The notes under the pieces are model-generated. The model was not told where the DNA came from. It did not search any database and worked only from the letters and a program-made list of their open reading frames with translations. The position numbers were made by a program, and so were the translations under genes. Positions 1-64,000 of a stretch of 64,000 bases of DNA are shown here, piece by piece; the stretch's first letter is position 1; each line of letters opens with the position of its first letter. Location: the NCBI GenBank assembly GCA_944392795.1, contig CALXXX010000037.1, positions 601 to 64,600 on the forward strand, written 5' to 3'. Origin of the DNA: an uncultured Alphaproteobacteria bacterium. Its GTDB lineage: Bacteria; Pseudomonadota; Alphaproteobacteria; CAAHEQ01; UBA3637.

Positions 1-588
1 ATCTGCTCCTTCTTTTAATTCAATGTAAACTTGTCTTTTATGTTTACCAGGACCATTCGGCAATGTTAAGGCAACAGCATTTTCAACACCTGGAATCGCT
101 TTTACAGCAGCCGTATGCCCCATGCTTCGTCCTCCTTTTCGTCCCCCAAAGGTCGTTGTTGTCATACCCAAAGGACAAGTCATACGCATTAAAACACGAA
201 CAGCTGAATCTGACCCAGGATCCCATCCGGCTCCAAAAATCGAAACGGCTTTAGAATCCTGAGCTATTTTTGTCAAAGCCTCCTTAGTTGCATAAATTTG
301 ATCATGAACATCAAAACTGTCGACACAAGAATACCCTTTTTCCAACAGTTCCTTAACCTTATCCGGAGCCTCTCGACTAGGAACAGTTACAATTGCGACA
401 TCAAATGGAGGAAGTTCATCTGTATCAGAAACAACAGAAATACCCTCTAGCTCAGGAACTGACTTTCCCATTGAGCTTAAACGACGCAGAACGCCAACCA
501 GCTCCATATCTGAGCTCTCTTCAATAGATCGTTTGACAAAGCGCCCAACATTTCCCCACCCAACAATAACTGCTTTAATTTTGTCCAT
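1..588 (-). CDS. Partial (3'-truncated by window edge) meso-diaminopimelate D-dehydrogenase-like NAD(P)-binding protein
   Basis: Minus-strand ATG at 588-586 lies just downstream of the glgA stop. My own translation, MDKIKAVIVGWGNVGRFVKRSIEESSDMELVGV..., matches the N-terminal Rossmann GxGxxG and the ...GAGWDPG... region of Ddh-family enzymes. The ORF runs off the window start. Confidence 0.5.
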   Translation of the reverse strand, partial: MDKIKAVIVGWGNVGRFVKRSIEESSDMELVGVLRRLSSMGKSVPELEGISVVSDTDELPPFDVAIVTVPSREAPDKVKELLEKGYSCVDSFDVHDQIYATKEALTKIAQDSKAVSIFGAGWDPGSDSAVRVLMRMTCPLGMTTTTFGGRKGGRSMGHTAAVKAIPGVENAVALTLPNGPGKHKRQVYIELKEGAD

Positions 589-590
589 CC

Positions 591-2066
591 CTATCTCCGT
601 ATTTGTTCATACAAATGCAAGTAAGCTTGTGCAGAACGTTTCCATGAAAAATCTTGCTGCATTGCTGTACGTATCATTGTATCCATATGTTCCGGTCGAT
701 CAAAATAAGTGGAATTAGCCCAACCAATCGTATTATAAAGCGCACTTGGCGTTGCATCATAAAATTTAAAGCCAGTTCCTGTTCCCTCTGCTTCATTATA
801 GTTAATTATCGTATCTGCAAGCCCTCCTGTTGACCTCGCCACCGGCAGAGTACCATAAAGCTGACTATACATCTGTTTTAATCCACACGGCTCATAGATA
901 GAAGGAATAATTGTAAAATCACTCCCCGCATCCATCATATGCTCTTTCTCTGCATCAAAACCAATATGAACAGATATTTGACCGTTATATTTCGCAGGTA
1001 AAGAAGCTAAATAATCCTGTGCCCATGTTTCTCCATTTCCCATAATAGCAAATTGGCATACCATATCATTTAAAACCCCTTCTATGCATTGGGTAAACAT
1101 ATGAATACCTTTTTGCTCTGTCAGTCGAACGACCATAGAAAATAAGGGACAATCATGTTGATGAAGCCCTAAAGACTCACGCAAAATGTGCTTATTACGA
1201 GCTTTTCCGTCTTTAAATGTTTTAACATTATATGGATAAGAAATGCGTGGATCTTTATCTGGATTCCACAAGTCCAGATCAATCCCATTTAAAATACCTG
1301 AAACATCATTTTTACGTTCTTGCAGAAGCCAATGTAGCCCTGCCCCACCCAAAGGAGTCATAATCTCTTGAGCATAATGTGGACTAACCGTCGTAATTTT
1401 ATCAGCAAATCGTATGCCACCTTTTAACAAATTCACGCGTCCGAAACTTTCAAAGGCGTTCATATTAAAATCTGCCCAATCTATTTTCGCATAAGGAACA
1501 ACATCTGCCCCATATACACCTTGATAAGGCAAGTTATGAATTGTTAAAACACTTTTTGTCTTCTCAAAAAACGGATCATGATCTTTTTTAAGATAATACG
1601 GTATTAAAGCCGTTTGCCAATCATGGACATGAACGATATCCGGTTGGAAATTTAAATCCTTTGCCAACTGTAAAGCGGCACGGCAAAAAAAAGCATACCG
1701 ATAAGCATTATCTTGATATTCCTGATGCGTATCACACGCATCATAAAGCCCATGTTGCGCATGCATGGGACGATCGAAATATTTATTAAATTCGATAAAA
1801 TAGGCATCGTAATGACATGGCGTTTCTGCATAATAAACACTAAACCACTCTTCACAATTACCCATTTTGACACAACAACCATCATACAACTTGCTTAAGT
1901 GAAACTTATTTCGATCTATGGCTGCATACAAGGGTAGAACAAGCTTAACTTCTGCCCCTTCTTTTTTTAGATACTTAGGAAGAGCCGCTACAACATCGCC
2001 TAATCCGCCCGTTTTAACAAAAGGTGTCGCTTCGCTGCCGACGAAGAGTATTTTATTTTTTTTCAT
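591..2066 (-). CDS. glgA: Glycogen synthase (ADP-glucose-type)
   Basis: N-terminal KTGGLGDV motif and a GT1/GT5 glycosyltransferase body of about 490 aa. ORF frame is 591..2090. I place the start at the second in-frame ATG (MKKNKILFVGSE...), which has GGAAGATAGGGGGA upstream and puts KTGGL at its usual position. Confidence 0.88.
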   Translation of the reverse strand: MKKNKILFVGSEATPFVKTGGLGDVVAALPKYLKKEGAEVKLVLPLYAAIDRNKFHLSKLYDGCCVKMGNCEEWFSVYYAETPCHYDAYFIEFNKYFDRPMHAQHGLYDACDTHQEYQDNAYRYAFFCRAALQLAKDLNFQPDIVHVHDWQTALIPYYLKKDHDPFFEKTKSVLTIHNLPYQGVYGADVVPYAKIDWADFNMNAFESFGRVNLLKGGIRFADKITTVSPHYAQEIMTPLGGAGLHWLLQERKNDVSGILNGIDLDLWNPDKDPRISYPYNVKTFKDGKARNKHILRESLGLHQHDCPLFSMVVRLTEQKGIHMFTQCIEGVLNDMVCQFAIMGNGETWAQDYLASLPAKYNGQISVHIGFDAEKEHMMDAGSDFTIIPSIYEPCGLKQMYSQLYGTLPVARSTGGLADTIINYNEAEGTGTGFKFYDATPSALYNTIGWANSTYFDRPEHMDTMIRTAMQQDFSWKRSAQAYLHLYEQIRR

Positions 2067-2217
2067 AAATCCCCCTATCTTCCTTTTCATATATTTACAT
2101 ATATATAAGACTTTTTTTTCTTTAACAAGTAGAAAAATTAACTTTTTTTTAATTTTTTTCTTGATTTTTAAGGCTTTCTTTGATAAAAGACCTATTCTTA
2201 TTTCAAAACAAGAAAAA

Positions 2218-3180
2218 TCAAGCTTCTTGCTCTAACAAATTTTCCAAAGTCATCAAGCTTTCGGGCAAACCTTCTCCATAACGGACCACATATCCTTCCT
2301 TAGATTGCCATTCCTTTTGCATTGTTTCGGCATTGATAATGTTTCCTTTAACAATGACGACGACAGGGATTATCTTAGACTCAGGCTCCTTTTGAGCCAA
2401 AGAAAAAGCAGCTTGTCCAACTTCAAAAAAAGGAGACGTTTCCATACCACTAGAAGAAAACCAAGTCGGCTTATCGCTCCCTTCAGAAATTGTCTCATCT
2501 GCAATCCATTCCTTATCTGAAAGAAGTATTTTCAAGAGTAAGGCTTTCGTATCCGTTGCCAAAACCAAAGGGATCAAAAAATCATCTAACTGAACATTTC
2601 TAAAAAGTTCAAATCCAAAACGTTCACCTAACTCCTTAATAGAGACGATGAACTCTGGCGATAACTCAGCATTCGGTTGCGGAATAACCGGAGAAGAAAT
2701 TGTCTCCTTAGACTTATCCTGTTCTCTCTCTCCAGATACCGGAGCAGATATTTTCCCACTTAAAAAAGTTCCAACAGCTAACGCTGGTGGACGAATTAGC
2801 TCTTTTTTCTTCAGTGGAATTTTTTGTTTTATTTCTATTTTTTGTCGATACATAAAATGAAATGGAAATTTTAATTTTTTACTCCATTTAATTTTTAATA
2901 CCCAAAACCACCCCAAGGCCCAAACAGGAATAAATAATAAAAAGCATAAAAGAAGAAGAAAATCTGAAAAAGTATCAATAATCCATTGATCATACATAAA
3001 AGCAAAATAAAGCGTTCCCCAATCTTCAAAAGGATTAAGAATATGCACTCCACCTGTCGAAGAATGATAAAAAAGAGGTCCAAATGGGGTATAACCGAAA
3101 ACAAAATCAATCATATACCCAACAACAGGCATATAAATTAAAGTCCAAATAACACCAATTCCAAATGTTCTTGCTTTCAT
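2218..3180 (-). CDS. Hypothetical membrane protein (N-terminal TM helices plus soluble C-terminal domain)
   Basis: 320-aa ORF with two hydrophobic segments in the first 100 aa and a charged C-terminal half. No family recognised. Confidence 0.45.
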   Translation of the reverse strand: MKARTFGIGVIWTLIYMPVVGYMIDFVFGYTPFGPLFYHSSTGGVHILNPFEDWGTLYFAFMYDQWIIDTFSDFLLLLCFLLFIPVWALGWFWVLKIKWSKKLKFPFHFMYRQKIEIKQKIPLKKKELIRPPALAVGTFLSGKISAPVSGEREQDKSKETISSPVIPQPNAELSPEFIVSIKELGERFGFELFRNVQLDDFLIPLVLATDTKALLLKILLSDKEWIADETISEGSDKPTWFSSSGMETSPFFEVGQAAFSLAQKEPESKIIPVVVIVKGNIINAETMQKEWQSKEGYVVRYGEGLPESLMTLENLLEQEA

Positions 3181-3233
3181 TCTTTTCTCCTTTATTGGTC
3201 AGCATAACAAGAGATAAAAGAAAAAACAACCTT

Positions 3234-3267
3234 TAAAAAAAGGAGGATCAATTGATCCTCCTTTTTT
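3234..3267 (-). terminator. Rho-independent terminator (bidirectional hairpin) downstream of the 619-aa gene
   Basis: Perfect palindrome AGGAGGATCAATTGATCCTCCT flanked by an A-run on one side and a T-run on the other, overlapping the stop at 3266-3268. Confidence 0.55.
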
Positions 3268-5125
3268 AACGCGTTTGTTGAAGCGACAAATTTGACACAT
3301 TTTGTTGACCGGGAATTGTAATCTGCATATTTCGAGCTGCTTGAATTCCTTCTCGATTCAATTGCAGCTCTTGTGCCTTCCCAGCCAATGCCTGAGCTTG
3401 AATTAAAAATTGATTAGCCTCTTTTTTAAAGGTTTCTTGATTCCCCAGAGAAGCATTAAAATTTTGAGCTTCTTTTAAGGTCATCTTCAAACGTGACGGT
3501 GCACTAACAGCACCAATATTCCCAACTTTTTCCGAAGAAACAGATAACCCTTCTGTTGATTTTATTTTAGTCGCAGTATCCATCGTTGGAGCTGTTGGCA
3601 CTTGTGGTACAGAAGCTGGTGGAGTAGACGTAGGACCAACACTTGTATTTAAGTGAGTTGTTTCAGGAGTTGCAGGCGCGACTTTATAATTTCCCGTATC
3701 CATAGAGAACGTTGGCTTTACTTCTTCGGGTAACGGAGCTTGTTGCGGAGAAGAAGCTTGTGTATCAATTACTTCATTAGGCATGCGATTCAGTAAACCT
3801 ACCCGATCTTTCAACTCCTGTTTAAACATTGTTCGACCAAAGGTATTAAGGTGATTCCTCTGTAAAATACGAGTCTGCAACTCTTCCATACCTGCTTTTG
3901 TTAAATTACCTTCCTTATCACGGGACAGATTTTCCAACAAACCAGGATCTTCTTTACGAATATTATCGGCTACTTTTTGCATATCATTGCCAGCTTTCAA
4001 AAAATCACTGTATAAAGCTACAACAGCATCACGAGAGGACATTCCTTTCATTGCAAGAATCGTTGCATCAGCTTCTTTTGCTTTCTCCAGCTTATATTTT
4101 GCCAAAGCTTCTCGATTCGCCGCACTTAATTCTAACTGACGCGCCAGAGCTGTTGGACCATAAGCTAAAAGAGCAACGATTAAAGCCATTGCAGCTTCTT
4201 CTGGACTATGTGCATTCAAAACTTGTTCTAAGACACCGATGACTGTTCCTTGTCGATACTCTTTATTAACTTTAGCTTTAATACTTTGTGGTAATATATA
4301 TCCCTTTTCAAAATCGATTTCTTCCGGCTTTTTATTAACCACCTGAGGAATATCAGAACTCGTCTCTTTTTCTTCAATAGGCGCTGGAGGCGGCGGTTCC
4401 ACCGTTTGCTCCATTTGTTGTTTAGAAGAAGGTATTGCTTCAGCTGCTTGTTCTGGTTGTTTATTTTCTGGTTCTGGTTGTTTATTTTCTGACTGTTGCG
4501 CTTCTTGTAATTGCTGCACATAAGCTTCTGCTTCTTCACGTAAACCAGGCAAAGCTTCATTAGCAATAGCATTACGATAATGACGTAATTTGTTAAATCG
4601 TTCAGCAGCCTCATGACGTGCTTGTTGCACTTCCGGCATTTTTTTGACTTGTCGAAGCTGTTCTTCATTAAGCGACAGAACACCTAACTCATCACGCAAA
4701 TGACGCCTATTTTCTTCAAAAACAGCCTTAACATTGTTCTTACTTGAAATACAGCTCAATGATAAACGTGGCATTTCATGCTGCATTTGACGCGTCTCTT
4801 CAGTCGTGACCGTAGCGAATTCAGGATGTTTTATGATTTGCCGCCAAGCATCCTGATATTTATCAAGAGGTGTTTGTTTCTTGCCGACACTAATATCGAC
4901 CGTCGGCTGTCCTTTTTCCAAATAAGAATCATCATTCTGAAAAAGCTTTTTAAAATAATCTCTAGCCATTTGAAAAGGTCTACTGGCATATTTCTCTTGT
5001 TGCTCTGCCGCTTTAGCTTCTTGTTGCTTTAATTGTGTTGCTTCAGAAACGCTATCATCAAAGCCTCCTTTAATTTCTCGATAGGCTTGAGCATTGTAAT
5101 CTTTCGTATAATTGTTTTGCGGCAT
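3266..5125 (-). CDS. Hypothetical hydrophilic protein, 619 aa, coiled-coil and Pro/Thr/Gln-rich, no signal peptide; candidate secreted effector
   Basis: Long ORF with charged low-complexity segments and a tandem EPENKQP EPENKQP repeat (21-nt DNA repeat at 4453-4494). No catalytic motif recognised. Sits next to the T4SS loci. Confidence 0.5.
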   Translation of the reverse strand: MPQNNYTKDYNAQAYREIKGGFDDSVSEATQLKQQEAKAAEQQEKYASRPFQMARDYFKKLFQNDDSYLEKGQPTVDISVGKKQTPLDKYQDAWRQIIKHPEFATVTTEETRQMQHEMPRLSLSCISSKNNVKAVFEENRRHLRDELGVLSLNEEQLRQVKKMPEVQQARHEAAERFNKLRHYRNAIANEALPGLREEAEAYVQQLQEAQQSENKQPEPENKQPEQAAEAIPSSKQQMEQTVEPPPPAPIEEKETSSDIPQVVNKKPEEIDFEKGYILPQSIKAKVNKEYRQGTVIGVLEQVLNAHSPEEAAMALIVALLAYGPTALARQLELSAANREALAKYKLEKAKEADATILAMKGMSSRDAVVALYSDFLKAGNDMQKVADNIRKEDPGLLENLSRDKEGNLTKAGMEELQTRILQRNHLNTFGRTMFKQELKDRVGLLNRMPNEVIDTQASSPQQAPLPEEVKPTFSMDTGNYKVAPATPETTHLNTSVGPTSTPPASVPQVPTAPTMDTATKIKSTEGLSVSSEKVGNIGAVSAPSRLKMTLKEAQNFNASLGNQETFKKEANQFLIQAQALAGKAQELQLNREGIQAARNMQITIPGQQNVSNLSLQQTR

Positions 5126-5195
5126 GATTAACTCCTTTTTTCTCTTATTTTTTAGTGTAGCACAGAGTTTTTATTTTGTCTAGTATTTTGTTAAA

Positions 5196-5843
5196 TTATG
5201 CTTTGAGTTTCCTTAAAAAGGCACCCATTTTTTTATTAAGCTCTATAGCTTCTTTCGGGGCCATTAACCTTTTTCCTTCCGGCGTGATAACCTCTAACGG
5301 AGCAAAAGCAGCGGGATTGGTGATTAACACATTCCATGCTTCCGTTGCATTCTTCTCGGCCATATTCAAATAATTTCGAATAAGCTTTTGTCCGTCTACT
5401 GGAAACTTCTCTGCCTTTAAAGCTGCCGCGAAAGAATTAATAATTTCTTTCTTCGAAGCACGGTACAAATTGATCCTTTTTAATAAGTCTTCACCTTCTT
5501 GACGCACTCTACGATTTTCTTCAATCAAAGCTTCTTCTTCTTTTTCCTGGCATAAATCAATGTATTCTAAAAGCAGTCGACGCCAAAAATCATCTTTTTG
5601 ATAGTACTTATTTAAAGAAACAAGCATTTGACTGACTGTAAAGCTTGTTCCACGAAGTCCCATCAAATAACCTACCATTTGCGCAGTTTCCGTCGCTATA
5701 GTCGGCATAAACGATATACGCATTTTATCATCCAATGCTTCTGGATTCACTGTCAAAGCTGGCGAACCTTTTAATAAGTCTTTATATTTATAAAACTGAC
5801 AGTAAATTTGAAAAATTTTTTGATCTGTAGTTTGTTGGGACAC
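5196..5843 (-). CDS. Hypothetical protein, 215 aa
   Basis: Clean ORF, divergent from the VirB6-like array. No recognisable family. Confidence 0.45.
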   Translation of the reverse strand: MSQQTTDQKIFQIYCQFYKYKDLLKGSPALTVNPEALDDKMRISFMPTIATETAQMVGYLMGLRGTSFTVSQMLVSLNKYYQKDDFWRRLLLEYIDLCQEKEEEALIEENRRVRQEGEDLLKRINLYRASKKEIINSFAAALKAEKFPVDGQKLIRNYLNMAEKNATEAWNVLITNPAAFAPLEVITPEGKRLMAPKEAIELNKKMGAFLRKLKA

Positions 5844-5953
5844 ATGAACCTCCTTTAAAAATACAAAAACTATTAAAATAATAATAGACGAATGTTTTTT
5901 TTAAGTCTATACTATTTCAAAAATAATTTTAAAAGTTTTTACAAGAGGTCTAA

Positions 5954-7396
5954 ATGATGAGTAAACACTGTTCGCCTTTTTGGATTTTTGCTTTCTTTAC
6001 ATTCTTCCTTTTATCTTCAGTTCCAACCCAAGCTCAAATTTGTTTGTTTGACTGTGATGAAATTACAACTGCACAGGCTCAAGAAATTGCAAAGGAAAAT
6101 GATTGGCGAACAACTTATCAAAATTATATTAAGGATGCCCATTGTACAAATTGTTACAACAATGCAATGAAGATTCAGTATCAAGCGAGATTACAAGAAA
6201 ACCAACGAGCCGAAAATTGTAAAAACAACTGCCAAGGAACTGAAGAAGAAATCAGAACCTGCCAAGAGGTCTGCGATCAAGAACAACGTATTTCTGAAGA
6301 AAACCATCGACAATTATTACAAGAAACTCAAAGAGTCGTAGAAAATGTAGCAGCTGTTAATGAAGCAAATTGTGCAGGTTTGAATGCAATGTATGAAGAG
6401 GTGTCAGCGCGTATGACGGCTTTTGCGGCCTTCAACTGGGCAGCTGCTTTTAGCAGTCAATCAACGGTCGGAGTACCCTTGTTTTCCAAAATTTTAAACA
6501 GCTATAATCAAGATGGTTCCTATGGATGTTGGTTTTGCCCATTATTTGATGTAACTTTCGATATTGTTAACGATCTAGCAACCAACTTTTACGAACAAAT
6601 GAGGACGATATTCCTTAGTGCTTTAATGGTTGGCGGCGTTGCTTGGCTTTGTTGGATTGTATTGCAGTTCTTTTTAGTTGTCCACGGCGCCAACGTTGGT
6701 GAGTTTATGACAACACTTTTAAAAGCATTCTTCAGACTGATGTTTGGAGCGGCTTTATTATGGGCTCCCTCTTATGAAGTATTTGATTTTATTCTTTCTC
6801 CCGTTGTTTCCTTTGCTTCAGGTCTCAGCACAGAGCTTATGGGTACGGCAGGTTTCATAACACCGACAGTCACAACTGTAACAGATATTTATGATAATGG
6901 ATGTGCTGATACAACAGTCTCAACACAACAGAACCAAATGAATTTATGCAGCACGACAGATCCAAATGATAGCCGTTTTGTTTCTAATGGACAACCTAAA
7001 GCTTTATCATCCACAGTTTATGATGGCCTTTCTTGCGTCATAAAAACAGCTAGTTTAAATTTTGTCCTAGGATTAGCTATTGGAGCAACATTCCTGGTCC
7101 ATTCTTTGACAGCAGGTCCTTTAGGATTGCCTCATCTTGGCATGCTGTTAATAGCCCTTTTACAAATTATCGGATATTTAATTTTGTTTATTGTTGTTCC
7201 GTTTAAATTCATTGACATCTTGGTTCGTCTCGGCTTTGTTGCTATTTTATTACCCCTTTATATTCTATTGGCCGTTTTCCCCGCAACAATAGGTTATACA
7301 AAAAAAGCTTGGGATTTACTGATTTCCTGTTTATTTAGTTTAATTGTGTTAAGTATTCTGATTGTTATTTGCCTACGGTTAATCGCAGGAGTATAA
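5954..7396 (+). CDS. VirB6/TrbL-like polytopic inner-membrane protein (paralog 1) with Cys-rich N-terminal periplasmic domain
   Basis: Signal peptide (…SSVPTQAQI), a Cys-rich 150-aa N-domain, then multiple TM helices. Shares the conserved blocks GCWFCPLFD and FKFIDILVRLGFVAILLPLYILLAVFPATIGYTKKAWDLLIS with the two downstream paralogs. AAGAGG RBS upstream. Confidence 0.55.
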   Translation: MMSKHCSPFWIFAFFTFFLLSSVPTQAQICLFDCDEITTAQAQEIAKENDWRTTYQNYIKDAHCTNCYNNAMKIQYQARLQENQRAENCKNNCQGTEEEIRTCQEVCDQEQRISEENHRQLLQETQRVVENVAAVNEANCAGLNAMYEEVSARMTAFAAFNWAAAFSSQSTVGVPLFSKILNSYNQDGSYGCWFCPLFDVTFDIVNDLATNFYEQMRTIFLSALMVGGVAWLCWIVLQFFLVVHGANVGEFMTTLLKAFFRLMFGAALLWAPSYEVFDFILSPVVSFASGLSTELMGTAGFITPTVTTVTDIYDNGCADTTVSTQQNQMNLCSTTDPNDSRFVSNGQPKALSSTVYDGLSCVIKTASLNFVLGLAIGATFLVHSLTAGPLGLPHLGMLLIALLQIIGYLILFIVVPFKFIDILVRLGFVAILLPLYILLAVFPATIGYTKKAWDLLISCLFSLIVLSILIVICLRLIAGV

Positions 7397-7399
7397 GAG

Positions 7400-8452
7400 G
7401 TGAAAATTATGTTCAAAAATAAAATTAAAGTCTTTACTTTAACGCTCTCTATTTTTTTGATATCAATAGCTCCTGTTTTTGCACAAAGCACACAATCTCA
7501 GACAGCTTCAAATAATCGATTGCAACAAATTCTTAACTTTTTAATGGCCGATCGCGTAAAAGAAGCTGCTGATTTAATGAATTTTACAACTTCATCTATT
7601 TTTATCACTGTCGGAGGACTGATTATTAGTATCGCCCTTCTGTTTATGTCCTCTTCTATCGGCGAATCTTTAGGTGCTGCACCGACGAGTGGAGGCAGCA
7701 AAACCGGCTTTATGTTAGGAGCTGCCGCAGGTGGAGCCATCTTAAAAGGTGGTTCAAAATTAAGTGGAGCAACCTCCGACTGGTTTAAAAGTCGAAAAAA
7801 TAATACGGGAACGAGTACTACGGCAGGAGGAAAAGGTTCTGTCGGTGGACAATCAAGTAAAGGGGCCGGAGCTCCGAATCAATATAAATCTAATTCAAAC
7901 ACTGGAGCAGAAGGAAATAATCAAGGAGGAAGTGGAGGAACAGATACCGCTACTGCGAACACAGGCAATTTTTCTGTTAATCCGCAAGCCTCTTCGGATT
8001 CTAATTTTTCTGTTACAAATGCTCAAATTTCCGGTCTTTCATCACAGAACAAATCAAATATAGGCTCAACCCCTGGAACAAACAAGAATTCATCATCCCC
8101 TGCGACAACAGAGGCACAAAAGACTTCTCCAGCTTCTGCAGATAGTGCAATGAATTCAGCATCGACAAATACAGGAGACAGCAATAAAACAGAAGGACAA
8201 AATACATCAAATACCTCTTCAACAATTCAATCATCCCCTGTCTCATCCATGCCAAAACCAAGCAGCATGTCTGCTCCAAAAGGAATCGATGCACCAACAT
8301 CTATGGCGGCTCCTAGTGGAATGGCGGCTCCTAGTGGAATGGCAGCCCCTGCCGGAATGGCGGCTCCTTCCAGCCCTCGTTCCTCAGAAGAGATTTCTTC
8401 TAAAATAAAAGAAACTGCTCAAAAAGAAACAGGAGAAATTACAGGGAAATAA
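7400..8452 (+). CDS. Secreted or membrane-anchored Gly/Ser/Thr/Ala-rich protein, 350 aa (possible pilin-like N-terminus plus low-complexity tail)
   Basis: Signal peptide ending VFAQ, one hydrophobic helix (SIFITVGGLIISIALLFMSS), then about 250 aa of G/S/T/N low complexity ending in tandem MAAPSGMAAPSGMAAPAGMAAPS repeats (DNA repeat 8297-8370). It starts 4 nt after the upstream VirB6-like stop. Confidence 0.45.
   Translation: MKIMFKNKIKVFTLTLSIFLISIAPVFAQSTQSQTASNNRLQQILNFLMADRVKEAADLMNFTTSSIFITVGGLIISIALLFMSSSIGESLGAAPTSGGSKTGFMLGAAAGGAILKGGSKLSGATSDWFKSRKNNTGTSTTAGGKGSVGGQSSKGAGAPNQYKSNSNTGAEGNNQGGSGGTDTATANTGNFSVNPQASSDSNFSVTNAQISGLSSQNKSNIGSTPGTNKNSSSPATTEAQKTSPASADSAMNSASTNTGDSNKTEGQNTSNTSSTIQSSPVSSMPKPSSMSAPKGIDAPTSMAAPSGMAAPSGMAAPAGMAAPSSPRSSEEISSKIKETAQKETGEITGK
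8297..8370 (+). repeat. Tandem 21-nt direct repeats (about 3.5 copies) encoding MAAPSG units
   Basis: aatggcggctcctagtgg aatggcggctcctagtgg aatggcagcccctgccgg aatggcggctcc seen directly. Confidence 0.6.
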
Positions 8453-8459
8453 GCCACAA

Positions 8460-9716
8460 ATGAAAAAGGTTTTTTCATATCTAAAAAATAAACCTTTCTG
8501 CCTCTTGATAATGGCGGCTGTCTTATTTTTATCCTCTTGCGGCATGGATGTTGAAGTTGATATCGTCAAAGCTCAGGAGGATATGAATTCGACAAAAAGC
8601 TGTTGGACTTGTCAATTGTTTACTATTGTTTTCAACACAGGAGCATCTATTGCTACAAATGCTTTTGATAGTATAAAAAATTTAGCTTGGGGACTTTTAG
8701 CGGTTGGATTAGTCATCTATCTTTGTCTACGAACACTTTCTTTATTCTTAAGCATGCGGCTTCCTGATCTGCCGAATTATTGGATTTCTATCACAACCAA
8801 GCTAGGAAAAGGAGGCCTTGTTTCCATTTTTTTATTAAGTTCCAGTCATATGTGGGAACTGATTAATACAATTATAGCACCGATTATTACGGTTTTTGTT
8901 CGTCTCTCATTTATGATTTTAAATTTAAATTTTCCAACTCGTGTTGCTACATCAACAACGGTTGGCTCTACTTTTATAAGCGGACCAGGCTTACCTGCTG
9001 AGATCGGAGCACAATTAGAAGATTTGGTCTATCGTTCAACTGTTGCCTTAAATATTGGACGAGCTTTAGGCCTTCGAATGATGATGCTTTCTGATTTTAC
9101 CGGCTTCATTATCGGTTTAATCATTATTGGAATTTTCTTTATGCTTTTACTTTTCTTCCCAATGTATTTAATTGATGCATTGGTGCGAATTATATTTGTT
9201 ATTATCCTTTTTCCTATCTTATTGGTCGCTTGGGTTTTCTCGGTCACAGAAAAATACTTTAAAACAGCTTGGAACATGCTGATCGGCGGATTAGCTCAAT
9301 TATTTATTTCCTGTGTTTTTATTGCTTTACTTGTCTCGACAATAGAAGCCTTTACTCAAATGCGTGGTTATAACATTATTCTTAATCCAACCTATCAAAA
9401 CACGAACCCTGATGTTTTACGTGAAATGTCCCGAATGTCCATCTCGGCCTTATCCTTTATCGTGATGGCTTTCTATTTATATAACTTATCAAAGCACCTA
9501 ACTGAAATTTCAGGCTTTTTAACAAACTCATCTCAAACTTCCATGGTCGGGGATTTTACCCGTCGGCTCAAACAATTAGCAATTGCTGCTGTTGCAGCAA
9601 CTATAGCTATTGTTGCCGCTTCTGTCGGTGCTGCACCAGTAACGGCTGTTATGAAAAAGAAAGCTTTGGATGAAGCGCAAAAAGCAGCTAAAAGTGATAA
9701 AAATAGCGGAGGGTAA
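8460..9716 (+). CDS. VirB6/TrbL-like membrane protein (paralog 2), lipoprotein-type signal
   Basis: N-terminal LFLSSCG lipobox-like signal, then polytopic. Conserved CWTCQLF and LIDALVRIIFVIILFPILLVAWVFSVTEKYFKTAWNMLIGG blocks shared with paralogs 1 and 3. Confidence 0.55.
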   Translation: MKKVFSYLKNKPFCLLIMAAVLFLSSCGMDVEVDIVKAQEDMNSTKSCWTCQLFTIVFNTGASIATNAFDSIKNLAWGLLAVGLVIYLCLRTLSLFLSMRLPDLPNYWISITTKLGKGGLVSIFLLSSSHMWELINTIIAPIITVFVRLSFMILNLNFPTRVATSTTVGSTFISGPGLPAEIGAQLEDLVYRSTVALNIGRALGLRMMMLSDFTGFIIGLIIIGIFFMLLLFFPMYLIDALVRIIFVIILFPILLVAWVFSVTEKYFKTAWNMLIGGLAQLFISCVFIALLVSTIEAFTQMRGYNIILNPTYQNTNPDVLREMSRMSISALSFIVMAFYLYNLSKHLTEISGFLTNSSQTSMVGDFTRRLKQLAIAAVAATIAIVAASVGAAPVTAVMKKKALDEAQKAAKSDKNSGG

Positions 9717-9718
9717 AA

Positions 9719-12238
9719 ATGTTTAAGCATATTTCAATCACTCTTCTGCTTATTTTAGTATTAGCTTTAATCTATTTTTTCCCAGGAGCAGATTACATCC
9801 CTTATATTTGGATTGTTGCTTTACCACTCATTATTATCCTTCTAGGACTTGGGATTTATAAAACATACACCTTAAAAAAAGGAAAATATATTTTATTTTT
9901 AAGCTTGTTTATTTCTTCATTTCTTCTAGCCGCTCCTTCAATTGCACAAGCTCAAACATATCGAATTTCACAAGAACGTCTTCAAGAAGCTCAGTTAATC
10001 ATAGAAGAAGTAGAGCGCATTCCTCTTAATGACAGAACACGAGAACAACAAGAAAAATTAGAAAAAGCTCGAGAGGATTATACACAAGCAATGAAAGAGC
10101 GCTTAGGTCGTGGCTCAAAAGCGTGCCCGACACCTAAACAACTTTTGTTGGAATATCAAGAAGATTGTTGGACTTGTGATATTGTTTATTTGATCGTTGA
10201 AAGTATGGATAAAGTCATTACAACTTTCTATAAACAATTAGAAGAACAGCATCTTCCTTTAATATTATTAGCTATTGGCGGCTTATTTTGGCTTGTTTTT
10301 CGAACACTCCGCCTTTTCCTAACATGGGGAATGGGTGATATTGGTTCATATTTTACAGATGTTTTAAAACGCATTTTATTGTTGATTTTTTTATCTGCCA
10401 TTTTATGGACACCTTATAAAGATGTATTAAACATTTTTATTACGCCTATTTTTACTTTTTCTGCGGGTCTAACTCAATCCTTGAGCTCTATTGAAGCATC
10501 AATAGAAACACCACAAAGTACGCCTCAGGTTAATGTTGAAATCTATCGTTCTGTTTTAGGAACACAACCACCTCAGCCGACTTATTGTCAAAACTTAAAT
10601 GCAGAATCAGCCTCTCCAACTGATGAACGCGTATCTCGTGTCTTACAATATCAAGCCAGCATTCAAGACAGAGCTCTACCAACATCAGTGCGAGATTCTC
10701 TCCTCTGTATCGTTCAAAGTATTTATCAAATCACTGTTCCTCCAACTGTCGCCGGACAATATTTAATGTGTATGTCTCAAACCCAAGGAGCGATTTCTTT
10801 CCCAACACGCTTAACCCCCATTATCAAATTACCAGACTTTTCTGTTTGGTTTGCTTCTTGGTTCATTATAGCTGCTTTTTTCCTATTATCTGCCGTTTTC
10901 CCATTCTTCTTAGTCGATTCTTTTTTCAGAATAGGTATTGTTCTGTTATTAATGCCATTCTTTATCGTAACCGCGGCTTTTCCTTCTACACGTGCTTATA
11001 CTAAAAGAGCTTTTGATGTCCTCATTTCGTCTCTTATTAATTTCTTTATGATTTCTTTGATTTTAGTCTTACTGATACAAATGTTCTATACATTAATGGG
11101 ACCGACGGCAACGACATTAGCAGAACTTCTAGCAAAACAAGATTACTTAGGTCTAAGTAATACTTTCGGATGGGCTGGGGGCGGTCGTATGATTTTTGCA
11201 AGTATTGCTATGCTTTTAATCGGTTTTTACCTACTTTCTACTACAGCAAGAATGATTCAAATGATGACGGGTATTGGTTTATCTCAAGGTGGAGGTGTCG
11301 CAGCTTTATTTGCCCCAGTTGGATTGGCTGGAGCAGGTCTGAGTTTAACTAAAGAAATTTATGATGAACCTTGGGAACCATCTAAACATAAAGCCTATCT
11401 ATTAAGAATGGATGCTCAAAGGCGTGGCTATACAGATGCAAAAGGCGTTCGGCATGGCCTCAGCAAATATCATACATTAGAAGCGCGTTCTCGCGGGATG
11501 CGTCGTTTTATCCCTAAAGCTGCCGATAAAGCTGGAAATAAAGTAGAAAAAACCTCTAATACAAGCGCTTTATTAACTGAAAAAGGAATAAAACTGACAG
11601 GAAAAGAAATTAATCAAGGAACTAAGTTCATTTTCTTTAACAGCGGACATTTCTTAGGGCAATTTGGAATGAAAATGATAGGAACAACTGCTTCTGCCTG
11701 GTATCTTGCACCGTTTACTCTTGCTGCTGCAACTGTTGCTTTTACCGGAGCAGGCATCATGTATGCTCTGGGCGGAACCTTTATTATGATAAATAATGTT
11801 GCTAACTATGTCATTCGAAAAACTGCGAAAAAAACGATTCAAACAACCGGAAAAGTAACTTCTTATGCGATAAAAAAATCTGCACGAGCAATTGCATATA
11901 ATAAATATTTAACAAAAACAATGGCTTTAGTTCAAAAGCCTGTTCAATTTACAACTTCTTTAATTGCTATTCCTATCACCTCTATTTATACACGTACATT
12001 AGAACAAGATCCAACTCGTAGAGCTCAACAAACTGCTTCCGATATAAAACAACGGGCGAATCGAATTGCAAGGCCTGAAGATACACATACTTGGCGTGAT
12101 CTTTTCGATGAAATTCGTGAAAATGCACATCAAACGCGTTCAAATTTGGATGACAACATGCGAGCTAAAAACAAACATTCTAAAGATTTTGTCAAGAGTA
12201 ATTGGCGCTTTATTCGCCGAACTGGACGCTTCTTCTAA
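9719..12238 (+). CDS. VirB6/TrbL-like membrane protein (paralog 3), 839 aa with long C-terminal extension
   Basis: Start overlaps the upstream stop (TAAAAATG context). Conserved CWTCDIVY and FFLVDSFFRIGIVLLLMPFFIVTAAFPSTRAYTKRAFDVLIS blocks. Extra C-terminal TM helices and a basic tail, as seen in extended VirB6 paralogs of Rickettsiales-type systems. Confidence 0.55.
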   Translation: MFKHISITLLLILVLALIYFFPGADYIPYIWIVALPLIIILLGLGIYKTYTLKKGKYILFLSLFISSFLLAAPSIAQAQTYRISQERLQEAQLIIEEVERIPLNDRTREQQEKLEKAREDYTQAMKERLGRGSKACPTPKQLLLEYQEDCWTCDIVYLIVESMDKVITTFYKQLEEQHLPLILLAIGGLFWLVFRTLRLFLTWGMGDIGSYFTDVLKRILLLIFLSAILWTPYKDVLNIFITPIFTFSAGLTQSLSSIEASIETPQSTPQVNVEIYRSVLGTQPPQPTYCQNLNAESASPTDERVSRVLQYQASIQDRALPTSVRDSLLCIVQSIYQITVPPTVAGQYLMCMSQTQGAISFPTRLTPIIKLPDFSVWFASWFIIAAFFLLSAVFPFFLVDSFFRIGIVLLLMPFFIVTAAFPSTRAYTKRAFDVLISSLINFFMISLILVLLIQMFYTLMGPTATTLAELLAKQDYLGLSNTFGWAGGGRMIFASIAMLLIGFYLLSTTARMIQMMTGIGLSQGGGVAALFAPVGLAGAGLSLTKEIYDEPWEPSKHKAYLLRMDAQRRGYTDAKGVRHGLSKYHTLEARSRGMRRFIPKAADKAGNKVEKTSNTSALLTEKGIKLTGKEINQGTKFIFFNSGHFLGQFGMKMIGTTASAWYLAPFTLAAATVAFTGAGIMYALGGTFIMINNVANYVIRKTAKKTIQTTGKVTSYAIKKSARAIAYNKYLTKTMALVQKPVQFTTSLIAIPITSIYTRTLEQDPTRRAQQTASDIKQRANRIARPEDTHTWRDLFDEIRENAHQTRSNLDDNMRAKNKHSKDFVKSNWRFIRRTGRFF

Positions 12239-12350
12239 AAAGATTAGTCCTTTATTTTCGGGGAAAATACATTTTTTTTATTTTTTGTCTATTTTCTTAC
12301 AACAAAATCTGTTATAACTAAGAAAAAGAATAAAAAGGAGTAAAAACTAA

Positions 12351-13292
12351 ATGGAAGAAATTATATTCCCAAATCAAATTCGGATGATACGACGGACACG
12401 TGGCAAAACAATGAAAGAAATTGCCGGTATCTTAGGGGTCAGTTTATCCGCTATTAGTAAAATAGAAAAAGGTTATCGCCGTATTGATGAAGAGCAATTA
12501 GATAAAATTTCATCTTTTTTGGACTGTCCTAAGGAAAGTATTTTTGTTTATGAAAAAACTTCACAACCTGAAGTTTTGCAAGCTTGGCAAAAAGAACAAG
12601 ACCGCCGGAAACAAATTAACGAAAAAAGTGGTTTAAAAACATTGGGCGCTGGACTGAGATATATTCGCGGAGAAAAGATGCTCACATTGCAAGATGTAGC
12701 CAAAGGAGCCGGCTTAACGCTTTCGGTTTATCATCGCATTGAAATGGGACAGCGAGAGGTAACAGAAGAACAATTTAAAAAAATTGCACATGCTCTTGGT
12801 TTTACAACAGAAACATTACAGCTTCAAATCTATGAATTAGATATGGCCGGAACTTTGCAAGAGTTCAAAAAAACAGGAAAACCAGGTATTTTTCATCCTA
12901 AAGGTGGGTATAATGATCTTCCTCTCAAGTCTTTAAGTATTAATAAAAAAATACTGGTTCATCAGGCGACTGTAAATAATGATACGTTTGTTCTCAATGA
13001 TCAAACATTTGAAATGGATGCTTCTCTTCCTTTTGCTCAAGAATTAACCGGAATAAAAGTGAATACTTCTTTATCTTTCGGTAGTTTTTCTGCCACATAT
13101 GTTTTGGCTACTCATGCCCCATTAAAAGAAGGAGAACCTGTCTTATTTCAACAAAAAGAGAATATTTTCTTACCCGGAACTTTTTCTCAACAAAACAATA
13201 AAACTGTATTTAAGGCCTCAGATGGAACAGAGCAGATCTTAACAGAAAATGATTTAAAAAAGCTTTCTAAAATAGTTGCTCTTTATTTTTAA
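12351..13292 (+). CDS. Tandem helix-turn-helix (XRE-family) transcriptional regulator with C-terminal domain
   Basis: Two HTH_3-like segments: TMKEIAGILGVSLSAISKIEKGYRRID and LTLQDVAKGAGLTLSVYHRIEMGQREVT. AAAAGGAG RBS 8 nt upstream of the ATG. Confidence 0.7.
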   Translation: MEEIIFPNQIRMIRRTRGKTMKEIAGILGVSLSAISKIEKGYRRIDEEQLDKISSFLDCPKESIFVYEKTSQPEVLQAWQKEQDRRKQINEKSGLKTLGAGLRYIRGEKMLTLQDVAKGAGLTLSVYHRIEMGQREVTEEQFKKIAHALGFTTETLQLQIYELDMAGTLQEFKKTGKPGIFHPKGGYNDLPLKSLSINKKILVHQATVNNDTFVLNDQTFEMDASLPFAQELTGIKVNTSLSFGSFSATYVLATHAPLKEGEPVLFQQKENIFLPGTFSQQNNKTVFKASDGTEQILTENDLKKLSKIVALYF

Positions 13293-13304
13293 CCAGAATA
13301 AAGG

Positions 13305-14162
13305 ATGAAAAAAATGGCGCTTGATGTCCTTTCTTGGAAAAAAGAATTTTTAAAACGAAAAAAGTCCTCAAATGAGGAGGCTGAATCAACAGCTCAACGG
13401 CTTATTAATATTTATCGTCAGTTATACACATTAGGACCAGAAGCCAATCAACGATATAATGCCATGCTGTTAAAAGATGCAACATTAGAGGTCCAAATTG
13501 CCCTTAAAAATATACCAGGTGGAGAAGAAATCCGCGATTATTTGAATTTCCTAAAGCATCAAGAATTGTCCGAAGAAGAAGAAAGTCAAGCGCTCCATGA
13601 AGGAAATGAGGCTTTACAAATAAAAAATGATCTACCAGCTCCAGAAGAAATGTCTCCATTATGGGAAACTTATGGAATGCCGACTAGAGGGGGAATATCA
13701 GAACCTGCTTCTATAACCTATACGAAATCTGATGCCGAAAAAATAACAGAACAAATTATCTCTTTGGAAGCTGTTGTGCATGAAACTCAGAAACAAAATA
13801 TTTTATCTATGATAGAAACCCAAAATGAACGCATTTTAGAAATATTAAGATATATGGTCATTGACTCTGATGTAGATAAAATGCATGAAAATTTGAAAAA
13901 CAGTATTGAAAAGGTAAAAGAAGTTCAAAAAGAAAATACTGAAAAAATTACAGATGCCTTAAAAAAAGAACCTTTACTAACTGAAATCAAAGAAAAATTA
14001 ACGGCGCTTTTCGATAAACAAGAAGCTGAAGCTATTGCAGAAAACGAAGCAAAAGAAGCTGCACGTAGAAAAGAAAACAAGCCAGTCGATAAATTTCGAA
14101 AGATGAAACAACCTACAAAATTTTCTGTTCATTTAATTGAAGATGAAAAGGCTGATTTTTAA
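13305..14162 (+). CDS. Hypothetical acidic coiled-coil protein, 285 aa
   Basis: Clean ORF 12 nt after the regulator. Glu/Lys-rich helical sequence. No signal peptide. Confidence 0.5.
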   Translation: MKKMALDVLSWKKEFLKRKKSSNEEAESTAQRLINIYRQLYTLGPEANQRYNAMLLKDATLEVQIALKNIPGGEEIRDYLNFLKHQELSEEEESQALHEGNEALQIKNDLPAPEEMSPLWETYGMPTRGGISEPASITYTKSDAEKITEQIISLEAVVHETQKQNILSMIETQNERILEILRYMVIDSDVDKMHENLKNSIEKVKEVQKENTEKITDALKKEPLLTEIKEKLTALFDKQEAEAIAENEAKEAARRKENKPVDKFRKMKQPTKFSVHLIEDEKADF

Positions 14163-14221
14163 AGAAACATTAACTATCTTTCTTTATACTTGCTAAAAGG
14201 AAAATAGATAAGGATAAAATA

Positions 14222-15712
14222 ATGAATATTGATCCAACGTTGCAGCCACTTATAGAAGCTCTGATTGCTTATCAAGAAAATCAAGAAACTTTAATGCCTT
14301 TAGTTGAAAAAGCTCAAGATATTTTAGGCCCTGACTGGACAAGCTTTATTCAAACATCGTTAGATACGATGACAGGCATCGATCAGCCGACAAAAGAGAT
14401 GCTGAAGAAAAAAGCAGATCACGCTATTCATTATTATGGCGCATTAGCTGCTTGGGAAGAAGCTTATCAATATATCAATGCGCCTCAATCTGTCAATAAT
14501 ATGCAGCTGATTGAACGTATTCCAACTTTAGAATACTGGCTTTCCTTGTTCGGAGACGAAGGAACAAAAGTTATTAACCAATTAAAGGATTTACTGAATG
14601 ATGTCGATCAAAATGAAGCGACAGAACCTGTAGAAGCTATCTCTGAAATTGTAAATGAAGAACAGAAAGATAATCAATCTTTCGTTCATATCATGGAACA
14701 AACTGATGAAAAAAAGGATGAAGAAAATTCCCTTCCAGCCAGTGAACATACTTCAGAGCCTCAAGAAATAATCGAACCAGAAACTGTTACGCCACTTGTA
14801 GATGAGCTTTCTTCAACGCAAGAAAATACTTCAGAAGACCAAAAAGATCAAAGATTAGAAGATAATGTCTCTGTAGATACTCAGCAACTACAGAATGAAA
14901 TTGCATTTGAGAAAAATGAAAAAGAAACACCAGATATAGAAAATGGGCTCTCTGAGGAAATTCACTTAAATGAAATGCCAGCCCTTCCAGATGTCCCTCT
15001 AGATCAAGTTATTGAAGAAAACACGGACAAACAAGAAGCATTTTCACAACAATCCATAGACGAAAATATCTCTTCAGAGGAAACAACTACAGAATCAGAA
15101 GTAATTGAAATGATGTCTCCAAAAGAAATTCCGGAGACGCCAGAAATTTTAGAAAATGATCCTAATTTACAAATTCCTAAAACGAAAAATTGGGAAATAT
15201 CTAATTTTATGAAGCTTAAAAATTTATATGAAGATGCAACTAACTGGATTAGCGCTCATTGCGTTCGATTAAATAATATGGATAAAACAGAATATCCTTA
15301 TTATGGTTTCATCGTCGATCTCATGAAAGAGTTAAAAGACAATATACAAAACTTATTAGAAAATCAACTGTTAGAAGAAGTGATTGATACTGAAGTCCCA
15401 GGCGGACGCGAAGGTATGCAAAGCCTTCTAGACGCTTTAGAAAAAGAATTAGAGGATTTGCCAGAAAATTTAAAACCAATTGAAGAAAATACAAATATCG
15501 ATCCTCATAAAATCTTAGGAGAACTGGATACCAGTTCTGAAAAAGAATATATCGGTCCGGCACCCGATGGCTTCGAATTAATTGAAGATCCTTATGAAGT
15601 CTCGCCGGAAAAAATTATCGAAGATTATAAAAAAACAGAAGAAGAAACAAAAGTCGATTTTGATTCACTAAATGTAACCTCTTCTTCAGGTCAAGAACAG
15701 AAAAAGGAATAG
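14222..15712 (+). CDS. Hypothetical highly acidic (Glu/Asp-rich) protein, 496 aa; candidate T4SS substrate or chaperone-bound effector
   Basis: Long ORF with an extremely acidic low-complexity middle region and no TM or signal peptide. Its stop overlaps the next gene's start. Confidence 0.5.
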   Translation: MNIDPTLQPLIEALIAYQENQETLMPLVEKAQDILGPDWTSFIQTSLDTMTGIDQPTKEMLKKKADHAIHYYGALAAWEEAYQYINAPQSVNNMQLIERIPTLEYWLSLFGDEGTKVINQLKDLLNDVDQNEATEPVEAISEIVNEEQKDNQSFVHIMEQTDEKKDEENSLPASEHTSEPQEIIEPETVTPLVDELSSTQENTSEDQKDQRLEDNVSVDTQQLQNEIAFEKNEKETPDIENGLSEEIHLNEMPALPDVPLDQVIEENTDKQEAFSQQSIDENISSEETTTESEVIEMMSPKEIPETPEILENDPNLQIPKTKNWEISNFMKLKNLYEDATNWISAHCVRLNNMDKTEYPYYGFIVDLMKELKDNIQNLLENQLLEEVIDTEVPGGREGMQSLLDALEKELEDLPENLKPIEENTNIDPHKILGELDTSSEKEYIGPAPDGFELIEDPYEVSPEKIIEDYKKTEEETKVDFDSLNVTSSSGQEQKKE

Positions 15713-17173
15713 GTGACGCTGATGACAAACACAACTACTCACATCAAAAAAACAAGCCTTTTATTCGTTGGAGCTCTTGCGTTAATAACTGTAGCTACCC
15801 CTTGTCTAGCCCAAATTAACCAAACAGCTTTTCCTTGCAATGCAGAAGCTTGTTCTAATCCGAACATGATGAATATTTCTACAGAAATGCAAACTTCTGA
15901 ACCATGTTCTGTTACACAGCAAAATTTAGGTCCTATCATTATGCCTGTTATCATTCAACCAGCTCAAGTTGTTAAAGCATACCCCACTCCACAATCTGGC
16001 TCGCCTATTGACCGTTTCAATGAACAGCAACAGATGAACAGGCAATTACAAAAAGGAAATGATATATCTGTCATGGACTTATCTTCAGCAACGACATTAA
16101 ACATTGAAACACCTATTCGATGTGATATTCCTTTCCCAACAAAGCAAATTATTTCCAATATTCCTATGAATTCAGATGACTTCAAAATGACTCGTCTTGA
16201 TAAGAATGATCCTCTTCCAAGATATGAAGTAAACGGATATACTTTTACCAATCAACCTTTGGATTTAGCAATTCAAAATCTGGTGACAGAAGCAGGTATT
16301 CACGTCTTTTCAGATGATGGGTTATATCCTGAAATTTCAGCTGAAGATCTTAGAGGAGAATTATCTGATGTCATAGAAGAACTTGCTAATGCAGGAGATG
16401 CCTATTTCAGATATGATGCTATGAAAAAGAAGCTTTATTTATCTAGATGGGCTCGCTTTGAGTTATCTGTTCCAGGTGGACGTGTCGGTTTATTTGCTGT
16501 TCTAGATGCTCTACGTGGCGCCGGCATTACAAATGTTCAACCAGATTTTGGAACAAATACTCTTTACTTCCGAGCTAACACAGAAGTTCAATCAACCGTT
16601 GAACGGCTAATTGAATACTTAAAAGAAGATCCCAGACTTTTAATGATGGATGTTAAAGTTTATCGATTGACTGAACGCCCAAATGCCTCCGAATTAAATT
16701 GGCAAACGATTATCCAAAACTTTGGCGTAAAGCGTGTCAATATGTCGGTTGGAGGTATTATGGGACGTATGATCGTCACTGGCCATCAAAAACAAAATTA
16801 TTCGTTAATTGATAGTCTACAAAAACAAGTGAATGTTAATTTAGTCTCTGAAGGTGTGGCTATTATGCCAAATGCATGGAAAGTTCGATTTGATATTGGT
16901 CAATGTGCACCAGTCCAAACGCCTGAAAGAGATCTATCCTTATTGCTGCAAAGCAATATTCAATCACCAGATCGTATTGAAACGAATATTTCATTAGATA
17001 CAATCAATGGTGAGATTACTTCTTTCTACTCTTTTTATAATATCGATGATAACCTAAGTATTATTGGAATTCCAGGTAGCATCTTTAATAAAAATTGGAA
17101 AGGTGTTGAATATTTAATTACGATGCAGCCCCGTATTTTGCGCCTTGTAAAAGAAGGAGAACAGAATGACTGA
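15713..17173 (+). CDS. Secretin-like outer-membrane protein (divergent; CpaC/RcpA-size)
   Basis: Signal peptide (ALALITVATPCLAQI). An N-domain-like segment (MMDVKVYRLTERPNASELNWQTIIQNF). The C-terminal IIGIPGSIFNKNWKGVEYLITMQPRIL resembles the secretin-domain end (…IPxLGxLF…ELLIFITPRIV). The start may be GTG at 15713 or ATG at 15722. Confidence 0.4.
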   Translation: MTLMTNTTTHIKKTSLLFVGALALITVATPCLAQINQTAFPCNAEACSNPNMMNISTEMQTSEPCSVTQQNLGPIIMPVIIQPAQVVKAYPTPQSGSPIDRFNEQQQMNRQLQKGNDISVMDLSSATTLNIETPIRCDIPFPTKQIISNIPMNSDDFKMTRLDKNDPLPRYEVNGYTFTNQPLDLAIQNLVTEAGIHVFSDDGLYPEISAEDLRGELSDVIEELANAGDAYFRYDAMKKKLYLSRWARFELSVPGGRVGLFAVLDALRGAGITNVQPDFGTNTLYFRANTEVQSTVERLIEYLKEDPRLLMMDVKVYRLTERPNASELNWQTIIQNFGVKRVNMSVGGIMGRMIVTGHQKQNYSLIDSLQKQVNVNLVSEGVAIMPNAWKVRFDIGQCAPVQTPERDLSLLLQSNIQSPDRIETNISLDTINGEITSFYSFYNIDDNLSIIGIPGSIFNKNWKGVEYLITMQPRILRLVKEGEQND

Positions 17174-17762
17174 AGCCCCTAAACCGGTATTTAAAGCACC
17201 GAATATTCCGTCTCAGAAAAAAAACGAAGTAACACCTCCCTCTGGAGTGTCTGCTCCAGTAGCGTCAACAGGGTTAAAAGCAGCAGCTCCTGCAATTCCT
17301 GCTTATGAGAAAAAAGCCTCTCAACAAAATACAAAAAATACTCAAGGTGTATATGATGATAATTTCGCGGCTCAATTAGGATTACCTCCAACAATTTTAC
17401 AAACAAAAGTAATGGCTGGTATTTTAGGAGCCGTTTTATTCTTCGGTATAGTCTTGGGCTGTACGATGTCTGGTAACGGAGGACAAACTCATACACAGGG
17501 CTTAACTGGGGTCGTCCTTAATCCAGAAGTTCCTGCAAACAGACAACGGTGTGGAATCGCAGAAAGAACTCAAGGCTGTGTTCTTTATCTTCAAAATCCA
17601 TCTCGTCGTGATCGTGAAGCCCGTGACTTTTACCAAGAAGCTTCTCGTATGACTGGTGTCGCCAGCTATACTATTGAACTCGGAAATATTGAATATGCAA
17701 CAAGTATTATTCGACCCGGTTGGATAGCACAAATTAATATTCCTCCGACAGGAGCTCGTTAA
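17166..17762 (+). CDS. Hypothetical membrane/lipoprotein, 198 aa, translationally coupled to the secretin-like gene
   Basis: Overlaps the upstream gene by 8 nt. The Pro/Ala-rich N-region is followed by a hydrophobic helix ending in a VLGC lipobox-like motif. An alternative start at 17412 would give a 118-aa lipoprotein. Confidence 0.4.
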   Translation: MTEAPKPVFKAPNIPSQKKNEVTPPSGVSAPVASTGLKAAAPAIPAYEKKASQQNTKNTQGVYDDNFAAQLGLPPTILQTKVMAGILGAVLFFGIVLGCTMSGNGGQTHTQGLTGVVLNPEVPANRQRCGIAERTQGCVLYLQNPSRRDREARDFYQEASRMTGVASYTIELGNIEYATSIIRPGWIAQINIPPTGAR

Positions 17763-17767
17763 AAAAA

Positions 17768-17796
17768 AGCACATCTTAAAGATGTGCTTTTTTATC
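17768..17796. terminator. Bidirectional rho-independent terminator between convergent genes
   Basis: A-run, then GCACATCTT AAA GATGTGC (perfect 9-bp stem), then T-run. It lies between the + strand gene ending at 17762 and virB11 ending at 17805. Confidence 0.6.
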
Positions 17797-17804
17797 CTTA
17801 AAAT

Positions 17805-18794
17805 CTATGTAATCGCTGTCACAGCACGAATATTGCCGTTACGATTAATCTGAACGACCCGCAGCTTATCCCTCATTTCTCGCAGCGTTTTATCTCTATC
17901 TATTGTTGGTGTTGTTCTCATAATACGAGCAACAAATGCTTTATACGCCTCTTCAGGATTCTCCGCATGAATCGTAGCAAAACAGTTTTCATGACCAGAG
18001 CCCATTAATTCCCAAATAGCACTGGCATTTGATGTTGAAATCTCTCCTCCGATAATCGCATCAGGAGTAAAACGAACGACTAAGTCAATAACACGTGGAT
18101 AAGTAAATCCATTCGTTTGATCTGTACGAGGTAAAACAATATGCACACGATTCTTATGTGGAACAATAAGTTCCCGCGTATCCTCAATCGTTAAAATACG
18201 TTTATGCTCATCCACTAATTTAATCATATTATTCAAAAATGTCGTTTTACCTGTTGCAGTTCCACCGCTGATAAGAATATGCTCTCCTTTACGTATTGAA
18301 AGCAACAAGCGATCATAAGGATCATCAGGATCTTCTACATTTGCTAACTTACTTAATGGACGTAGACGTTCCCCTTGCTCCAAATTAAAGTCTTTAAACT
18401 CTATTCCTACATCTTCTTTATAAACACGAATAGCAAGAGCAACACCACCCGTTAAATCATCATTATCATACATGACGTTACGACCACTAATACCCGTAAA
18501 ACGATGACCTCCGGGAAGTGTAGCATAAACAACCGGAGTTCCTTCTGTCGGTTCAAAAGAATAATCATAACTGTTTGCTATAATATAAAGAATATTATTT
18601 AAATATTCTCGTGTTAGCTTAGGATCAATCTGTTCAACCCACGGATATGCTCTTTTACCTCGCAAACGAAGCCAAATAGAACCTGGATGATCTACTGCAA
18701 CCTCTTCTACATTATCTTGTGTATACCAATAGGATAAAGGTCGTAATGCCGACTCCAAAACTTTATAGGTTTCGGAAATGGATAACTCTGGCAT
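17805..18794 (-). CDS. virB11: VirB11-family type IV secretion ATPase
   Basis: 329 aa. Walker A ISGGTATGKTTFLN and the conserved VirB11/CagAlpha-like fold signature (…RVIDLVVRFTPDAIIGGEI…). It is the last gene of the virB8-virB11 operon. Confidence 0.85.
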   Translation of the reverse strand: MPELSISETYKVLESALRPLSYWYTQDNVEEVAVDHPGSIWLRLRGKRAYPWVEQIDPKLTREYLNNILYIIANSYDYSFEPTEGTPVVYATLPGGHRFTGISGRNVMYDNDDLTGGVALAIRVYKEDVGIEFKDFNLEQGERLRPLSKLANVEDPDDPYDRLLLSIRKGEHILISGGTATGKTTFLNNMIKLVDEHKRILTIEDTRELIVPHKNRVHIVLPRTDQTNGFTYPRVIDLVVRFTPDAIIGGEISTSNASAIWELMGSGHENCFATIHAENPEEAYKAFVARIMRTTPTIDRDKTLREMRDKLRVVQINRNGNIRAVTAIT

Positions 18795-18806
18795 TTGCGG
18801 CTCCTT

Positions 18807-38312: not shown

Positions 38313-39508
38313 TATTTTTTCTCTATAACGGCTTTTTTCCTTAAATCTTGAAGCTTCTCATTCGATTTTTGCTCCATTTTTTCCATTTCAAGTTGCTGTT
38401 TTATAACCTCGAGTTTAGGCAAAACAGAAACAACTCGTTTATCACATTTCATTAAAAATAAATCGAAATCTTCTGCTTCAATAGGACCTATGATTTTTTT
38501 CATCGGAGCATCTTTTAGTAACTCATATAATTGATCCGGCATCCGAGGAACAGGCATTTCAGGCATCAGACCAGACCCTTTTAATCCTTCACGCATTGCT
38601 AAAGATGTAAAAGATTGAGGATTTCCATCTGCCTTGGCAAGCTGATCCGAAAAACGAGCCGCTTCTCCCTTAGGAAGAAGAAACTGCGCAACACTCCAAG
38701 CTTCAACTTCTGTTGATGTCAACGCTTTTTGTTTATCTCTCATTAAAATCAAATAATAACCTTCTTTGCCTTCTATGGGCTTTGACATCTGTCCGGGTTC
38801 CATTTGTTCTAAAATGCCATCAATAGCCTTTTCTAAACTTCCTTTTGAAACCCAACCTAAATCGCCTCCTATCGAAGCAGTTTTTCCTTTAGAAAATTGA
38901 ACTGCCAATTCAGGAAAAACCTCGCCTTTTACAATGCGATCGAACAAACTTTGAGCTTGTTCTTCTGCGGCTTTTTTATCTGTACCAAAAGGAACATAAA
39001 TCTCTGCCAACAAATAACTCGGCTTCATCATCTCTTTTTTTATCTTTTCTAGTCGAGCTTTCACTTCCTGTTCCGTTACAACCGGAGGTTTCTCATTTTC
39101 TGAACGAAGTACCTTTAGCCAAAGTATATCAGACGTCATCTGATTTTCTAAGGTATCGAAAGAAATATCTGATTCCTTTAACAGGCGTTGAAGAGAACCA
39201 GGTTCCATTCCATTTTGCTTTTCCAAAAAAGAAATCCCTTCTTCTACTTCACCTTCTTCTAAAATAATCCCTTTACTGGCTGCTTCCTGCTTTTTTACTT
39301 TTTCTAAAATAAGCGTCTCAAGAACTTGAGCTTTAGTTTCCTCTGTGACTGGCGTCTTCATCAGAGCATGCATCATCTTTGATCGCATATCAACATCATA
39401 ATCCGATATTACTTCATCATTTACTGTTGCAATAATCTCAAACGCCCGAGCTGAAAAGGATAGACTTAAACTGAGCCCGATTATAGCAAAAATTATTTTT
39501 TTCATCAT
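38312..39508 (-). CDS. surA: SurA-like periplasmic chaperone / parvulin-type peptidyl-prolyl isomerase
   Basis: Signal peptide, a SurA N-domain and a parvulin domain (…GGDLGWVSKGSL…GYYLILM…). It lies downstream of lptD as in conserved lptD-surA synteny, and overlaps rsmA by 1 nt. Confidence 0.8.
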   Translation of the reverse strand: MMKKIIFAIIGLSLSLSFSARAFEIIATVNDEVISDYDVDMRSKMMHALMKTPVTEETKAQVLETLILEKVKKQEAASKGIILEEGEVEEGISFLEKQNGMEPGSLQRLLKESDISFDTLENQMTSDILWLKVLRSENEKPPVVTEQEVKARLEKIKKEMMKPSYLLAEIYVPFGTDKKAAEEQAQSLFDRIVKGEVFPELAVQFSKGKTASIGGDLGWVSKGSLEKAIDGILEQMEPGQMSKPIEGKEGYYLILMRDKQKALTSTEVEAWSVAQFLLPKGEAARFSDQLAKADGNPQSFTSLAMREGLKGSGLMPEMPVPRMPDQLYELLKDAPMKKIIGPIEAEDFDLFLMKCDKRVVSVLPKLEVIKQQLEMEKMEQKSNEKLQDLRKKAVIEKK

Positions 39509-42500
39509 ACTGCTCCCAATGTTTTCAAGATCATACGCACATAAAAAGAAGTATCGCCTTTATAATCTCGATCTTTCGTAAACTCTTTCTCTGCCGAAAA
39601 AAGTAAGGTAATGCATTCATTTTCAAATTGCAAGCCTCCTCCGGCTTCTATCGGACCGCCATCAACAGCTAAATCATAACGGTAATATCCATATGCCGAC
39701 CAAGATGGTGTTAAACGAGAATTTATTTGTCCAAAAATTTCTTCACGATCTTTTAGATAATTTTTGACTTTATTCTCCTGACTAGCCTGCATGTAAAAAT
39801 AACCTAATGTAACTTTAAAAGGAGCTCTTCCGGCATATAAACTGACCTCTGACATCTCCTGACTTAGATTATCTTGATTTAAACGAAAACGATAATTCAT
39901 ACCAAAATCTTTAAGCTTCATATTTAAATGACCAACATAAGAAGAAAAATGATTTTCAAAGCCGGCACCTTCCGCAACACTGTTGTCATCACGGAAACGA
40001 TAGGATTGTCCAAACAAAGCGGATACAGATATATTCTTCGGACCATATAATGTCCATTGCATACCATAATTTAAACGAGCACCTGTCTCAACACGATCAT
40101 AGCCCGCATACCGATTAGCAGAGAATAAATTTGTATCATCAAATTCATAATCCAAACTATCCTCGTTAGGAATATTTTTATTACTGCTGTTAGGGCTCCA
40201 TACCCCCATAACGATTGGTTCTAATACTTGACTGTAATTTTCACCTTGTTGCATTAAGGGATATCGAACCTCCATAGACAAATTCGGGTACACTCGATTA
40301 GTATTTTTTGTTTCATCCTCAACCGTTTGAATAGAATAACCATCAAAACGAATACTCGCCTCTGTATTGATAACTGCACCAATTGAAGAAATATAAGGCA
40401 ATCGCAAAGCTTGCAAATATGATAATCGTGTCGATTCAGGTTTTTCATGCCGATAAACCCCTGCACCATTAACCTGTGAAACAGAATATAATCCATTCCA
40501 TAATGGACGCGTTACATACTCATAATTCACTTGAGGTACCTTCGGCATAGAACTATTTTTTACATCAGCTCTCAAATTTTGAAATGCATACATTTTAATA
40601 AACGCATAAGCATTTTCTCCGAAATGCTCTAAAGCTGCATCACTTTGTATCCAGGGCGCTTGATCATCAACATTATCAATTGGATATCGCCTAAAATAAG
40701 TATCATCACTTACACGAAAGTAAGTCCCTCGAAAGCGCAACCGATCTGTAATATCATATTCATAATAAGCTTTTATATGACCTTCATTATTGTGATCATC
40801 ATCATTTTGTGTGCCAGAAAAATCAAGTGTTAATCCACTTTCCTGATACAACCCCCGATAACGACCTTGGACCAAAGGAACATGAGAAAAAGAAATCGTT
40901 GGGTTTATGTATAAATCTTGACTATCTGAAATAGCCCAAAAAAAAGGCAGATCAAAACCGGAACCCATTTCAGTCGAACTAGCTAATGCCGGAGTTAAAA
41001 AACCTGTTTTCCGCTTAACCTGAAAATCAGGGTACTCTAAATATGGCCAATAAAAAACAGGAACTCCTTTTAAATTTAAAAAGGCATGTTTATAAACAAA
41101 TTCTTTCTGTTGATAATTGTGAAGAACCTGTCCTGCTCGAAGGCTCCATAGAGGCTTCTCAGGCGAGCAATAAGTACAAGGCGTAAAAAAAACATCCTTA
41201 AAATCCGTTATATTACCTTTATCTGTCCTAGCGACAGATTGAGCCTCAAAAACAGACCCGTCCGCTAATTTCATATGAACTGCTTTAATCAATCCTTCTT
41301 TGATGTCTCCTGTTAAGTCTGCCTCATCAGAAAAAAGTTGAACACCATCAGGACGCGTTAATACAACATTCCCGGTTGCATAAACAGTATCCTTACTCTG
41401 ATCGTATTCAATTTTATCTGCCCGAAAAGTCGAACCTTCCTGTTTTATAATGACATTTCCGGTCGCTGTCAAAATACCGGTTTTCTCATTATAAGAAATC
41501 GTATCTGCCTCAAAAGGAGCTGGAGCATCTTTATGAAGCGTTGTATCAGCAATAAATTGAGGTTCTGCTGCTTCAACAGAAAAAGCTAAGAAGAAAAAAA
41601 CTAAAAAAAGAAGAGAAATCATCTTCTTAGAACGTTTCTGTTGAGGAGATTGTTCTTTAAGAAAATATCCGCGCTTCAATATAATCATTCCGCTCAAAAT
41701 AGGAACTAAAATATTCAATCCCATCAAAAAGAGAAAAAATAAATTTTTTTCGGATAAGTTTTCAAATCCAAGCGCCATTGATTGAATTAAAATAACGGCT
41801 CCTATTGACATATAAATACGTCCGTTTTGTCCTCGCCTGTTGTAATACCCCAACAAAAGAGGTAAAAGACCAATCATTAAATAGACTAATGAATAAAGGG
41901 GTTGCGTTAAGCGTTTAAAAGCCTCCACTTTATACTCTCGAAATTGCGTCTGTGATATCCTTGGATCTGTTGACTTGGCCATCAAAAGACGAACTAAGGG
42001 AAGTTCCTCTTCTCCGGCGGAACGCTCGTTATTTCGGCGACTCTCCTCTAAAACCATGGTATTCTGATCAAAACTTAATGAAGAAAAAATACCTGTCCGA
42101 CGATTATACTCCTGACGTCGACCTTGATGCATCACAATCCGTGGTTCTTCGCCCGTTACATATAATCCATTTTGAGCTACCATCACTATTCTTTTTTCAG
42201 GATCTCGACCATCGTGAATTAAAATTCCTTCCAATTCGCCTGTTGGTTTAAAAGAGCGGACATAAATCGTTATATTACTCGGCAAGTTATTAAACTCACC
42301 TTCTTGAATAACAACATGTGCTAAATCATTCCTGATCTTAAAGCGAAGTTCTTTAAAATGCGTCACAGAATAAGGAACCAACCACAACGTTAAACAATAG
42401 CCTAAAACAACTAAAATTAAGCTCATATAAAAACCGGGCTTCGCCAGCTGCCAGGGAGACATACCAACTGCTTTCATTACAATCAGCTCTCGATCTGCCA

Positions 42501-42741
42501 ATAAACGCTGATACACAAACAAAAGAACAATAAAAAATGCAAGTGGTGTGATAATCGCAATAAAATTCGGTAAAACCAAAAGTGTCAATTGAACAAATAA
42601 ATGAACAGAGACTCCTTTATTAACAATCCAATCAATCATCCGTAAGCTTTGAGATAACCAGATAATTCCCGTCATACCCAAAGCTATCAGCAAAAAACCG
42701 ATGACTAATTGTTTTAAAATATATTTATTTAATGTTTTCAT
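39505..42741 (-). CDS. lptD: Single 1078-aa ORF containing an LptG-like permease (N-terminal ~360 aa) fused in-frame to an LptD/OstA-like LPS-assembly protein (C-terminal ~706 aa, internal ATG at 41622)
   Basis: The N-part has YjgP/YjgQ permease topology (MKTLNKYILKQLVIGF…, six TM helices). After a KQSPQQKRSKKM linker comes an LptD signal peptide (MISLLFLVFFFLAFSVEAAEP), the OstA N-domain (…TGNVIIKQEGSTFRADKIEYD…) and a long beta-barrel region. No stop codon separates the two parts, because the ORF track gives one continuous protein. Confidence 0.7.
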   Translation of the reverse strand: MKTLNKYILKQLVIGFLLIALGMTGIIWLSQSLRMIDWIVNKGVSVHLFVQLTLLVLPNFIAIITPLAFFIVLLFVYQRLLADRELIVMKAVGMSPWQLAKPGFYMSLILVVLGYCLTLWLVPYSVTHFKELRFKIRNDLAHVVIQEGEFNNLPSNITIYVRSFKPTGELEGILIHDGRDPEKRIVMVAQNGLYVTGEEPRIVMHQGRRQEYNRRTGIFSSLSFDQNTMVLEESRRNNERSAGEEELPLVRLLMAKSTDPRISQTQFREYKVEAFKRLTQPLYSLVYLMIGLLPLLLGYYNRRGQNGRIYMSIGAVILIQSMALGFENLSEKNLFFLFLMGLNILVPILSGMIILKRGYFLKEQSPQQKRSKKMISLLFLVFFFLAFSVEAAEPQFIADTTLHKDAPAPFEADTISYNEKTGILTATGNVIIKQEGSTFRADKIEYDQSKDTVYATGNVVLTRPDGVQLFSDEADLTGDIKEGLIKAVHMKLADGSVFEAQSVARTDKGNITDFKDVFFTPCTYCSPEKPLWSLRAGQVLHNYQQKEFVYKHAFLNLKGVPVFYWPYLEYPDFQVKRKTGFLTPALASSTEMGSGFDLPFFWAISDSQDLYINPTISFSHVPLVQGRYRGLYQESGLTLDFSGTQNDDDHNNEGHIKAYYEYDITDRLRFRGTYFRVSDDTYFRRYPIDNVDDQAPWIQSDAALEHFGENAYAFIKMYAFQNLRADVKNSSMPKVPQVNYEYVTRPLWNGLYSVSQVNGAGVYRHEKPESTRLSYLQALRLPYISSIGAVINTEASIRFDGYSIQTVEDETKNTNRVYPNLSMEVRYPLMQQGENYSQVLEPIVMGVWSPNSSNKNIPNEDSLDYEFDDTNLFSANRYAGYDRVETGARLNYGMQWTLYGPKNISVSALFGQSYRFRDDNSVAEGAGFENHFSSYVGHLNMKLKDFGMNYRFRLNQDNLSQEMSEVSLYAGRAPFKVTLGYFYMQASQENKVKNYLKDREEIFGQINSRLTPSWSAYGYYRYDLAVDGGPIEAGGGLQFENECITLLFSAEKEFTKDRDYKGDTSFYVRMILKTLGAV

Positions 42742-42754
42742 AGGCTCTCTTATA

Positions 42755-43675
42755 TCAGATTTTACGCATACCTGACAAGGGATGTTTTGTTTCTACAATT
42801 TTTTTTAATCTATCTTCCAGAACATGTGTGTAAATTTCTGTTGTTGCTATATCAGCATGTCCCAACATTTTTTGAACACTTCTTAAGTCTGCATCATGCG
42901 CAATGAGATGAGAAGCAAAAGAATGCCGAATAACATGAGGTGACACACGACTCGGATCAATTCCCGCTTGAAGAGCTATTTTTTTTAATTCTTTAAAAAA
43001 GGCATCTCGTGTCATATAACCTTGTTTTGACTTTGATGGAAATAACCACTTAGATGTTCGACCTCTTTTTAAATATCTTTCACGTTCGATCAACCATTTT
43101 TCAATAGCTCTCCGAGCAGGATCATCTAAGGGAACTAAACGTTGTTTGTTTCCTTTTCCAACAATTTCTATCATTGTATTATTGTGCAGAACAGCAGCTA
43201 GTGGCAAAGATACGAGTTCACTTACGCGCATTCCCGAGGCATATAATATTTCCAGCATTGTTTTTAAACGAACATCTTTTTCCCCAGCTGCCTGTAATAA
43301 AGAAAGAATTTCTTCTTCTGACAAATATTTAGGAAGTGCTTTTCCTGTCTTTGGACTGTCCACATTATCCGTTGGTAAATCATCTCTGAAATTCTCAGAG
43401 TATAAAAAACGAAAGAACTCTCGAAGAGCAGATAAACGGCGAGCTTGCGTTTTAGCAGATAATCCATTTTTAACAATCAAATGCATATAATCTGCTACAT
43501 CATCGCCTTCAGCTTTTTCTAAAATGACATGCCTTGTATTTAAAAAAGCTTCAAAATCTTCTAAATCACTTTGATAGGCATGTACCGTTCTGGGTGAAGC
43601 TCCTCTTTCTGCAACAATCACCTCTAAAAAATTTTCAATCCACCGATTCATCAATGAATGAGCTCCAAAACCCAA
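42755..43675 (-). CDS. xerD: Site-specific tyrosine recombinase XerD/XerC family
   Basis: 306 aa. The catalytic region …HVIRHSFASHLIAHDADLRSVQKMLGHADIATTEIYTHV gives the R-H-R-Y signature. The xerD…aroK neighbourhood is typical of alphaproteobacterial chromosomes. Confidence 0.75.
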   Translation of the reverse strand: MGFGAHSLMNRWIENFLEVIVAERGASPRTVHAYQSDLEDFEAFLNTRHVILEKAEGDDVADYMHLIVKNGLSAKTQARRLSALREFFRFLYSENFRDDLPTDNVDSPKTGKALPKYLSEEEILSLLQAAGEKDVRLKTMLEILYASGMRVSELVSLPLAAVLHNNTMIEIVGKGNKQRLVPLDDPARRAIEKWLIERERYLKRGRTSKWLFPSKSKQGYMTRDAFFKELKKIALQAGIDPSRVSPHVIRHSFASHLIAHDADLRSVQKMLGHADIATTEIYTHVLEDRLKKIVETKHPLSGMRKI

Positions 43676-44742
43676 TTTTCCACATTTAACCCACCTTTAT
43701 TTAAAATTAAAAAAGCATTCGCAAGATTAACATCTCGCTCATTTAACATAAATAAAGCTCTTAATAAGTCCGCTCCCGTTATCGCTGATTGTGGTTTATC
43801 TTTTAGTAAAAAAGAAAAAAACGAAACTTTTCCTTCTAATGAAGGTAAATTCAAAATCGTATCCGTTTGTAAAAAATTTAAATCTGTTCGAAGGACTTGA
43901 CCATACAACAACAAAACATGTAATCGATAAAGCTGATCTTGCTCTTGAACACCATCGCGTCGCCAATGCTCTAAAAGCTGTTCTATATTAACTGCTGTTT
44001 GAAAAGGAACTATTGTTTTTATTGCAGGCTTTGTTTTAGGAATAGAAATTCCTAAACGACGCATAATGGAAATCTCTATTTGCGTTGCTTGTGCTAAATC
44101 TAATGCCGCTAGGGGCGAACCGTTTAAAAAAGCATCCATTAAGCTTGTAAAAAGCATCGGTTCAGGATGTTCTTCTTGCCACAGCGAAAAAGATAAGAGA
44201 GCTTTATCTTGCTCTCCTTCAAAAGCCAAACACATTATGTTTCCCTTTTGCCAAAATAAATCTGTTGACGCAGAATGAGAACGAATAAACGGACATATTT
44301 CTCGCCAGTTCCCTTGAGAAAGTTGAGCCTCTACTTTTAATTGTTCCATCTGATCTGTCAAAGAAGAAGGTGGAACTTGTTTAATCATAGATAATACATC
44401 AGAATAATATCCTAATTGCAAAAGGCCATACAAACGAGACACAAAATGTTCTTCTGCGTTTTTATCTGTTCCTGATAAAGCCGTCCTTTCCGTTAAAACG
44501 GCTCGTGTCATTTGCCGAAGGGTGGGAGAGGTTTGATGGAGTGTTAAAGAATCTATCAGATGTCTTTCTTCTGAAACAGATAAATTTCCCCACGATGTAA
44601 AAGGTAATTTTTTAGAAAGGCCTAAGGTGTTGATATAAATAGTCGGCAAGTCTTCTACGACAACAGAAGAAGCCTCTGTCAATGCTGGAGTAATAAATAA
44701 AGCAAAGACAAAAAAAACTATTTTAATTTTGAAGAACATCAT
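43651..44742 (-). CDS. Hypothetical secreted/periplasmic protein, 363 aa
   Basis: Signal peptide (IVFFVFALFITPALTEASS). No family recognised. Confidence 0.45.
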   Translation of the reverse strand: MMFFKIKIVFFVFALFITPALTEASSVVVEDLPTIYINTLGLSKKLPFTSWGNLSVSEERHLIDSLTLHQTSPTLRQMTRAVLTERTALSGTDKNAEEHFVSRLYGLLQLGYYSDVLSMIKQVPPSSLTDQMEQLKVEAQLSQGNWREICPFIRSHSASTDLFWQKGNIMCLAFEGEQDKALLSFSLWQEEHPEPMLFTSLMDAFLNGSPLAALDLAQATQIEISIMRRLGISIPKTKPAIKTIVPFQTAVNIEQLLEHWRRDGVQEQDQLYRLHVLLLYGQVLRTDLNFLQTDTILNLPSLEGKVSFFSFLLKDKPQSAITGADLLRALFMLNERDVNLANAFLILNKGGLNVENWVLELIH

Positions 44743-44866
44743 TGCTTAAGGTCTTTTCAATCGGCGTTTTTGGCGCTGGTTTATCCCAAAAGAAAACCCA
44801 AACGCAAAAACCAATCAAAGCTAATAAAATTAACTTAATCCCATAATGTTTTTTTTCTTTTCTCAT
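44723..44866 (-). CDS. Possible small membrane protein, 47 aa (not in ORF track)
   Basis: My own translation: MRKEKKHYGIKLILLALIGFCVWVFFWDKPAPKTPIEKTLSNDVLQN. AGGAAAA lies 5 nt before the ATG. One TM helix. It overlaps the downstream gene's start by about 20 nt in another frame. Confidence 0.25.
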   Translation of the reverse strand: MRKEKKHYGIKLILLALIGFCVWVFFWDKPAPKTPIEKTLSNDVLQN

Positions 44867-44927
44867 TTTTCCTGCTTTCACTAGACAGACGATAAAAGAC
44901 TTGTTATTCTATGGAGTAGTAGATTAT

Positions 44928-45506
44928 ATGAAGGAACAAAAACTGTCAATAAAGAACATGAACATTGAACTTTTAGAAAATAAAATTATTCTCTTAGTCG
45001 GCATGATGGGATGCGGTAAAACAAGCTTAGGTAAAATTTTATCAAAACGATTAAATTTGCCCTTCGTCGACAGTGATAGAGAAATTGAACGCGCCTCAGG
45101 ATGCAGCATTTCAGATTTGTTCGCAACCTATGGAGAAAAAGAGTTTCGTATGGGAGAAGAACGCATTATGGAACGTTTATTAAAAGGGCCTCCTTGTGTT
45201 CTATCATCTGGAGGCGGAGCTTTTCTTTCTGAAAAGACACAAAATATCTCTAAGAAATATGCAATCTCCGTCTGGATACGCGCAGATGTTGATTTACTCA
45301 GTCATCGAACGGAAGGACGCAAACATCGTCCTTTAGTCCCAGCTAAAGATAACAAAAAAGCAATTGAACGATTGGTTCATGATTGTTATCCTCTTTATGC
45401 AAATGCCGACCTAACGCTTGATACACGTCAAGAAGCTATTCATAAAACAATTGAGCGACTTTTGAAACTGTTAAAAGAAAATCATATTATTGCGATAAAG
45501 GATTAA
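44928..45506 (+). CDS. aroK: Shikimate kinase
   Basis: Walker A LVGMMGCGKTSLGK, the …DSDREIE… motif and LSSGGGA. The start is placed at the ATG with GGAG 12 nt upstream. The ORF frame begins at TTG 44901. Confidence 0.85.
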   Translation: MKEQKLSIKNMNIELLENKIILLVGMMGCGKTSLGKILSKRLNLPFVDSDREIERASGCSISDLFATYGEKEFRMGEERIMERLLKGPPCVLSSGGGAFLSEKTQNISKKYAISVWIRADVDLLSHRTEGRKHRPLVPAKDNKKAIERLVHDCYPLYANADLTLDTRQEAIHKTIERLLKLLKENHIIAIKD

Positions 45507-45508
45507 AA

Positions 45509-46786
45509 ATGATTGGTTCTGTTTTGATTTTATGTGCTTGTCTGTTCTTATCTTTTTTCTTTTCGGGAACGGAAACAGCTTTTACTGCGGCTTCTTTACC
45601 TTTAATGCACGAAATGGAAAAAAAAGGAAATAAACGTGCAAAAATTGTCACAAAAGTTAAAGCAAAATCCGATAGATTCCTCGGTATGATTTTATTTGGT
45701 AATAATGTTGTGAATATTGCTGCTACAGCGATTACTACAAGCATTTGCATTACATTACTGGGACAACGTTGGGGAGTTTTTATTTCCACATTTGTCGTCA
45801 GCTTTGTCATTTTGATTTTTTGTGAAATCATGCCCAAAACTTATGCTATTCGAAATCCGAATACGATTGCTTTATTTGTTGCTCCAGTTGTTCAACTGTT
45901 AACGTTTTTACTGGCACCACTTGTTGCTTTTGTCAACTCTGTCGTTAAAAACGTAATGGCTATTTTAGGTCTTCTAAAACATGAAAAATTAGGCGACTCT
46001 GCTAAAACAGAACTTCGTGGTGTTTTAAATATGCAGACAAGTGCCTCTATTCGTTCTGAAAAAAATATGATGAAGAGCGTCTTAGATCTCAGTGAAGTTG
46101 AAGTTCATGAAGTCATGACATATCGCAGTAAGATAGTCTCTTTTGATGTCAATACAGAAGTGAAAACATTGATTGAAAAAGTCTTAAATTGTCCCTATAC
46201 ACGAATTCCGTTATGGAAAGAACGTAAAAGCAAAATCGTTGGTGTATTAAACACAAAATTATTATTACGTGCCTTACAAGCTCGACATGGAGATTTAACA
46301 AATTTTGATGTTATGAGTGTTGCCACAGCTCCTTGGTTCATTCCAGAAACAACAACGCTTTTAACACAACTTCAAGCTTATAGAAGACGTCGCGAACACT
46401 TTGCCATTGTCGTTGACGAATATGGTGAAACTCAAGGCATCGTCACCTTAGAAGATATCTTAGAAGAAATTGTCGGAGATATTATCGATGAAACAGATAA
46501 TCCACCAGAAGCATCTTTAAACGCGCTTGTTCAACCAGATGGAACCATTATGGTTGACGGTTCTGCTTCGATTCGTGATCTAAATCGAAATTTCGGTTGG
46601 GATTTACCAGATGACCAAGCCTCGACAATCGCCGGACTACTTTTATATGAAACAGAAAGAATCCCCAAAAAAGGAGCTTCTTATTCTTTCTATGGCTTCA
46701 CTTTTAAGGTCTTAGATAAAAAAGGTAATCGAATTACAAAAATGTTGATTACTGCTCCAGAAAAAGAAGCAGAAGAACAAAATTAA
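45509..46786 (+). CDS. CNNM/CorC/HlyC-family transporter (DUF21 plus CBS pair plus CorC_HlyC C-domain)
   Basis: N-terminal four-TM DUF21 domain, two CBS-like segments and a C-terminal …DGTIMVDGSASIRDLNRNFGWDLPDDQASTIAGLLL… transporter-associated domain. Confidence 0.8.
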   Translation: MIGSVLILCACLFLSFFFSGTETAFTAASLPLMHEMEKKGNKRAKIVTKVKAKSDRFLGMILFGNNVVNIAATAITTSICITLLGQRWGVFISTFVVSFVILIFCEIMPKTYAIRNPNTIALFVAPVVQLLTFLLAPLVAFVNSVVKNVMAILGLLKHEKLGDSAKTELRGVLNMQTSASIRSEKNMMKSVLDLSEVEVHEVMTYRSKIVSFDVNTEVKTLIEKVLNCPYTRIPLWKERKSKIVGVLNTKLLLRALQARHGDLTNFDVMSVATAPWFIPETTTLLTQLQAYRRRREHFAIVVDEYGETQGIVTLEDILEEIVGDIIDETDNPPEASLNALVQPDGTIMVDGSASIRDLNRNFGWDLPDDQASTIAGLLLYETERIPKKGASYSFYGFTFKVLDKKGNRITKMLITAPEKEAEEQN

Positions 46787-47589
46787 GATTCTATCACATT
46801 AACAGGTACATGCTTTTCATCAAGCAAAAGAGCATAAATTGGACCGTCATATCCACCACCGCTAGCGATTGTTGTATAATAAGGTTCGTTAATCACCCCT
46901 GCTTGTGTCGTCGTCGGAAAACCTCGAATAACCTGTTTAAATTGAAGATAAGGATACGAACGAACGAATGGCAATGTTCCTCCCCACCAAAATGCATCTC
47001 CTTGAAGATTTAAAGAGACCTCATGCCGTAAACCTCTATGAACGAACAAAATACTTTCATCTGCCGTATAAGCCGCATGTTTCAAAGATCCCATATAATC
47101 AATATGTCCATCATGGGCTGCTTGTACCGAACGAAGTGCCGCAACCCAACGAGATATCGCCACAACTCCCTGAGGAATTATACGAAGCCCCTCTTCCGGA
47201 TCCAAACCATAAGATAATAAAATTTGTTTCAGTCCTCTGGCTAACATCCATTTATAAACATCCAACGGTTCTTGAGCAAATTGTATTTGCATCAGCTTAG
47301 ACCACATTTCCTCCTGTTGACCTCGCAAAAAAACAATATCATATTGAGAAACTCCTGGAATAGAAATGAGAGCCCTACGAAAAAGTAATACCTCATCTAC
47401 GGCTTTTACTGAATCTAAACCGTTCCCCATCACATTACCTAAATAGATGACAACATCGCCGACACAGAATTCTGCTGAAATTTTCTTGTGCAAAAAACGA
47501 AGACGAACAGCATCACCTCCAGGGAAGCCGATCACCCAAATTCGTTTTTTATCTCCTATTTGCGAAAAGATATCTTTTTGTTCAATCAT
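46783..47589 (-). CDS. ApaH-like / calcineurin-like metallophosphoesterase homolog with degenerate metal-binding motifs (probable pseudo-enzyme)
   Basis: Layout resembles ApaH (…IWVIGFPGGD…IYLGNVMGNG…VFLRGQQE…GDAFWWGG…), but the conserved GDxHG / GDxxDRG / GNHE residues are substituted. The ORF frame extends to 47706 but overlaps the carD terminator, so the start is placed at the internal ATG 47589 (MIEQKD…). Confidence 0.4.
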   Translation of the reverse strand: MIEQKDIFSQIGDKKRIWVIGFPGGDAVRLRFLHKKISAEFCVGDVVIYLGNVMGNGLDSVKAVDEVLLFRRALISIPGVSQYDIVFLRGQQEEMWSKLMQIQFAQEPLDVYKWMLARGLKQILLSYGLDPEEGLRIIPQGVVAISRWVAALRSVQAAHDGHIDYMGSLKHAAYTADESILFVHRGLRHEVSLNLQGDAFWWGGTLPFVRSYPYLQFKQVIRGFPTTTQAGVINEPYYTTIASGGGYDGPIYALLLDEKHVPVNVIES

Positions 47590-47690
47590 AAAGCTAAGTA
47601 TATAAAAAAAATGACAAAAAAGAAAGAAAAAACTTCTCCTTAGACCTTGCTTTTTCGCCACAGAATAAACACCTGAAGTATTTCCACTTA

Positions 47691-47719
47691 AAAAAAAGCC
47701 CTTCAAAGAAGGGCTTTTT
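47691..47719 (-). terminator. Rho-independent terminator downstream of carD
   Basis: GCCCTTC AAA GAAGGGC hairpin flanked by an A8 run and a T5 run. On the minus-strand RNA the hairpin is followed by a U-run. Confidence 0.6.
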
Positions 47720-47733
47720 AAAAGTATCTTTTT

Positions 47734-48231
47734 TTATTCTCCAGATAAAATAGATTTTAAACGGTTCGATGCTTCTTCTAAATCAATTGATTCACATGCA
47801 GCATACTCGTGAGCCAAACGACCAAAAGCTTGTTCAAAAACTTGTCTTTCAGAATAAGATTGCTCACCTTTATCAGCTGGTTTATGCAAATCACGCACAA
47901 CCTCGGCAATCAAGCATGGATCTCCAGAGTTAATTTTTGCATCATATTCTTGACTTCTGCGGCTCCACATCGTCTTTTTAACTTTAGGCTTACCCTTTAA
48001 ACTTTCAAGAGCTGTCTGCATAATATCCTTGCTGGACAGAGGACGAAGCCCCGTTTTATTCATATTTGTCATAGGAATGCGCATGGTCATACGATCTTTA
48101 TCAAAATTGACGGCGATTAACTCTAACTTTTGTCCGCCGACTTCCGATTGTGTAATATCAACCACTTTTCCAACGCCATGAGTCGGATAAACAACAAAAT
48201 CACCTGGATTAAAACGATATTCTTTTGACAT
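47734..48231 (-). CDS. carD: CarD/CdnL-family RNA-polymerase-binding transcriptional regulator
   Basis: N-terminal FNPGDFVVYPTHGVGKVVDI (the CarD_CdnL_TRCF RNAP-interacting domain). 165 aa. Confidence 0.75.
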   Translation of the reverse strand: MSKEYRFNPGDFVVYPTHGVGKVVDITQSEVGGQKLELIAVNFDKDRMTMRIPMTNMNKTGLRPLSSKDIMQTALESLKGKPKVKKTMWSRRSQEYDAKINSGDPCLIAEVVRDLHKPADKGEQSYSERQVFEQAFGRLAHEYAACESIDLEEASNRLKSILSGE

Positions 48232-48298
48232 TTATTTCCTTCTCTTTTTTTACTTTCGTTTTTCTTATATAGCACACTTTTTAAAAAAAAGCAAAGAT

Positions 48299-48334
48299 AA
48301 AAAAACCGATCCCAAAAAAGGATCGGCTTTTTTC
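48299..48334 (-). terminator. Rho-independent terminator downstream of fdxA
   Basis: CCGATCC…GGATCGG hairpin with flanking A and T runs, located between fdxA and carD. Confidence 0.5.
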
Positions 48335-48342
48335 TTTTTAAA

Positions 48343-48582
48343 TTATTTTTCTGCTTGTGGCCATTCTTTTGCTTTTTCAGCGTTGAATTGAACCCATTTT
48401 TCATCCGCTTCATCCGACGAGCTGATAGCACCATGCGGACATTCGGAAATGCAGATACCACATTCAATACATGTATCTGGATCTACAACAACCATGTTCT
48501 CCCCTTCATGGAAAGCATCCACAGGGCAAACTTCTACACAGCTTTTGCATAATTGACAAGCATCACTTACTACTGAAGGCAT
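48343..48582 (-). CDS. fdxA: FdxA-type ferredoxin (2 Fe-S cluster motifs)
   Basis: CQLCKSCVEVCPVDAF and CIECGICISECP cluster motifs. C-terminal …KWVQFNAEKAKEWP… resembles Azotobacter-type FdxA. 79 aa. Confidence 0.8.
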   Translation of the reverse strand: MPSVVSDACQLCKSCVEVCPVDAFHEGENMVVVDPDTCIECGICISECPHGAISSSDEADEKWVQFNAEKAKEWPQAEK

Positions 48583-48661
48583 CTTAAATCTCCTTATACG
48601 TTTTTAAAACCATTCTTACATAGCTCATTTTTTTTAAAAAAACAAGTATCTTTTTTAAAGA

Positions 48662-48691
48662 CTTGCTTTTTTATGTATTTCACTCCATATA
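48662..48691 (+). promoter_or_regulatory. Candidate RpoH (sigma32)-type heat-shock promoter upstream of htpG
   Basis: CTTG…(~19 nt)…CCATATAA about 33 nt upstream of the htpG ATG, followed by an AAGAAAGGA RBS. It resembles the alphaproteobacterial sigma32 consensus (CTTG-N-CCCATAT). Confidence 0.25.
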
Positions 48692-48722
48692 AAAGTAAAT
48701 TAAAAATAAGAAAGGATTCAAA

Positions 48723-50576
48723 ATGACACAAGAAAAACATTCTTTTCAGGCTGAAGTCAGCCAAGTTTTAGATATCGTCGTCAATGCGCTTTACTCACAT
48801 AGCGAGATTTTTTTACGCGAGCTCATTTCAAATGCTTCTGATGCTTGCGATAAGCTCCGTTATGCAGCTTTAACACACCCTGATTTAATGAAAGAACATG
48901 GTTCTTTTGAAATTAAATTGATACCCAATAAATCAGAAAAAACTTTATCTATTATTGATAATGGTATCGGAATGAATAAAGAAGATTTAATCGAAGATTT
49001 AGGAACTATTGCAAAATCAGGCTCTGCTGAATTTGCTAAGCATCTAACCGGAGACGCTAAAAAGGATTTAGCGCTTATTGGACAATTCGGCGTCGGTTTT
49101 TATTCAGCTTTTATGGTGGCTGATAAAGTCGAAGTTCTCACGCGCAAAGCAGGAGACAAAACAGGTTGGTTATGGTGCAGCTCCGGCAAAGGTGAATTCA
49201 CCATTGAAGAAGAACCAAAAGCGGAAATTGGTACAAAAATCACTTTACACCTCAAGAAAGACTTTATGGAATATACAGATCCTATGCGACTAAGATATGT
49301 TGTCCGTCAATACTCAGATCATATTTCTATTCCAATTATCTTAGATGCTGATGGGAAAAAAGAAACCATCAATTCAGCTTCTGCTTTGTGGACACGTCCG
49401 AAATCAGAAATTACAGAAGAACAATATCGTGATTTTTACCGTCATTTAACACATAATTTCGATGAACCCTGGTTGACGCTTCACTATACGGCAGAAGGCG
49501 TAATTGAATATCGAGCTCTTCTGTTTATTCCTCAAAAAGCGCCATTTGATTTATTTCAACCGGATAAAAAACATGCTTTAAATTTATATGTCAACCGTGT
49601 CTTTATTTCTGATGAAGTCACGGATTTATTACCTCACTACTTCCGGTTTGTAAGAGGAATAATAGACACTTCTGAATTACCTCTGAATGTCAGCCGTGAA
49701 ATGCTACAACATACGCCTGTGCTTACAAAGATTAAAAAAGGCATTGTTCATCGGCTCTTGGATGAATTAAAGAAAAAAGCAAACGATAAAGAAAATTATG
49801 AAGTTTTCTGGCACGATTTTGGCATTGTTTTCAAGGAAGGACTCTATGAAGATCAAGAAAACGCCAAGAAAATAGCTGACTTATGCTTATTTTCCAGCAC
49901 AAAAGATGATAAATTAACATCTTTTGCTGACTATGTTGCTCGCATGCCGAAAGAACAAAAAAATATCTACTATCTGACCGGAGACGATTTAGCAACACTT
50001 AAAAATAATCCTCAGTTAGAAGGCTTTACAGCAAGAGGAATTGAAGTTTTATTGTTAACTGATCCTATTGATGAGTTCTGGCCTCAAATGTTTACAGAAT
50101 ATGATGGTAAAAAAATTCGTCCGATAACACATCCAGACACTGATATTGATAAGGTAAAAGCAATTGAAGAAATAACCGGAGAATCAATTGAAGAAAACCT
50201 GCGAACTGTTTTAATCGCTAAATTTAAAGAAGTGCTTGGAAAAGAAGTCAACGACATTAAAATTACCAACCGTTTAAATAAATCTCCTGTTGCTCTTGTT
50301 GCCGGAGAAGGACAAATGAGCATTCACTTGGAACGCTTGATGAAGCAACATGGACAAGCTCAAGCTTTTTCCAGCAACCGTACATTAGAGCTCAATCCTC
50401 GTCATCCTGTCATAAAGAAACTAGCGACAGCGATTTTTGAAAAAAAAGAAGAACAAAAAGTTTTGGATGCAATATGGGTTTTATACGATCAAGCTAGAGC
50501 CATTGAAGGAGAACCACTGCGAGATCCTGCCGGCTTCATAGCAAAAGTTAATAACTTTTTGGAAAGCGGATTATAA
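48723..50576 (+). CDS. htpG: Molecular chaperone HtpG (Hsp90)
   Basis: 617 aa. HSEIFLRELISNASDACDKLRY N-terminal ATPase motif and GQFGVGFYSAFMVADKV. Confidence 0.92.
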   Translation: MTQEKHSFQAEVSQVLDIVVNALYSHSEIFLRELISNASDACDKLRYAALTHPDLMKEHGSFEIKLIPNKSEKTLSIIDNGIGMNKEDLIEDLGTIAKSGSAEFAKHLTGDAKKDLALIGQFGVGFYSAFMVADKVEVLTRKAGDKTGWLWCSSGKGEFTIEEEPKAEIGTKITLHLKKDFMEYTDPMRLRYVVRQYSDHISIPIILDADGKKETINSASALWTRPKSEITEEQYRDFYRHLTHNFDEPWLTLHYTAEGVIEYRALLFIPQKAPFDLFQPDKKHALNLYVNRVFISDEVTDLLPHYFRFVRGIIDTSELPLNVSREMLQHTPVLTKIKKGIVHRLLDELKKKANDKENYEVFWHDFGIVFKEGLYEDQENAKKIADLCLFSSTKDDKLTSFADYVARMPKEQKNIYYLTGDDLATLKNNPQLEGFTARGIEVLLLTDPIDEFWPQMFTEYDGKKIRPITHPDTDIDKVKAIEEITGESIEENLRTVLIAKFKEVLGKEVNDIKITNRLNKSPVALVAGEGQMSIHLERLMKQHGQAQAFSSNRTLELNPRHPVIKKLATAIFEKKEEQKVLDAIWVLYDQARAIEGEPLRDPAGFIAKVNNFLESGL

Positions 50577-50603
50577 AAAAAGCGCCATTAGGCGCTTTTT
50601 TTA
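50577..50603. terminator. Bidirectional rho-independent terminator between htpG and the convergent Cys-rich gene
   Basis: A7, then GCGCC ATTA GGCGC, then T7. The T-run overlaps the stop of the minus-strand gene (50601-50603). Confidence 0.65.
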
Positions 50604-52292
50604 AACACCTTCTACTACTTCGTAATCTGTATTAGGATAACCCTCTATCAGCTTAATTTCTCCCCGAACACTGTGACAGCCATAGCCTGTCCCAGTCCAG
50701 TAAGCATATTGATTTTTCTCACAGCAATATTGTTGTTGTGGAAATCCAATAACGTCTAAAAATTCAGCTGAATTATTACAACAACCGTATTCTTTTTCAA
50801 GTGTTTGAAAAACTGTATCCGCAGGTTCACAACATGTTGCTTTTCCATTTTTCCAAACAGCTCCGGCATTTCCTTCTTTTGTTGTTTCACAACAAGTCTG
50901 CATATTTTTTGGCGCACCGACAACATCAACAACTTGACGCATAATAGTGATTGTTTCTCGAAGATTATCATCAATTCCTCGCTCAATTGCACAACATTCA
51001 TAATCTGTCTCTGTCTTGTAAACACTTCCATCACAACACAAAGATTGATTATTCTTAAAATACCCGACAAATTGAGAAGATTTCATAATTTTCAAACAAC
51101 AAGTTTTACGAGGATTAGGTGCTCCAATTACATCAACAAAAGCATTATAGCCCCCATCGGTATTAGAGTATTGGCAACATTGAACTTCTCCATTATCATT
51201 GACATAAGCATGTTTCGTCACGTCGCAACATGTTTGGTAATTTCGTCCAAAGATATCAGTTGCAAAACCATAATCCATATCACTACTACAACATCCATAA
51301 AATCCATCCTCTTTCTTGTAAGCTCCATTTTCTAAACAACAAGCAATCTTTTTTCCAGTAAATACGGGTTGCATGCTCGAAACTTCTGTCATTTCTCCTG
51401 TATCATAATTAACACTTCCACAACAAGCTTCTCCTGTTCCACCTAAAACAGGTAATGGATAACTACAACATCTATATCCTCCATCAGGATTAAAAGCCGC
51501 TTGCTCATTTCCATAACAACACAACGTTTTTCCACCACTAACTGGAACAGCCTCATTTGCTTTATTCCCTCTATAAAGTGGACAACAACTTTCGCTATTA
51601 TACCCATCGATTTGAACCGGAACAACAGAAGCATAATCCAAACAACATTCCTTCTTATCTCCTGTATAACTTTTATAAGTCTGTTCGTTTTTACAATCGC
51701 CTGAGGGAGAAGAAAGAGTCAAATCAAATAAACCAAAAGGAATTCTAAGTACTTTTTTTCCCTCAACAGCCCAGGCAGATGAAACAAATAACGTCACAGC
51801 TGCTTCGTCAAAAATATCACAAACACTGTAATCCGGATTACTAGGATCAAATTCTCGATCACCAACCTGGAGCATATAAGGCGTTGCAAATGGTTTATGC
51901 AAAAGCTCCACACACGTTTCACGTGTCAAATTTGAAATTTCAACCACAAAGGCAGCACCATCATTTTCCGTTTCTTCCACCCGATAAACAGAAACATCAT
52001 ACGGATTTTCTTTAAGTTCCGGAATAGGAATCTCTGTTTCTGCCTCATAAACGCTTAAATCTTCTTTGTCCCACAAAACGAATGTTCGACGTTGAATATC
52101 ATCATAGATATCATTGGCTGTATTCTTAACTTGCAGCTTGCTATACATTGTCAAAGCAACTATTGATAAAACACCTATCAACGCCAAAACACCTAAGAGT
52201 TCTATCATACCTCGACCTTTTTGAAGAGATTTTGTCAAATGAAAATCTTTCTTGCGAAAGACTTGTTTTGCATTAAAGATGGTATGAAACAT
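50601..52292 (-). CDS. Secreted or membrane-anchored Cys-rich repeat protein, 563 aa (about 10 di-cysteine CC modules; N-terminal pilin-like hydrophobic segment)
   Basis: N-terminus …KGRGMIELLGVLALIGVLSIVALTMYS is a signal anchor resembling a prepilin leader. The body contains recurring …xCC…(Y/F)…G…xCC… modules roughly every 25-30 aa (TCCETTKEG…ATCCEP…YGCCNNS…YCCEK…; LCCYGNEQAAF…YRCCSYP…; IACCLENGAYKKEDGFYGCCSSD…). Confidence 0.55.
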   Translation of the reverse strand: MFHTIFNAKQVFRKKDFHLTKSLQKGRGMIELLGVLALIGVLSIVALTMYSKLQVKNTANDIYDDIQRRTFVLWDKEDLSVYEAETEIPIPELKENPYDVSVYRVEETENDGAAFVVEISNLTRETCVELLHKPFATPYMLQVGDREFDPSNPDYSVCDIFDEAAVTLFVSSAWAVEGKKVLRIPFGLFDLTLSSPSGDCKNEQTYKSYTGDKKECCLDYASVVPVQIDGYNSESCCPLYRGNKANEAVPVSGGKTLCCYGNEQAAFNPDGGYRCCSYPLPVLGGTGEACCGSVNYDTGEMTEVSSMQPVFTGKKIACCLENGAYKKEDGFYGCCSSDMDYGFATDIFGRNYQTCCDVTKHAYVNDNGEVQCCQYSNTDGGYNAFVDVIGAPNPRKTCCLKIMKSSQFVGYFKNNQSLCCDGSVYKTETDYECCAIERGIDDNLRETITIMRQVVDVVGAPKNMQTCCETTKEGNAGAVWKNGKATCCEPADTVFQTLEKEYGCCNNSAEFLDVIGFPQQQYCCEKNQYAYWTGTGYGCHSVRGEIKLIEGYPNTDYEVVEGV

Positions 52293-52430
52293 AAGACACT
52301 CCTATTAAAAATTTTAATCGATATTTTAATAATTTTAACCTATCGTTTTATTCTTACTAGTTTATTCGTTAATAGTCAATTTTTTATCTTCAACTTGACA
52401 AAAATAAAAAAAACGTATACTCTGTCTCGC

Positions 52431-52763
52431 ATGAAAAAATACATCTTTTTATTCTGTTTAATGCTCTTAACCGCCTGCATGCAAGTGGGCGATAAGCAGA
52501 CAAATACCATTTTAACATTAGCTAAATCTGATAGTTTATCTACCTTACAAGGAAAAACGCCAGAAGAAATTATTGCTATTTTAGGTGAACCGGCAATTGT
52601 TCGAACCGAAAAACCTCATCAAACTTGGGCATATAAAGCACCTGATTGCGCCTTATTCGTTTTTTTTAACGGAGATGGACTTTCTTGCTATACGGAAGCT
52701 AAAGGCTCTTGCGACAAGCATGTTGCTCGTCAAATTTTAGCCCAAAAACAACACGTTCTTTAG
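52431..52763 (+). CDS. Small lipoprotein, 110 aa
   Basis: MKKYIFLFCLMLLTACMQ gives a lipobox LTAC. The ORF frame nominally starts at 52221 but overlaps the minus-strand gene, so the ATG at 52431 is taken. A possible TTGACA-N15-TATACT sits immediately upstream (52395-52421). Confidence 0.5.
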   Translation: MKKYIFLFCLMLLTACMQVGDKQTNTILTLAKSDSLSTLQGKTPEEIIAILGEPAIVRTEKPHQTWAYKAPDCALFVFFNGDGLSCYTEAKGSCDKHVARQILAQKQHVL

Positions 52764-52765
52764 TT

Positions 52766-54040
52766 TTACTCTTCCGGCAAGCCTTTTATACGCTCAATGT
52801 CTGCACCAAGCACACGCATTTTTTGCTCTAGCTGATCATAGCCTCTGTCCAAATGGTAAACGCGGTTAACAATTGTCTCTCCTTCAGCGGCTAAACCTGC
52901 CAAAACCAAAGCGGCAGAAGCGCGTAAGTCTGAAGCCATAACCTGTGCACCAGATAATTTCGGAACGCCATGAATAATCGCTGTTCGGCTTCCTTGCAAC
53001 CGAATATCCGCTCCCATACGCACCAGCTCCTGAACATGCATAAAGCGATTTTCAAAAATATTCTCGGTGACTGAAGATGTCCCCTTTGCCAAACACATCA
53101 AAGCCATCACCTGAGCTTGAACATCTGTTGGAAAACCAGGATATTCTTCGGTTGCTATATCTGTTGCCCTTAATTCACATCCTGTCGCTTTCACGATCAA
53201 TCCGTTGTTTTTTTCAATCACATCCAGTCCCATATATGTCAGTGTAAAAACAACATCTTCCATTAAATGCAAAAAAGCATTTTCCATATAAATTTCGCCA
53301 CCGGTAATACCTGCCGCCACAGCATAAGTCGCAGCTTCAATACGGTCAGGAATAACAGTATGATTCGTTCCGTGAAGGCTATCAACGCCATCAATAACAA
53401 GCCGACGCGTCCCAGCTCCTTGTATTTTGGCGCCCATTTCAATCAAGCATCGAGCCAAATCTGTCACTTCTGGTTCTGCCGACGCATTGATGATTTCTGT
53501 TCGTCCCTTTGCCAAAACAGCCGCCATAATGGTATTCATTGTCCCACCCATCGTTTGCAGCTGAAAAATAACCTTATTTCCTTTTAACGGTCCATCAGAC
53601 TTTGCAACAACGTATCCATTTTGAATCTGAACATCTGCGCCCAATTGCTCCATAGCATATAAATGCCGATCAACAGGTCGTGTCCCGATAGCACATCCTC
53701 CTGGTAAAGAAATTTTAGCATGCCCAAAGCGACCCAACAATGGACCTAGTACCCAAAAAGAAGCACGCATCCGTGAAACCAATTCATAAGGAGCTTCACA
53801 ACAATGAATATTGGCTGCTTTAATCCGCAGAACATTCCCCTCAAAAGAAACATCCGCCCCCAAATGAACCAAAACATCCGTCATTGTTCGGATATCTGTT
53901 AAATTCGGAACATCTCGCAAAACAACTTCTTCGTCTGTTAAAAGCGCACACGCCATCAATGGCAAAACAGCATTTTTTGCTCCCTTAATTCGCACATGCC
54001 CTTTTAAAGGCGCGCCGCCCACAATTCTGATTTTATCCAT
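52766..54040 (-). CDS. murA: UDP-N-acetylglucosamine 1-carboxyvinyltransferase
   Basis: MDKIRIVGGAPLKGHVRIKGAKNAVLPLM… and the active-site region …LPGGCAIGTRPVD… 424 aa. Confidence 0.9.
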   Translation of the reverse strand: MDKIRIVGGAPLKGHVRIKGAKNAVLPLMACALLTDEEVVLRDVPNLTDIRTMTDVLVHLGADVSFEGNVLRIKAANIHCCEAPYELVSRMRASFWVLGPLLGRFGHAKISLPGGCAIGTRPVDRHLYAMEQLGADVQIQNGYVVAKSDGPLKGNKVIFQLQTMGGTMNTIMAAVLAKGRTEIINASAEPEVTDLARCLIEMGAKIQGAGTRRLVIDGVDSLHGTNHTVIPDRIEAATYAVAAGITGGEIYMENAFLHLMEDVVFTLTYMGLDVIEKNNGLIVKATGCELRATDIATEEYPGFPTDVQAQVMALMCLAKGTSSVTENIFENRFMHVQELVRMGADIRLQGSRTAIIHGVPKLSGAQVMASDLRASAALVLAGLAAEGETIVNRVYHLDRGYDQLEQKMRVLGADIERIKGLPEE

Positions 54041-54045
54041 AATCT

Positions 54046-54615
54046 CTATCCTCTTTGTTGTTTGCGCAATTTTAAGTTTCGACGAACCAGCTCGGCTTCT
54101 TCATCAAACTTCTGTTGCTCTTTCGGTGACAAATTTAAATGAGAAATACCCTCTTTAGCAAGTTTTTTTTGTCGAGCCGGTGTTTCCACAATTAAAGTGA
54201 CGGGACCATCATTTAAAATTGAAACTTGCATATCTGCTTGAAAAATACCATTCGCCGTCGGAACACCTAATTTTCTTACTGCTTCGATAAAAGCTTCATA
54301 TAATGCTTTTGCTTTAGTGGGCTCACCTGCTCCGGTAAATGACGGACGACGCCCCTTTTCACAATCTCCGAACAAAGTAAACTGAGAAATAATCAACATA
54401 CTTCCCTTTTCATCCAGAAGAGAACGGTTCATCTTGGCATTTTCATCTTCAAAAATACGCAAGTTAACAAGCTTTTGTGCCATCCATTCGACATCTGTCA
54501 GCTCATCCTCATGTCCGACGCCCAATAAAACGGTCAATCCTTTACCAATAGAACCGACTTCTTCTCCTTTTACAGAAACAGAAGAAGATAAAACACGTTG
54601 CACAACAGCTTTCAT
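54046..54615 (-). CDS. dtd: D-aminoacyl-tRNA deacylase with basic C-terminal extension
   Basis: MKAVVQRV…SQFTLFGD…GRRPSF… Dtd fold. An extra ~40-aa Lys/Arg/Gln-rich tail. Confidence 0.78.
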
Positions 54616-56090
54616 GAATCTTCCCTGTTAATTAAATATTGTGTTAATAACTGAACACCGAAACCTGTGGCTCCTTTCGGAGAACAAGGTTTGTCAGCTG
54701 TCAGCCATCCAACACTGGCAATATCCAAGTGTGCCCATTTAACACCTTCTGCAATAAAGTTCTTCAAAAACATAGCTGCCGTCGCAGAACCTGCTTCACC
54801 ACCTTTGGCGATATTAGATAAATCTGCTATATCGGAAGATAACATTTTTTCATATTCCGGATGTAAAGGTAATTCCCAAATCTTATCCATAACTGTTTCT
54901 TCCGATGCCTTTTTCAAAGCAGTTCCCAGACTATTATCATTTGTAAATAAGCCAGCATACTGACTACCGAAAACATATTTCATAACGCCCGTCAAAGTCG
55001 CAATATCTATCATAATTTGAGGATGATATGTCTCTTGCCCATACCACATGGCATCAGCCAGTATCAATCGTCCTTCAGCATCTGTATTACTGATCTCAAC
55101 CGTTTTTCCGTTCATCGCCTGAACAACATCATCCGTATGAGCGGCTTTAGAAGACAGCATATTTTCTACCAAGGGAACAATTCCAACTATATTTTGCTTT
55201 AATCCCAACTCAGAAATAGCACGCATCGTCCCGACAACCGCTGCTCCACCTGCCATATCATACTTCATATGTGTTAATCCAGCCGTTGGTTTTAAATTCA
55301 TGCCACCACTATCAAAACAAACGCCCTTACCCACTAAAACAACAGGAGCTTCATCCTTTTTCCCTTTCATATACTCCATCATCAAAAGATAGGGAGCTTC
55401 CGAAGCACCTTGAGCTACTGTTAAAACTAAATTCATTCCAAGCTTTTGCATTTGCTTTTTATCTAAAACTTTTAATGCAACATTTTTCATTTTTAGCGTT
55501 TTAACGGCCTCAACGAATTCTCGAGGAGGAAGCATATTCGCCGGTTCAGAGGCTAAATCTCTTGCCTCATACACGCCATTCAAAACTGAAAAAAGGCTGG
55601 TAAAGGCATTCTCATCCGCCTCGACTTCAGAAGACAAAATACGAACAAGTTCTACTTCAGGGGTTTCCTTTTTCTTTGTTTTATAAACATCAAATGAATA
55701 AGTTCCCAACCCTAAACAAAAAGCCAAATATGCTGCGGCAGTTCCCGTTTTTACTTTAACTTCTGATAAACCACTTGTGCAAATCATGACTTCTTTTTGA
55801 CGAACTTTTTTCAAAACAGAAGCCAACGAACCTCCGACTGTTTGAAGCCATGTCTCTACACCGCCTTCTACTTTACCGACACCAACCAAGGTCACATTCA
55901 AGCCCGTCGGCAATAAAACTGTACAAAACTCACCCTTACAACCATTAAAATTCTGAGCGGTTATCGCACGTGCCAGTGTTTCTTCTTTATCTTCTCGAGC
56001 CAATCGAGGTGGAACACCCATCCCCTCTAAAACAGGCGCAATCAATGTCCCCTGTAAAGCACCCTCAGAATTTTTAAACTCAAATTTCAT
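54612..56090 (-). CDS. pepA: Leucyl aminopeptidase (M17)
   Basis: [13 protein letters not shown] and DIATLTG M17 active-site motifs. 492 aa. Confidence 0.85.
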
Positions 56091-56258
56091 GTTTCCTCTC
56101 TTTGCTATGATTTCTTCTGTTCATAGATATAAACGGGATTATCAGATTTTTCAAATGAAAAATACATTCCTTCTTTTCCCTTTATAAAAGAAATATTTTC
56201 AGACTTGCCTTTTTATCTGATTTTGTTATGCTGAAACCATAACTAGAAAGAGAGAACG

Positions 56259-56915
56259 ATGAAACAAATTAATTTCCCTAAAATTGACCTCACTCATGTG
56301 AAAGGGGTTTTAGTTGACCTAGATAATACACTTTATTGTTTTTCTTCTGCCAATAAATATGCTCTTCAAAAGGTATACTTATTTCTCCGAAAAAAAATGC
56401 CGATATCTCGTGAAGATTTTGAAAAAGAATATGAAGAAGCTTGGAAAAAACGCTTCGATCTTTTAGGTGCCGTTCCTTCCGCTCATTCTCGTTTTACCTT
56501 GTTTCAATTGTTCTTAGAAAAAAAGAATTTTCCAAAAGCTTATCTCTTAGCTCATCAATTAGAAGAAATTTATTTTAAAAACTTATATAAAAAAGCCAAA
56601 CCAGATAAAAACGCTCTTCTTTTTTTAAAAGAATGCCGCAAAAATAATATTCCTGTTTGCATAGTCACAGATCTATTCGGAACTATTCAAACCAATAAAC
56701 TCAAACGGATGAAACTAAACAAGTATATAGACTTCATCGTTACGAATGATGAACTCGGTGTCGATAAACCTCATTCTTCCTTGTTTAAACGAGGGCTAGA
56801 AAAATTAAATCTATCTCCTCATGAAGTCATTATGATTGGCGATAATCCCGAAAACGACATTAAAGGCGCTGAAGCACTCGGCATTCGTTCTTATCTCGTT
56901 GAAATGAACAAATAA
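56259..56915 (+). CDS. HAD-superfamily hydrolase
   Basis: Motif I VLVDLDNTLY and motif IV GDNPENDIKGA. 218 aa. Confidence 0.7.
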   Translation: MKQINFPKIDLTHVKGVLVDLDNTLYCFSSANKYALQKVYLFLRKKMPISREDFEKEYEEAWKKRFDLLGAVPSAHSRFTLFQLFLEKKNFPKAYLLAHQLEEIYFKNLYKKAKPDKNALLFLKECRKNNIPVCIVTDLFGTIQTNKLKRMKLNKYIDFIVTNDELGVDKPHSSLFKRGLEKLNLSPHEVIMIGDNPENDIKGAEALGIRSYLVEMNK

Positions 56916-56954
56916 TGCTTGCCAAAAAATAGGCTTTTTGTTATCTTGTAAAGC

Positions 56955-64000: not shown

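What the first reader, a model, noticed from the sequence alone, without database searches (positions are those of the whole stretch)
5954..12238. Array of three VirB6/TrbL-like paralogs at a separate locus, sharing a conserved CW(T/F)C motif and a (F/V)-P-(A/S)-T…K(K/R)A(W/F) helix
The three polytopic membrane proteins (480, 418 and 839 aa) are tandem, translationally coupled, and share two sequence blocks: GCWFCPLFD / SCWTCQLF / DCWTCDIVY, and …LLAVFPATIGYTKKAWDLLIS / LVAWVFSVTEKYFKTAWNMLIG / VTAAFPSTRAYTKRAFDVLIS. Paralog 1 has an extra Cys-rich periplasmic N-domain. Paralog 2 has a lipoprotein-type signal. Paralog 3 has a long C-terminal extension. Multiple enlarged tandem virB6 genes are a hallmark of Rickettsiales rvh systems, so this supports the rvh-like reading of the T4SS above. 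Unlike rvh, no virB3/virB4 precedes them here.
Basis: partly seen in the sequence, partly recalled or inferred. Interest (0 to 1): 0.6.

Follow-up and report, generated by a model that had tools for sequence, protein, structure and literature searches.

The report
Triplicated, divergent VirB6 secretion-channel genes
An uncultured gut or rumen alphaproteobacterium carries three very divergent copies of VirB6, the inner-membrane platform protein of a type IV secretion machine; one copy is split into two genes, and all carry an invariant cysteine motif not seen in five ordinary plasmid VirB6 proteins, which makes this an unannotated variant of a known component rather than a new kind of system.

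Summary
The operon holds four genes, not three. A 347-aa gene (7409-8452) lies between paralogs 1 and 2. It is the detached C-terminal module of paralog 1 and has its own signal peptide.

No paralog passes the Pfam TrbL/VirB6 threshold. Homology to VirB6 is nevertheless well supported:
- Profile-profile comparison with five plasmid VirB6 proteins gives 97% probability, E 2e-11.
- AlphaFold models of paralogs 2 and 1 have R388 TrwI/VirB6 as their top solved-structure matches.
- 30 of 67 family members hit TrbL weakly.

The CWxC motif is specific to a large unnamed subfamily of about 1,480 cluster representatives and is absent from the five canonical VirB6 proteins checked.

These are the only VirB6 candidates in the window. 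They lie 5.6 kb from a virB8-virB11 cluster, in an island whose gene order is conserved in distant relatives.

The Rickettsiales (rvh) parallel is partial. Shared: tandem VirB6 copies, one lipoprotein paralog, a duplicated VirB8. Not shared: a VirB5-like protein is present, and no virB3/virB4 lies upstream.

Verdict: a new variant of a known kind, of moderate interest.

The parts
5954..7396 (+). Paralog 1, N-terminal part (480 aa): signal peptide, Cys-rich helical N-domain, CWFC, VirB6 core. It ends just after the VirB6 signature helix.
   Evidence: ORF. BLASTP to p3 E 1e-39. AF2 model pLDDT 80.4, with TrwI/VirB6 as the top 5 PDB matches. Family HMM E 6e-113.
6041..6274 (+). Cys-rich periplasmic N-domain of paralog 1 (aa 30-107): four Cys pairs (CX3C, CX2C, CX3C, CX3C) on a confidently predicted helical region. 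The last two pairs lie near the H65-91 / H97-138 junction.
   Evidence: Sequence. pLDDT 81-93 and helices H39-47, H51-60, H65-91, H97-138. The Cys pairs are conserved in 11 short p1-type cluster representatives. Disulfide pairing is inferred.
6527..6538 (+). CWFC motif of paralog 1 (aa 192-195).
   Evidence: Both Cys invariant in A3 and A5.
7247..7330 (+). VirB6 signature of paralog 1 (LPLYILLAVFPATIGYTKKAWDLLIS; invariant Pro434, Trp453).
   Evidence: hhalign aligns this family block with the canonical 'PIFI..MF.STR.F..W'. The essential Trp is described in PMC2653234.
7409..8452 (+). Detached C-terminal module of paralog 1 (347 aa): its own signal peptide, the last membrane helix of the VirB6 core, and a long low-complexity S/T/G/N/A/P tail with MAAPSG repeats.
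   Evidence: Same frame as p1, one TAA apart, RBS GAGGTG. An HMM of the equivalent segment of 97 unsplit relatives hits it at E 6.9e-7 (matched region nt 7520-7894), while p1 itself has no match. The first paralog is a single gene at the same position in L005, L009, L011, L018, L019 and L020.
8460..9716 (+). Paralog 2 (418 aa): lipoprotein-type VirB6. It has no N-domain, no second Cys pair and a short tail.
   Evidence: ORF. AF2 pLDDT 82.8, pTM 0.77. Foldseek top 9 matches are TrwI/VirB6: E 4.9e-4, prob 1.0; top five chains TM 0.62-0.66 normalised to target.
8529..8540 (+). Lipobox L-S-S-C (aa 24-27) of paralog 2.
   Evidence: Sequence. A lipobox-like motif is present in 16 of 16 p2-type relatives, and in L004 (LAAC) and L005 (LTGC).
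8601..8612 (+). CWTC motif of paralog 2 (aa 48-51), at the N-terminal end of the 49-residue helix alpha-1.
   Evidence: Invariant C48 and C51. Helix H49-97 in the model.
9207..9290 (+). VirB6 signature of paralog 2 (Pro252, Trp271).
9719..12238 (+). Paralog 3 (839 aa): three N-terminal hydrophobic segments, a coiled-coil region, CWTC, the VirB6 core, and a long C-terminal extension.
   Evidence: ORF. Weak PF04610 hit at aa 373-466. Hydropathy. Orthologs in L004 (752 aa) and L005 (946 aa).
10166..10177 (+). CWTC motif of paralog 3 (aa 150-153).
   Evidence: Invariant C150 and C153.
10949..11032 (+). VirB6 signature of paralog 3, with Phe432 in place of the conserved Trp.
   Evidence: Phe is seen in 8 of 27 p3-type relatives scored.
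11396..12235 (+). C-terminal extension of paralog 3 (about aa 560-839), ending in a basic stretch.
   Evidence: No Pfam match. Aligns with the L004 and L005 orthologs.
17805..36038 (-). The partner T4SS gene cluster. It holds VirB11, a giant VirB10, VirB9, VirB8, a second VirB8 paralog, a soluble 546-aa protein in the usual VirB6 slot, a 251-aa protein, a VirB5-like 823-aa protein, and 249- and 268-aa proteins. It has no polytopic VirB6 of its own.
   Evidence: Pfam results. VirB8 paralogy E 9e-14. The 546-aa protein is soluble and lacks CWxC. The family HMM finds no other VirB6-like ORF in the window.

Best explanation
The operon 5954-12238 encodes the VirB6 component of a chromosomal P-type (VirB-like) type IV secretion system. 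The virB8-virB11 and virB5-like genes of that system lie 5.6-24 kb downstream on the opposite strand.

VirB6 is present as three anciently diverged paralogs, each with its own specialisation:
- p1 has a disulfide-type Cys-rich periplasmic N-domain and has been split into two genes. The C-terminal piece re-acquired a signal peptide.
- p2 is a lipoprotein.
- p3 has extra N-terminal membrane segments and a C-terminal extension of about 280 aa.

By analogy with R388 TrwI/VirB6, they would sit in the inner membrane as the (there pentameric) base of the stalk that carries VirB5 and recruits pilin. With three conserved co-operonic paralogs, the assembly is probably mixed or made of alternative forms.

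All members of this subfamily are exported N-terminus-out by a Sec or lipoprotein signal. All carry an invariant CWxC at the periplasmic N-terminal end of helix alpha-1. This most likely forms a structural or assembly-related disulfide, or a thiol or metal site.

Shown: paralogy, VirB6 homology at profile and fold level, the gene split, conserved gene order next to T4SS genes, and motif invariance.
Inferred: membrane topology, oligomeric state, co-assembly of the paralogs, and the role of the cysteines.
For: - Paralogy.
- Family size and motif invariance: 1,480 cluster representatives at E<=1e-3. C150, C153 and P413 are invariant. 153 of 164 held members have CWxC.
- VirB6 homology by sequence: 30 of 67 members hit PF04610, best E 1.6e-6. 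hhalign to five plasmid VirB6 proteins gives 97.3%, E 2.3e-11, with the signature Trp aligned. The family HMM hits 3 of the 5 canonical VirB6 proteins at E<=4.4e-4 and no other window ORF.
- VirB6 homology by fold: the p2 model (pLDDT 82.8) has R388 TrwI/VirB6 as its top 9 PDB matches, prob 1.0; the top five chains have TM 0.62-0.66 normalised to target. The p1 model has it as its top 5.
- Need for it: the adjacent T4SS cluster has VirB5-like, VirB8 (two copies), VirB9, VirB10 and VirB11 genes but no polytopic VirB6.
- Conserved gene order, from a ~215-aa divergent gene through three or more tandem paralogs: L004, L005, L009, L011, L018, L019, L020; the dual-HTH gene and four unknown genes follow in L001, L004, L009, L011 and L020; a VirB11-type (T2SSE) gene ends the block in L001 and L020.
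- Split gene.
- Functional model for VirB6: PMC11294453.
- Precedents for co-transcribed multiple VirB6 paralogs and for lipoprotein VirB6: PMC7648143 and PMC4197220.
Against: - None of the three proteins reaches Pfam's curated TrbL score, and NCBIfam has no fitting model.
- No virB2, virB3, virB4 or virD4 is in the 64-kb window, so a complete machine is not demonstrated.
- p3 has Phe where the Trp described as essential sits.
- The p1 fold match is weak (E 0.2).
- Oligomerisation, co-assembly and cysteine chemistry are untested.
- Expression is not shown, and the promoter and terminator scans were no better than shuffled sequence.
Confidence: 0.8

Rival explanations
1. These are true orthologs by descent of the Rickettsiales rvh RvhB6 paralogs, and the whole system is an rvh T4SS.
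For: - Tandem, enlarged, highly divergent VirB6 paralogs in an alphaproteobacterium.
- One paralog is a lipoprotein, as in Wolbachia Wbm0794 and Anaplasma VirB6-3 and VirB6-4.
- VirB8 is duplicated, as in rvh (PMC2653234).
- A split virB6 also occurs in R. bellii.
Against: - rvh lacks VirB5. Here an 823-aa protein passes the Pfam T4SS/VirB5-type model (28.5 bits against a cut-off of 24.7).
- The rvh array is virB3-virB4-virB6xN. Here a divergent unknown gene lies upstream.
- Rickettsia VirB6 proteins retrieve PF04610, whereas these do not at threshold.
- The window's VirB11 has its best plasmid match (40% identity) on a Microvirga plasmid.
- The taxon is known only as 'Alphaproteobacteria bacterium'.
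- No Rickettsiales sequence could be aligned here.
Confidence: 0.2
2. Only one paralog (p1 or p2, which keep the Trp) is the working VirB6. The others have taken on new roles, for example as surface-exposed, adhesin-like or effector-presenting proteins that use the VirB6 core as a membrane anchor.
For: - p3 has Phe in place of the essential Trp and a long extension.
- The detached p1 fragment has a 200-aa low-complexity tail.
- Anaplasma VirB6-3 and VirB6-4 are reported as surface exposed.
Against: - All three paralog types are retained in the same order in relatives down to 23-31% identity.
- All keep the invariant CWxC and Pro.
- 18 of 27 p3-type relatives scored do have Trp.
Confidence: 0.2
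3. They are not T4SS components but an unrelated polytopic membrane family (a permease or similar) that happens to lie near T4SS genes.
For: No curated family threshold is met. No PDB match by sequence.
Against: Profile-profile comparison, fold search and weak Pfam hits all point to VirB6/TrbL, and the next-best folds have TM below 0.2. The sporadic NCBIfam hits include TrbL, VirB6 and TraJ models alongside a few unrelated ones, each in only 1 of 67 members. The link to T4SS genes is conserved.
Confidence: 0.03

Closest known systems
Canonical VirB6/TrbL (A. tumefaciens VirB6/AvhB6, R388 TrwI, pKM101 TraD; Pfam PF04610)
   Same: The helical fold is shared (TrwI is the top PDB match). The signature 'P..I...(F/V)(P/S).T..(Y/F)..(A/G)W' aligns with 'PIFI..MF.STR.F..W' and includes the essential Trp. 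Both are hydrophobic inner-membrane proteins encoded with virB8-11. The presumed role is the same: stalk base and pilin or substrate platform.
   Different: - The window proteins score below Pfam's threshold.
- They have cleavable or lipoprotein signal peptides and N-terminal extensions.
- An invariant CWxC sits N-terminal of the aligned core; none of the 5 canonical proteins checked has it.
- p1 and p3 carry a larger periplasmic insert with a second Cys pair and, in p1, a beta-hairpin.
- There are three paralogs instead of one, and one of them is split into two genes.
- They are encoded apart from virB3, virB4 and virB5.
Rickettsiales rvh VirB6 paralogs (Rickettsia RvhB6a-e; Anaplasma and Ehrlichia VirB6-1 to VirB6-4; Wolbachia Wbm0793-0796)
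   Same: Both are chromosomal, tandem, co-directional arrays of highly divergent, enlarged VirB6 proteins with flanking extensions. Some paralogs are predicted lipoproteins. VirB8 is duplicated. The T4SS genes are spread over more than one operon. A split virB6 is known in R. bellii.
   Different: There are 3 paralogs rather than 4-5. No virB3-virB4 lies upstream. VirB5-like proteins are present. The array is only 5.6 kb from virB11 rather than at a distant islet. The proteins are not recognised by PF04610 at threshold. Whether RvhB6 proteins have CWxC could not be checked here.
VirB7-VirB9 disulfide of A. tumefaciens; twin-CX3C / CHCH helical hairpins (small Tim proteins)
   Same: Periplasmic cysteines are used to staple T4SS parts (VirB7-VirB9). 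Paired CX3C motifs on two neighbouring helices resemble twin-CX3C hairpins. This comparison rests on my own knowledge of those families.
   Different: No homology is claimed. The cysteine pairings here are inferred from spacing and predicted helices only.

Membership tests
VirB6/TrbL (Pfam PF04610) | Scores at or above the curated Pfam gathering threshold (25.9 bits) | tested here: not met
   p3 scores 16.8 bits, E 0.0062. p1 and p2 have no hit. Among 67 relatives, 30 hit at E<=0.01, best 1.6e-6.
VirB6/TrbL (superfamily level) | Profile-profile homology to bona fide VirB6 proteins across the core | tested here: met
   hhalign of A3 against 5 plasmid VirB6 proteins: probability 97.3%, E 2.3e-11, 262 columns. 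The family HMM hits 3 of the 5 at E<=4.4e-4. The five references were chosen by annotation and position in virB operons; their Pfam membership was not re-checked.
VirB6/TrbL (superfamily level) | VirB6 fold, as in R388 TrwI (PDB 7o3v, 8rt9, 8rtd) | tested here: met
   p2 model: the top 9 Foldseek PDB matches are all TrwI/VirB6, E 4.9e-4, prob 1.0; the top five chains have TM 0.62-0.66 by target length, and the next fold has TM below 0.2. p1 model: the top 5 are TrwI/VirB6 but weaker, E 0.2.
VirB6/TrbL | Conserved signature region with the invariant, essential Trp | tested here: met
   Met in p1 (W453) and p2 (W271). p3 has F432. The importance of the Trp is from PMC2653234.
VirB6/TrbL | Polytopic inner-membrane protein | tested here: met
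   Several hydrophobic helices by Kyte-Doolittle analysis and long helices in the models. No dedicated topology predictor was available, so orientation is inferred from the signal peptides.
VirB6/TrbL | Encoded with other T4SS mating-pair-formation genes | tested here: met
   virB11 lies 5.6 kb away, followed by VirB10, VirB9, two VirB8 genes and a VirB5-like gene. The same arrangement is seen in L001 and L020. virB4 is not in the window.
Rickettsiales vir homolog (rvh) T4SS | Several tandem, enlarged, divergent virB6 genes | tested here: met
   Three paralogs of 418-839 aa with 23-27% identity.
Rickettsiales vir homolog (rvh) T4SS | virB6 array directly preceded by virB3-virB4 | tested here: not met
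   Upstream is a divergently transcribed 215-aa gene with no Pfam match. No VirB3 or VirB4 domain is found anywhere in the window.
Rickettsiales vir homolog (rvh) T4SS | Absence of VirB5 | tested here: not met
   The 823-aa protein (32010-34481) passes PF07996 'T4SS' (VirB5/TrbJ-type): 28.5 bits against a cut-off of 24.7.
Rickettsiales vir homolog (rvh) T4SS | Duplicated VirB8, VirB9 or VirB4 | tested here: inconclusive
   VirB8 is duplicated (206 aa vs 254 aa, E 9e-14). Only one VirB9 is in the window. VirB4 was not seen.
Rickettsiales vir homolog (rvh) T4SS | Phylogenetic grouping with Rickettsiales VirB6 and host taxon in Rickettsiales | not testable with these tools

The most novel reading that the evidence does not exclude
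The CWxC-VirB6 proteins define a distinct T4SS architecture. Three dedicated paralogs, one delivered as two polypeptides, would assemble into a fixed heteromeric stalk base. Their invariant CWxC motifs sit at the N-terminal ends of the alpha-1 helices and would come together as a ring of thiols. That ring could be redox-active, metal-binding or disulfide-forming, and could gate or staple assembly with the Cys-rich p1 domain or the VirB5-like proteins. This would be a thiol-controlled checkpoint for which I found no description in a full-text search for VirB6 with CXXC.
Probability: 0.15. Interest if true: 0.7.

Novelty: new variant of a known kind. Interest (0 to 1): 0.5.

Why it matters
VirB6 is the least conserved and least understood core subunit of type IV secretion systems. 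Why Rickettsiales keep 4-5 copies of it is an open question.

This locus shows the same solution in uncultured gut or rumen Alphaproteobacteria: several specialised VirB6 paralogs, including a lipoprotein one. Here it comes with cleaner sequence handles, namely an invariant CWxC, a Cys-rich N-domain, and a natural split that marks a domain boundary and a periplasmic entry point.

The subfamily is large, with about 1,480 representatives at 50% identity. The 10 relatives looked up carried no functional name (one is labelled 'hypothetical protein'), and no Pfam or NCBIfam model reaches its threshold for the window proteins. T4SS surveys based on those profiles may therefore score such genomes as lacking VirB6. 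A dedicated profile would fix that annotation gap. It would also give a second, independent set of proteins for studying mixed VirB6 assemblies.

Tried and rejected
- PDB sequence search with the three-paralog profile returned only chance hits to pyruvate decarboxylase, E 0.45.
- tblastn of the p3 core against 72,556 plasmids found nothing.
- The word-indexed protein search with A2 found only 7 hits, all close p2 orthologs. The exhaustive search was needed to see the family.
- P0001 is not on record in the contig index.
- Ten relatives looked up carry no functional name (nine none, one 'hypothetical protein').
- NCBIfam gave only sporadic single-member hits, among them TrbL, VirB6 and TraJ models.
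- A first small HMM (10 sequences) for the C-terminal module hit L004_358 but not the window's 350-aa ORF. A 97-sequence HMM did hit it.
- I considered that the in-frame TAA between p1 and the 350-aa ORF was a sequencing error, a recent pseudogene or a recoded stop. I rejected this for three reasons. The split recurs in other assemblies (seen directly in L001, L003 and L004; L002 starts within the second gene), down to 30% identity. It also appears in 11 short p1-type cluster representatives. The second gene has its own RBS, ATG and signal peptide.
- I considered the 350-aa ORF as a VirB2-like pilin. I did not pursue it after the C-terminal-module match.
- I considered the 546-aa protein in the usual VirB6 slot (29609-31249) as the real VirB6. 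I rejected it because it is soluble, has a signal peptide and coiled-coil-like sequence, and is not hit by the family HMM.
- The weak SLATT_5 hit at the p3 N-terminus (19.5 bits against a cut-off of 29.5) is best read as transmembrane-composition noise.
- Promoter and terminator scans were no better than shuffled sequence.
- Full-text searches for VirB6 with CXXC, and for tandem VirB6 in Holosporales-like lineages, found nothing relevant.

Full report
**What is in the sequence**

The + strand between 5954 and 12238 carries four closely packed genes, not three:
- p1, 5954-7396, 480 aa.
- A 347-aa gene, ATG 7409 to 8452 (ORF listing starts it at GTG 7400).
- p2, 8460-9716, 418 aa.
- p3, 9719-12238, 839 aa.

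The spacers are 12, 7 and 2 nt. GAGGTG precedes ATG 7409 and GGAGGG precedes the p3 start.

Paralogy is clear from BLASTP: p1-p3 E 1e-39 (27% identity over 395 aa), p2-p3 E 1e-11, p1-p2 E 3e-13.

The three side observations also hold:
- p1 has four Cys pairs in aa 30-107.
- p2 has a lipobox, L24-S-S-C27.
- p3 extends about 280 aa beyond the shared core.

**The overlooked fourth gene**

p1 stops right after the conserved signature helix. The next gene is in the same frame, one TAA away. It begins with a typical signal peptide (MFKNKIKVFTLTLSIFLISIAPVFA/Q), followed by one hydrophobic helix and a long low-complexity tail.

In more distant relatives the first paralog is a single longer gene: L005 839 aa, L009 854, L011 566, L018 936, L019 780, L020 493.

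I built an HMM from the segment that follows the signature helix in 97 unsplit family members and searched all 233 window ORFs with it.
- It hits p3 (E 6.6e-12), p2 (1.3e-10) and the 350-aa ORF (6.9e-7, aa 42-166).
- It does not hit p1.
- Noise begins at E 0.5.

The positional ortholog in L004 scores 6.9e-15.

The split into roughly 480 and 350 aa recurs in other assemblies: directly in L001, L003 and L004, the last at about 30% identity, while L002 begins within the second gene. It also appears in 11 short p1-type cluster representatives, all of which have the Cys-rich N-domain. So it is an old, maintained gene fission, not an assembly error or a fresh pseudogene. The detached piece needs its own signal peptide. 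This implies that the point after the signature helix faces the periplasm (inference).

**Family identity**

Curated profiles barely see these proteins. Only p3 hits Pfam TrbL/VirB6, below threshold (E 0.0062, 16.8 bits against 25.9). NCBIfam has nothing useful. A PDB sequence search gave only chance hits, and tblastn against plasmids found nothing.

An exhaustive profile search shows a large, unnamed family: 1,480 cluster representatives at E<=1e-3 and 188 at E<=1e-30. Ten clusters looked up carry no functional name. Four lines of evidence tie this family to VirB6:
- 30 of 67 members hit PF04610 at E<=0.01, best 1.6e-6. The few other families each matched only 1-3 members.
- hhalign of the 67-member alignment against five VirB6 proteins from annotated virB operons on Agrobacterium, Pandoraea, IncX4, Vibrio and Acinetobacter plasmids gives 97.3% probability, E 2.3e-11, over 262 columns.
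- The family HMM, run against all window ORFs plus those references, finds the three paralogs, the split fragment and three of the five canonical VirB6 proteins (E 3e-6 to 4e-4). It finds no other window ORF.
- An AlphaFold2 model of p2 (pLDDT 82.8, pTM 0.77) has R388 TrwI/VirB6 chains as its nine best PDB matches (E 4.9e-4, prob 1.0; top five chains TM 0.62-0.66 normalised to target). The next folds, ABC exporters, have TM below 0.2. The p1 model (pLDDT 80.4) also ranks TrwI/VirB6 first to fifth, though weakly (E 0.2).

**What the two motifs mean**

Block 2 aligns column for column with the canonical 'PIFI..MF.STR.F..W'. It is the general VirB6 signature, including the Trp described as invariant and essential (PMC2653234). 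It is not a peculiarity of these paralogs. p1 and p2 keep the Trp. p3 has Phe, as do 8 of 27 p3-type relatives scored.

CWxC is the true subfamily mark:
- Both Cys are invariant in 67 of 67 aligned members, and the Trp is nearly invariant.
- 153 of 164 held sequences have CWxC, 8 have CxxC with another residue in place of Trp, and 3 are fragments.
- None of the five canonical VirB6 proteins has it.
- It lies just N-terminal of where the canonical proteins begin to align. In the p2 model it sits at the N-terminal end of the 49-residue helix alpha-1.

A second Cys pair in the periplasmic insert (C290 and C330 in p3) occurs in about 62% of members. It is present in p1 and p3 and absent in p2.

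**Context**

The minus-strand cluster 17805-36038 encodes the following:
- VirB11.
- A 2,443-aa VirB10 with beta-flower repeats.
- VirB9.
- VirB8 and a second VirB8 paralog (E 9e-14).
- A soluble 546-aa protein in the usual VirB6 slot.
- A VirB5-type 823-aa protein that passes PF07996.
- Two smaller secreted proteins.

This cluster has no polytopic VirB6, so the three paralogs supply the missing component. No VirB2, VirB3, VirB4 or VirD4 is in the window.

The neighbourhood is conserved in relatives at 23-31% identity. A ~215-aa divergent gene followed by three or more tandem paralogs is seen in L004, L005, L009, L011, L018, L019 and L020. A dual-HTH regulator and four unknown genes follow the paralogs in L001, L004, L009, L011 and L020. 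A VirB11-type (T2SSE) gene closes the block in L001 and L020. 'Separate locus' therefore means a separate operon within one island.

The organisms are known only as uncultured Alphaproteobacteria MAGs, including one from yak rumen. The surrounding genes are chromosomal housekeeping genes.

**Mechanism (inferred)**

In R388, VirB6 forms the 5-fold base of the stalk in the inner membrane. It carries VirB5 on top and offers a pilin-recruitment site on its alpha-1/alpha-2 transmembrane helices (PMC11294453).

I propose that the three paralogs play this role here, probably as mixed or alternative assemblies. All three types are co-operonic and retained in the same order across deep divergence.

Precedents exist in Rickettsiales. 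Four VirB6 paralogs are co-transcribed in Anaplasma, and some of them are lipoproteins (PMC7648143). Wolbachia Wbm0794 is a predicted lipoprotein VirB6 (PMC4197220).

The signal peptides put the N-terminal extensions and CWxC in the periplasm. There a CxxC at a helix N-terminus could form an intrahelical disulfide, a redox-active pair, a metal site or an intermolecular link. I cannot tell these apart with the tools available.

**Comparison and novelty**

Membership in the VirB6/TrbL superfamily is supported at profile and fold level, but not at the curated Pfam threshold.

The rvh label is not justified. A VirB5-like protein is present and no virB3-virB4 lies upstream. Rickettsia VirB6 proteins are recognised by PF04610, while these are not at threshold. 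The functional parallel to rvh is still real.

I rate this as a new variant of a known kind: an unannotated CWxC subfamily of VirB6 with a conserved three-paralog, split-gene architecture. Interest is moderate (0.5).

Noticed in passing
window 18807-26138 (-): A giant 2,443-aa VirB10. The TrbI domain is at aa 2094-2287. Upstream of it are about 17 '5-fold beta-flower' repeats, 4-fold beta-flower repeats, DUF3659 and RHS repeats. This is very unusual for VirB10. The ortholog in L001 is 2,455 aa.
   Followed up: partly
window 39505-42741 (-): A single 1,078-aa ORF that combines an LptF/LptG permease domain (aa 6-355) with LptD_N and LptD (aa 411-1014). It looks like a fusion of inner- and outer-membrane LPS-transport components.
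   Followed up: no
window 12351-17762 (+): A block of five genes between the VirB6 operon and virB11, conserved in order in L001, L004, L009, L011 and L020. It holds a double-HTH_3 regulator (313 aa), an acidic 285-aa protein, an acidic 496-aa protein, a 486-aa protein with a signal peptide, and a 198-aa single-TM protein. None of the last four has a Pfam match. They may be system-specific T4SS parts or regulators.
   Followed up: partly
window 2218-5843 (-): Three genes upstream, transcribed divergently, with conserved gene order: 215 aa (soluble), 619 aa (Q/E/P-rich) and 320 aa (N-terminal TM segments). None has a Pfam match. The ~215-aa gene sits next to the VirB6 array in every relative examined.
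   Followed up: partly
window 29609-31249 (-) and L007:14044-15330: A soluble, signal-peptide-bearing 546-aa protein occupies the usual VirB6 position between the VirB5-like and VirB8 genes. The closest plasmid T4SS by VirB11 (Microvirga pMVF16-3, 40% identity) has a soluble 428-aa hypothetical protein at the same place.
   Followed up: partly
window 32010-34481 (-): An 823-aa VirB5-type protein (PF07996 at aa 516-657). Its N-terminal ~500 aa are a long Ser/Gly/Trp-rich repeat region with motifs such as SxWxGS and LSNW.
   Followed up: no
window 28979-29599 (-): A second VirB8 paralog (206 aa) next to VirB8 (254 aa): BLASTP E 9e-14, 22% identity.
   Followed up: yes
window 8460 vs 8511: The database protein P0001 (401 aa, source NCBI) is 100% identical to p2 but starts at Met18. 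That shorter start removes the positively charged n-region of the lipoprotein signal (MKKVFSYLKNK), so the longer start at 8460 fits a lipoprotein signal better.
   Followed up: partly
window ~8300-8390 (+): The tail of the 347-aa gene carries a short tandem peptide repeat (MAAPSG/MAAPAG, four copies) within a 200-aa S/T/N/G-rich low-complexity region.
   Followed up: no
L019:3814-14164 and L009:1-497: Some relatives have more than three tandem genes in the array. L019 has five consecutive large ORFs of 780, 788, 445, 833 and 596 aa. L009 has an extra TrbL-weak 692-aa gene nearby. Copy number therefore varies across the lineage.
   Followed up: no

What the first reader, a model, noticed from the sequence alone, without database searches (positions are those of the whole stretch)
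15713..17762. Orphan secretin-like gene plus small membrane/lipoprotein partner sitting between the two T4SS loci
The 486-aa protein has a signal peptide, an N-domain-like stretch and a C-terminus (IIGIPGSIFNKNWKGVEYLITMQPRIL) that resembles the terminal motif of secretin domains. Its size matches CpaC/RcpA-class secretins. It is 8-nt-overlapped with a 198-aa protein carrying a lipobox-like VLGC, which could act as a pilotin. No pilus ATPase (CpaF/GspE/PilB), prepilin peptidase or T3SS gene is nearby. Secretins are not normal parts of T4SSs. A secretin embedded in a T4SS accessory region would be novel, or this is a remnant of a Tad/T2SS locus co-opted as an outer-membrane conduit.
Basis: inference. 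Interest (0 to 1): 0.6.

Follow-up and report, generated by a model that had tools for sequence, protein, structure and literature searches.

The report
Divergent secretin linked to T4SS genes
The 486-aa gene encodes a real but highly divergent, compact secretin that curated models miss; with a small inner-membrane partner it forms a conserved module that in gut Alphaproteobacteria sits beside type IV secretion genes rather than pilus or type II/III secretion genes.

Summary
Both ORFs exist as described, with an 8-nt overlap. Pfam PF00263 does not hit the 486-aa protein or any of 41 relatives. Deeper tests do support a secretin. The AlphaFold model (pLDDT >90 for residues 140-480) matches only secretins at the top (BfpB, PilQ, InvG, GspD, pIV). 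An exhaustive profile search reaches proteins of which 38/40 carry PF00263. hhalign of the C-terminal domain alone gives 98% probability, E=1.7e-13 (reversed control 0.5%). The layout is signal peptide, linker, N0, N3-like domain, then a ~175-aa secretin domain. This is closest to type IVb-pilus lipoprotein secretins, not CpaC/RcpA.

The 198-aa protein is not a pilotin. Its "VLGC" is internal and not conserved. It has a Pro-rich tail, one membrane helix and a periplasmic domain with two invariant cysteines.

The two genes co-occur in 84/84 related loci from uncultured gut or rumen Alphaproteobacteria. They usually follow an HTH regulator gene and two soluble unknown proteins. T4SS genes flank 31 of 38 fully flanked loci. 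In 12 genomes the module follows virB10-virB11 on the same strand. No pilus genes were seen nearby. The role in the T4SS and any pore activity are inferred, not shown.

The parts
15713..17173 (+). SEC486: divergent secretin-family protein (probable true start ATG 15722)
   Evidence: ORF. 92 homologs, all unnamed and without Pfam domains. AF2 model pLDDT 79, >90 over residues 140-480. The top 31 Foldseek PDB hits are all secretins, E 2e-11 to 8e-4. hhalign to canonical secretins gives 99.95% probability, E=1e-38.
15713..15811 (+). Signal peptide (residues 1-33, likely SPase I site CLA|Q). About a third of relatives carry a lipobox instead.
   Evidence: Hydrophobic segment at residues 14-32. N-termini of 91 homologs: 28 have a strict lipobox, the rest look like SPase-I substrates.
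15812..16081 (+). Variable, disordered linker (residues 34-123)
   Evidence: pLDDT <50. Not conserved and of variable length in the alignment.
16082..16222 (+). Conserved pre-N0 segment (residues 124-170: NIETPxRC...DPLPRYEV, invariant C137, two short strands). Candidate equivalent of the C-terminal, partner-binding part of the BfpB LG domain.
   Evidence: Invariant columns. Secondary structure. Aligns to the pre-N0 region (DPLP motif) of lipoprotein secretins. BfpB LG domain is described in PMC12531336. The equivalence is inferred.
16226..16450 (+). N0-like domain (residues 172-246)
   Evidence: Beta-alpha-beta-beta-alpha-beta-beta elements. Foldseek matches to PilQ N0 (4ar0), the EscC periplasmic domain and XcpQ N0-N2. 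hhalign of the N-terminal part gives E=1.3e-24.
16451..16627 (+). N3/N1-like ring-building domain (residues 247-305)
   Evidence: Beta-alpha-beta-beta-alpha elements. Weak Pfam Secretin_N match, E=0.015, residues 209-303. hhalign.
16628..17152 (+). Compact secretin domain (residues 306-480, about 175 aa, ~10 predicted strands, invariant C398, no S-domain)
   Evidence: hhalign of this domain alone against 39 canonical secretins: 98% probability, E=1.7e-13, 176 columns spanning 247 template columns. Gaps of ~10, 17 and 34 columns include the 'RPGD.ILLGGI' segment. The reversed control gives 0.5%. PF00263 itself does not hit.
17166..17762 (+). [not shown]
   Evidence: Alignments A2/A3. AF2 model shows the TM helix and a small alpha/beta domain with pLDDT ~80. 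Found next to SEC in 84/84 loci, spaced from an overlap to ~30 bp. No Pfam, NCBIfam or PDB relative.
12351..13292 (+). HTH313: regulator with two HTH_3 domains, a conserved member of the module
   Evidence: Pfam HTH_3 E=4.5e-25, two stretches. Present in 74/84 loci, adjacent in either orientation.
13305..14162 (+). X285: soluble helical protein with a conserved ~80-aa N-terminal domain; length 200-1060 aa in relatives
   Evidence: No TM segment. Present in 64/84 loci. Alignment A6. No Pfam or PDB relative.
14222..15712 (+). Y496: very acidic soluble protein (116 D+E vs 36 K+R) with a conserved C-terminal core (invariant C347); 165-700 aa in relatives
   Evidence: No Pfam or PDB relative.
17761..17793 (.). 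Bidirectional intrinsic terminator in the 42-bp convergent gap between Z and virB11: A-run, GCACATCT-TAA-AGATGTGC, T-run
   Evidence: Read directly from the sequence. The pattern scanner did not list it.
17805..28890 (-). Adjacent T4SS operon: virB11 (17805-18794), giant virB10 (18807-26138), virB9/CagX (26168-27838), virB8 (27931-28695), VirB7-like lipoprotein ORF (~28717-28890)
   Evidence: NCBIfam VirB11 E=2e-40. TrbI domain plus beta-flower repeats in VirB10. CagX and VirB8 Pfam hits. Lipobox ORF.
5954..12238 (+). Upstream T4SS-like genes: three polytopic VirB6-like paralogs (5954-7396, 8460-9716, 9719-12238) and a Ser/Thr/Pro-rich protein (7400-8452)
   Evidence: Mutual blastp E from 1e-39 to 1e-8. 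Weak TrbL/VirB6 PF04610 match, E=0.006, on the 839-aa protein. Found upstream of the module in ~45 loci.

Best explanation
[not shown]
For: Fold: the top 31 PDB matches are all secretins, best BfpB at E=2.4e-11, from a model with pLDDT >90 over residues 140-480. Sequence bridge: the family profile finds full-length proteins at E from 1e-20 to 1e-9. Of 40 tested, 38 carry PF00263, and NCBIfam calls them MshL, GspD or PilN types. Their profile best matches BfpB, E=2.6e-36. hhalign over the whole protein gives E=1e-38. The C-domain alone gives 98%, E=1.7e-13, and the N-domains give E=1.3e-24. Reversed controls give 0.2-0.5%. Export: all 91 full-length homologs have signal peptides and 28 have lipoboxes. 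Partner: SEC and Z are adjacent in 84/84 loci, overlapping or <=30 bp apart. Z has one TM helix and two invariant Cys in its C-domain. T4SS link: 31 of 38 loci with full 10-kb flanks have VirB6-like and/or virB10-virB11 genes, in three different arrangements. In 12 genomes the order is virB10-virB11-X-Y-SEC-Z on one strand; in L064 the gaps are 114, 50, 4 and 13 bp. No pilus ATPase was found in the window or in ~1.4 Mb of flanks. In contrast, a canonical relative (L086) sits two genes from a PilB/MshE-type ATPase. BfpB shows the same LG-N0-N3-secretin layout without an S-domain, plus a dedicated partner (PMC12531336).
Against: No curated model recognises the protein. The secretin domain is roughly 70-100 aa shorter than in BfpB and the other canonical relatives. 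It lacks or compresses the hallmark '...GD.ILLGGI...' segment, so a gated double barrel is not assured. Seven of 38 fully flanked loci show the module among housekeeping genes with no T4SS gene within 10 kb. The module always carries its own regulator, so it is an autonomous unit. The T4SS here already has VirB7-like, VirB9 and VirB10 core parts. Whole genomes could not be searched, so a pilus, Tad or T2SS system encoded elsewhere is not excluded. Z has no detectable similarity to GspC, PilP, BfpG or TcpQ.
Confidence: 0.5

Rival explanations
1. It is the outer-membrane channel of a pilus or secretion system (T4P, Tad, competence or T2SS) whose other genes lie elsewhere in the genome. On this view the proximity to T4SS genes is historical or regulatory, not mechanistic.
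For: Secretin genes are often unlinked from the rest of their system (established knowledge, for example hofQ). The nearest canonical relatives serve pili. Seven of 38 loci have no T4SS gene within 10 kb.
Against: The protein is strongly divergent and has a shortened domain, which is unexpected for a standard pilus outlet. T4SS genes are the recurrent neighbours, in three arrangements including an operon-like virB10-virB11-X-Y-SEC-Z order. No pilus gene appears in the window or in 84 flanks.
Confidence: 0.2
2. [not shown]
For: The five genes travel together and can stand alone among housekeeping genes. X and Y are fast-evolving, size-variable and acidic, which resembles effectors.
Against: No ATPase, inner-membrane platform or other energy source is encoded in the module. 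X and Y have no signal peptides. No secretin is known to work without a cognate inner-membrane machine (established knowledge).
Confidence: 0.15
3. It is not a secretin homolog at all. The resemblance is a generic beta-rich fold plus common ring-building alpha/beta domains.
For: PF00263, the NCBIfam secretin models and PDB sequence searches all fail. Global TM-scores to solved secretins are low, 0.12-0.24.
Against: The top fold hits are exclusively secretins from five different systems. HMMER reaches PF00263 proteins at E down to 1e-20. The C-domain alone gives E=1.7e-13 in hhalign and the reversed control fails. Low TM-scores are expected when a monomer model is compared with subunits taken from oligomers.
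Confidence: 0.03

Closest known systems
Type IVb-pilus lipoprotein secretins (BfpB of EPEC, PDB 9u5s; TcpC; PilN of R64, TIGR02520)
   Same: BfpB is the best fold match and the best solved relative of the bridging profile. The domain order is the same: N-terminal linker or LG-like segment, N0, N3, secretin domain, no S-domain. Many family members have a lipobox. There is a dedicated small partner gene (PMC12531336).
T4SS proteins with a secretin-type N0 domain only: Xanthomonas citri VirB7 (XAC2622) and Legionella DotD
   Same: Both are exported, often lipidated T4SS-associated proteins with a disordered N-terminal region followed by an N0 domain that is proposed to form an extra ring (PMC3093366; PMC2951367).
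   Different: Those proteins stop after N0. SEC486 continues with an N3-like domain and a secretin-domain homolog. A separate VirB7-like small lipoprotein ORF exists in this window.
[not shown]
   Different: No sequence or fold similarity to the GspC HR domain was detected. The C-domain is a small alpha/beta fold with only weak, non-significant LysM-like matches.
Conjugation-linked type IVb pili (R64 thin pilus; PAPI-1 pilus)
   Same: This is a precedent for a PilN-type secretin working alongside a T4SS-mediated process (my own knowledge, not tested here).
   Different: Those are complete pilus gene clusters with ATPase, platform, pilins and peptidase. Here only the secretin-like gene and a partner are present.

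Membership tests
Secretin superfamily (PF00263 outer-membrane channels) | C-terminal secretin domain recognised by the curated model PF00263 | tested here: not met
   No hit for the window protein at E<=1. 0/41 family members match at E<=0.1. NCBIfam secretin models do not hit either.
Secretin superfamily (PF00263 outer-membrane channels) | Homology of the C-terminal domain to the secretin domain by sensitive methods | tested here: met
   hhalign of residues 306-486 against 39 tier-2 secretin relatives (38/40 of the full set carry PF00263): 98% probability, E=1.7e-13, 176 columns. The reversed control gives 0.5%. HMMER reaches such proteins at E from 1e-20 to 1e-9.
Secretin superfamily (PF00263 outer-membrane channels) | Periplasmic N0 plus N1/N3 ring-building domains before the secretin domain | tested here: met
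   AF2 secondary structure. Foldseek matches to N0-N3 structures. hhalign of the N part gives E=1.3e-24. Weak Secretin_N match, E=0.015.
Secretin superfamily (PF00263 outer-membrane channels) | Export across the inner membrane (Sec signal peptide or lipobox) | tested here: met
   Signal peptides in all 91 full-length homologs. Hydrophobic segment at residues 14-32 in the window protein.
Secretin superfamily (PF00263 outer-membrane channels) | Assembly into a 12-17-mer double beta-barrel with a periplasmic gate in the outer membrane | not testable with these tools
   Only monomer prediction was available. The domain is shortened by ~70-100 residues, including the conserved GD.ILLGGI segment, so the gate and lip may be reduced.
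Secretin superfamily (PF00263 outer-membrane channels) | Genomic association with a T2SS, T3SS, T4P, Tad or filamentous-phage assembly machine | tested here: not met
   None in the 64-kb window or in 84 related loci. The neighbours are T4SS genes. Whole genomes were not searched.
Type IVb-pilus lipoprotein secretins (BfpB/TcpC/PilN, TIGR02520) | N-terminal lipobox (acylated Cys) | tested here: inconclusive
   28 of 91 homologs have a strict lipobox. The window protein has 'VATPC|LAQ', which is more likely an SPase I site.
Type IVb-pilus lipoprotein secretins (BfpB/TcpC/PilN, TIGR02520) | Match to TIGR02520, and a BfpG/TcpQ-type N0-like partner | tested here: not met
   No TIGR02520 hit. Z has no TcpQ (PF10671) hit at E<=1 and no N0-like fold match.
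CpaC/RcpA (Tad) secretins | Closest similarity to RcpA/CpaC and a nearby tad locus | tested here: not met
   The bridging relatives are MshL, GspD, PilN or PilQ types. RcpA (8odn) is among the weakest PDB matches of that profile, E=1.2e-6, against 2.6e-36 for BfpB. No tad genes are nearby.
Pilotins (for the 198-aa protein) | Small outer-membrane lipoprotein with an N-terminal lipobox signal peptide | tested here: not met
   VLGC lies at about residues 95-98, after an 80-aa conserved tail. The Cys is replaced by G, A or K in most homologs. The model shows a TM helix at residues 80-102. No fold match to PulS, MxiM, PilF or TadD.
VirB/rvh-type T4SS (as an accessory component) | Conserved co-location and co-orientation with virB genes across species | tested here: met
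   31 of 38 fully flanked loci have T4SS genes. Twelve genomes have virB10-virB11-X-Y-SEC-Z on one strand.
VirB/rvh-type T4SS (as an accessory component) | Physical or functional dependence on the T4SS | not testable with these tools
   This needs experiments or multimer modelling.

The most novel reading that the evidence does not exclude
Probability: 0.35. Interest if true: 0.8.

Novelty: new variant of a known kind. Interest (0 to 1): 0.66.

Why it matters
Secretins are regarded as the outer-membrane outlets of T2SS, T3SS, type IV and Tad pili and filamentous phages. T4SSs cross the outer membrane with VirB7/9/10 and were known to borrow at most an N0 domain. A conserved, compact secretin family that current annotation models miss extends the sequence space of secretins. 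It is also tied by synteny to T4SS genes in 80 or more species of mammalian gut and rumen bacteria. This offers a minimal secretin domain for structural study. It also gives a testable case of part exchange between pilus and T4SS machines. Finally, it flags an unstudied host-associated clade with an unusual T4SS, including a 2443-aa VirB10 with beta-flower repeats.

Tried and rejected
- Direct Pfam and NCBIfam scans gave only sub-threshold hints: Secretin_N E=0.015 and Amuc_1098 E=0.012.
- PDB sequence searches with the single protein and with the family profile found nothing.
- The fold search for Z gave no significant match. LysM domains recur among the weak hits (E>0.6), which I record as a lead only. 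The PDB profile search for Z found nothing.
- X and Y have no Pfam hit in six orthologs and no PDB relative by profile.
- The promoter scan was uninformative: 20 sites against 17.5 expected.
- Contexts of the intermediate protein P0195 and of P0197 were on contigs too short to define their systems, apart from a PilB/MshE-type ATPase near P0197.
- Literature searches for a secretin-domain T4SS component, or for T4SS biology of this gut lineage, found no precedent.
- I tried to map the deletions onto named gate or lip elements using the BfpB paper, but it gives no residue ranges.
- I considered SEC486 as a VirB7 replacement and rejected it, because a separate VirB7-like lipoprotein ORF exists.
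Full report
**1. Observation**

The window holds ORF 15713-17173 (+, 486 aa, GTG start) and ORF 17166-17762 (+, 198 aa), overlapping by 8 nt. The quoted C-terminal string and the VLGC motif are both present.

The 486-aa protein (SEC486) has an N-terminal hydrophobic segment at residues 14-32, followed by CLA|Q. All homologs align from Met4, so ATG 15722 is the likelier start.

Downstream, on the minus strand, lie virB11 (NCBIfam E=2e-40), a 2443-aa virB10 (TrbI domain plus beta-flower repeats), virB9 (CagX) and virB8. Beyond them are a VirB7-like small lipoprotein ORF and a VirB8 paralog. Upstream are three mutually paralogous polytopic proteins. One has a weak TrbL/VirB6 match at E=0.006.

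Pfam scans of all large ORFs in the 64 kb found no pilus or T2SS ATPase other than VirB11. They also found no platform protein, prepilin peptidase or T3SS gene.

**2. Is the 486-aa protein a secretin?**

PF00263 does not hit. The only signals are Secretin_N at E=0.015 and an NCBIfam pilus outer-membrane protein model at E=0.012, both far below cut-off. Across 41 aligned family members, PF00263 hits none even at E<=0.1. PDB sequence searches with the protein and with the family profile found nothing.

Three independent deeper tests are positive.

- **Fold.** An AlphaFold2 model built on 41 homologs is confident (pLDDT >90) for residues 140-480. Its top 31 Foldseek matches in the PDB are all secretins: BfpB at E=2.4e-11, then PilQ, InvG, GspD/XcpQ/PulD, pIV and isolated N0-N3 fragments. 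Global TM-scores are low (0.12-0.24). This is expected when a monomer model is compared with subunits taken from oligomers.
- **Sequence bridge.** An exhaustive HMMER search of 1.84 billion representatives with the family profile finds a second tier of full-length 400-850-aa proteins at E from 1e-20 to 1e-9. Of 40 tested, 38 carry PF00263. NCBIfam calls them MshL, GspD, PilN or PilQ types.
- **Profile-profile.** hhalign of the two alignments gives 99.95% probability and E=1e-38 over 336 columns. One row (P0195) looked intermediate, so I removed it and split the query. The N part (residues 140-306) gives E=1.3e-24. The C-terminal domain alone (residues 306-486) gives 98% probability and E=1.7e-13 over 176 columns. 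Reversed-sequence controls drop to 0.2-0.5% probability.

The bridging profile's best solved relative is BfpB at E=2.6e-36, while RcpA is among the weakest. SEC486 is therefore a real secretin-superfamily homolog. It is closest to type IVb-pilus lipoprotein secretins, not to CpaC/RcpA.

**3. Anatomy of SEC486**

- Signal peptide, residues 1-33.
- Disordered, variable linker, residues 34-123.
- Conserved pre-N0 segment, residues 124-170 (NIETPxRC...DPLPRYEV, invariant C137, two short strands).
- N0-like domain, residues 172-246.
- N3/N1-like beta-alpha-beta-beta-alpha domain, residues 247-305.
- Compact secretin domain with about ten strands, residues 306-480 (invariant C398), and no S-domain.

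The secretin domain spans 176 aligned columns against 247 in the canonical profile. The gaps are about 10, 17 and 34 columns and include the hallmark 'RPGD.ILLGGI' stretch. In BfpB the equivalent region is about 277 residues. The exact gap placement is uncertain.

Whether a gated double barrel survives cannot be decided here. Every one of 91 full-length homologs has a signal peptide. Twenty-eight have a strict lipobox, while the window protein and its nearest relatives look like SPase I substrates.

This layout mirrors BfpB: lipobox, LG linker domain with two strands that bind BfpG, N0, N3, secretin domain, no S-domain (PMC12531336).

In 23-25 homologs the conserved features are as follows:

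- a Pro-rich, variable N-terminal tail;
- an invariant Lys just before a single hydrophobic helix;
- a C-terminal domain of about 85 aa with two invariant cysteines (C129, C138).

The Cys of 'VLGC' is replaced by G, A or K in most homologs. It also sits inside the helix, after 80 residues, so it is not in a signal peptide. The AF2 model shows a TM helix at residues 80-102 and a small alpha/beta domain at pLDDT ~80.

There is no Pfam, NCBIfam or PDB relative. Fold search gives nothing significant. LysM domains recur among the weak hits (E>0.6), which I treat only as a lead.

**5. Context across genomes**

A scan of species-representative genomes found 107 matches, of which 80 loci were kept. 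Apart from a few evidently mis-binned records, all come from uncultured gut or rumen Alphaproteobacteria of humans, ruminants and rabbits.

tblastn of every window protein against 84 loci gave these counts:

| Window protein | Loci with a match (of 84) |
|---|---|
| HTH regulator | 74 |
| Y496 | 74 |
| X285 | 64 |
| VirB6-like paralogs | 43-48 |
| virB11 and virB10 | 22 |

SEC and Z are always overlapping or within ~30 bp of each other. X and Y vary greatly in length.

The 38 loci with full 10-kb flanks divide as follows:

- 15 have VirB6-like genes only.
- 7 have VirB6-like genes plus a convergent virB11, which is the window's layout.
- 9 have virB10-virB11 directly upstream on the same strand.
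- 7 have no T4SS gene within 10 kb.

In L064 the order is virB10, virB11, X, Y-core, SEC (lipobox LALCSC), Z, with gaps of 114, 50, 4 and 13 bp. In L087 the five-gene module sits among housekeeping genes.

A PilB-like query finds nothing in the ~1.4 Mb of flanks. In contrast, a canonical relative (L086) lies two genes from a PilB/MshE-type ATPase.

**6. Mechanism**

Shown here: homology, domain layout, export, strict SEC-Z pairing, and enrichment and rearrangement-tolerant linkage with T4SS genes.

Inferred:

- SEC486 oligomerises into a periplasmic and outer-membrane ring, as secretins do.
- The ring acts with the VirB/rvh-like T4SS as an extra conduit or scaffold.

N0-only precedents in T4SSs are Xanthomonas VirB7 and Legionella DotD (PMC3093366 and PMC2951367). 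X and Y are soluble, acidic, fast-evolving and without known domains. Their role is open; they could be adaptors or substrates.

**7. Rivals**

- A pilus, Tad or T2SS system elsewhere in the genome uses this secretin. Whole genomes could not be searched, so this is not excluded.
- The module is an autonomous system that is merely co-located with the T4SS.
- It is not a secretin. This is essentially refuted.

**8. Novelty**

Literature searches found no report of a secretin-domain protein in a T4SS operon, nor any study of this lineage's secretion systems. The family has no Pfam or NCBIfam model and no names in source databases.

I rate it a new variant of a known kind. It is a compact, divergent secretin subfamily in a new genomic partnership. 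Function rests on inference.

Noticed in passing
window 18807-26138 (-): The VirB10 homolog is 2443 aa. It has a C-terminal TrbI domain (residues 2094-2287) preceded by ~2000 aa of repeats: 16 Bflower_2, plus Bflower, DUF3659 and an RHS repeat. Relatives are also giant (1576 aa in L064). This recalls CagY but uses different repeats.
   Followed up: partly
window 39505-42741 (-): A single 1078-aa ORF joins an LptF/LptG permease (residues 1-355) in frame to LptD (LptD_N 411-450, LptD 659-1014). An internal signal-peptide-like stretch (KKMISLLFLVFFFLAFSVEA, ~373-392) sits at the junction. There is no stop codon between lptG and lptD.
   Followed up: partly
window 28717-28890 (-) and 28979-29599 (-): A small lipoprotein ORF (MKNILIFAGIAVTALLVAC...) in the VirB7 position lies just upstream of virB8. 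The 206-aa gene beyond it is a VirB8 paralog (blastp E=9e-14). This duplicated-part layout resembles Rickettsiales rvh systems.
   Followed up: partly
window 5954-12238 (+): Three polytopic paralogs (480, 418 and 839 aa) share a CW[FT]C motif. Only one has a weak TrbL/VirB6 match (E=0.006). They are interrupted by a 350-aa Ser/Thr/Pro-rich protein ending in MAAPSG repeats. They are probably very divergent VirB6 paralogs.
   Followed up: partly
window 29609-36038 (-): A run of exported proteins without known domains (546, 251, 249 and 268 aa, coiled-coil-like). It also includes an 823-aa protein with long Ser/Gly-rich repeats and a VirB5-type 'T4SS' domain (PF07996, E=2.5e-6). These may be surface or pilus-tip components of the same T4SS.
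   Followed up: no
window 12351-13292 (+): The module's regulator has two HTH_3 domains plus a ~150-aa C-terminal domain. It scores against the Wolbachia WO male-killing Wmk family model (E=5e-9, far below cut-off), which has the same double-HTH layout.
   Followed up: no
L085 (P0195, 411 aa): A protein intermediate between the target family and canonical secretins. It has no Pfam hit, yet it keeps the family's '...VVPDG...DLDGCA...' motif and a longer secretin-like C-terminus. It could help trace how the compact domain arose. The contig is only 3.4 kb.
   Followed up: partly
loci L011, L021, L023: Contigs carrying this alphaproteobacterial module are labelled 'Lactobacillales' or 'Holdemanella biformis' in their records. 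This is probably mis-binning in those MAGs.
   Followed up: no

Follow-up and report, generated by a model that had tools for sequence, protein, structure and literature searches.

An lptF::lptD gene fusion conserved in uncultured gut Alphaproteobacteria, with a predicted internal signal peptide at its junction

A single reading frame in a 64,000-nucleotide stretch of DNA from an uncultured Alphaproteobacteria bacterium (hereafter the window) joins LptF, an inner-membrane permease of the lipopolysaccharide (LPS) exporter, to LptD, the barrel protein that inserts LPS into the outer membrane. Sequence comparison indicates that this is a natural, evolutionarily conserved lptF::lptD fusion, borne by a clade of uncultured Alphaproteobacteria from host guts that probably corresponds to the reduced-genome order RF32. 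The product is probably a polyprotein, in which an internal signal peptide would serve as a seventh transmembrane (TM) helix and from which signal peptidase I would release LptD. The Lpt system, which comprises seven proteins, is essential and serves as a target for antibiotics. In Escherichia coli (LptB2FGC-LptA-LptDE), lptF, lptG and lptD are separate genes, and to our knowledge the Lpt parts have always been described as separate proteins, meeting across two membranes. LptB, C, F and G are distinct and essential in Brucella abortus (PMC9938171). No description of an LptF/LptG-LptD fusion was found in the open-access literature searched, an absence which is not proof.

The features concerned are the following:
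39505..42741, minus strand: fused lptF::lptD reading frame, 1078 aa plus stop, 123.4 kDa (ORF listing, domains, computed mass)
41671..42741, minus strand: LptF permease module, aa 1-357 (PF03739, TIGR04407, outgroup identity, AF2, hydropathy, invariant columns)
41623..41670, minus strand: basic, predicted cytoplasmic linker, aa 358-373 (GYFLKEQSPQQKRSKK), n-region of the internal signal peptide (charge count, conservation)
41569..41622, minus strand: core of the predicted internal signal peptide, aa 374-391 (MISLLFLVFFFLAFSVEA), h-region and V-E-A c-region (hydropathy, conservation)
41594-41600 and 41603-41609, plus strand: two A7 homopolymers (T7 on the coding strand), in Leu/Phe codons of the h-region (sequence inspection)
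39508..41568, minus strand: predicted mature LptD, aa 392-1078, 78.4 kDa (Pfam, PDB chains, AF2)
41182-41529, minus strand: LptD N-terminal beta-jellyroll, aa ~405-520 (Pfam LptD_N, AF2)
39526-41154, minus strand: LptD beta-barrel, aa ~530-1072 (Pfam LptD, AF2)
38312..39508, minus strand: surA, with its start codon overlapping the fusion's stop codon (ATGA; ORF listing)
42755..43675, minus strand: xerD, upstream of the fusion after a 13-nt gap (ORF listing)

The frame starts at an ATG and runs through 1078 codons without internal stop, as the sequence-only reading had described. The chance of 1078 stop-free codons at 38.2% GC is about 1e-32; the 36-codon junction by itself would stay open by chance in about 9% of cases, so that the real support for the fusion is the comparison across genomes. 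Indeed, the protein is identical in an independent ENA assembly of the same strain, in which 10.4 kb of sequence show 13 mismatches, and at least 119 full-length fused homologues were found, with 39-91% identity. Alignment to related genomes at the species level (73 genomes, 35-92% identity) yields a single HSP across the junction in 71 cases, and the fused form also occurs in more distant lineages, from 29% to 55% GC. These orthologous loci bear out the fusion; the stop codon between the two genes that could have contradicted it was seen only in one nested lineage (L072). Many residues are invariant in each half of the protein, indicating that both are under purifying selection.

The first module was named LptG in the sequence-only reading, a label that we correct here. 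PF03739 (LptF_LptG) matches aa 6-355 over 353 profile positions (1.3e-67; 228.8 bits versus a cut-off of 27.9), and the module obtains 227.2 bits with the NCBIfam model TIGR04407 (LptF), just below the NCBI equivalog cut-off of 230, versus 83.6 bits with TIGR04408 (LptG). By blastp against an unfused outgroup, the permease matches LptF with 39% identity (6e-79), and LptG of the same genome only at 3e-5; PDB LptF chains, which align to aa 4-301, outscore LptG chains. All of this favours LptF, of which the permease is, as judged by homology, the orthologue. AF2 predicts six TM helices (2-42, 46-82, 96-143, 264-297, 306-332 and 334-357), in agreement with hydropathy, with a periplasmic beta-jellyroll (aa ~150-230; strands 150-230) between TM3 and TM4. 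D83 and E85, at the location of the presumed coupling helix, are invariant across homologues. An LptF/LptG recombinant chimera formed by deletion of lptG was also considered and rejected, as TM1-3, the jellyroll and TM4-6 each resemble LptF (39% identity to the outgroup LptF in every case); the final ~40 residues are too short to tell.

The OstA N-domain and beta-barrel of LptD, earlier noted after the permease, are indeed present according to Pfam, PDB and AF2. The OstA/LptD_N jellyroll (PF03968, aa 411-450) is followed by the large C-terminal beta-barrel (PF04453, aa 659-1014, 3.6e-53). The PDB LptD chain 5iv9_A aligns to aa 405-933 (1.3e-27), PDB LptD chains together span aa 405-1066, and the AF2 model is all-beta over aa 414-1072, with strands mostly above a pLDDT of 80. 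The signal peptide is not that of a free-standing precursor with an N-terminal Sec signal: it is internal, after 357 residues of LptF.

At the junction, the linker reads ...KRGYFLKEQSPQQKRSKKM, as earlier noted. The predicted signal peptide spans aa ~369-391, with a putative signal peptidase I cut between A391 and A392 (41569/41568). Among 120 homologues, the linker and n-region carry a median of 5 K+R and 0 D+E, Ala occupies position -1 in 114 (95%) and a small residue (A/S/V/T) position -3 in 113 (94%), position -2 being free; the uncharged stretch has a median of 13.5 residues (range 8-19). Conservation is 0.53-0.74 in TM1-6, 0.19 in the linker and 0.29 in the h-region, the signal-peptidase motif being the sole strongly conserved feature of the junction. 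The basic n-region, the h-region and the small residues at -3 and -1 are those of a Sec-type signal peptide; a lipobox is absent, the junction alignment having no Cys at +1. In the AF2 model, the junction helix (366-384) has low pLDDT and residues 385-404 are disordered. No confident packing of a seventh helix on LptF is seen in this model, so that a structural role for this helix cannot be argued. These features point to a segment that acts like a signal peptide and not like a structural helix. The junction also resembles the N-terminal signal peptides of neighbours in the window, e.g. that of SurA (...SFSARA/FE).

The gene neighbourhood offers a likely origin for this arrangement. The synteny aroK-xerD-lptF(::)lptD-surA-rsmA is conserved and common to split relatives, and the order fusion or lptD then surA is also found in L078, L081, L085 and L086. 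In outgroups with the order F-G-D, lptG sits between lptF and lptD; in the nearest relatives, lptF directly overlaps lptD, with no lptG between. The earlier premise that neighbouring lptG and lptD had fused was thus mistaken. Simple loss of a stop between lptG and lptD was likewise rejected, since the nearest relatives already have lptF beside lptD. In the split pairs (L081, L083/L084, L085 and L086), the two genes overlap by 1, 4 or 8 nt or are separated by a 40-nt gap. L081, L083 and L085 have separate lptF and lptD genes with an overlap of the ATGA type, as does L072, and a canonical N-terminal signal peptide on LptD; in L081 (GCA_017507765.1), which shares the wider synteny aroK-xerD-lptF-lptD-surA-rsmA-folD, lptD has its own start with a Shine-Dalgarno motif (SD). 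Split relatives resemble the window in gene order, in the LptF orthologue, in the absence of lptG between the genes and in the LptD signal peptide, to which the junction is, by alignment, homologous. They differ in that a stop ends lptF and lptD has its own start, whereas the clade of the window has lost that stop. In L072, a 1-nt deletion produces an lptF TGA overlapping an lptD ATG, with an AAGGAG SD; its LptD begins MKGKYFSALLLSFMTFSAQA/F, a start that can be aligned to the segment lying internally in its fused sisters. Gain or reversion of the fusion seems to have occurred more than once, and the existence of natural split versions implies that the LptF and LptD halves function as separate proteins.

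No second PF03739 gene was detected in the 64-kb window, nor in the 6-10 kb around some 80 related loci. A tblastn search of the window and all loci with an outgroup LptG matched the LptF module only, and a database search with the LptG of L074 returned only Rhodospirillales LptG, with at least 59% identity. An Rfam scan of 36-49 kb revealed no RNA element. Compared with the canonical Lpt system, both modules of the window are full-length and recognizable and the alphaproteobacterial lptD-surA-rsmA neighbourhood is kept; however, inner-membrane permease and outer-membrane barrel are joined in one frame, the LptD signal peptide is internal, lptG is absent from the locus and pdxA is missing between surA and rsmA.

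From these data, we infer the membrane topology, the cleavage and the stoichiometric rationale of the fused protein as follows. With lptF directly upstream of lptD and stop and start codons overlapping, a small indel would have merged the two frames. The ribosome would then produce a single 123-kDa precursor, whose six LptF helices would enter the inner membrane with TM6 ending in the cytoplasm, where the basic linker would also stay. The former LptD signal peptide would become a seventh helix, N-in/C-out, and initiate Sec-dependent translocation of the ~690-residue LptD part. Signal peptidase I would cleave after A391 (V-E-A/A), LptF retaining an extra C-terminal helix (about 45 kDa), and the mature 78-kDa LptD would be set free and handed to BAM by the periplasmic chaperone SurA, which ordinarily plays this role for LptD. 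The outcome would be standard Lpt parts in an obligatory 1:1 ratio. In this scheme, signal peptidase I would meet the internal signal peptide in an unusual context, behind six TM helices.

A comparable case is FbcH of Bradyrhizobium japonicum, reportedly a cytochrome b-c1 polyprotein (Thony-Meyer, Hennecke and co-workers, 1989-1991), the precursor of which is said to have been shown experimentally to be cleaved at an internal signal peptide, giving two subunits that belong to the same complex. There too, one frame encodes a polytopic inner-membrane protein and then a periplasm-facing partner with an internal signal peptide. However, both FbcH products stay in the inner membrane, whereas the second product of the window must reach the outer membrane and its processing is predicted; the domains are LptF and LptD rather than cytochromes b and c1, so that the mechanism is alike and the family is not. 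In a known Tat-exported case, an internal signal peptide after TM helices also directs export of a C-terminal domain, but through Tat instead of Sec and without release of the domain; the junction in the window has no twin-arginine motif.

A wider reading would make the fusion more than a harmless merger, by combining coupled export, assembly of the bridge in cis and possible loss of LptG. LptD would be exported co-translationally from the translocon that just inserted LptF; its jellyroll could be handed directly to the nascent LptF/LptC/LptA bridge, with cis assembly at a fixed 1:1 ratio; and LptG has possibly been lost, the permease being an LptF homodimer and the seventh helix that it keeps serving some function in the transporter. 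In a stronger variant, part of the protein may remain uncleaved as a covalent tether from inner to outer membrane. Taken jointly, these propositions are rather unlikely.

It is also unlikely that LptD is translated separately from an internal start, the long frame being a by-product of read-through. An in-frame ATG (41622-41620, Met374) does stand exactly before the hydrophobic core, an in-frame ATG occurs in the linker or n-region of 32 of 66 related loci, and split relatives show that separate translation works. However, Met374 is replaced (by R, K, V and others) even in homologues of 91% and 86% identity, and no SD-like motif lies at -17 to -3 of ATG 41622; the AAGAAG proposed as its ribosome-binding site abuts the ATG without spacer and is not GGAGG-like. 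Moreover, 12 related loci have no in-frame ATG, GTG or TTG in the linker region and 39 have a candidate internal start without SD; the 5' ATG of the fused gene has an SD in 52 of 66 loci. A peptide initiated at Met374 would also miss the basic n-region, which is sited upstream (KRSKK-M). Non-conservation and the missing SD led us to reject ATG 41622 as the mechanism, and with it the independent translation suggested by the sequence-only reading, although some initiation at this ATG may occur in the genome of the window.

That the protein stays uncleaved, a signal anchor tethering the inner-membrane transporter to the LptD barrel, is very unlikely. The single frame is conserved across the whole clade, and LptB2FGC structures show that it is the LptF jellyroll that feeds the periplasmic bridge ending at LptD. 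Yet an anchor has no cause to keep small-x-Ala at 94-95% while the rest drifts, and cleavage is the likelier fate because, this motif apart, nothing at the junction is strongly conserved. Furthermore, only ~15 disordered residues lie between the helix and the LptD jellyroll, a stretch that we estimate to be too short for the barrel to reach the outer membrane across a normal periplasm. The covalent linkage is in any case dispensable, since split lineages are nested among fused ones. Of the earlier proposal, namely that the two proteins are truly fused around a signal-peptide-like TM segment, the fusion stands (71 of 73 genomes, independent assembly), and the uncleaved, signal-anchored outcome is less probable than processing.

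Finally, there is next to no chance that the fusion is a pseudogene or an indel introduced into the A7/T7 runs by sequencing or assembly. Two 7-nt homopolymers do lie close to the junction, the barrel of one related locus (L056) is frameshifted, and a 1-nt difference at the junction sets L072 apart. Such an artefact, including the indel once proposed to have removed an lptG stop, is nevertheless ruled out by the independent assembly, the 71 of 73 genomes with a continuous junction, the fused forms at 29-55% GC, the differing junction sequences and the strong conservation of both halves; the runs lie inside hydrophobic-core codons, downstream of Met374 and not at the end of the permease, and being downstream of the linker they could not have removed the lptF stop.

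Polyprotein or not, a natural single gene, long kept in a gut lineage, links the inner-membrane end of the Lpt machine (LptF) to its outer-membrane end (LptD), and suggests selection for equimolar LptF and LptD. The predicted product would be a rare bacterial case of a membrane polyprotein in which a signal peptide is internal, and would offer a natural system for asking whether co-translational export is possible for a 26-strand outer-membrane protein that follows a polytopic one. The fusion also explains why NCBI records name the same family either LptF or LptD; when pathways are reconstructed for these gut bacteria, LptF or LptD would be counted as missing in error.

In the ORF listing, lptF and lptD occupy a single reading frame, the features of which are as follows (window coordinates, or residues of the protein):

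39505-42741, minus strand: fused lptF::lptD ORF, single 1078-aa frame with an ATG start
aa 6-355: LptF_LptG domain (Pfam, 1.3e-67)
aa 411-450: LptD_N domain (Pfam)
aa 659-1014: LptD domain (Pfam, 3.6e-53)
41622-41620: internal ATG (Met374), in the fused ORF
41594-41600 and 41603-41609: two A7 runs

Rechecked on the sequence, the linker, the internal ATG and both A7 runs lie where the sequence-only reading had placed them. The ATG of the fused gene sits 13 nt past the xerD stop, and its TGA overlaps the surA ATG (ATGA). At 38% GC, a frame of 1078 codons would stay free of stops by chance with a probability of approximately 1e-32. PDB chains of LptF match aa 4-301 of the fusion and those of LptD aa 405-1066. 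Hydropathy and an AlphaFold2 model (120 homologues; mean pLDDT 84.5) give the permease part six helices, the third and fourth of which are separated by a beta-jellyroll. In the model, helix six is followed by a short loop and a seventh helix of low confidence (aa 366-384), aa 385-404 are disordered, and the remainder after aa 404 is an all-beta LptD.

The permease, initially labelled LptG, is in fact LptF. Indeed, it scores 227 bits with the NCBIfam LptF profile versus 84 with that of LptG, and, compared with an unfused Rhodospirillales MAG used as outgroup (L074, gene order lptF-lptG-lptD-surA-pdxA-rsmA), it is 39% identical to LptF (6e-79) and barely similar to LptG (3e-5). An LptF/LptG recombinant was ruled out, since, compared region by region, TM1-3, the jellyroll and TM4-6 all resemble LptF. 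Database names are inconsistent, NCBI records calling family members either LptF or LptD. The second permease gene, lptG, was found neither in the 64-kb window nor in approximately 80 related loci taken with 6-10 kb of flanking sequence, and a database search seeded with the outgroup LptG recovered no lptG of these bacteria. As the lptF-lptD arrangement also occurs in a 66%-GC relative, lptG most probably lies elsewhere in the genome. In Proteobacteria, lptC/lptA/lptB usually precede rpoN. In a split relative of 31% GC (L085), rpoN and hpf (2954-5100) are found 4-7 kb ahead of lptF, and the genes directly before rpoN are not recognisable as lptC/lptA/lptB; other Lpt genes may be rearranged too in these lineages.

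Across an alignment of 120 sequences, the layout after TM6 is always the same: a K/R-rich stretch, 8-19 uncharged and mostly hydrophobic residues, then small-x-Ala. The -1 position is Ala in 114 of the 120 sequences and the -3 position A, S, V or T in 113, with -2 unconstrained. The most common residue has a frequency of 0.53-0.74 in TM1-6, 0.19 in the linker, 0.29 in the hydrophobic core and 0.95 at the -1 Ala. These values indicate that the junction evolves as signal peptides do, unlike structural transporter helices. It also resembles the N-terminal signal peptides of nearby genes in the window, e.g. that of SurA (...SFSARA/FE; slash, cut). Such a pattern would arise if signal peptidase I continued to cut here, at the predicted site V389-E390-A391/A392, and the predicted LptD N-terminus is then AEPQFIADTTLHK.

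We propose the following route. LptF would go into the membrane such that TM6 ends in the cytoplasm, the basic linker following the positive-inside rule. The former signal peptide would form the seventh helix, N-in/C-out, and set off the translocation of LptD. Signal peptidase I would free mature LptD (78.4 kDa), LptF would keep the seventh helix (45.1 kDa), and SurA, encoded by the next gene with its overlapping start, would carry LptD to BAM. An advantage of the fusion may be that both ends of the bridge are made in equal amounts; alternatively, it may be almost neutral, as the internal signal peptide renders it harmless.

A tether left uncleaved, with LptD permanently attached to LptF, is unlikely: the cleavage motif would then have no cause for conservation, and between the helix and the LptD jellyroll there are only approximately 15 flexible residues.

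Independent translation of LptD from the ATG at 41622, as suggested by the sequence-only reading, is also unlikely. Even among the closest homologues, Met374 gives way to R, K, V, L or other residues, no SD-like motif was found upstream of this ATG in the window, and a product begun there would be without the basic n-region. Among 66 fused loci surveyed between TM6 and the hydrophobic core, 12 have no in-frame ATG, GTG or TTG, 39 have a start codon without an SD-like motif and 15 one with a 4-5-nt SD-like match; upstream of the gene's own 5' ATG, such a motif is present in 52 of the 66. Considering these distributions, LptD must, in many species at least, be made within the long protein.

The fusion is no sequencing or assembly error, and a homopolymer indel, the remaining option proposed earlier, is contradicted by other genomes. 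Contig ERZ24773405, from another sample and an independent assembly, encodes exactly the same protein, with 13 differences from the window in 10,453 bases. At least 119 full-length homologues (1060-1098 aa, 39-91% identity), all with both Pfam domains, came up in a protein search. Scanning a single genome per species gave 73 such loci, from gut MAGs of human, ruminant or rabbit labelled Alphaproteobacteria; the alignment crosses the junction uninterrupted in 71, one ends at a contig edge and one is split. A stop codon closing the permease gene in relatives, envisaged as evidence against a fusion, does exist in one of the 73 loci (L072) and is absent from these 71. More distant fused proteins (P0313/L079, P0276/L080 and P0242) come from genomes of 29% and 55% GC. 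The RGIG ruminant MAG study (PMC8199421) placed 38 high-quality, reduced genomes of uncultured Alphaproteobacteria (1.59 Mb) in order RF32, a placement applying to the MAGs of that study. Among the loci, L056 has a frameshift in the LptD barrel (approx. 8637-8640, around aa 883), an assembly error or a pseudogene, and L067 has 266 masked N within the LptD_N region (5480-5546). Contigs of L009, L020, L038 and L065 are titled 'Holdemanella biformis' or 'uncultured Lactobacillales' MAGs, and these assemblies are probably mis-binned or mislabelled.

In NJ trees, L072 is nested within the fused clade as sister of the locus L049. Relative to its sisters, a 1-nt deletion turns AAAGTG into AAATGA: the TGA ends lptF and the overlapping ATG, 10 nt past AAGGAG, starts lptD. 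The resulting LptD start, MKGKYFSALLLSFMTFSAQA/F, lines up with the segment that is internal in its fused sisters. The closest unfused LptDs, sought in a library of 1.8 billion proteins, are all encoded directly behind an LptF orthologue, lptG never lying between:

L081 (GCA_017507765.1): gene order as in the window (aroK-xerD-lptF-lptD-surA-rsmA-folD), 8-nt overlap, GGAG SD
L083/L084: lptF/lptD overlap ATGA
L085: lptF/lptD overlap of 1 nt
L086: lptF/lptD gap of 40 nt, 66% GC

This constant position indicates that a translationally coupled lptF-lptD adjacency came first, the fusion event being a small frame-merging indel. Judged from an NJ tree, the fused and split states appear to have switched more than once. 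As working split forms exist, the covalent linkage is dispensable for function, which agrees with a cleaved precursor.

The component proteins are ordinary Lpt proteins; the fusion architecture is not ordinary, and no description of an LptF-LptD or LptG-LptD fusion was found in the literature searched. The closest known mechanistic precedent is Bradyrhizobium FbcH, a cytochrome b-c1 polyprotein split at an internal signal peptide, as proposed here. In the outgroup L074 (8117-8260), lptG and lptD share a reading frame, one TGA and two codons apart, and a tblastn alignment crosses the lptG stop uninterrupted; loss of this one stop codon would thus give an LptG-LptD fusion.

Around the fused gene, pdxA, which lies between surA and rsmA in L074 (11724-12758), is missing at the corresponding place (36932-38312), where rsmA directly follows surA; pepA (54612-56090) is approximately 12 kb away from lptF. 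Both observations are in keeping with a genome that has been rearranged and reduced. Small yggT/DUF genes, as in L081, probably occupy the 560 bp between folD and rsmA.

Elsewhere in the window, a type IV secretion cluster (17805-34481, minus strand) comprises:

17805-18794, minus strand: VirB11-like ATPase
18807-26138, minus strand: giant 2443-aa ORF, C-terminal TrbI/VirB10 (aa 2094-2287)
26168-27838, minus strand: CagX/VirB9
27931-28695, minus strand: VirB8
32010-34481, minus strand: 823-aa ORF with a T4SS domain

Ahead of TrbI/VirB10, the giant ORF carries at least 16 'beta-flower' repeats (PF21785, 2e-117), PF21784, DUF3659 and an RHS repeat; it is an unusually elaborated VirB10. The adjoining 2218-17762 holds approximately 12 large ORFs (198-839 aa), nearly none with a Pfam match at 1e-5 except a double-HTH protein (12351-13292); the stretch is possibly an effector or mobile island. 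Finally, prfB (release factor 2; 59375-60509, plus strand; PCRF and RF-1 domains) has a classical programmed +1 frameshift site, its ATG (59375) being followed by an SD-like AAGGAGG (59431-59437) and then CTTTGAC (59441-59447), and the ORF listing accordingly shows its downstream frame only, from a TTG.

Follow-up and report, generated by a model that had tools for sequence, protein, structure and literature searches.

A candidate modular type IVb pilin with a predicted di-cysteine disulfide ladder in an uncultured alphaproteobacterium

On balance, our analysis favors the view that a 563-residue reading frame of an uncultured, gut-type alphaproteobacterium encodes a modular type IVb pilin, which would display a stalk or adhesin held by a ladder of disulfides. 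The gene lies in a window of 64 kb, by which we mean the whole stretch of DNA that was analyzed. Its product combines a pilin module at the N-terminus with a C-terminal module built from regularly spaced Cys-Cys (CC) dipeptides. The features are listed below in window coordinates, with the evidence for each in brackets.

50601..52292, minus strand: complete coding sequence of the predicted 563-residue modular prepilin plus stop codon (ORF list; orthologs at 98% and 75% identity; dN/dS 0.13)
52299..52303, minus strand: Shine-Dalgarno sequence AGGAG, 6 nt 5' of the ATG (read from the sequence)
52215..52292, minus strand: predicted hydrophilic, basic leader peptide that spans residues 1-26, with Gly26 as its last residue (alignment of 149 family N-termini; solved-pilin register)
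52143..52214, minus strand: predicted mature N-terminus and hydrophobic alpha1-N helix, residues 27-50 (RGMIELLGVLALIGVLSIVALTMY), with Glu31 at +5 (hydrophobicity, AF2, PDB alignment)
51708..52142, minus strand: remaining part of the pilin module (residues 51-195), made up of the alpha1-C helix and a globular head that holds conserved Cys127 and Cys158 (profile A2; homologs; dN/dS 0.10)
50676..51695, minus strand: di-cysteine ladder, residues 200-539, comprising the Cys200 cap, 16 CC (216 to 523) and the Cys539 cap, 34 Cys in all (Cys map, cap rule, AF2)
50601..50675, minus strand: C-terminal 24-residue tail HSVRGEIKLIEGYPNTDYEVVEGV plus stop (translation; conserved in the ortholog)
50574..50603, no strand assigned: symmetric hairpin shared with the convergent htpG gene, resembling a bidirectional intrinsic terminator (direct folding)

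The reading frame is a real gene. It begins with an ATG, and the whole gene is under purifying selection in comparison with the 75% identical ortholog on contig L001; the same holds for the pilin module (whose dN/dS of 0.10 comes from this ortholog pair) and the ladder module taken separately. A preliminary description, made from the DNA letters, had reported the 563-residue frame, three example peptides and an N-terminal string, all of which are present in the translation. As an alternative start, a TTG at codon 19 would leave a leader of seven residues, as in many relatives; it is less likely than the ATG because the latter is preceded by a strong AGGAG and the 28-residue leader of the ortholog matches the long form. 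The gene stands alone among housekeeping genes and outside any pilus operon, with htpG (HSP90) on one side and, on the other, a small lipoprotein-like ORF and then a murA-like gene. Transketolase and xerC-like genes flank the 75% ortholog, and the context of six family members likewise consists of housekeeping neighbors only. The gene and htpG converge with 24 nt between them, and the terminator that they had been claimed to share is borne out by the symmetric hairpin at this gap (A7-GCGCC-UAAU-GGCGC-U7; -20.7 kcal/mol, z = -5.5, with 0/200 shuffles equally stable). A consensus terminator scanner did not call the htpG-side hairpin; its A and T runs are base-paired as part of the stem, which probably explains the miss. 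A supposed link to type IV secretion genes some 16 kb away was dropped for want of any evidence.

Judged by its sequence, the protein starts with a true class III (prepilin) signal. Such signals consist of a hydrophilic leader ending in Gly or Ala, followed by 20-25 mainly hydrophobic residues that often carry a Glu at position 5 (PMC10191384). Here the leader (residues 1-26, MFHTIFNAKQVFRKKDFHLTKSLQKG) ends in Gly26, and R27-G-M-I-E31 runs into LLGVLALIGVLSIVALTMY, which completes the only hydrophobic segment of the protein (about 22 residues); AF2 places a helix over residues 24-74. Prepilin-peptidase cleavage is predicted at G26↓R27 (KG↓RGMIE), in agreement with PDB pilin sequences, whose mature residue 2 aligned opposite the +2 position of the family. 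The prepilin-like leader of the preliminary description is therefore real and is now backed by type IVb homology, while its Glu at +3 gives way to the canonical +5 with residue 26 as the cleaved Gly, since the earlier count had begun at the second Gly. The leader is the least conserved part of the protein (48% identity to the ortholog). A common G↓(R)(S)(M)(I/V)E is found in 149 of 151 relatives, and Arg occupies +1 in 147 of the 149; Glu at +5 occurs in all 149 motif-bearing relatives, a count that reflects a search pattern demanding that Glu. We know of no characterized pilin with Arg at +1; in characterized type IVb pilins the residue is Met, Leu or Trp. Even with E values of up to 10 allowed, Pfam and NCBIfam returned no match of the target to TIGR02532 (IV_pilin_GFxxxE) or PF07963 (N_methyl).

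What had been taken for an N-terminal anchor is, by homology, a complete pilin module of a predicted helix and globular domain with a conserved Cys pair, and its homology runs through the 170 N-terminal residues, beyond the hydrophobic stretch. Profile searches place residues 27-195 in a large family that has no name; it counts more than 5,000 proteins, and gut metagenomes supply most of them. Profile A2 of this module finds 5333 homologs, most of the top ones carrying PF05307 (Bundlin) and PF08805 (PilS), and its best PDB match is the pilin TcpA (8uhf, E = 8.6e-6), with the helix, part of the head and the Cys column covered. The family has the signature G↓RSM(I/V)EMLGVLAIIGVLS and no curated model; read from contig names, its members come from human-gut and animal-associated metagenomes, with almost no source names given. 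The target itself matches neither PilS nor Bundlin in Pfam, its link to them running through profile A2, nor, across Pfam and NCBIfam, any other curated model of a pilin. Within the family, P0200 exceeds the TIGR02532 cut-off of 16.3 with 17.0 bits and bears the NCBI name 'type 4 pilus major pilin', and P0174 carries PF07963. In the full-length AF2 model (three sequences, overall pLDDT 50) the helix of the pilin module is followed by strands of low confidence (pLDDT 35-63), and Foldseek with this poor model found no match in the PDB. A literature search for the family signature peptide found no paper. Clear homology to a described family, which the preliminary description had named as counting against its reading, does exist for the N-terminal module, to type IVb pilins, and was not found for the CC module.

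Likely pilus machinery was seen on two contigs, L062 and L074, found by a metagenome scan; they come from related gut organisms and are not demonstrably from the organism of the window. Both loci show the order TcpQ-domain protein, secretin, PilO, T2SSE ATPase of about 555 residues, T2SSF platform protein, family pilins (four in L062, two in L074) and a 320-residue ATPase. The L062 pilins score up to 69.7 bits for PF08805 PilS, and a close homolog of the 320-residue ATPase (E = 1e-114) is encoded on L001, the contig of the 75% ortholog. Neither a prepilin peptidase nor a platform protein, secretin or other pilus machinery was found within the 64-kb window. The check for a prepilin peptidase that the preliminary description had proposed thus came out negative for the window, and also for all fetched loci, where no peptidase A24 was seen and a crude search for the GxGD[..]K motif returned nothing convincing.

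These negative results, together with the scattering of single family genes among housekeeping genes, would suit a pilin-like protein that never reaches a surface pilus. It could belong to a periplasmic pseudopilus like that of type II secretion or serve as an inner-membrane anchor, with the ladder as a periplasmic spacer or envelope element; the appendage of 340 residues would then not have to cross a secretin, and GspK-type pseudopilins also bear extra domains (PMC8179133). We consider this rather unlikely. The homologous small pilins bear PilS and Bundlin domains, the L062 and L074 clusters with their secretin, TcpQ-domain protein and PilO look like a type IVb pilus and not like a type II secretion system, the predicted ladder is thin, and the apparent lectin-like ends of some relatives, weak as the evidence for them is, make sense only outside the cell. 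The modular type IVb pilin nevertheless has its own difficulties in the missing peptidase and machinery, in the lack of a match to a curated pilin model, in an Arg at +1 unlike known characterized pilins and in the low AF2 confidence for the pilin head, with Foldseek searches of the PDB empty for both the full-length and the CC-module model. The gene is also solitary, whereas known type IVb minor pilins sit in the pilus operon.

The CC module has a strikingly regular Cys pattern. The preliminary description had counted about 20 CC pairs in ten modules of about 28 residues; the protein has 16 CC dipeptides plus four single Cys at 127, 158, 200 and 539, and there is one hairpin unit per CC, at a CC-to-CC spacing of 14-34 residues (mean about 20), the units grouping into five to six super-repeats of about 60 residues (types A, B and C, the C type with V-D-V-I/V-G-A/F-P). 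Between residues 200 and 540, 32 of the 34 Cys are paired as CC, and not one of 100,000 shuffles of this region reached 16 CC (maximum 10). Single-Cys caps stand 16 residues before the CC run and 15-16 after it, and all CC and both caps are conserved in the orthologs. The same rule holds across the family: among 29 uninterrupted CC runs an upstream cap is present in 28, a downstream cap in 27 and both in 26, the three uncapped ends lying at protein ends that look truncated. The AF2 model of the CC module (pLDDT 70) consists of hairpins only, with 26 of the 34 Cys in strands. By this model residues 200-539, in the C-terminal two-thirds of the protein, would form a rod of about 16 beta-hairpins, and the Cys pattern predicts 17 consecutive inter-hairpin disulfides. 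Foldseek with the same model found no solved analogue in the PDB (best E = 0.027, TM about 0.1).

Of the two roles that had been suggested, a disulfide-rich surface fiber comes near to our preferred reading, and metal binding is disfavored because single-Cys caps are required only by an inter-hairpin disulfide chain. The Cys content of about 10% (34/341 in residues 200-540) would suit metal (Cu, Zn, Cd, Fe-S) or thiol/disulfide redox sites in a protein that stores or senses metal in the periplasm or at the surface, and CC motifs are present in some metal-binding proteins. Such a function is nonetheless very unlikely. His is nearly absent (5 of 563 residues), every CC is set in predicted beta-strands, the module would go to the oxidizing periplasm, the cap rule and the even number of Cys fit a disulfide chain and are unneeded for metal, and galaxin-type proteins of the same pattern have been modeled as disulfide ladders (PMC12419799).

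The claimed rarity of CC repeats in bacteria held up: among the best 150 matches of an exhaustive HMMER scan of 1.84 billion representatives, about 14 proteins have at least ten CC, and there is a single CC-only match. Word-indexed homolog searches returned only two orthologs with the whole protein and only three proteins with a CC-region profile, so the CC module has very few detectable sequence relatives. Pfam gave nothing useful on ten relatives (six of them CC-rich), the module scores above threshold in no curated family of Pfam or NCBIfam, and a PDB sequence search with it found no match. One protein, P0149, carries the same CC repeats behind an apparent plain Sec signal. This arrangement, and the missing Pfam and NCBIfam pilin match of the target, could point to a conventional Sec signal, or to a signal anchor that is never cleaved, the pilin resemblance being superficial and the product a secreted or tethered Cys-rich repeat protein outside the kinship of type IV filaments. 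We regard this as highly improbable, given a homology over 170 residues that includes a conserved Cys pair and matches TcpA, a G-R-x-x-x-E that is nearly invariant in 149 relatives, and the absence, as read from the sequence, of an Ala-x-Ala-type site after the hydrophobic segment.

The closest likeness to the ladder is found in galaxins and calcarins. These proteins have 10-23 regularly spaced di-cysteines, with a single Cys at the inter-CC distance before and after the run, and their AlphaFold models show hairpins chained by disulfides from the first Cys of a CC to the second of the preceding one (PMC12419799). The target shares the run of at least ten regular di-cysteines, the single Cys at repeat distance on each side and the all-hairpin AF2 model. 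It differs in spacing (12-32 intervening residues, compared with 10-15 in galaxins) and in context, galaxins being Sec-secreted proteins of eukaryotes and a few archaea while the target ladder is fused to a pilin. Pfam Galaxin_repeat (PF24748) aligns to residues 207-336 over 124 of 131 profile positions at E = 0.02, with 15.3 bits against a threshold of 28 bits. True descent from an animal galaxin, acquired horizontally from a host and keeping a matrix or antimicrobial role, could draw on this weak match, on the identical cap-and-ladder architecture and on the gut habitat of the family, but is scarcely credible given the sub-threshold score, the lack of any Galaxin_repeat match in P0003, P0005, P0006, P0007 and P0149, a base composition of the gene region equal to that of its surroundings, a PANTHER PTHR34490 taxonomy table with essentially no bacteria (one bacterial-named entry, under Euryarchaeota) and the ease with which a simple CC-hairpin repeat can arise by convergence.

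For the modular type IVb pilin we propose the following scenario. The class III signal would insert the prepilin into the inner membrane, where prepilin peptidase would remove the 26-residue leader after Gly26 and expose Arg at +1 and Glu at +5. The pilin module, an alpha1 helix and a small head presumably closed by a Cys127-Cys158 disulfide, would allow a type IVb pilus machine of PilS/TCP-like kind to incorporate the protein, probably in small amounts and at the tip. In the oxidizing periplasm the C-terminal 340 residues would fold into about 16 stacked beta-hairpins. Each CC would use its second Cys to bond with the first Cys of the next CC, in a series of 17 disulfides that starts at Cys200 and ends at Cys539. 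The outcome would be a thin, protease- and shear-resistant rod projecting from the pilus, an adhesin or spacer in the gut. The ladder is followed directly by the 24-residue tail, with no head domain.

Modular pilins are an established class, exemplified by PilB and PilC of Streptococcus sanguinis (Raynaud et al. 2021, PMC8179133). Like these, the target has an N-terminal class III signal with a small pilin module and a bulky C-terminal module, an arrangement for which tip display and adhesion have been proposed (PMC8179133). Unlike in PilB and PilC, the grafted module is a di-cysteine hairpin ladder and not a vWA or lectin domain, and the pilin module, from a diderm alphaproteobacterium, belongs to the PilS/bundlin type IVb kind. 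The entry used to find modular pilins, IPR012902, would probably miss the target because TIGR02532 and PF07963 do not match it.

Among type IVb minor pilins, CofB (ETEC CFA/III), TcpB (V. cholerae TCP) and PilV (thin pilus of IncI plasmids) are roughly 420-520 residues long. In each of them beta-rich C-terminal domains come after a pilin module, an architecture that recurs in the target as pilin module 27-195 and predicted all-beta module 200-539. They are tip-located or adhesins, in the class of pili with PilS, TcpA, BfpA and CofA as major pilins (PMC8179133, PMC10191384, PMC9045228). In sequence the target showed no similarity to any of these three, and its profile matched only major pilins in the PDB. 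It differs from the three in its gene lying outside a pilus operon, in its C-terminal fold and in Arg at +1. With the major type IVb pilins PilS (R64, S. Typhi), BfpA and TcpA it shares homologous N-terminal 170 residues, a long leader of 26 residues and a conserved Cys pair; it is three times longer than these, has the signature G↓R-G/S-M-I/V-E and stays below the Pfam thresholds.

Modular pilins are thought to explain many functions of simple type IV filaments, and a disulfide-laddered hairpin rod is a module type for which we found no earlier report in either pilins or bacteria; until now such rods have been known from galaxin-like proteins of corals, sponges and other eukaryotes. A wider and more doubtful possibility is that gut Alphaproteobacteria possess an undescribed display system, in which many dispersed, separately transcribed genes encode prepilins with a nearly invariant G↓RSM(I/V)E signal (Arg at +1) and supply a single type IVb pilus of PilS/TCP-like kind with exchangeable adhesin modules, the present gene contributing a bacterial counterpart of the galaxin fold in the form of a 17-disulfide rod. 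If true, no di-cysteine ladder would have been described earlier in Bacteria, nor any joined to a pilin. With its 17 defined disulfides the ladder is a compact structural prediction, and it may serve as a rigid, protease-resistant scaffold. The gene also points to a type IVb pilin family of over 5,000 sequence clusters that has no curated model, several of its members with Cys-rich stalks and possibly lectin-like heads, which could matter for the binding of little-known, uncultured gut Alphaproteobacteria to mucus, host cells or other microbes. In some relatives, a Cys-rich stalk precedes a C-terminal region resembling a C-type lectin or Lcl_C domain; a shared motif and one weak, sub-threshold Pfam match suggest that these ends may be lectin-like.

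According to our analysis, the ORF at 50601..52292 probably encodes a modular type IV pilin carrying a type of module not previously reported in pilins. The gene and its divergent neighbour, which have a 144-bp promoter region in common, are as follows:

50601..52292, minus strand: pilin gene, ATG start, 563 aa, with AGGAG 6 nt 5' of the ATG
52437-52763, plus strand: small ORF whose start (MKKYIFLFCLMLLTAC) resembles a lipoprotein signal; no Pfam match

The preliminary description had proposed the 563-aa ORF, which is indeed present on the minus strand, and all peptide strings quoted there were found in its translation. It had also placed the gene convergent with htpG, and the neighbour is a Pfam HSP90 protein; the suggested bidirectional terminator corresponds to a perfectly symmetric hairpin in the 24-nt gap (A7-GCGCC-UAAU-GGCGC-U7, -20.7 kcal/mol, z = -5.5). 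The rest of the neighbourhood is of housekeeping type, with carD, a ferredoxin gene, a murA-like gene, dtd and pepA. A search of 5.8 billion clustered proteins gave two orthologs, with 98% and 75% identity, and both keep all cysteines of the mature protein. The former is syntenic (MAG labelled ‘uncultured Alphaproteobacteria bacterium’), while the latter lies in another neighbourhood, between transketolase and a xerC-like gene. In a codon comparison with the 75% ortholog dN/dS was 0.13 over the whole gene, with 0.10 in the N-terminal module and 0.15 in the di-cysteine (CC) module. The gene is real and conserved, and it is under purifying selection.

Exhaustive scanning of 1.84 billion representatives with HMMER yielded 155 matches at E <= 1e-3, nearly all of which cover residues 20-135/170 only. 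The motif G-(R)-(S)-(M)-(I/V)-E-M-L-G-V-L-A-I-I-G-V-L-S is common to 149 of the 151 retrieved relatives, and its counterpart here is K-G-R-G-M-I-E-L-L-G-V-L-A-L-I-G-V-L-S. Alignment of the two makes Gly26 the conserved glycine and places Glu31 at +5; the earlier position of Glu at +3 had been counted from Gly28. The pilin-like N-terminus itself holds up: its features are those by which class III signal peptides have been defined (PMC10191384), a hydrophilic leader ending in Gly/Ala and a following stretch of 20-25 hydrophobic residues that often has Glu at position 5. The only hydrophobic segment spans about residues 26-55, and residues 24-74 are predicted by AF2 as one long helix. Identity to the 75% ortholog is just 48% over residues 1-26, as expected of a leader that gets removed, and the prepilin would be cleaved between Gly26 and Arg27. 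Curated short pilin-signal models (Pfam, NCBIfam) do not match the protein itself; one relative passes TIGR02532 and is named ‘type 4 pilus major pilin’ by NCBI. Homology of the pilin module was demonstrated by a PDB sequence search with a profile built from 24 N-terminal modules, which matched type IV pilins only. In the best match, TcpA (8uhf, E = 8.6e-6), the alignment begins at residue 2 of the mature pilin, continues along the helix into the head and includes the conserved Cys. Next come geopilin, PAK pilin, gonococcal pilin and further pilins, all with an identical register in which pilin residue 2 stands opposite the family +2 position. We regard residues 27-195 as a pilin module with high confidence.

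The N-terminal-module profile retrieved 5333 protein clusters at E <= 1e-5. Most top matches are 200-250 aa long and carry Bundlin (PF05307) and PilS (PF08805), Pfam domains that mark type IVb pilins. The protein belongs to a large type IVb pilin family of gut Alphaproteobacteria, which lacks a curated model and has Arg invariant at +1; a literature search for the family signature peptide returned no paper containing it. The residue after the motif Gly is Arg in 147 of 149 representatives (His once, Lys once), and this Arg sits within a nearly invariant G|RSM(I/V)EMLGVLAIIGVLS across the relatives (P0001-P0151). In characterised type IV pilins the +1 residue is Phe, Met, Leu, Trp or Ser. Judged from contig names, the family stems from human-gut and other animal-associated metagenomes. 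One contig with a family gene (L009) is syntenic to 39.5-46.8 kb of the window, so the pilin family belongs to the same bacterial lineage.

Family genes are mostly dispersed among housekeeping genes as singles, tandem pairs or triplets. In a subset of the 78 metagenome loci, family pilins lie within a pilus biogenesis cluster, as in two related gut metagenome contigs (L062 291-12324; L074 1307-11845), with the following order:

1: TcpQ-domain protein
2: secretin
3: PilO (PF06864)
4: protein of about 520 aa, no family assigned
5: T2SSE ATPase, 555 aa
6: T2SSF platform protein, 375 aa
7: PilS/bundlin pilins (4 in L062, 2 in L074), most with the G|RSM.E signature
8: second ATPase, 320 aa

Such a set of genes is similar to the clusters for the R64 thin pilus, with which gene order was compared, and for TCP. 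The short second ATPase, directly 3' of the pilin genes, is PilT/ComGA-like; to our knowledge, it is unusual for type IVb systems to have retraction-type ATPases. Some 2-5 kb farther downstream, L062 has genes for VWA, PP2C phosphatase and Ser/Thr kinase proteins. A homolog of the second ATPase (E = 1e-114) is encoded on L001, the contig carrying the 75% ortholog. These loci show a matching pilus machine in related gut organisms of the lineage. The 64-kb window holds no pilus machinery genes, and a prepilin peptidase was found in none of the fetched metagenome loci. That the machinery is not linked to the gene speaks for a non-surface pseudopilin or a membrane-anchored periplasmic protein, a reading we consider unlikely.

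The CC pattern is far beyond chance. Of 36 cysteines, only Cys127, Cys158, Cys200 and Cys539 are single; 16 CC lie between residues 216 and 524, and 32 of the 34 cysteines in residues 200-540 are in adjacent pairs. With the residues shuffled 100,000 times, the number of CC never rose above 10. About 20 pairs in ten 28-aa modules had been estimated before; the count is 16 units with a CC-to-CC spacing of 14-34 residues, of three recurring types (the third carrying V-D-V-(I/V)-G-(A/F)-P) that form 5-6 super-repeats of about 60 aa. A single Cys caps the run at each end, Cys200 16 residues ahead of the first CC and Cys539 15 residues past the last. This topology rule was demonstrated in the retrieved family proteins as a whole: of 29 unbroken runs with at least four CC, 28 are capped upstream and 27 downstream. 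The three uncapped ends lie 6-15 residues from a protein end, and these proteins are therefore probably truncated. Caps are required only if cysteines pair between neighbouring units, whereas vicinal disulfides or metal sites would need none. A metal or redox function of the CC module, the former having been an option of the preliminary description, is accordingly quite improbable: besides the cap rule, the cysteines have a predicted strand context, His is scarce (5 of 563 residues), and no His-rich or other metal-type motif stands beside the CC.

Galaxins and calcarins have exactly the same cap-and-di-cysteine architecture, with 10-23 di-cysteines, a single Cys at repeat distance upstream and one downstream; in their AlphaFold models, beta-hairpins are joined by bonds from the first Cys of a CC to the second Cys of the preceding CC, and these disulfides form a continuous backbone (PMC12419799). 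The AF2 model of residues 196-545 (10-sequence alignment, pLDDT 70) likewise predicts beta-hairpins only, with 26 of 34 cysteines in strands as against 51% of all residues, and has no analogue among solved structures. The CC cysteines would be joined in inter-unit disulfides, and such a disulfide ladder is likely. Despite this architecture, no curated family matches the module. The sole sub-threshold match, Pfam Galaxin_repeat, spans 124 of 131 profile positions (15.3 bits, threshold 28, E = 0.02) and does not recur in the relatives. In the published taxonomic table of the galaxin PANTHER family stand animals, a few protists and 18 Euryarchaeota, with bacteria essentially absent. That an animal galaxin was acquired horizontally, for which the shared architecture might speak, is hardly credible given that sub-threshold score and a native base composition. 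As far as we found, the CC ladder has no earlier report in bacteria. Sequence searches with the module returned almost nothing beyond the pilin family; the only CC-ladder protein found without a pilin module is P0149, a 270-aa metagenome protein, from which it follows that the ladder can exist on its own. P0149 has six capped CC behind an apparent Sec-type signal peptide, with repeats (CCPKGQKAYWNG..., VSVVEGAP) similar to those in the pilin relatives. For the 563-aa protein, a plain Sec signal is highly improbable, since the homology to pilins extends over 170 residues.

Read most economically, the protein is a modular type IVb pilin, and we consider this explanation as a whole reasonably probable. 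Modular pilins are documented as a widespread and diverse class (PMC8179133). Functional parallels are CofB, TcpB and PilV, minor pilins of type IVb that are located at the tip or act as adhesins and in which C-terminal beta domains are joined to a pilin module. The protein would be incorporated into a pilus, may be located at its tip and may have an adhesive role; for pilus display we see about even chances. Relatives show a Cys-rich or CC stalk followed by further domains, which suggests that the ladder is a rigid spacer. Since just a 24-residue tail follows it here, the exposed element would be the ladder itself. In P0007, P0010, P0013 and P0015 the stalk precedes a C-terminal region with ‘NWWSA.N.C...G..LAT’ that resembles C-type lectin or Lcl_C domains, judged from the shared motif and one weak sub-threshold Pfam match (P0013, PF07603). 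P0008 (1422 aa) ends in many CPP(E/D)TP(M/L)WNG repeats. The protein is of interest to pilus and protein-architecture specialists and overturns no concept.

The only secretion genes in the window encode type IV secretion of the VirB type and lie some 16 kb away from the pilin gene:

17805-34481, minus strand: VirB-type type IV secretion gene set, with the members
VirB11, 329 aa
VirB10/TrbI, giant, 2443 aa, with beta-flower, RHS and DUF3659 repeats
VirB9/CagX, 556 aa
VirB8, 254 aa
823-aa protein with the PF07996 T4SS domain, taken to be VirB5-like

Within the VirB10 gene, tandem repeats of 231 bp lie at 20386-20981, and the 823-aa protein begins with ~500 residues of Ser/Gly/Trp-rich low-complexity repeat. 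A single 1078-aa ORF at 39505-42741 (minus strand) combines an LptF/LptG permease domain (residues 6-355) with LptD_N/LptD (411-1014), and the same fusion is found in L009 (1-2066, called as 1077 aa). Joining inner-membrane LptF/LptG to outer-membrane LptD domains is topologically odd, and we know of no description of such a fusion. At 2218-17762 lies a run of 13 large ORFs, 12 of which have no Pfam match at E <= 1e-5, the exception being a double-HTH protein at 12351-13292. From 12 to 16 kb the G+C is lower (0.33-0.36) and the AT skew strongly positive; the run could be an island or effector block adjoining the type IV secretion genes.
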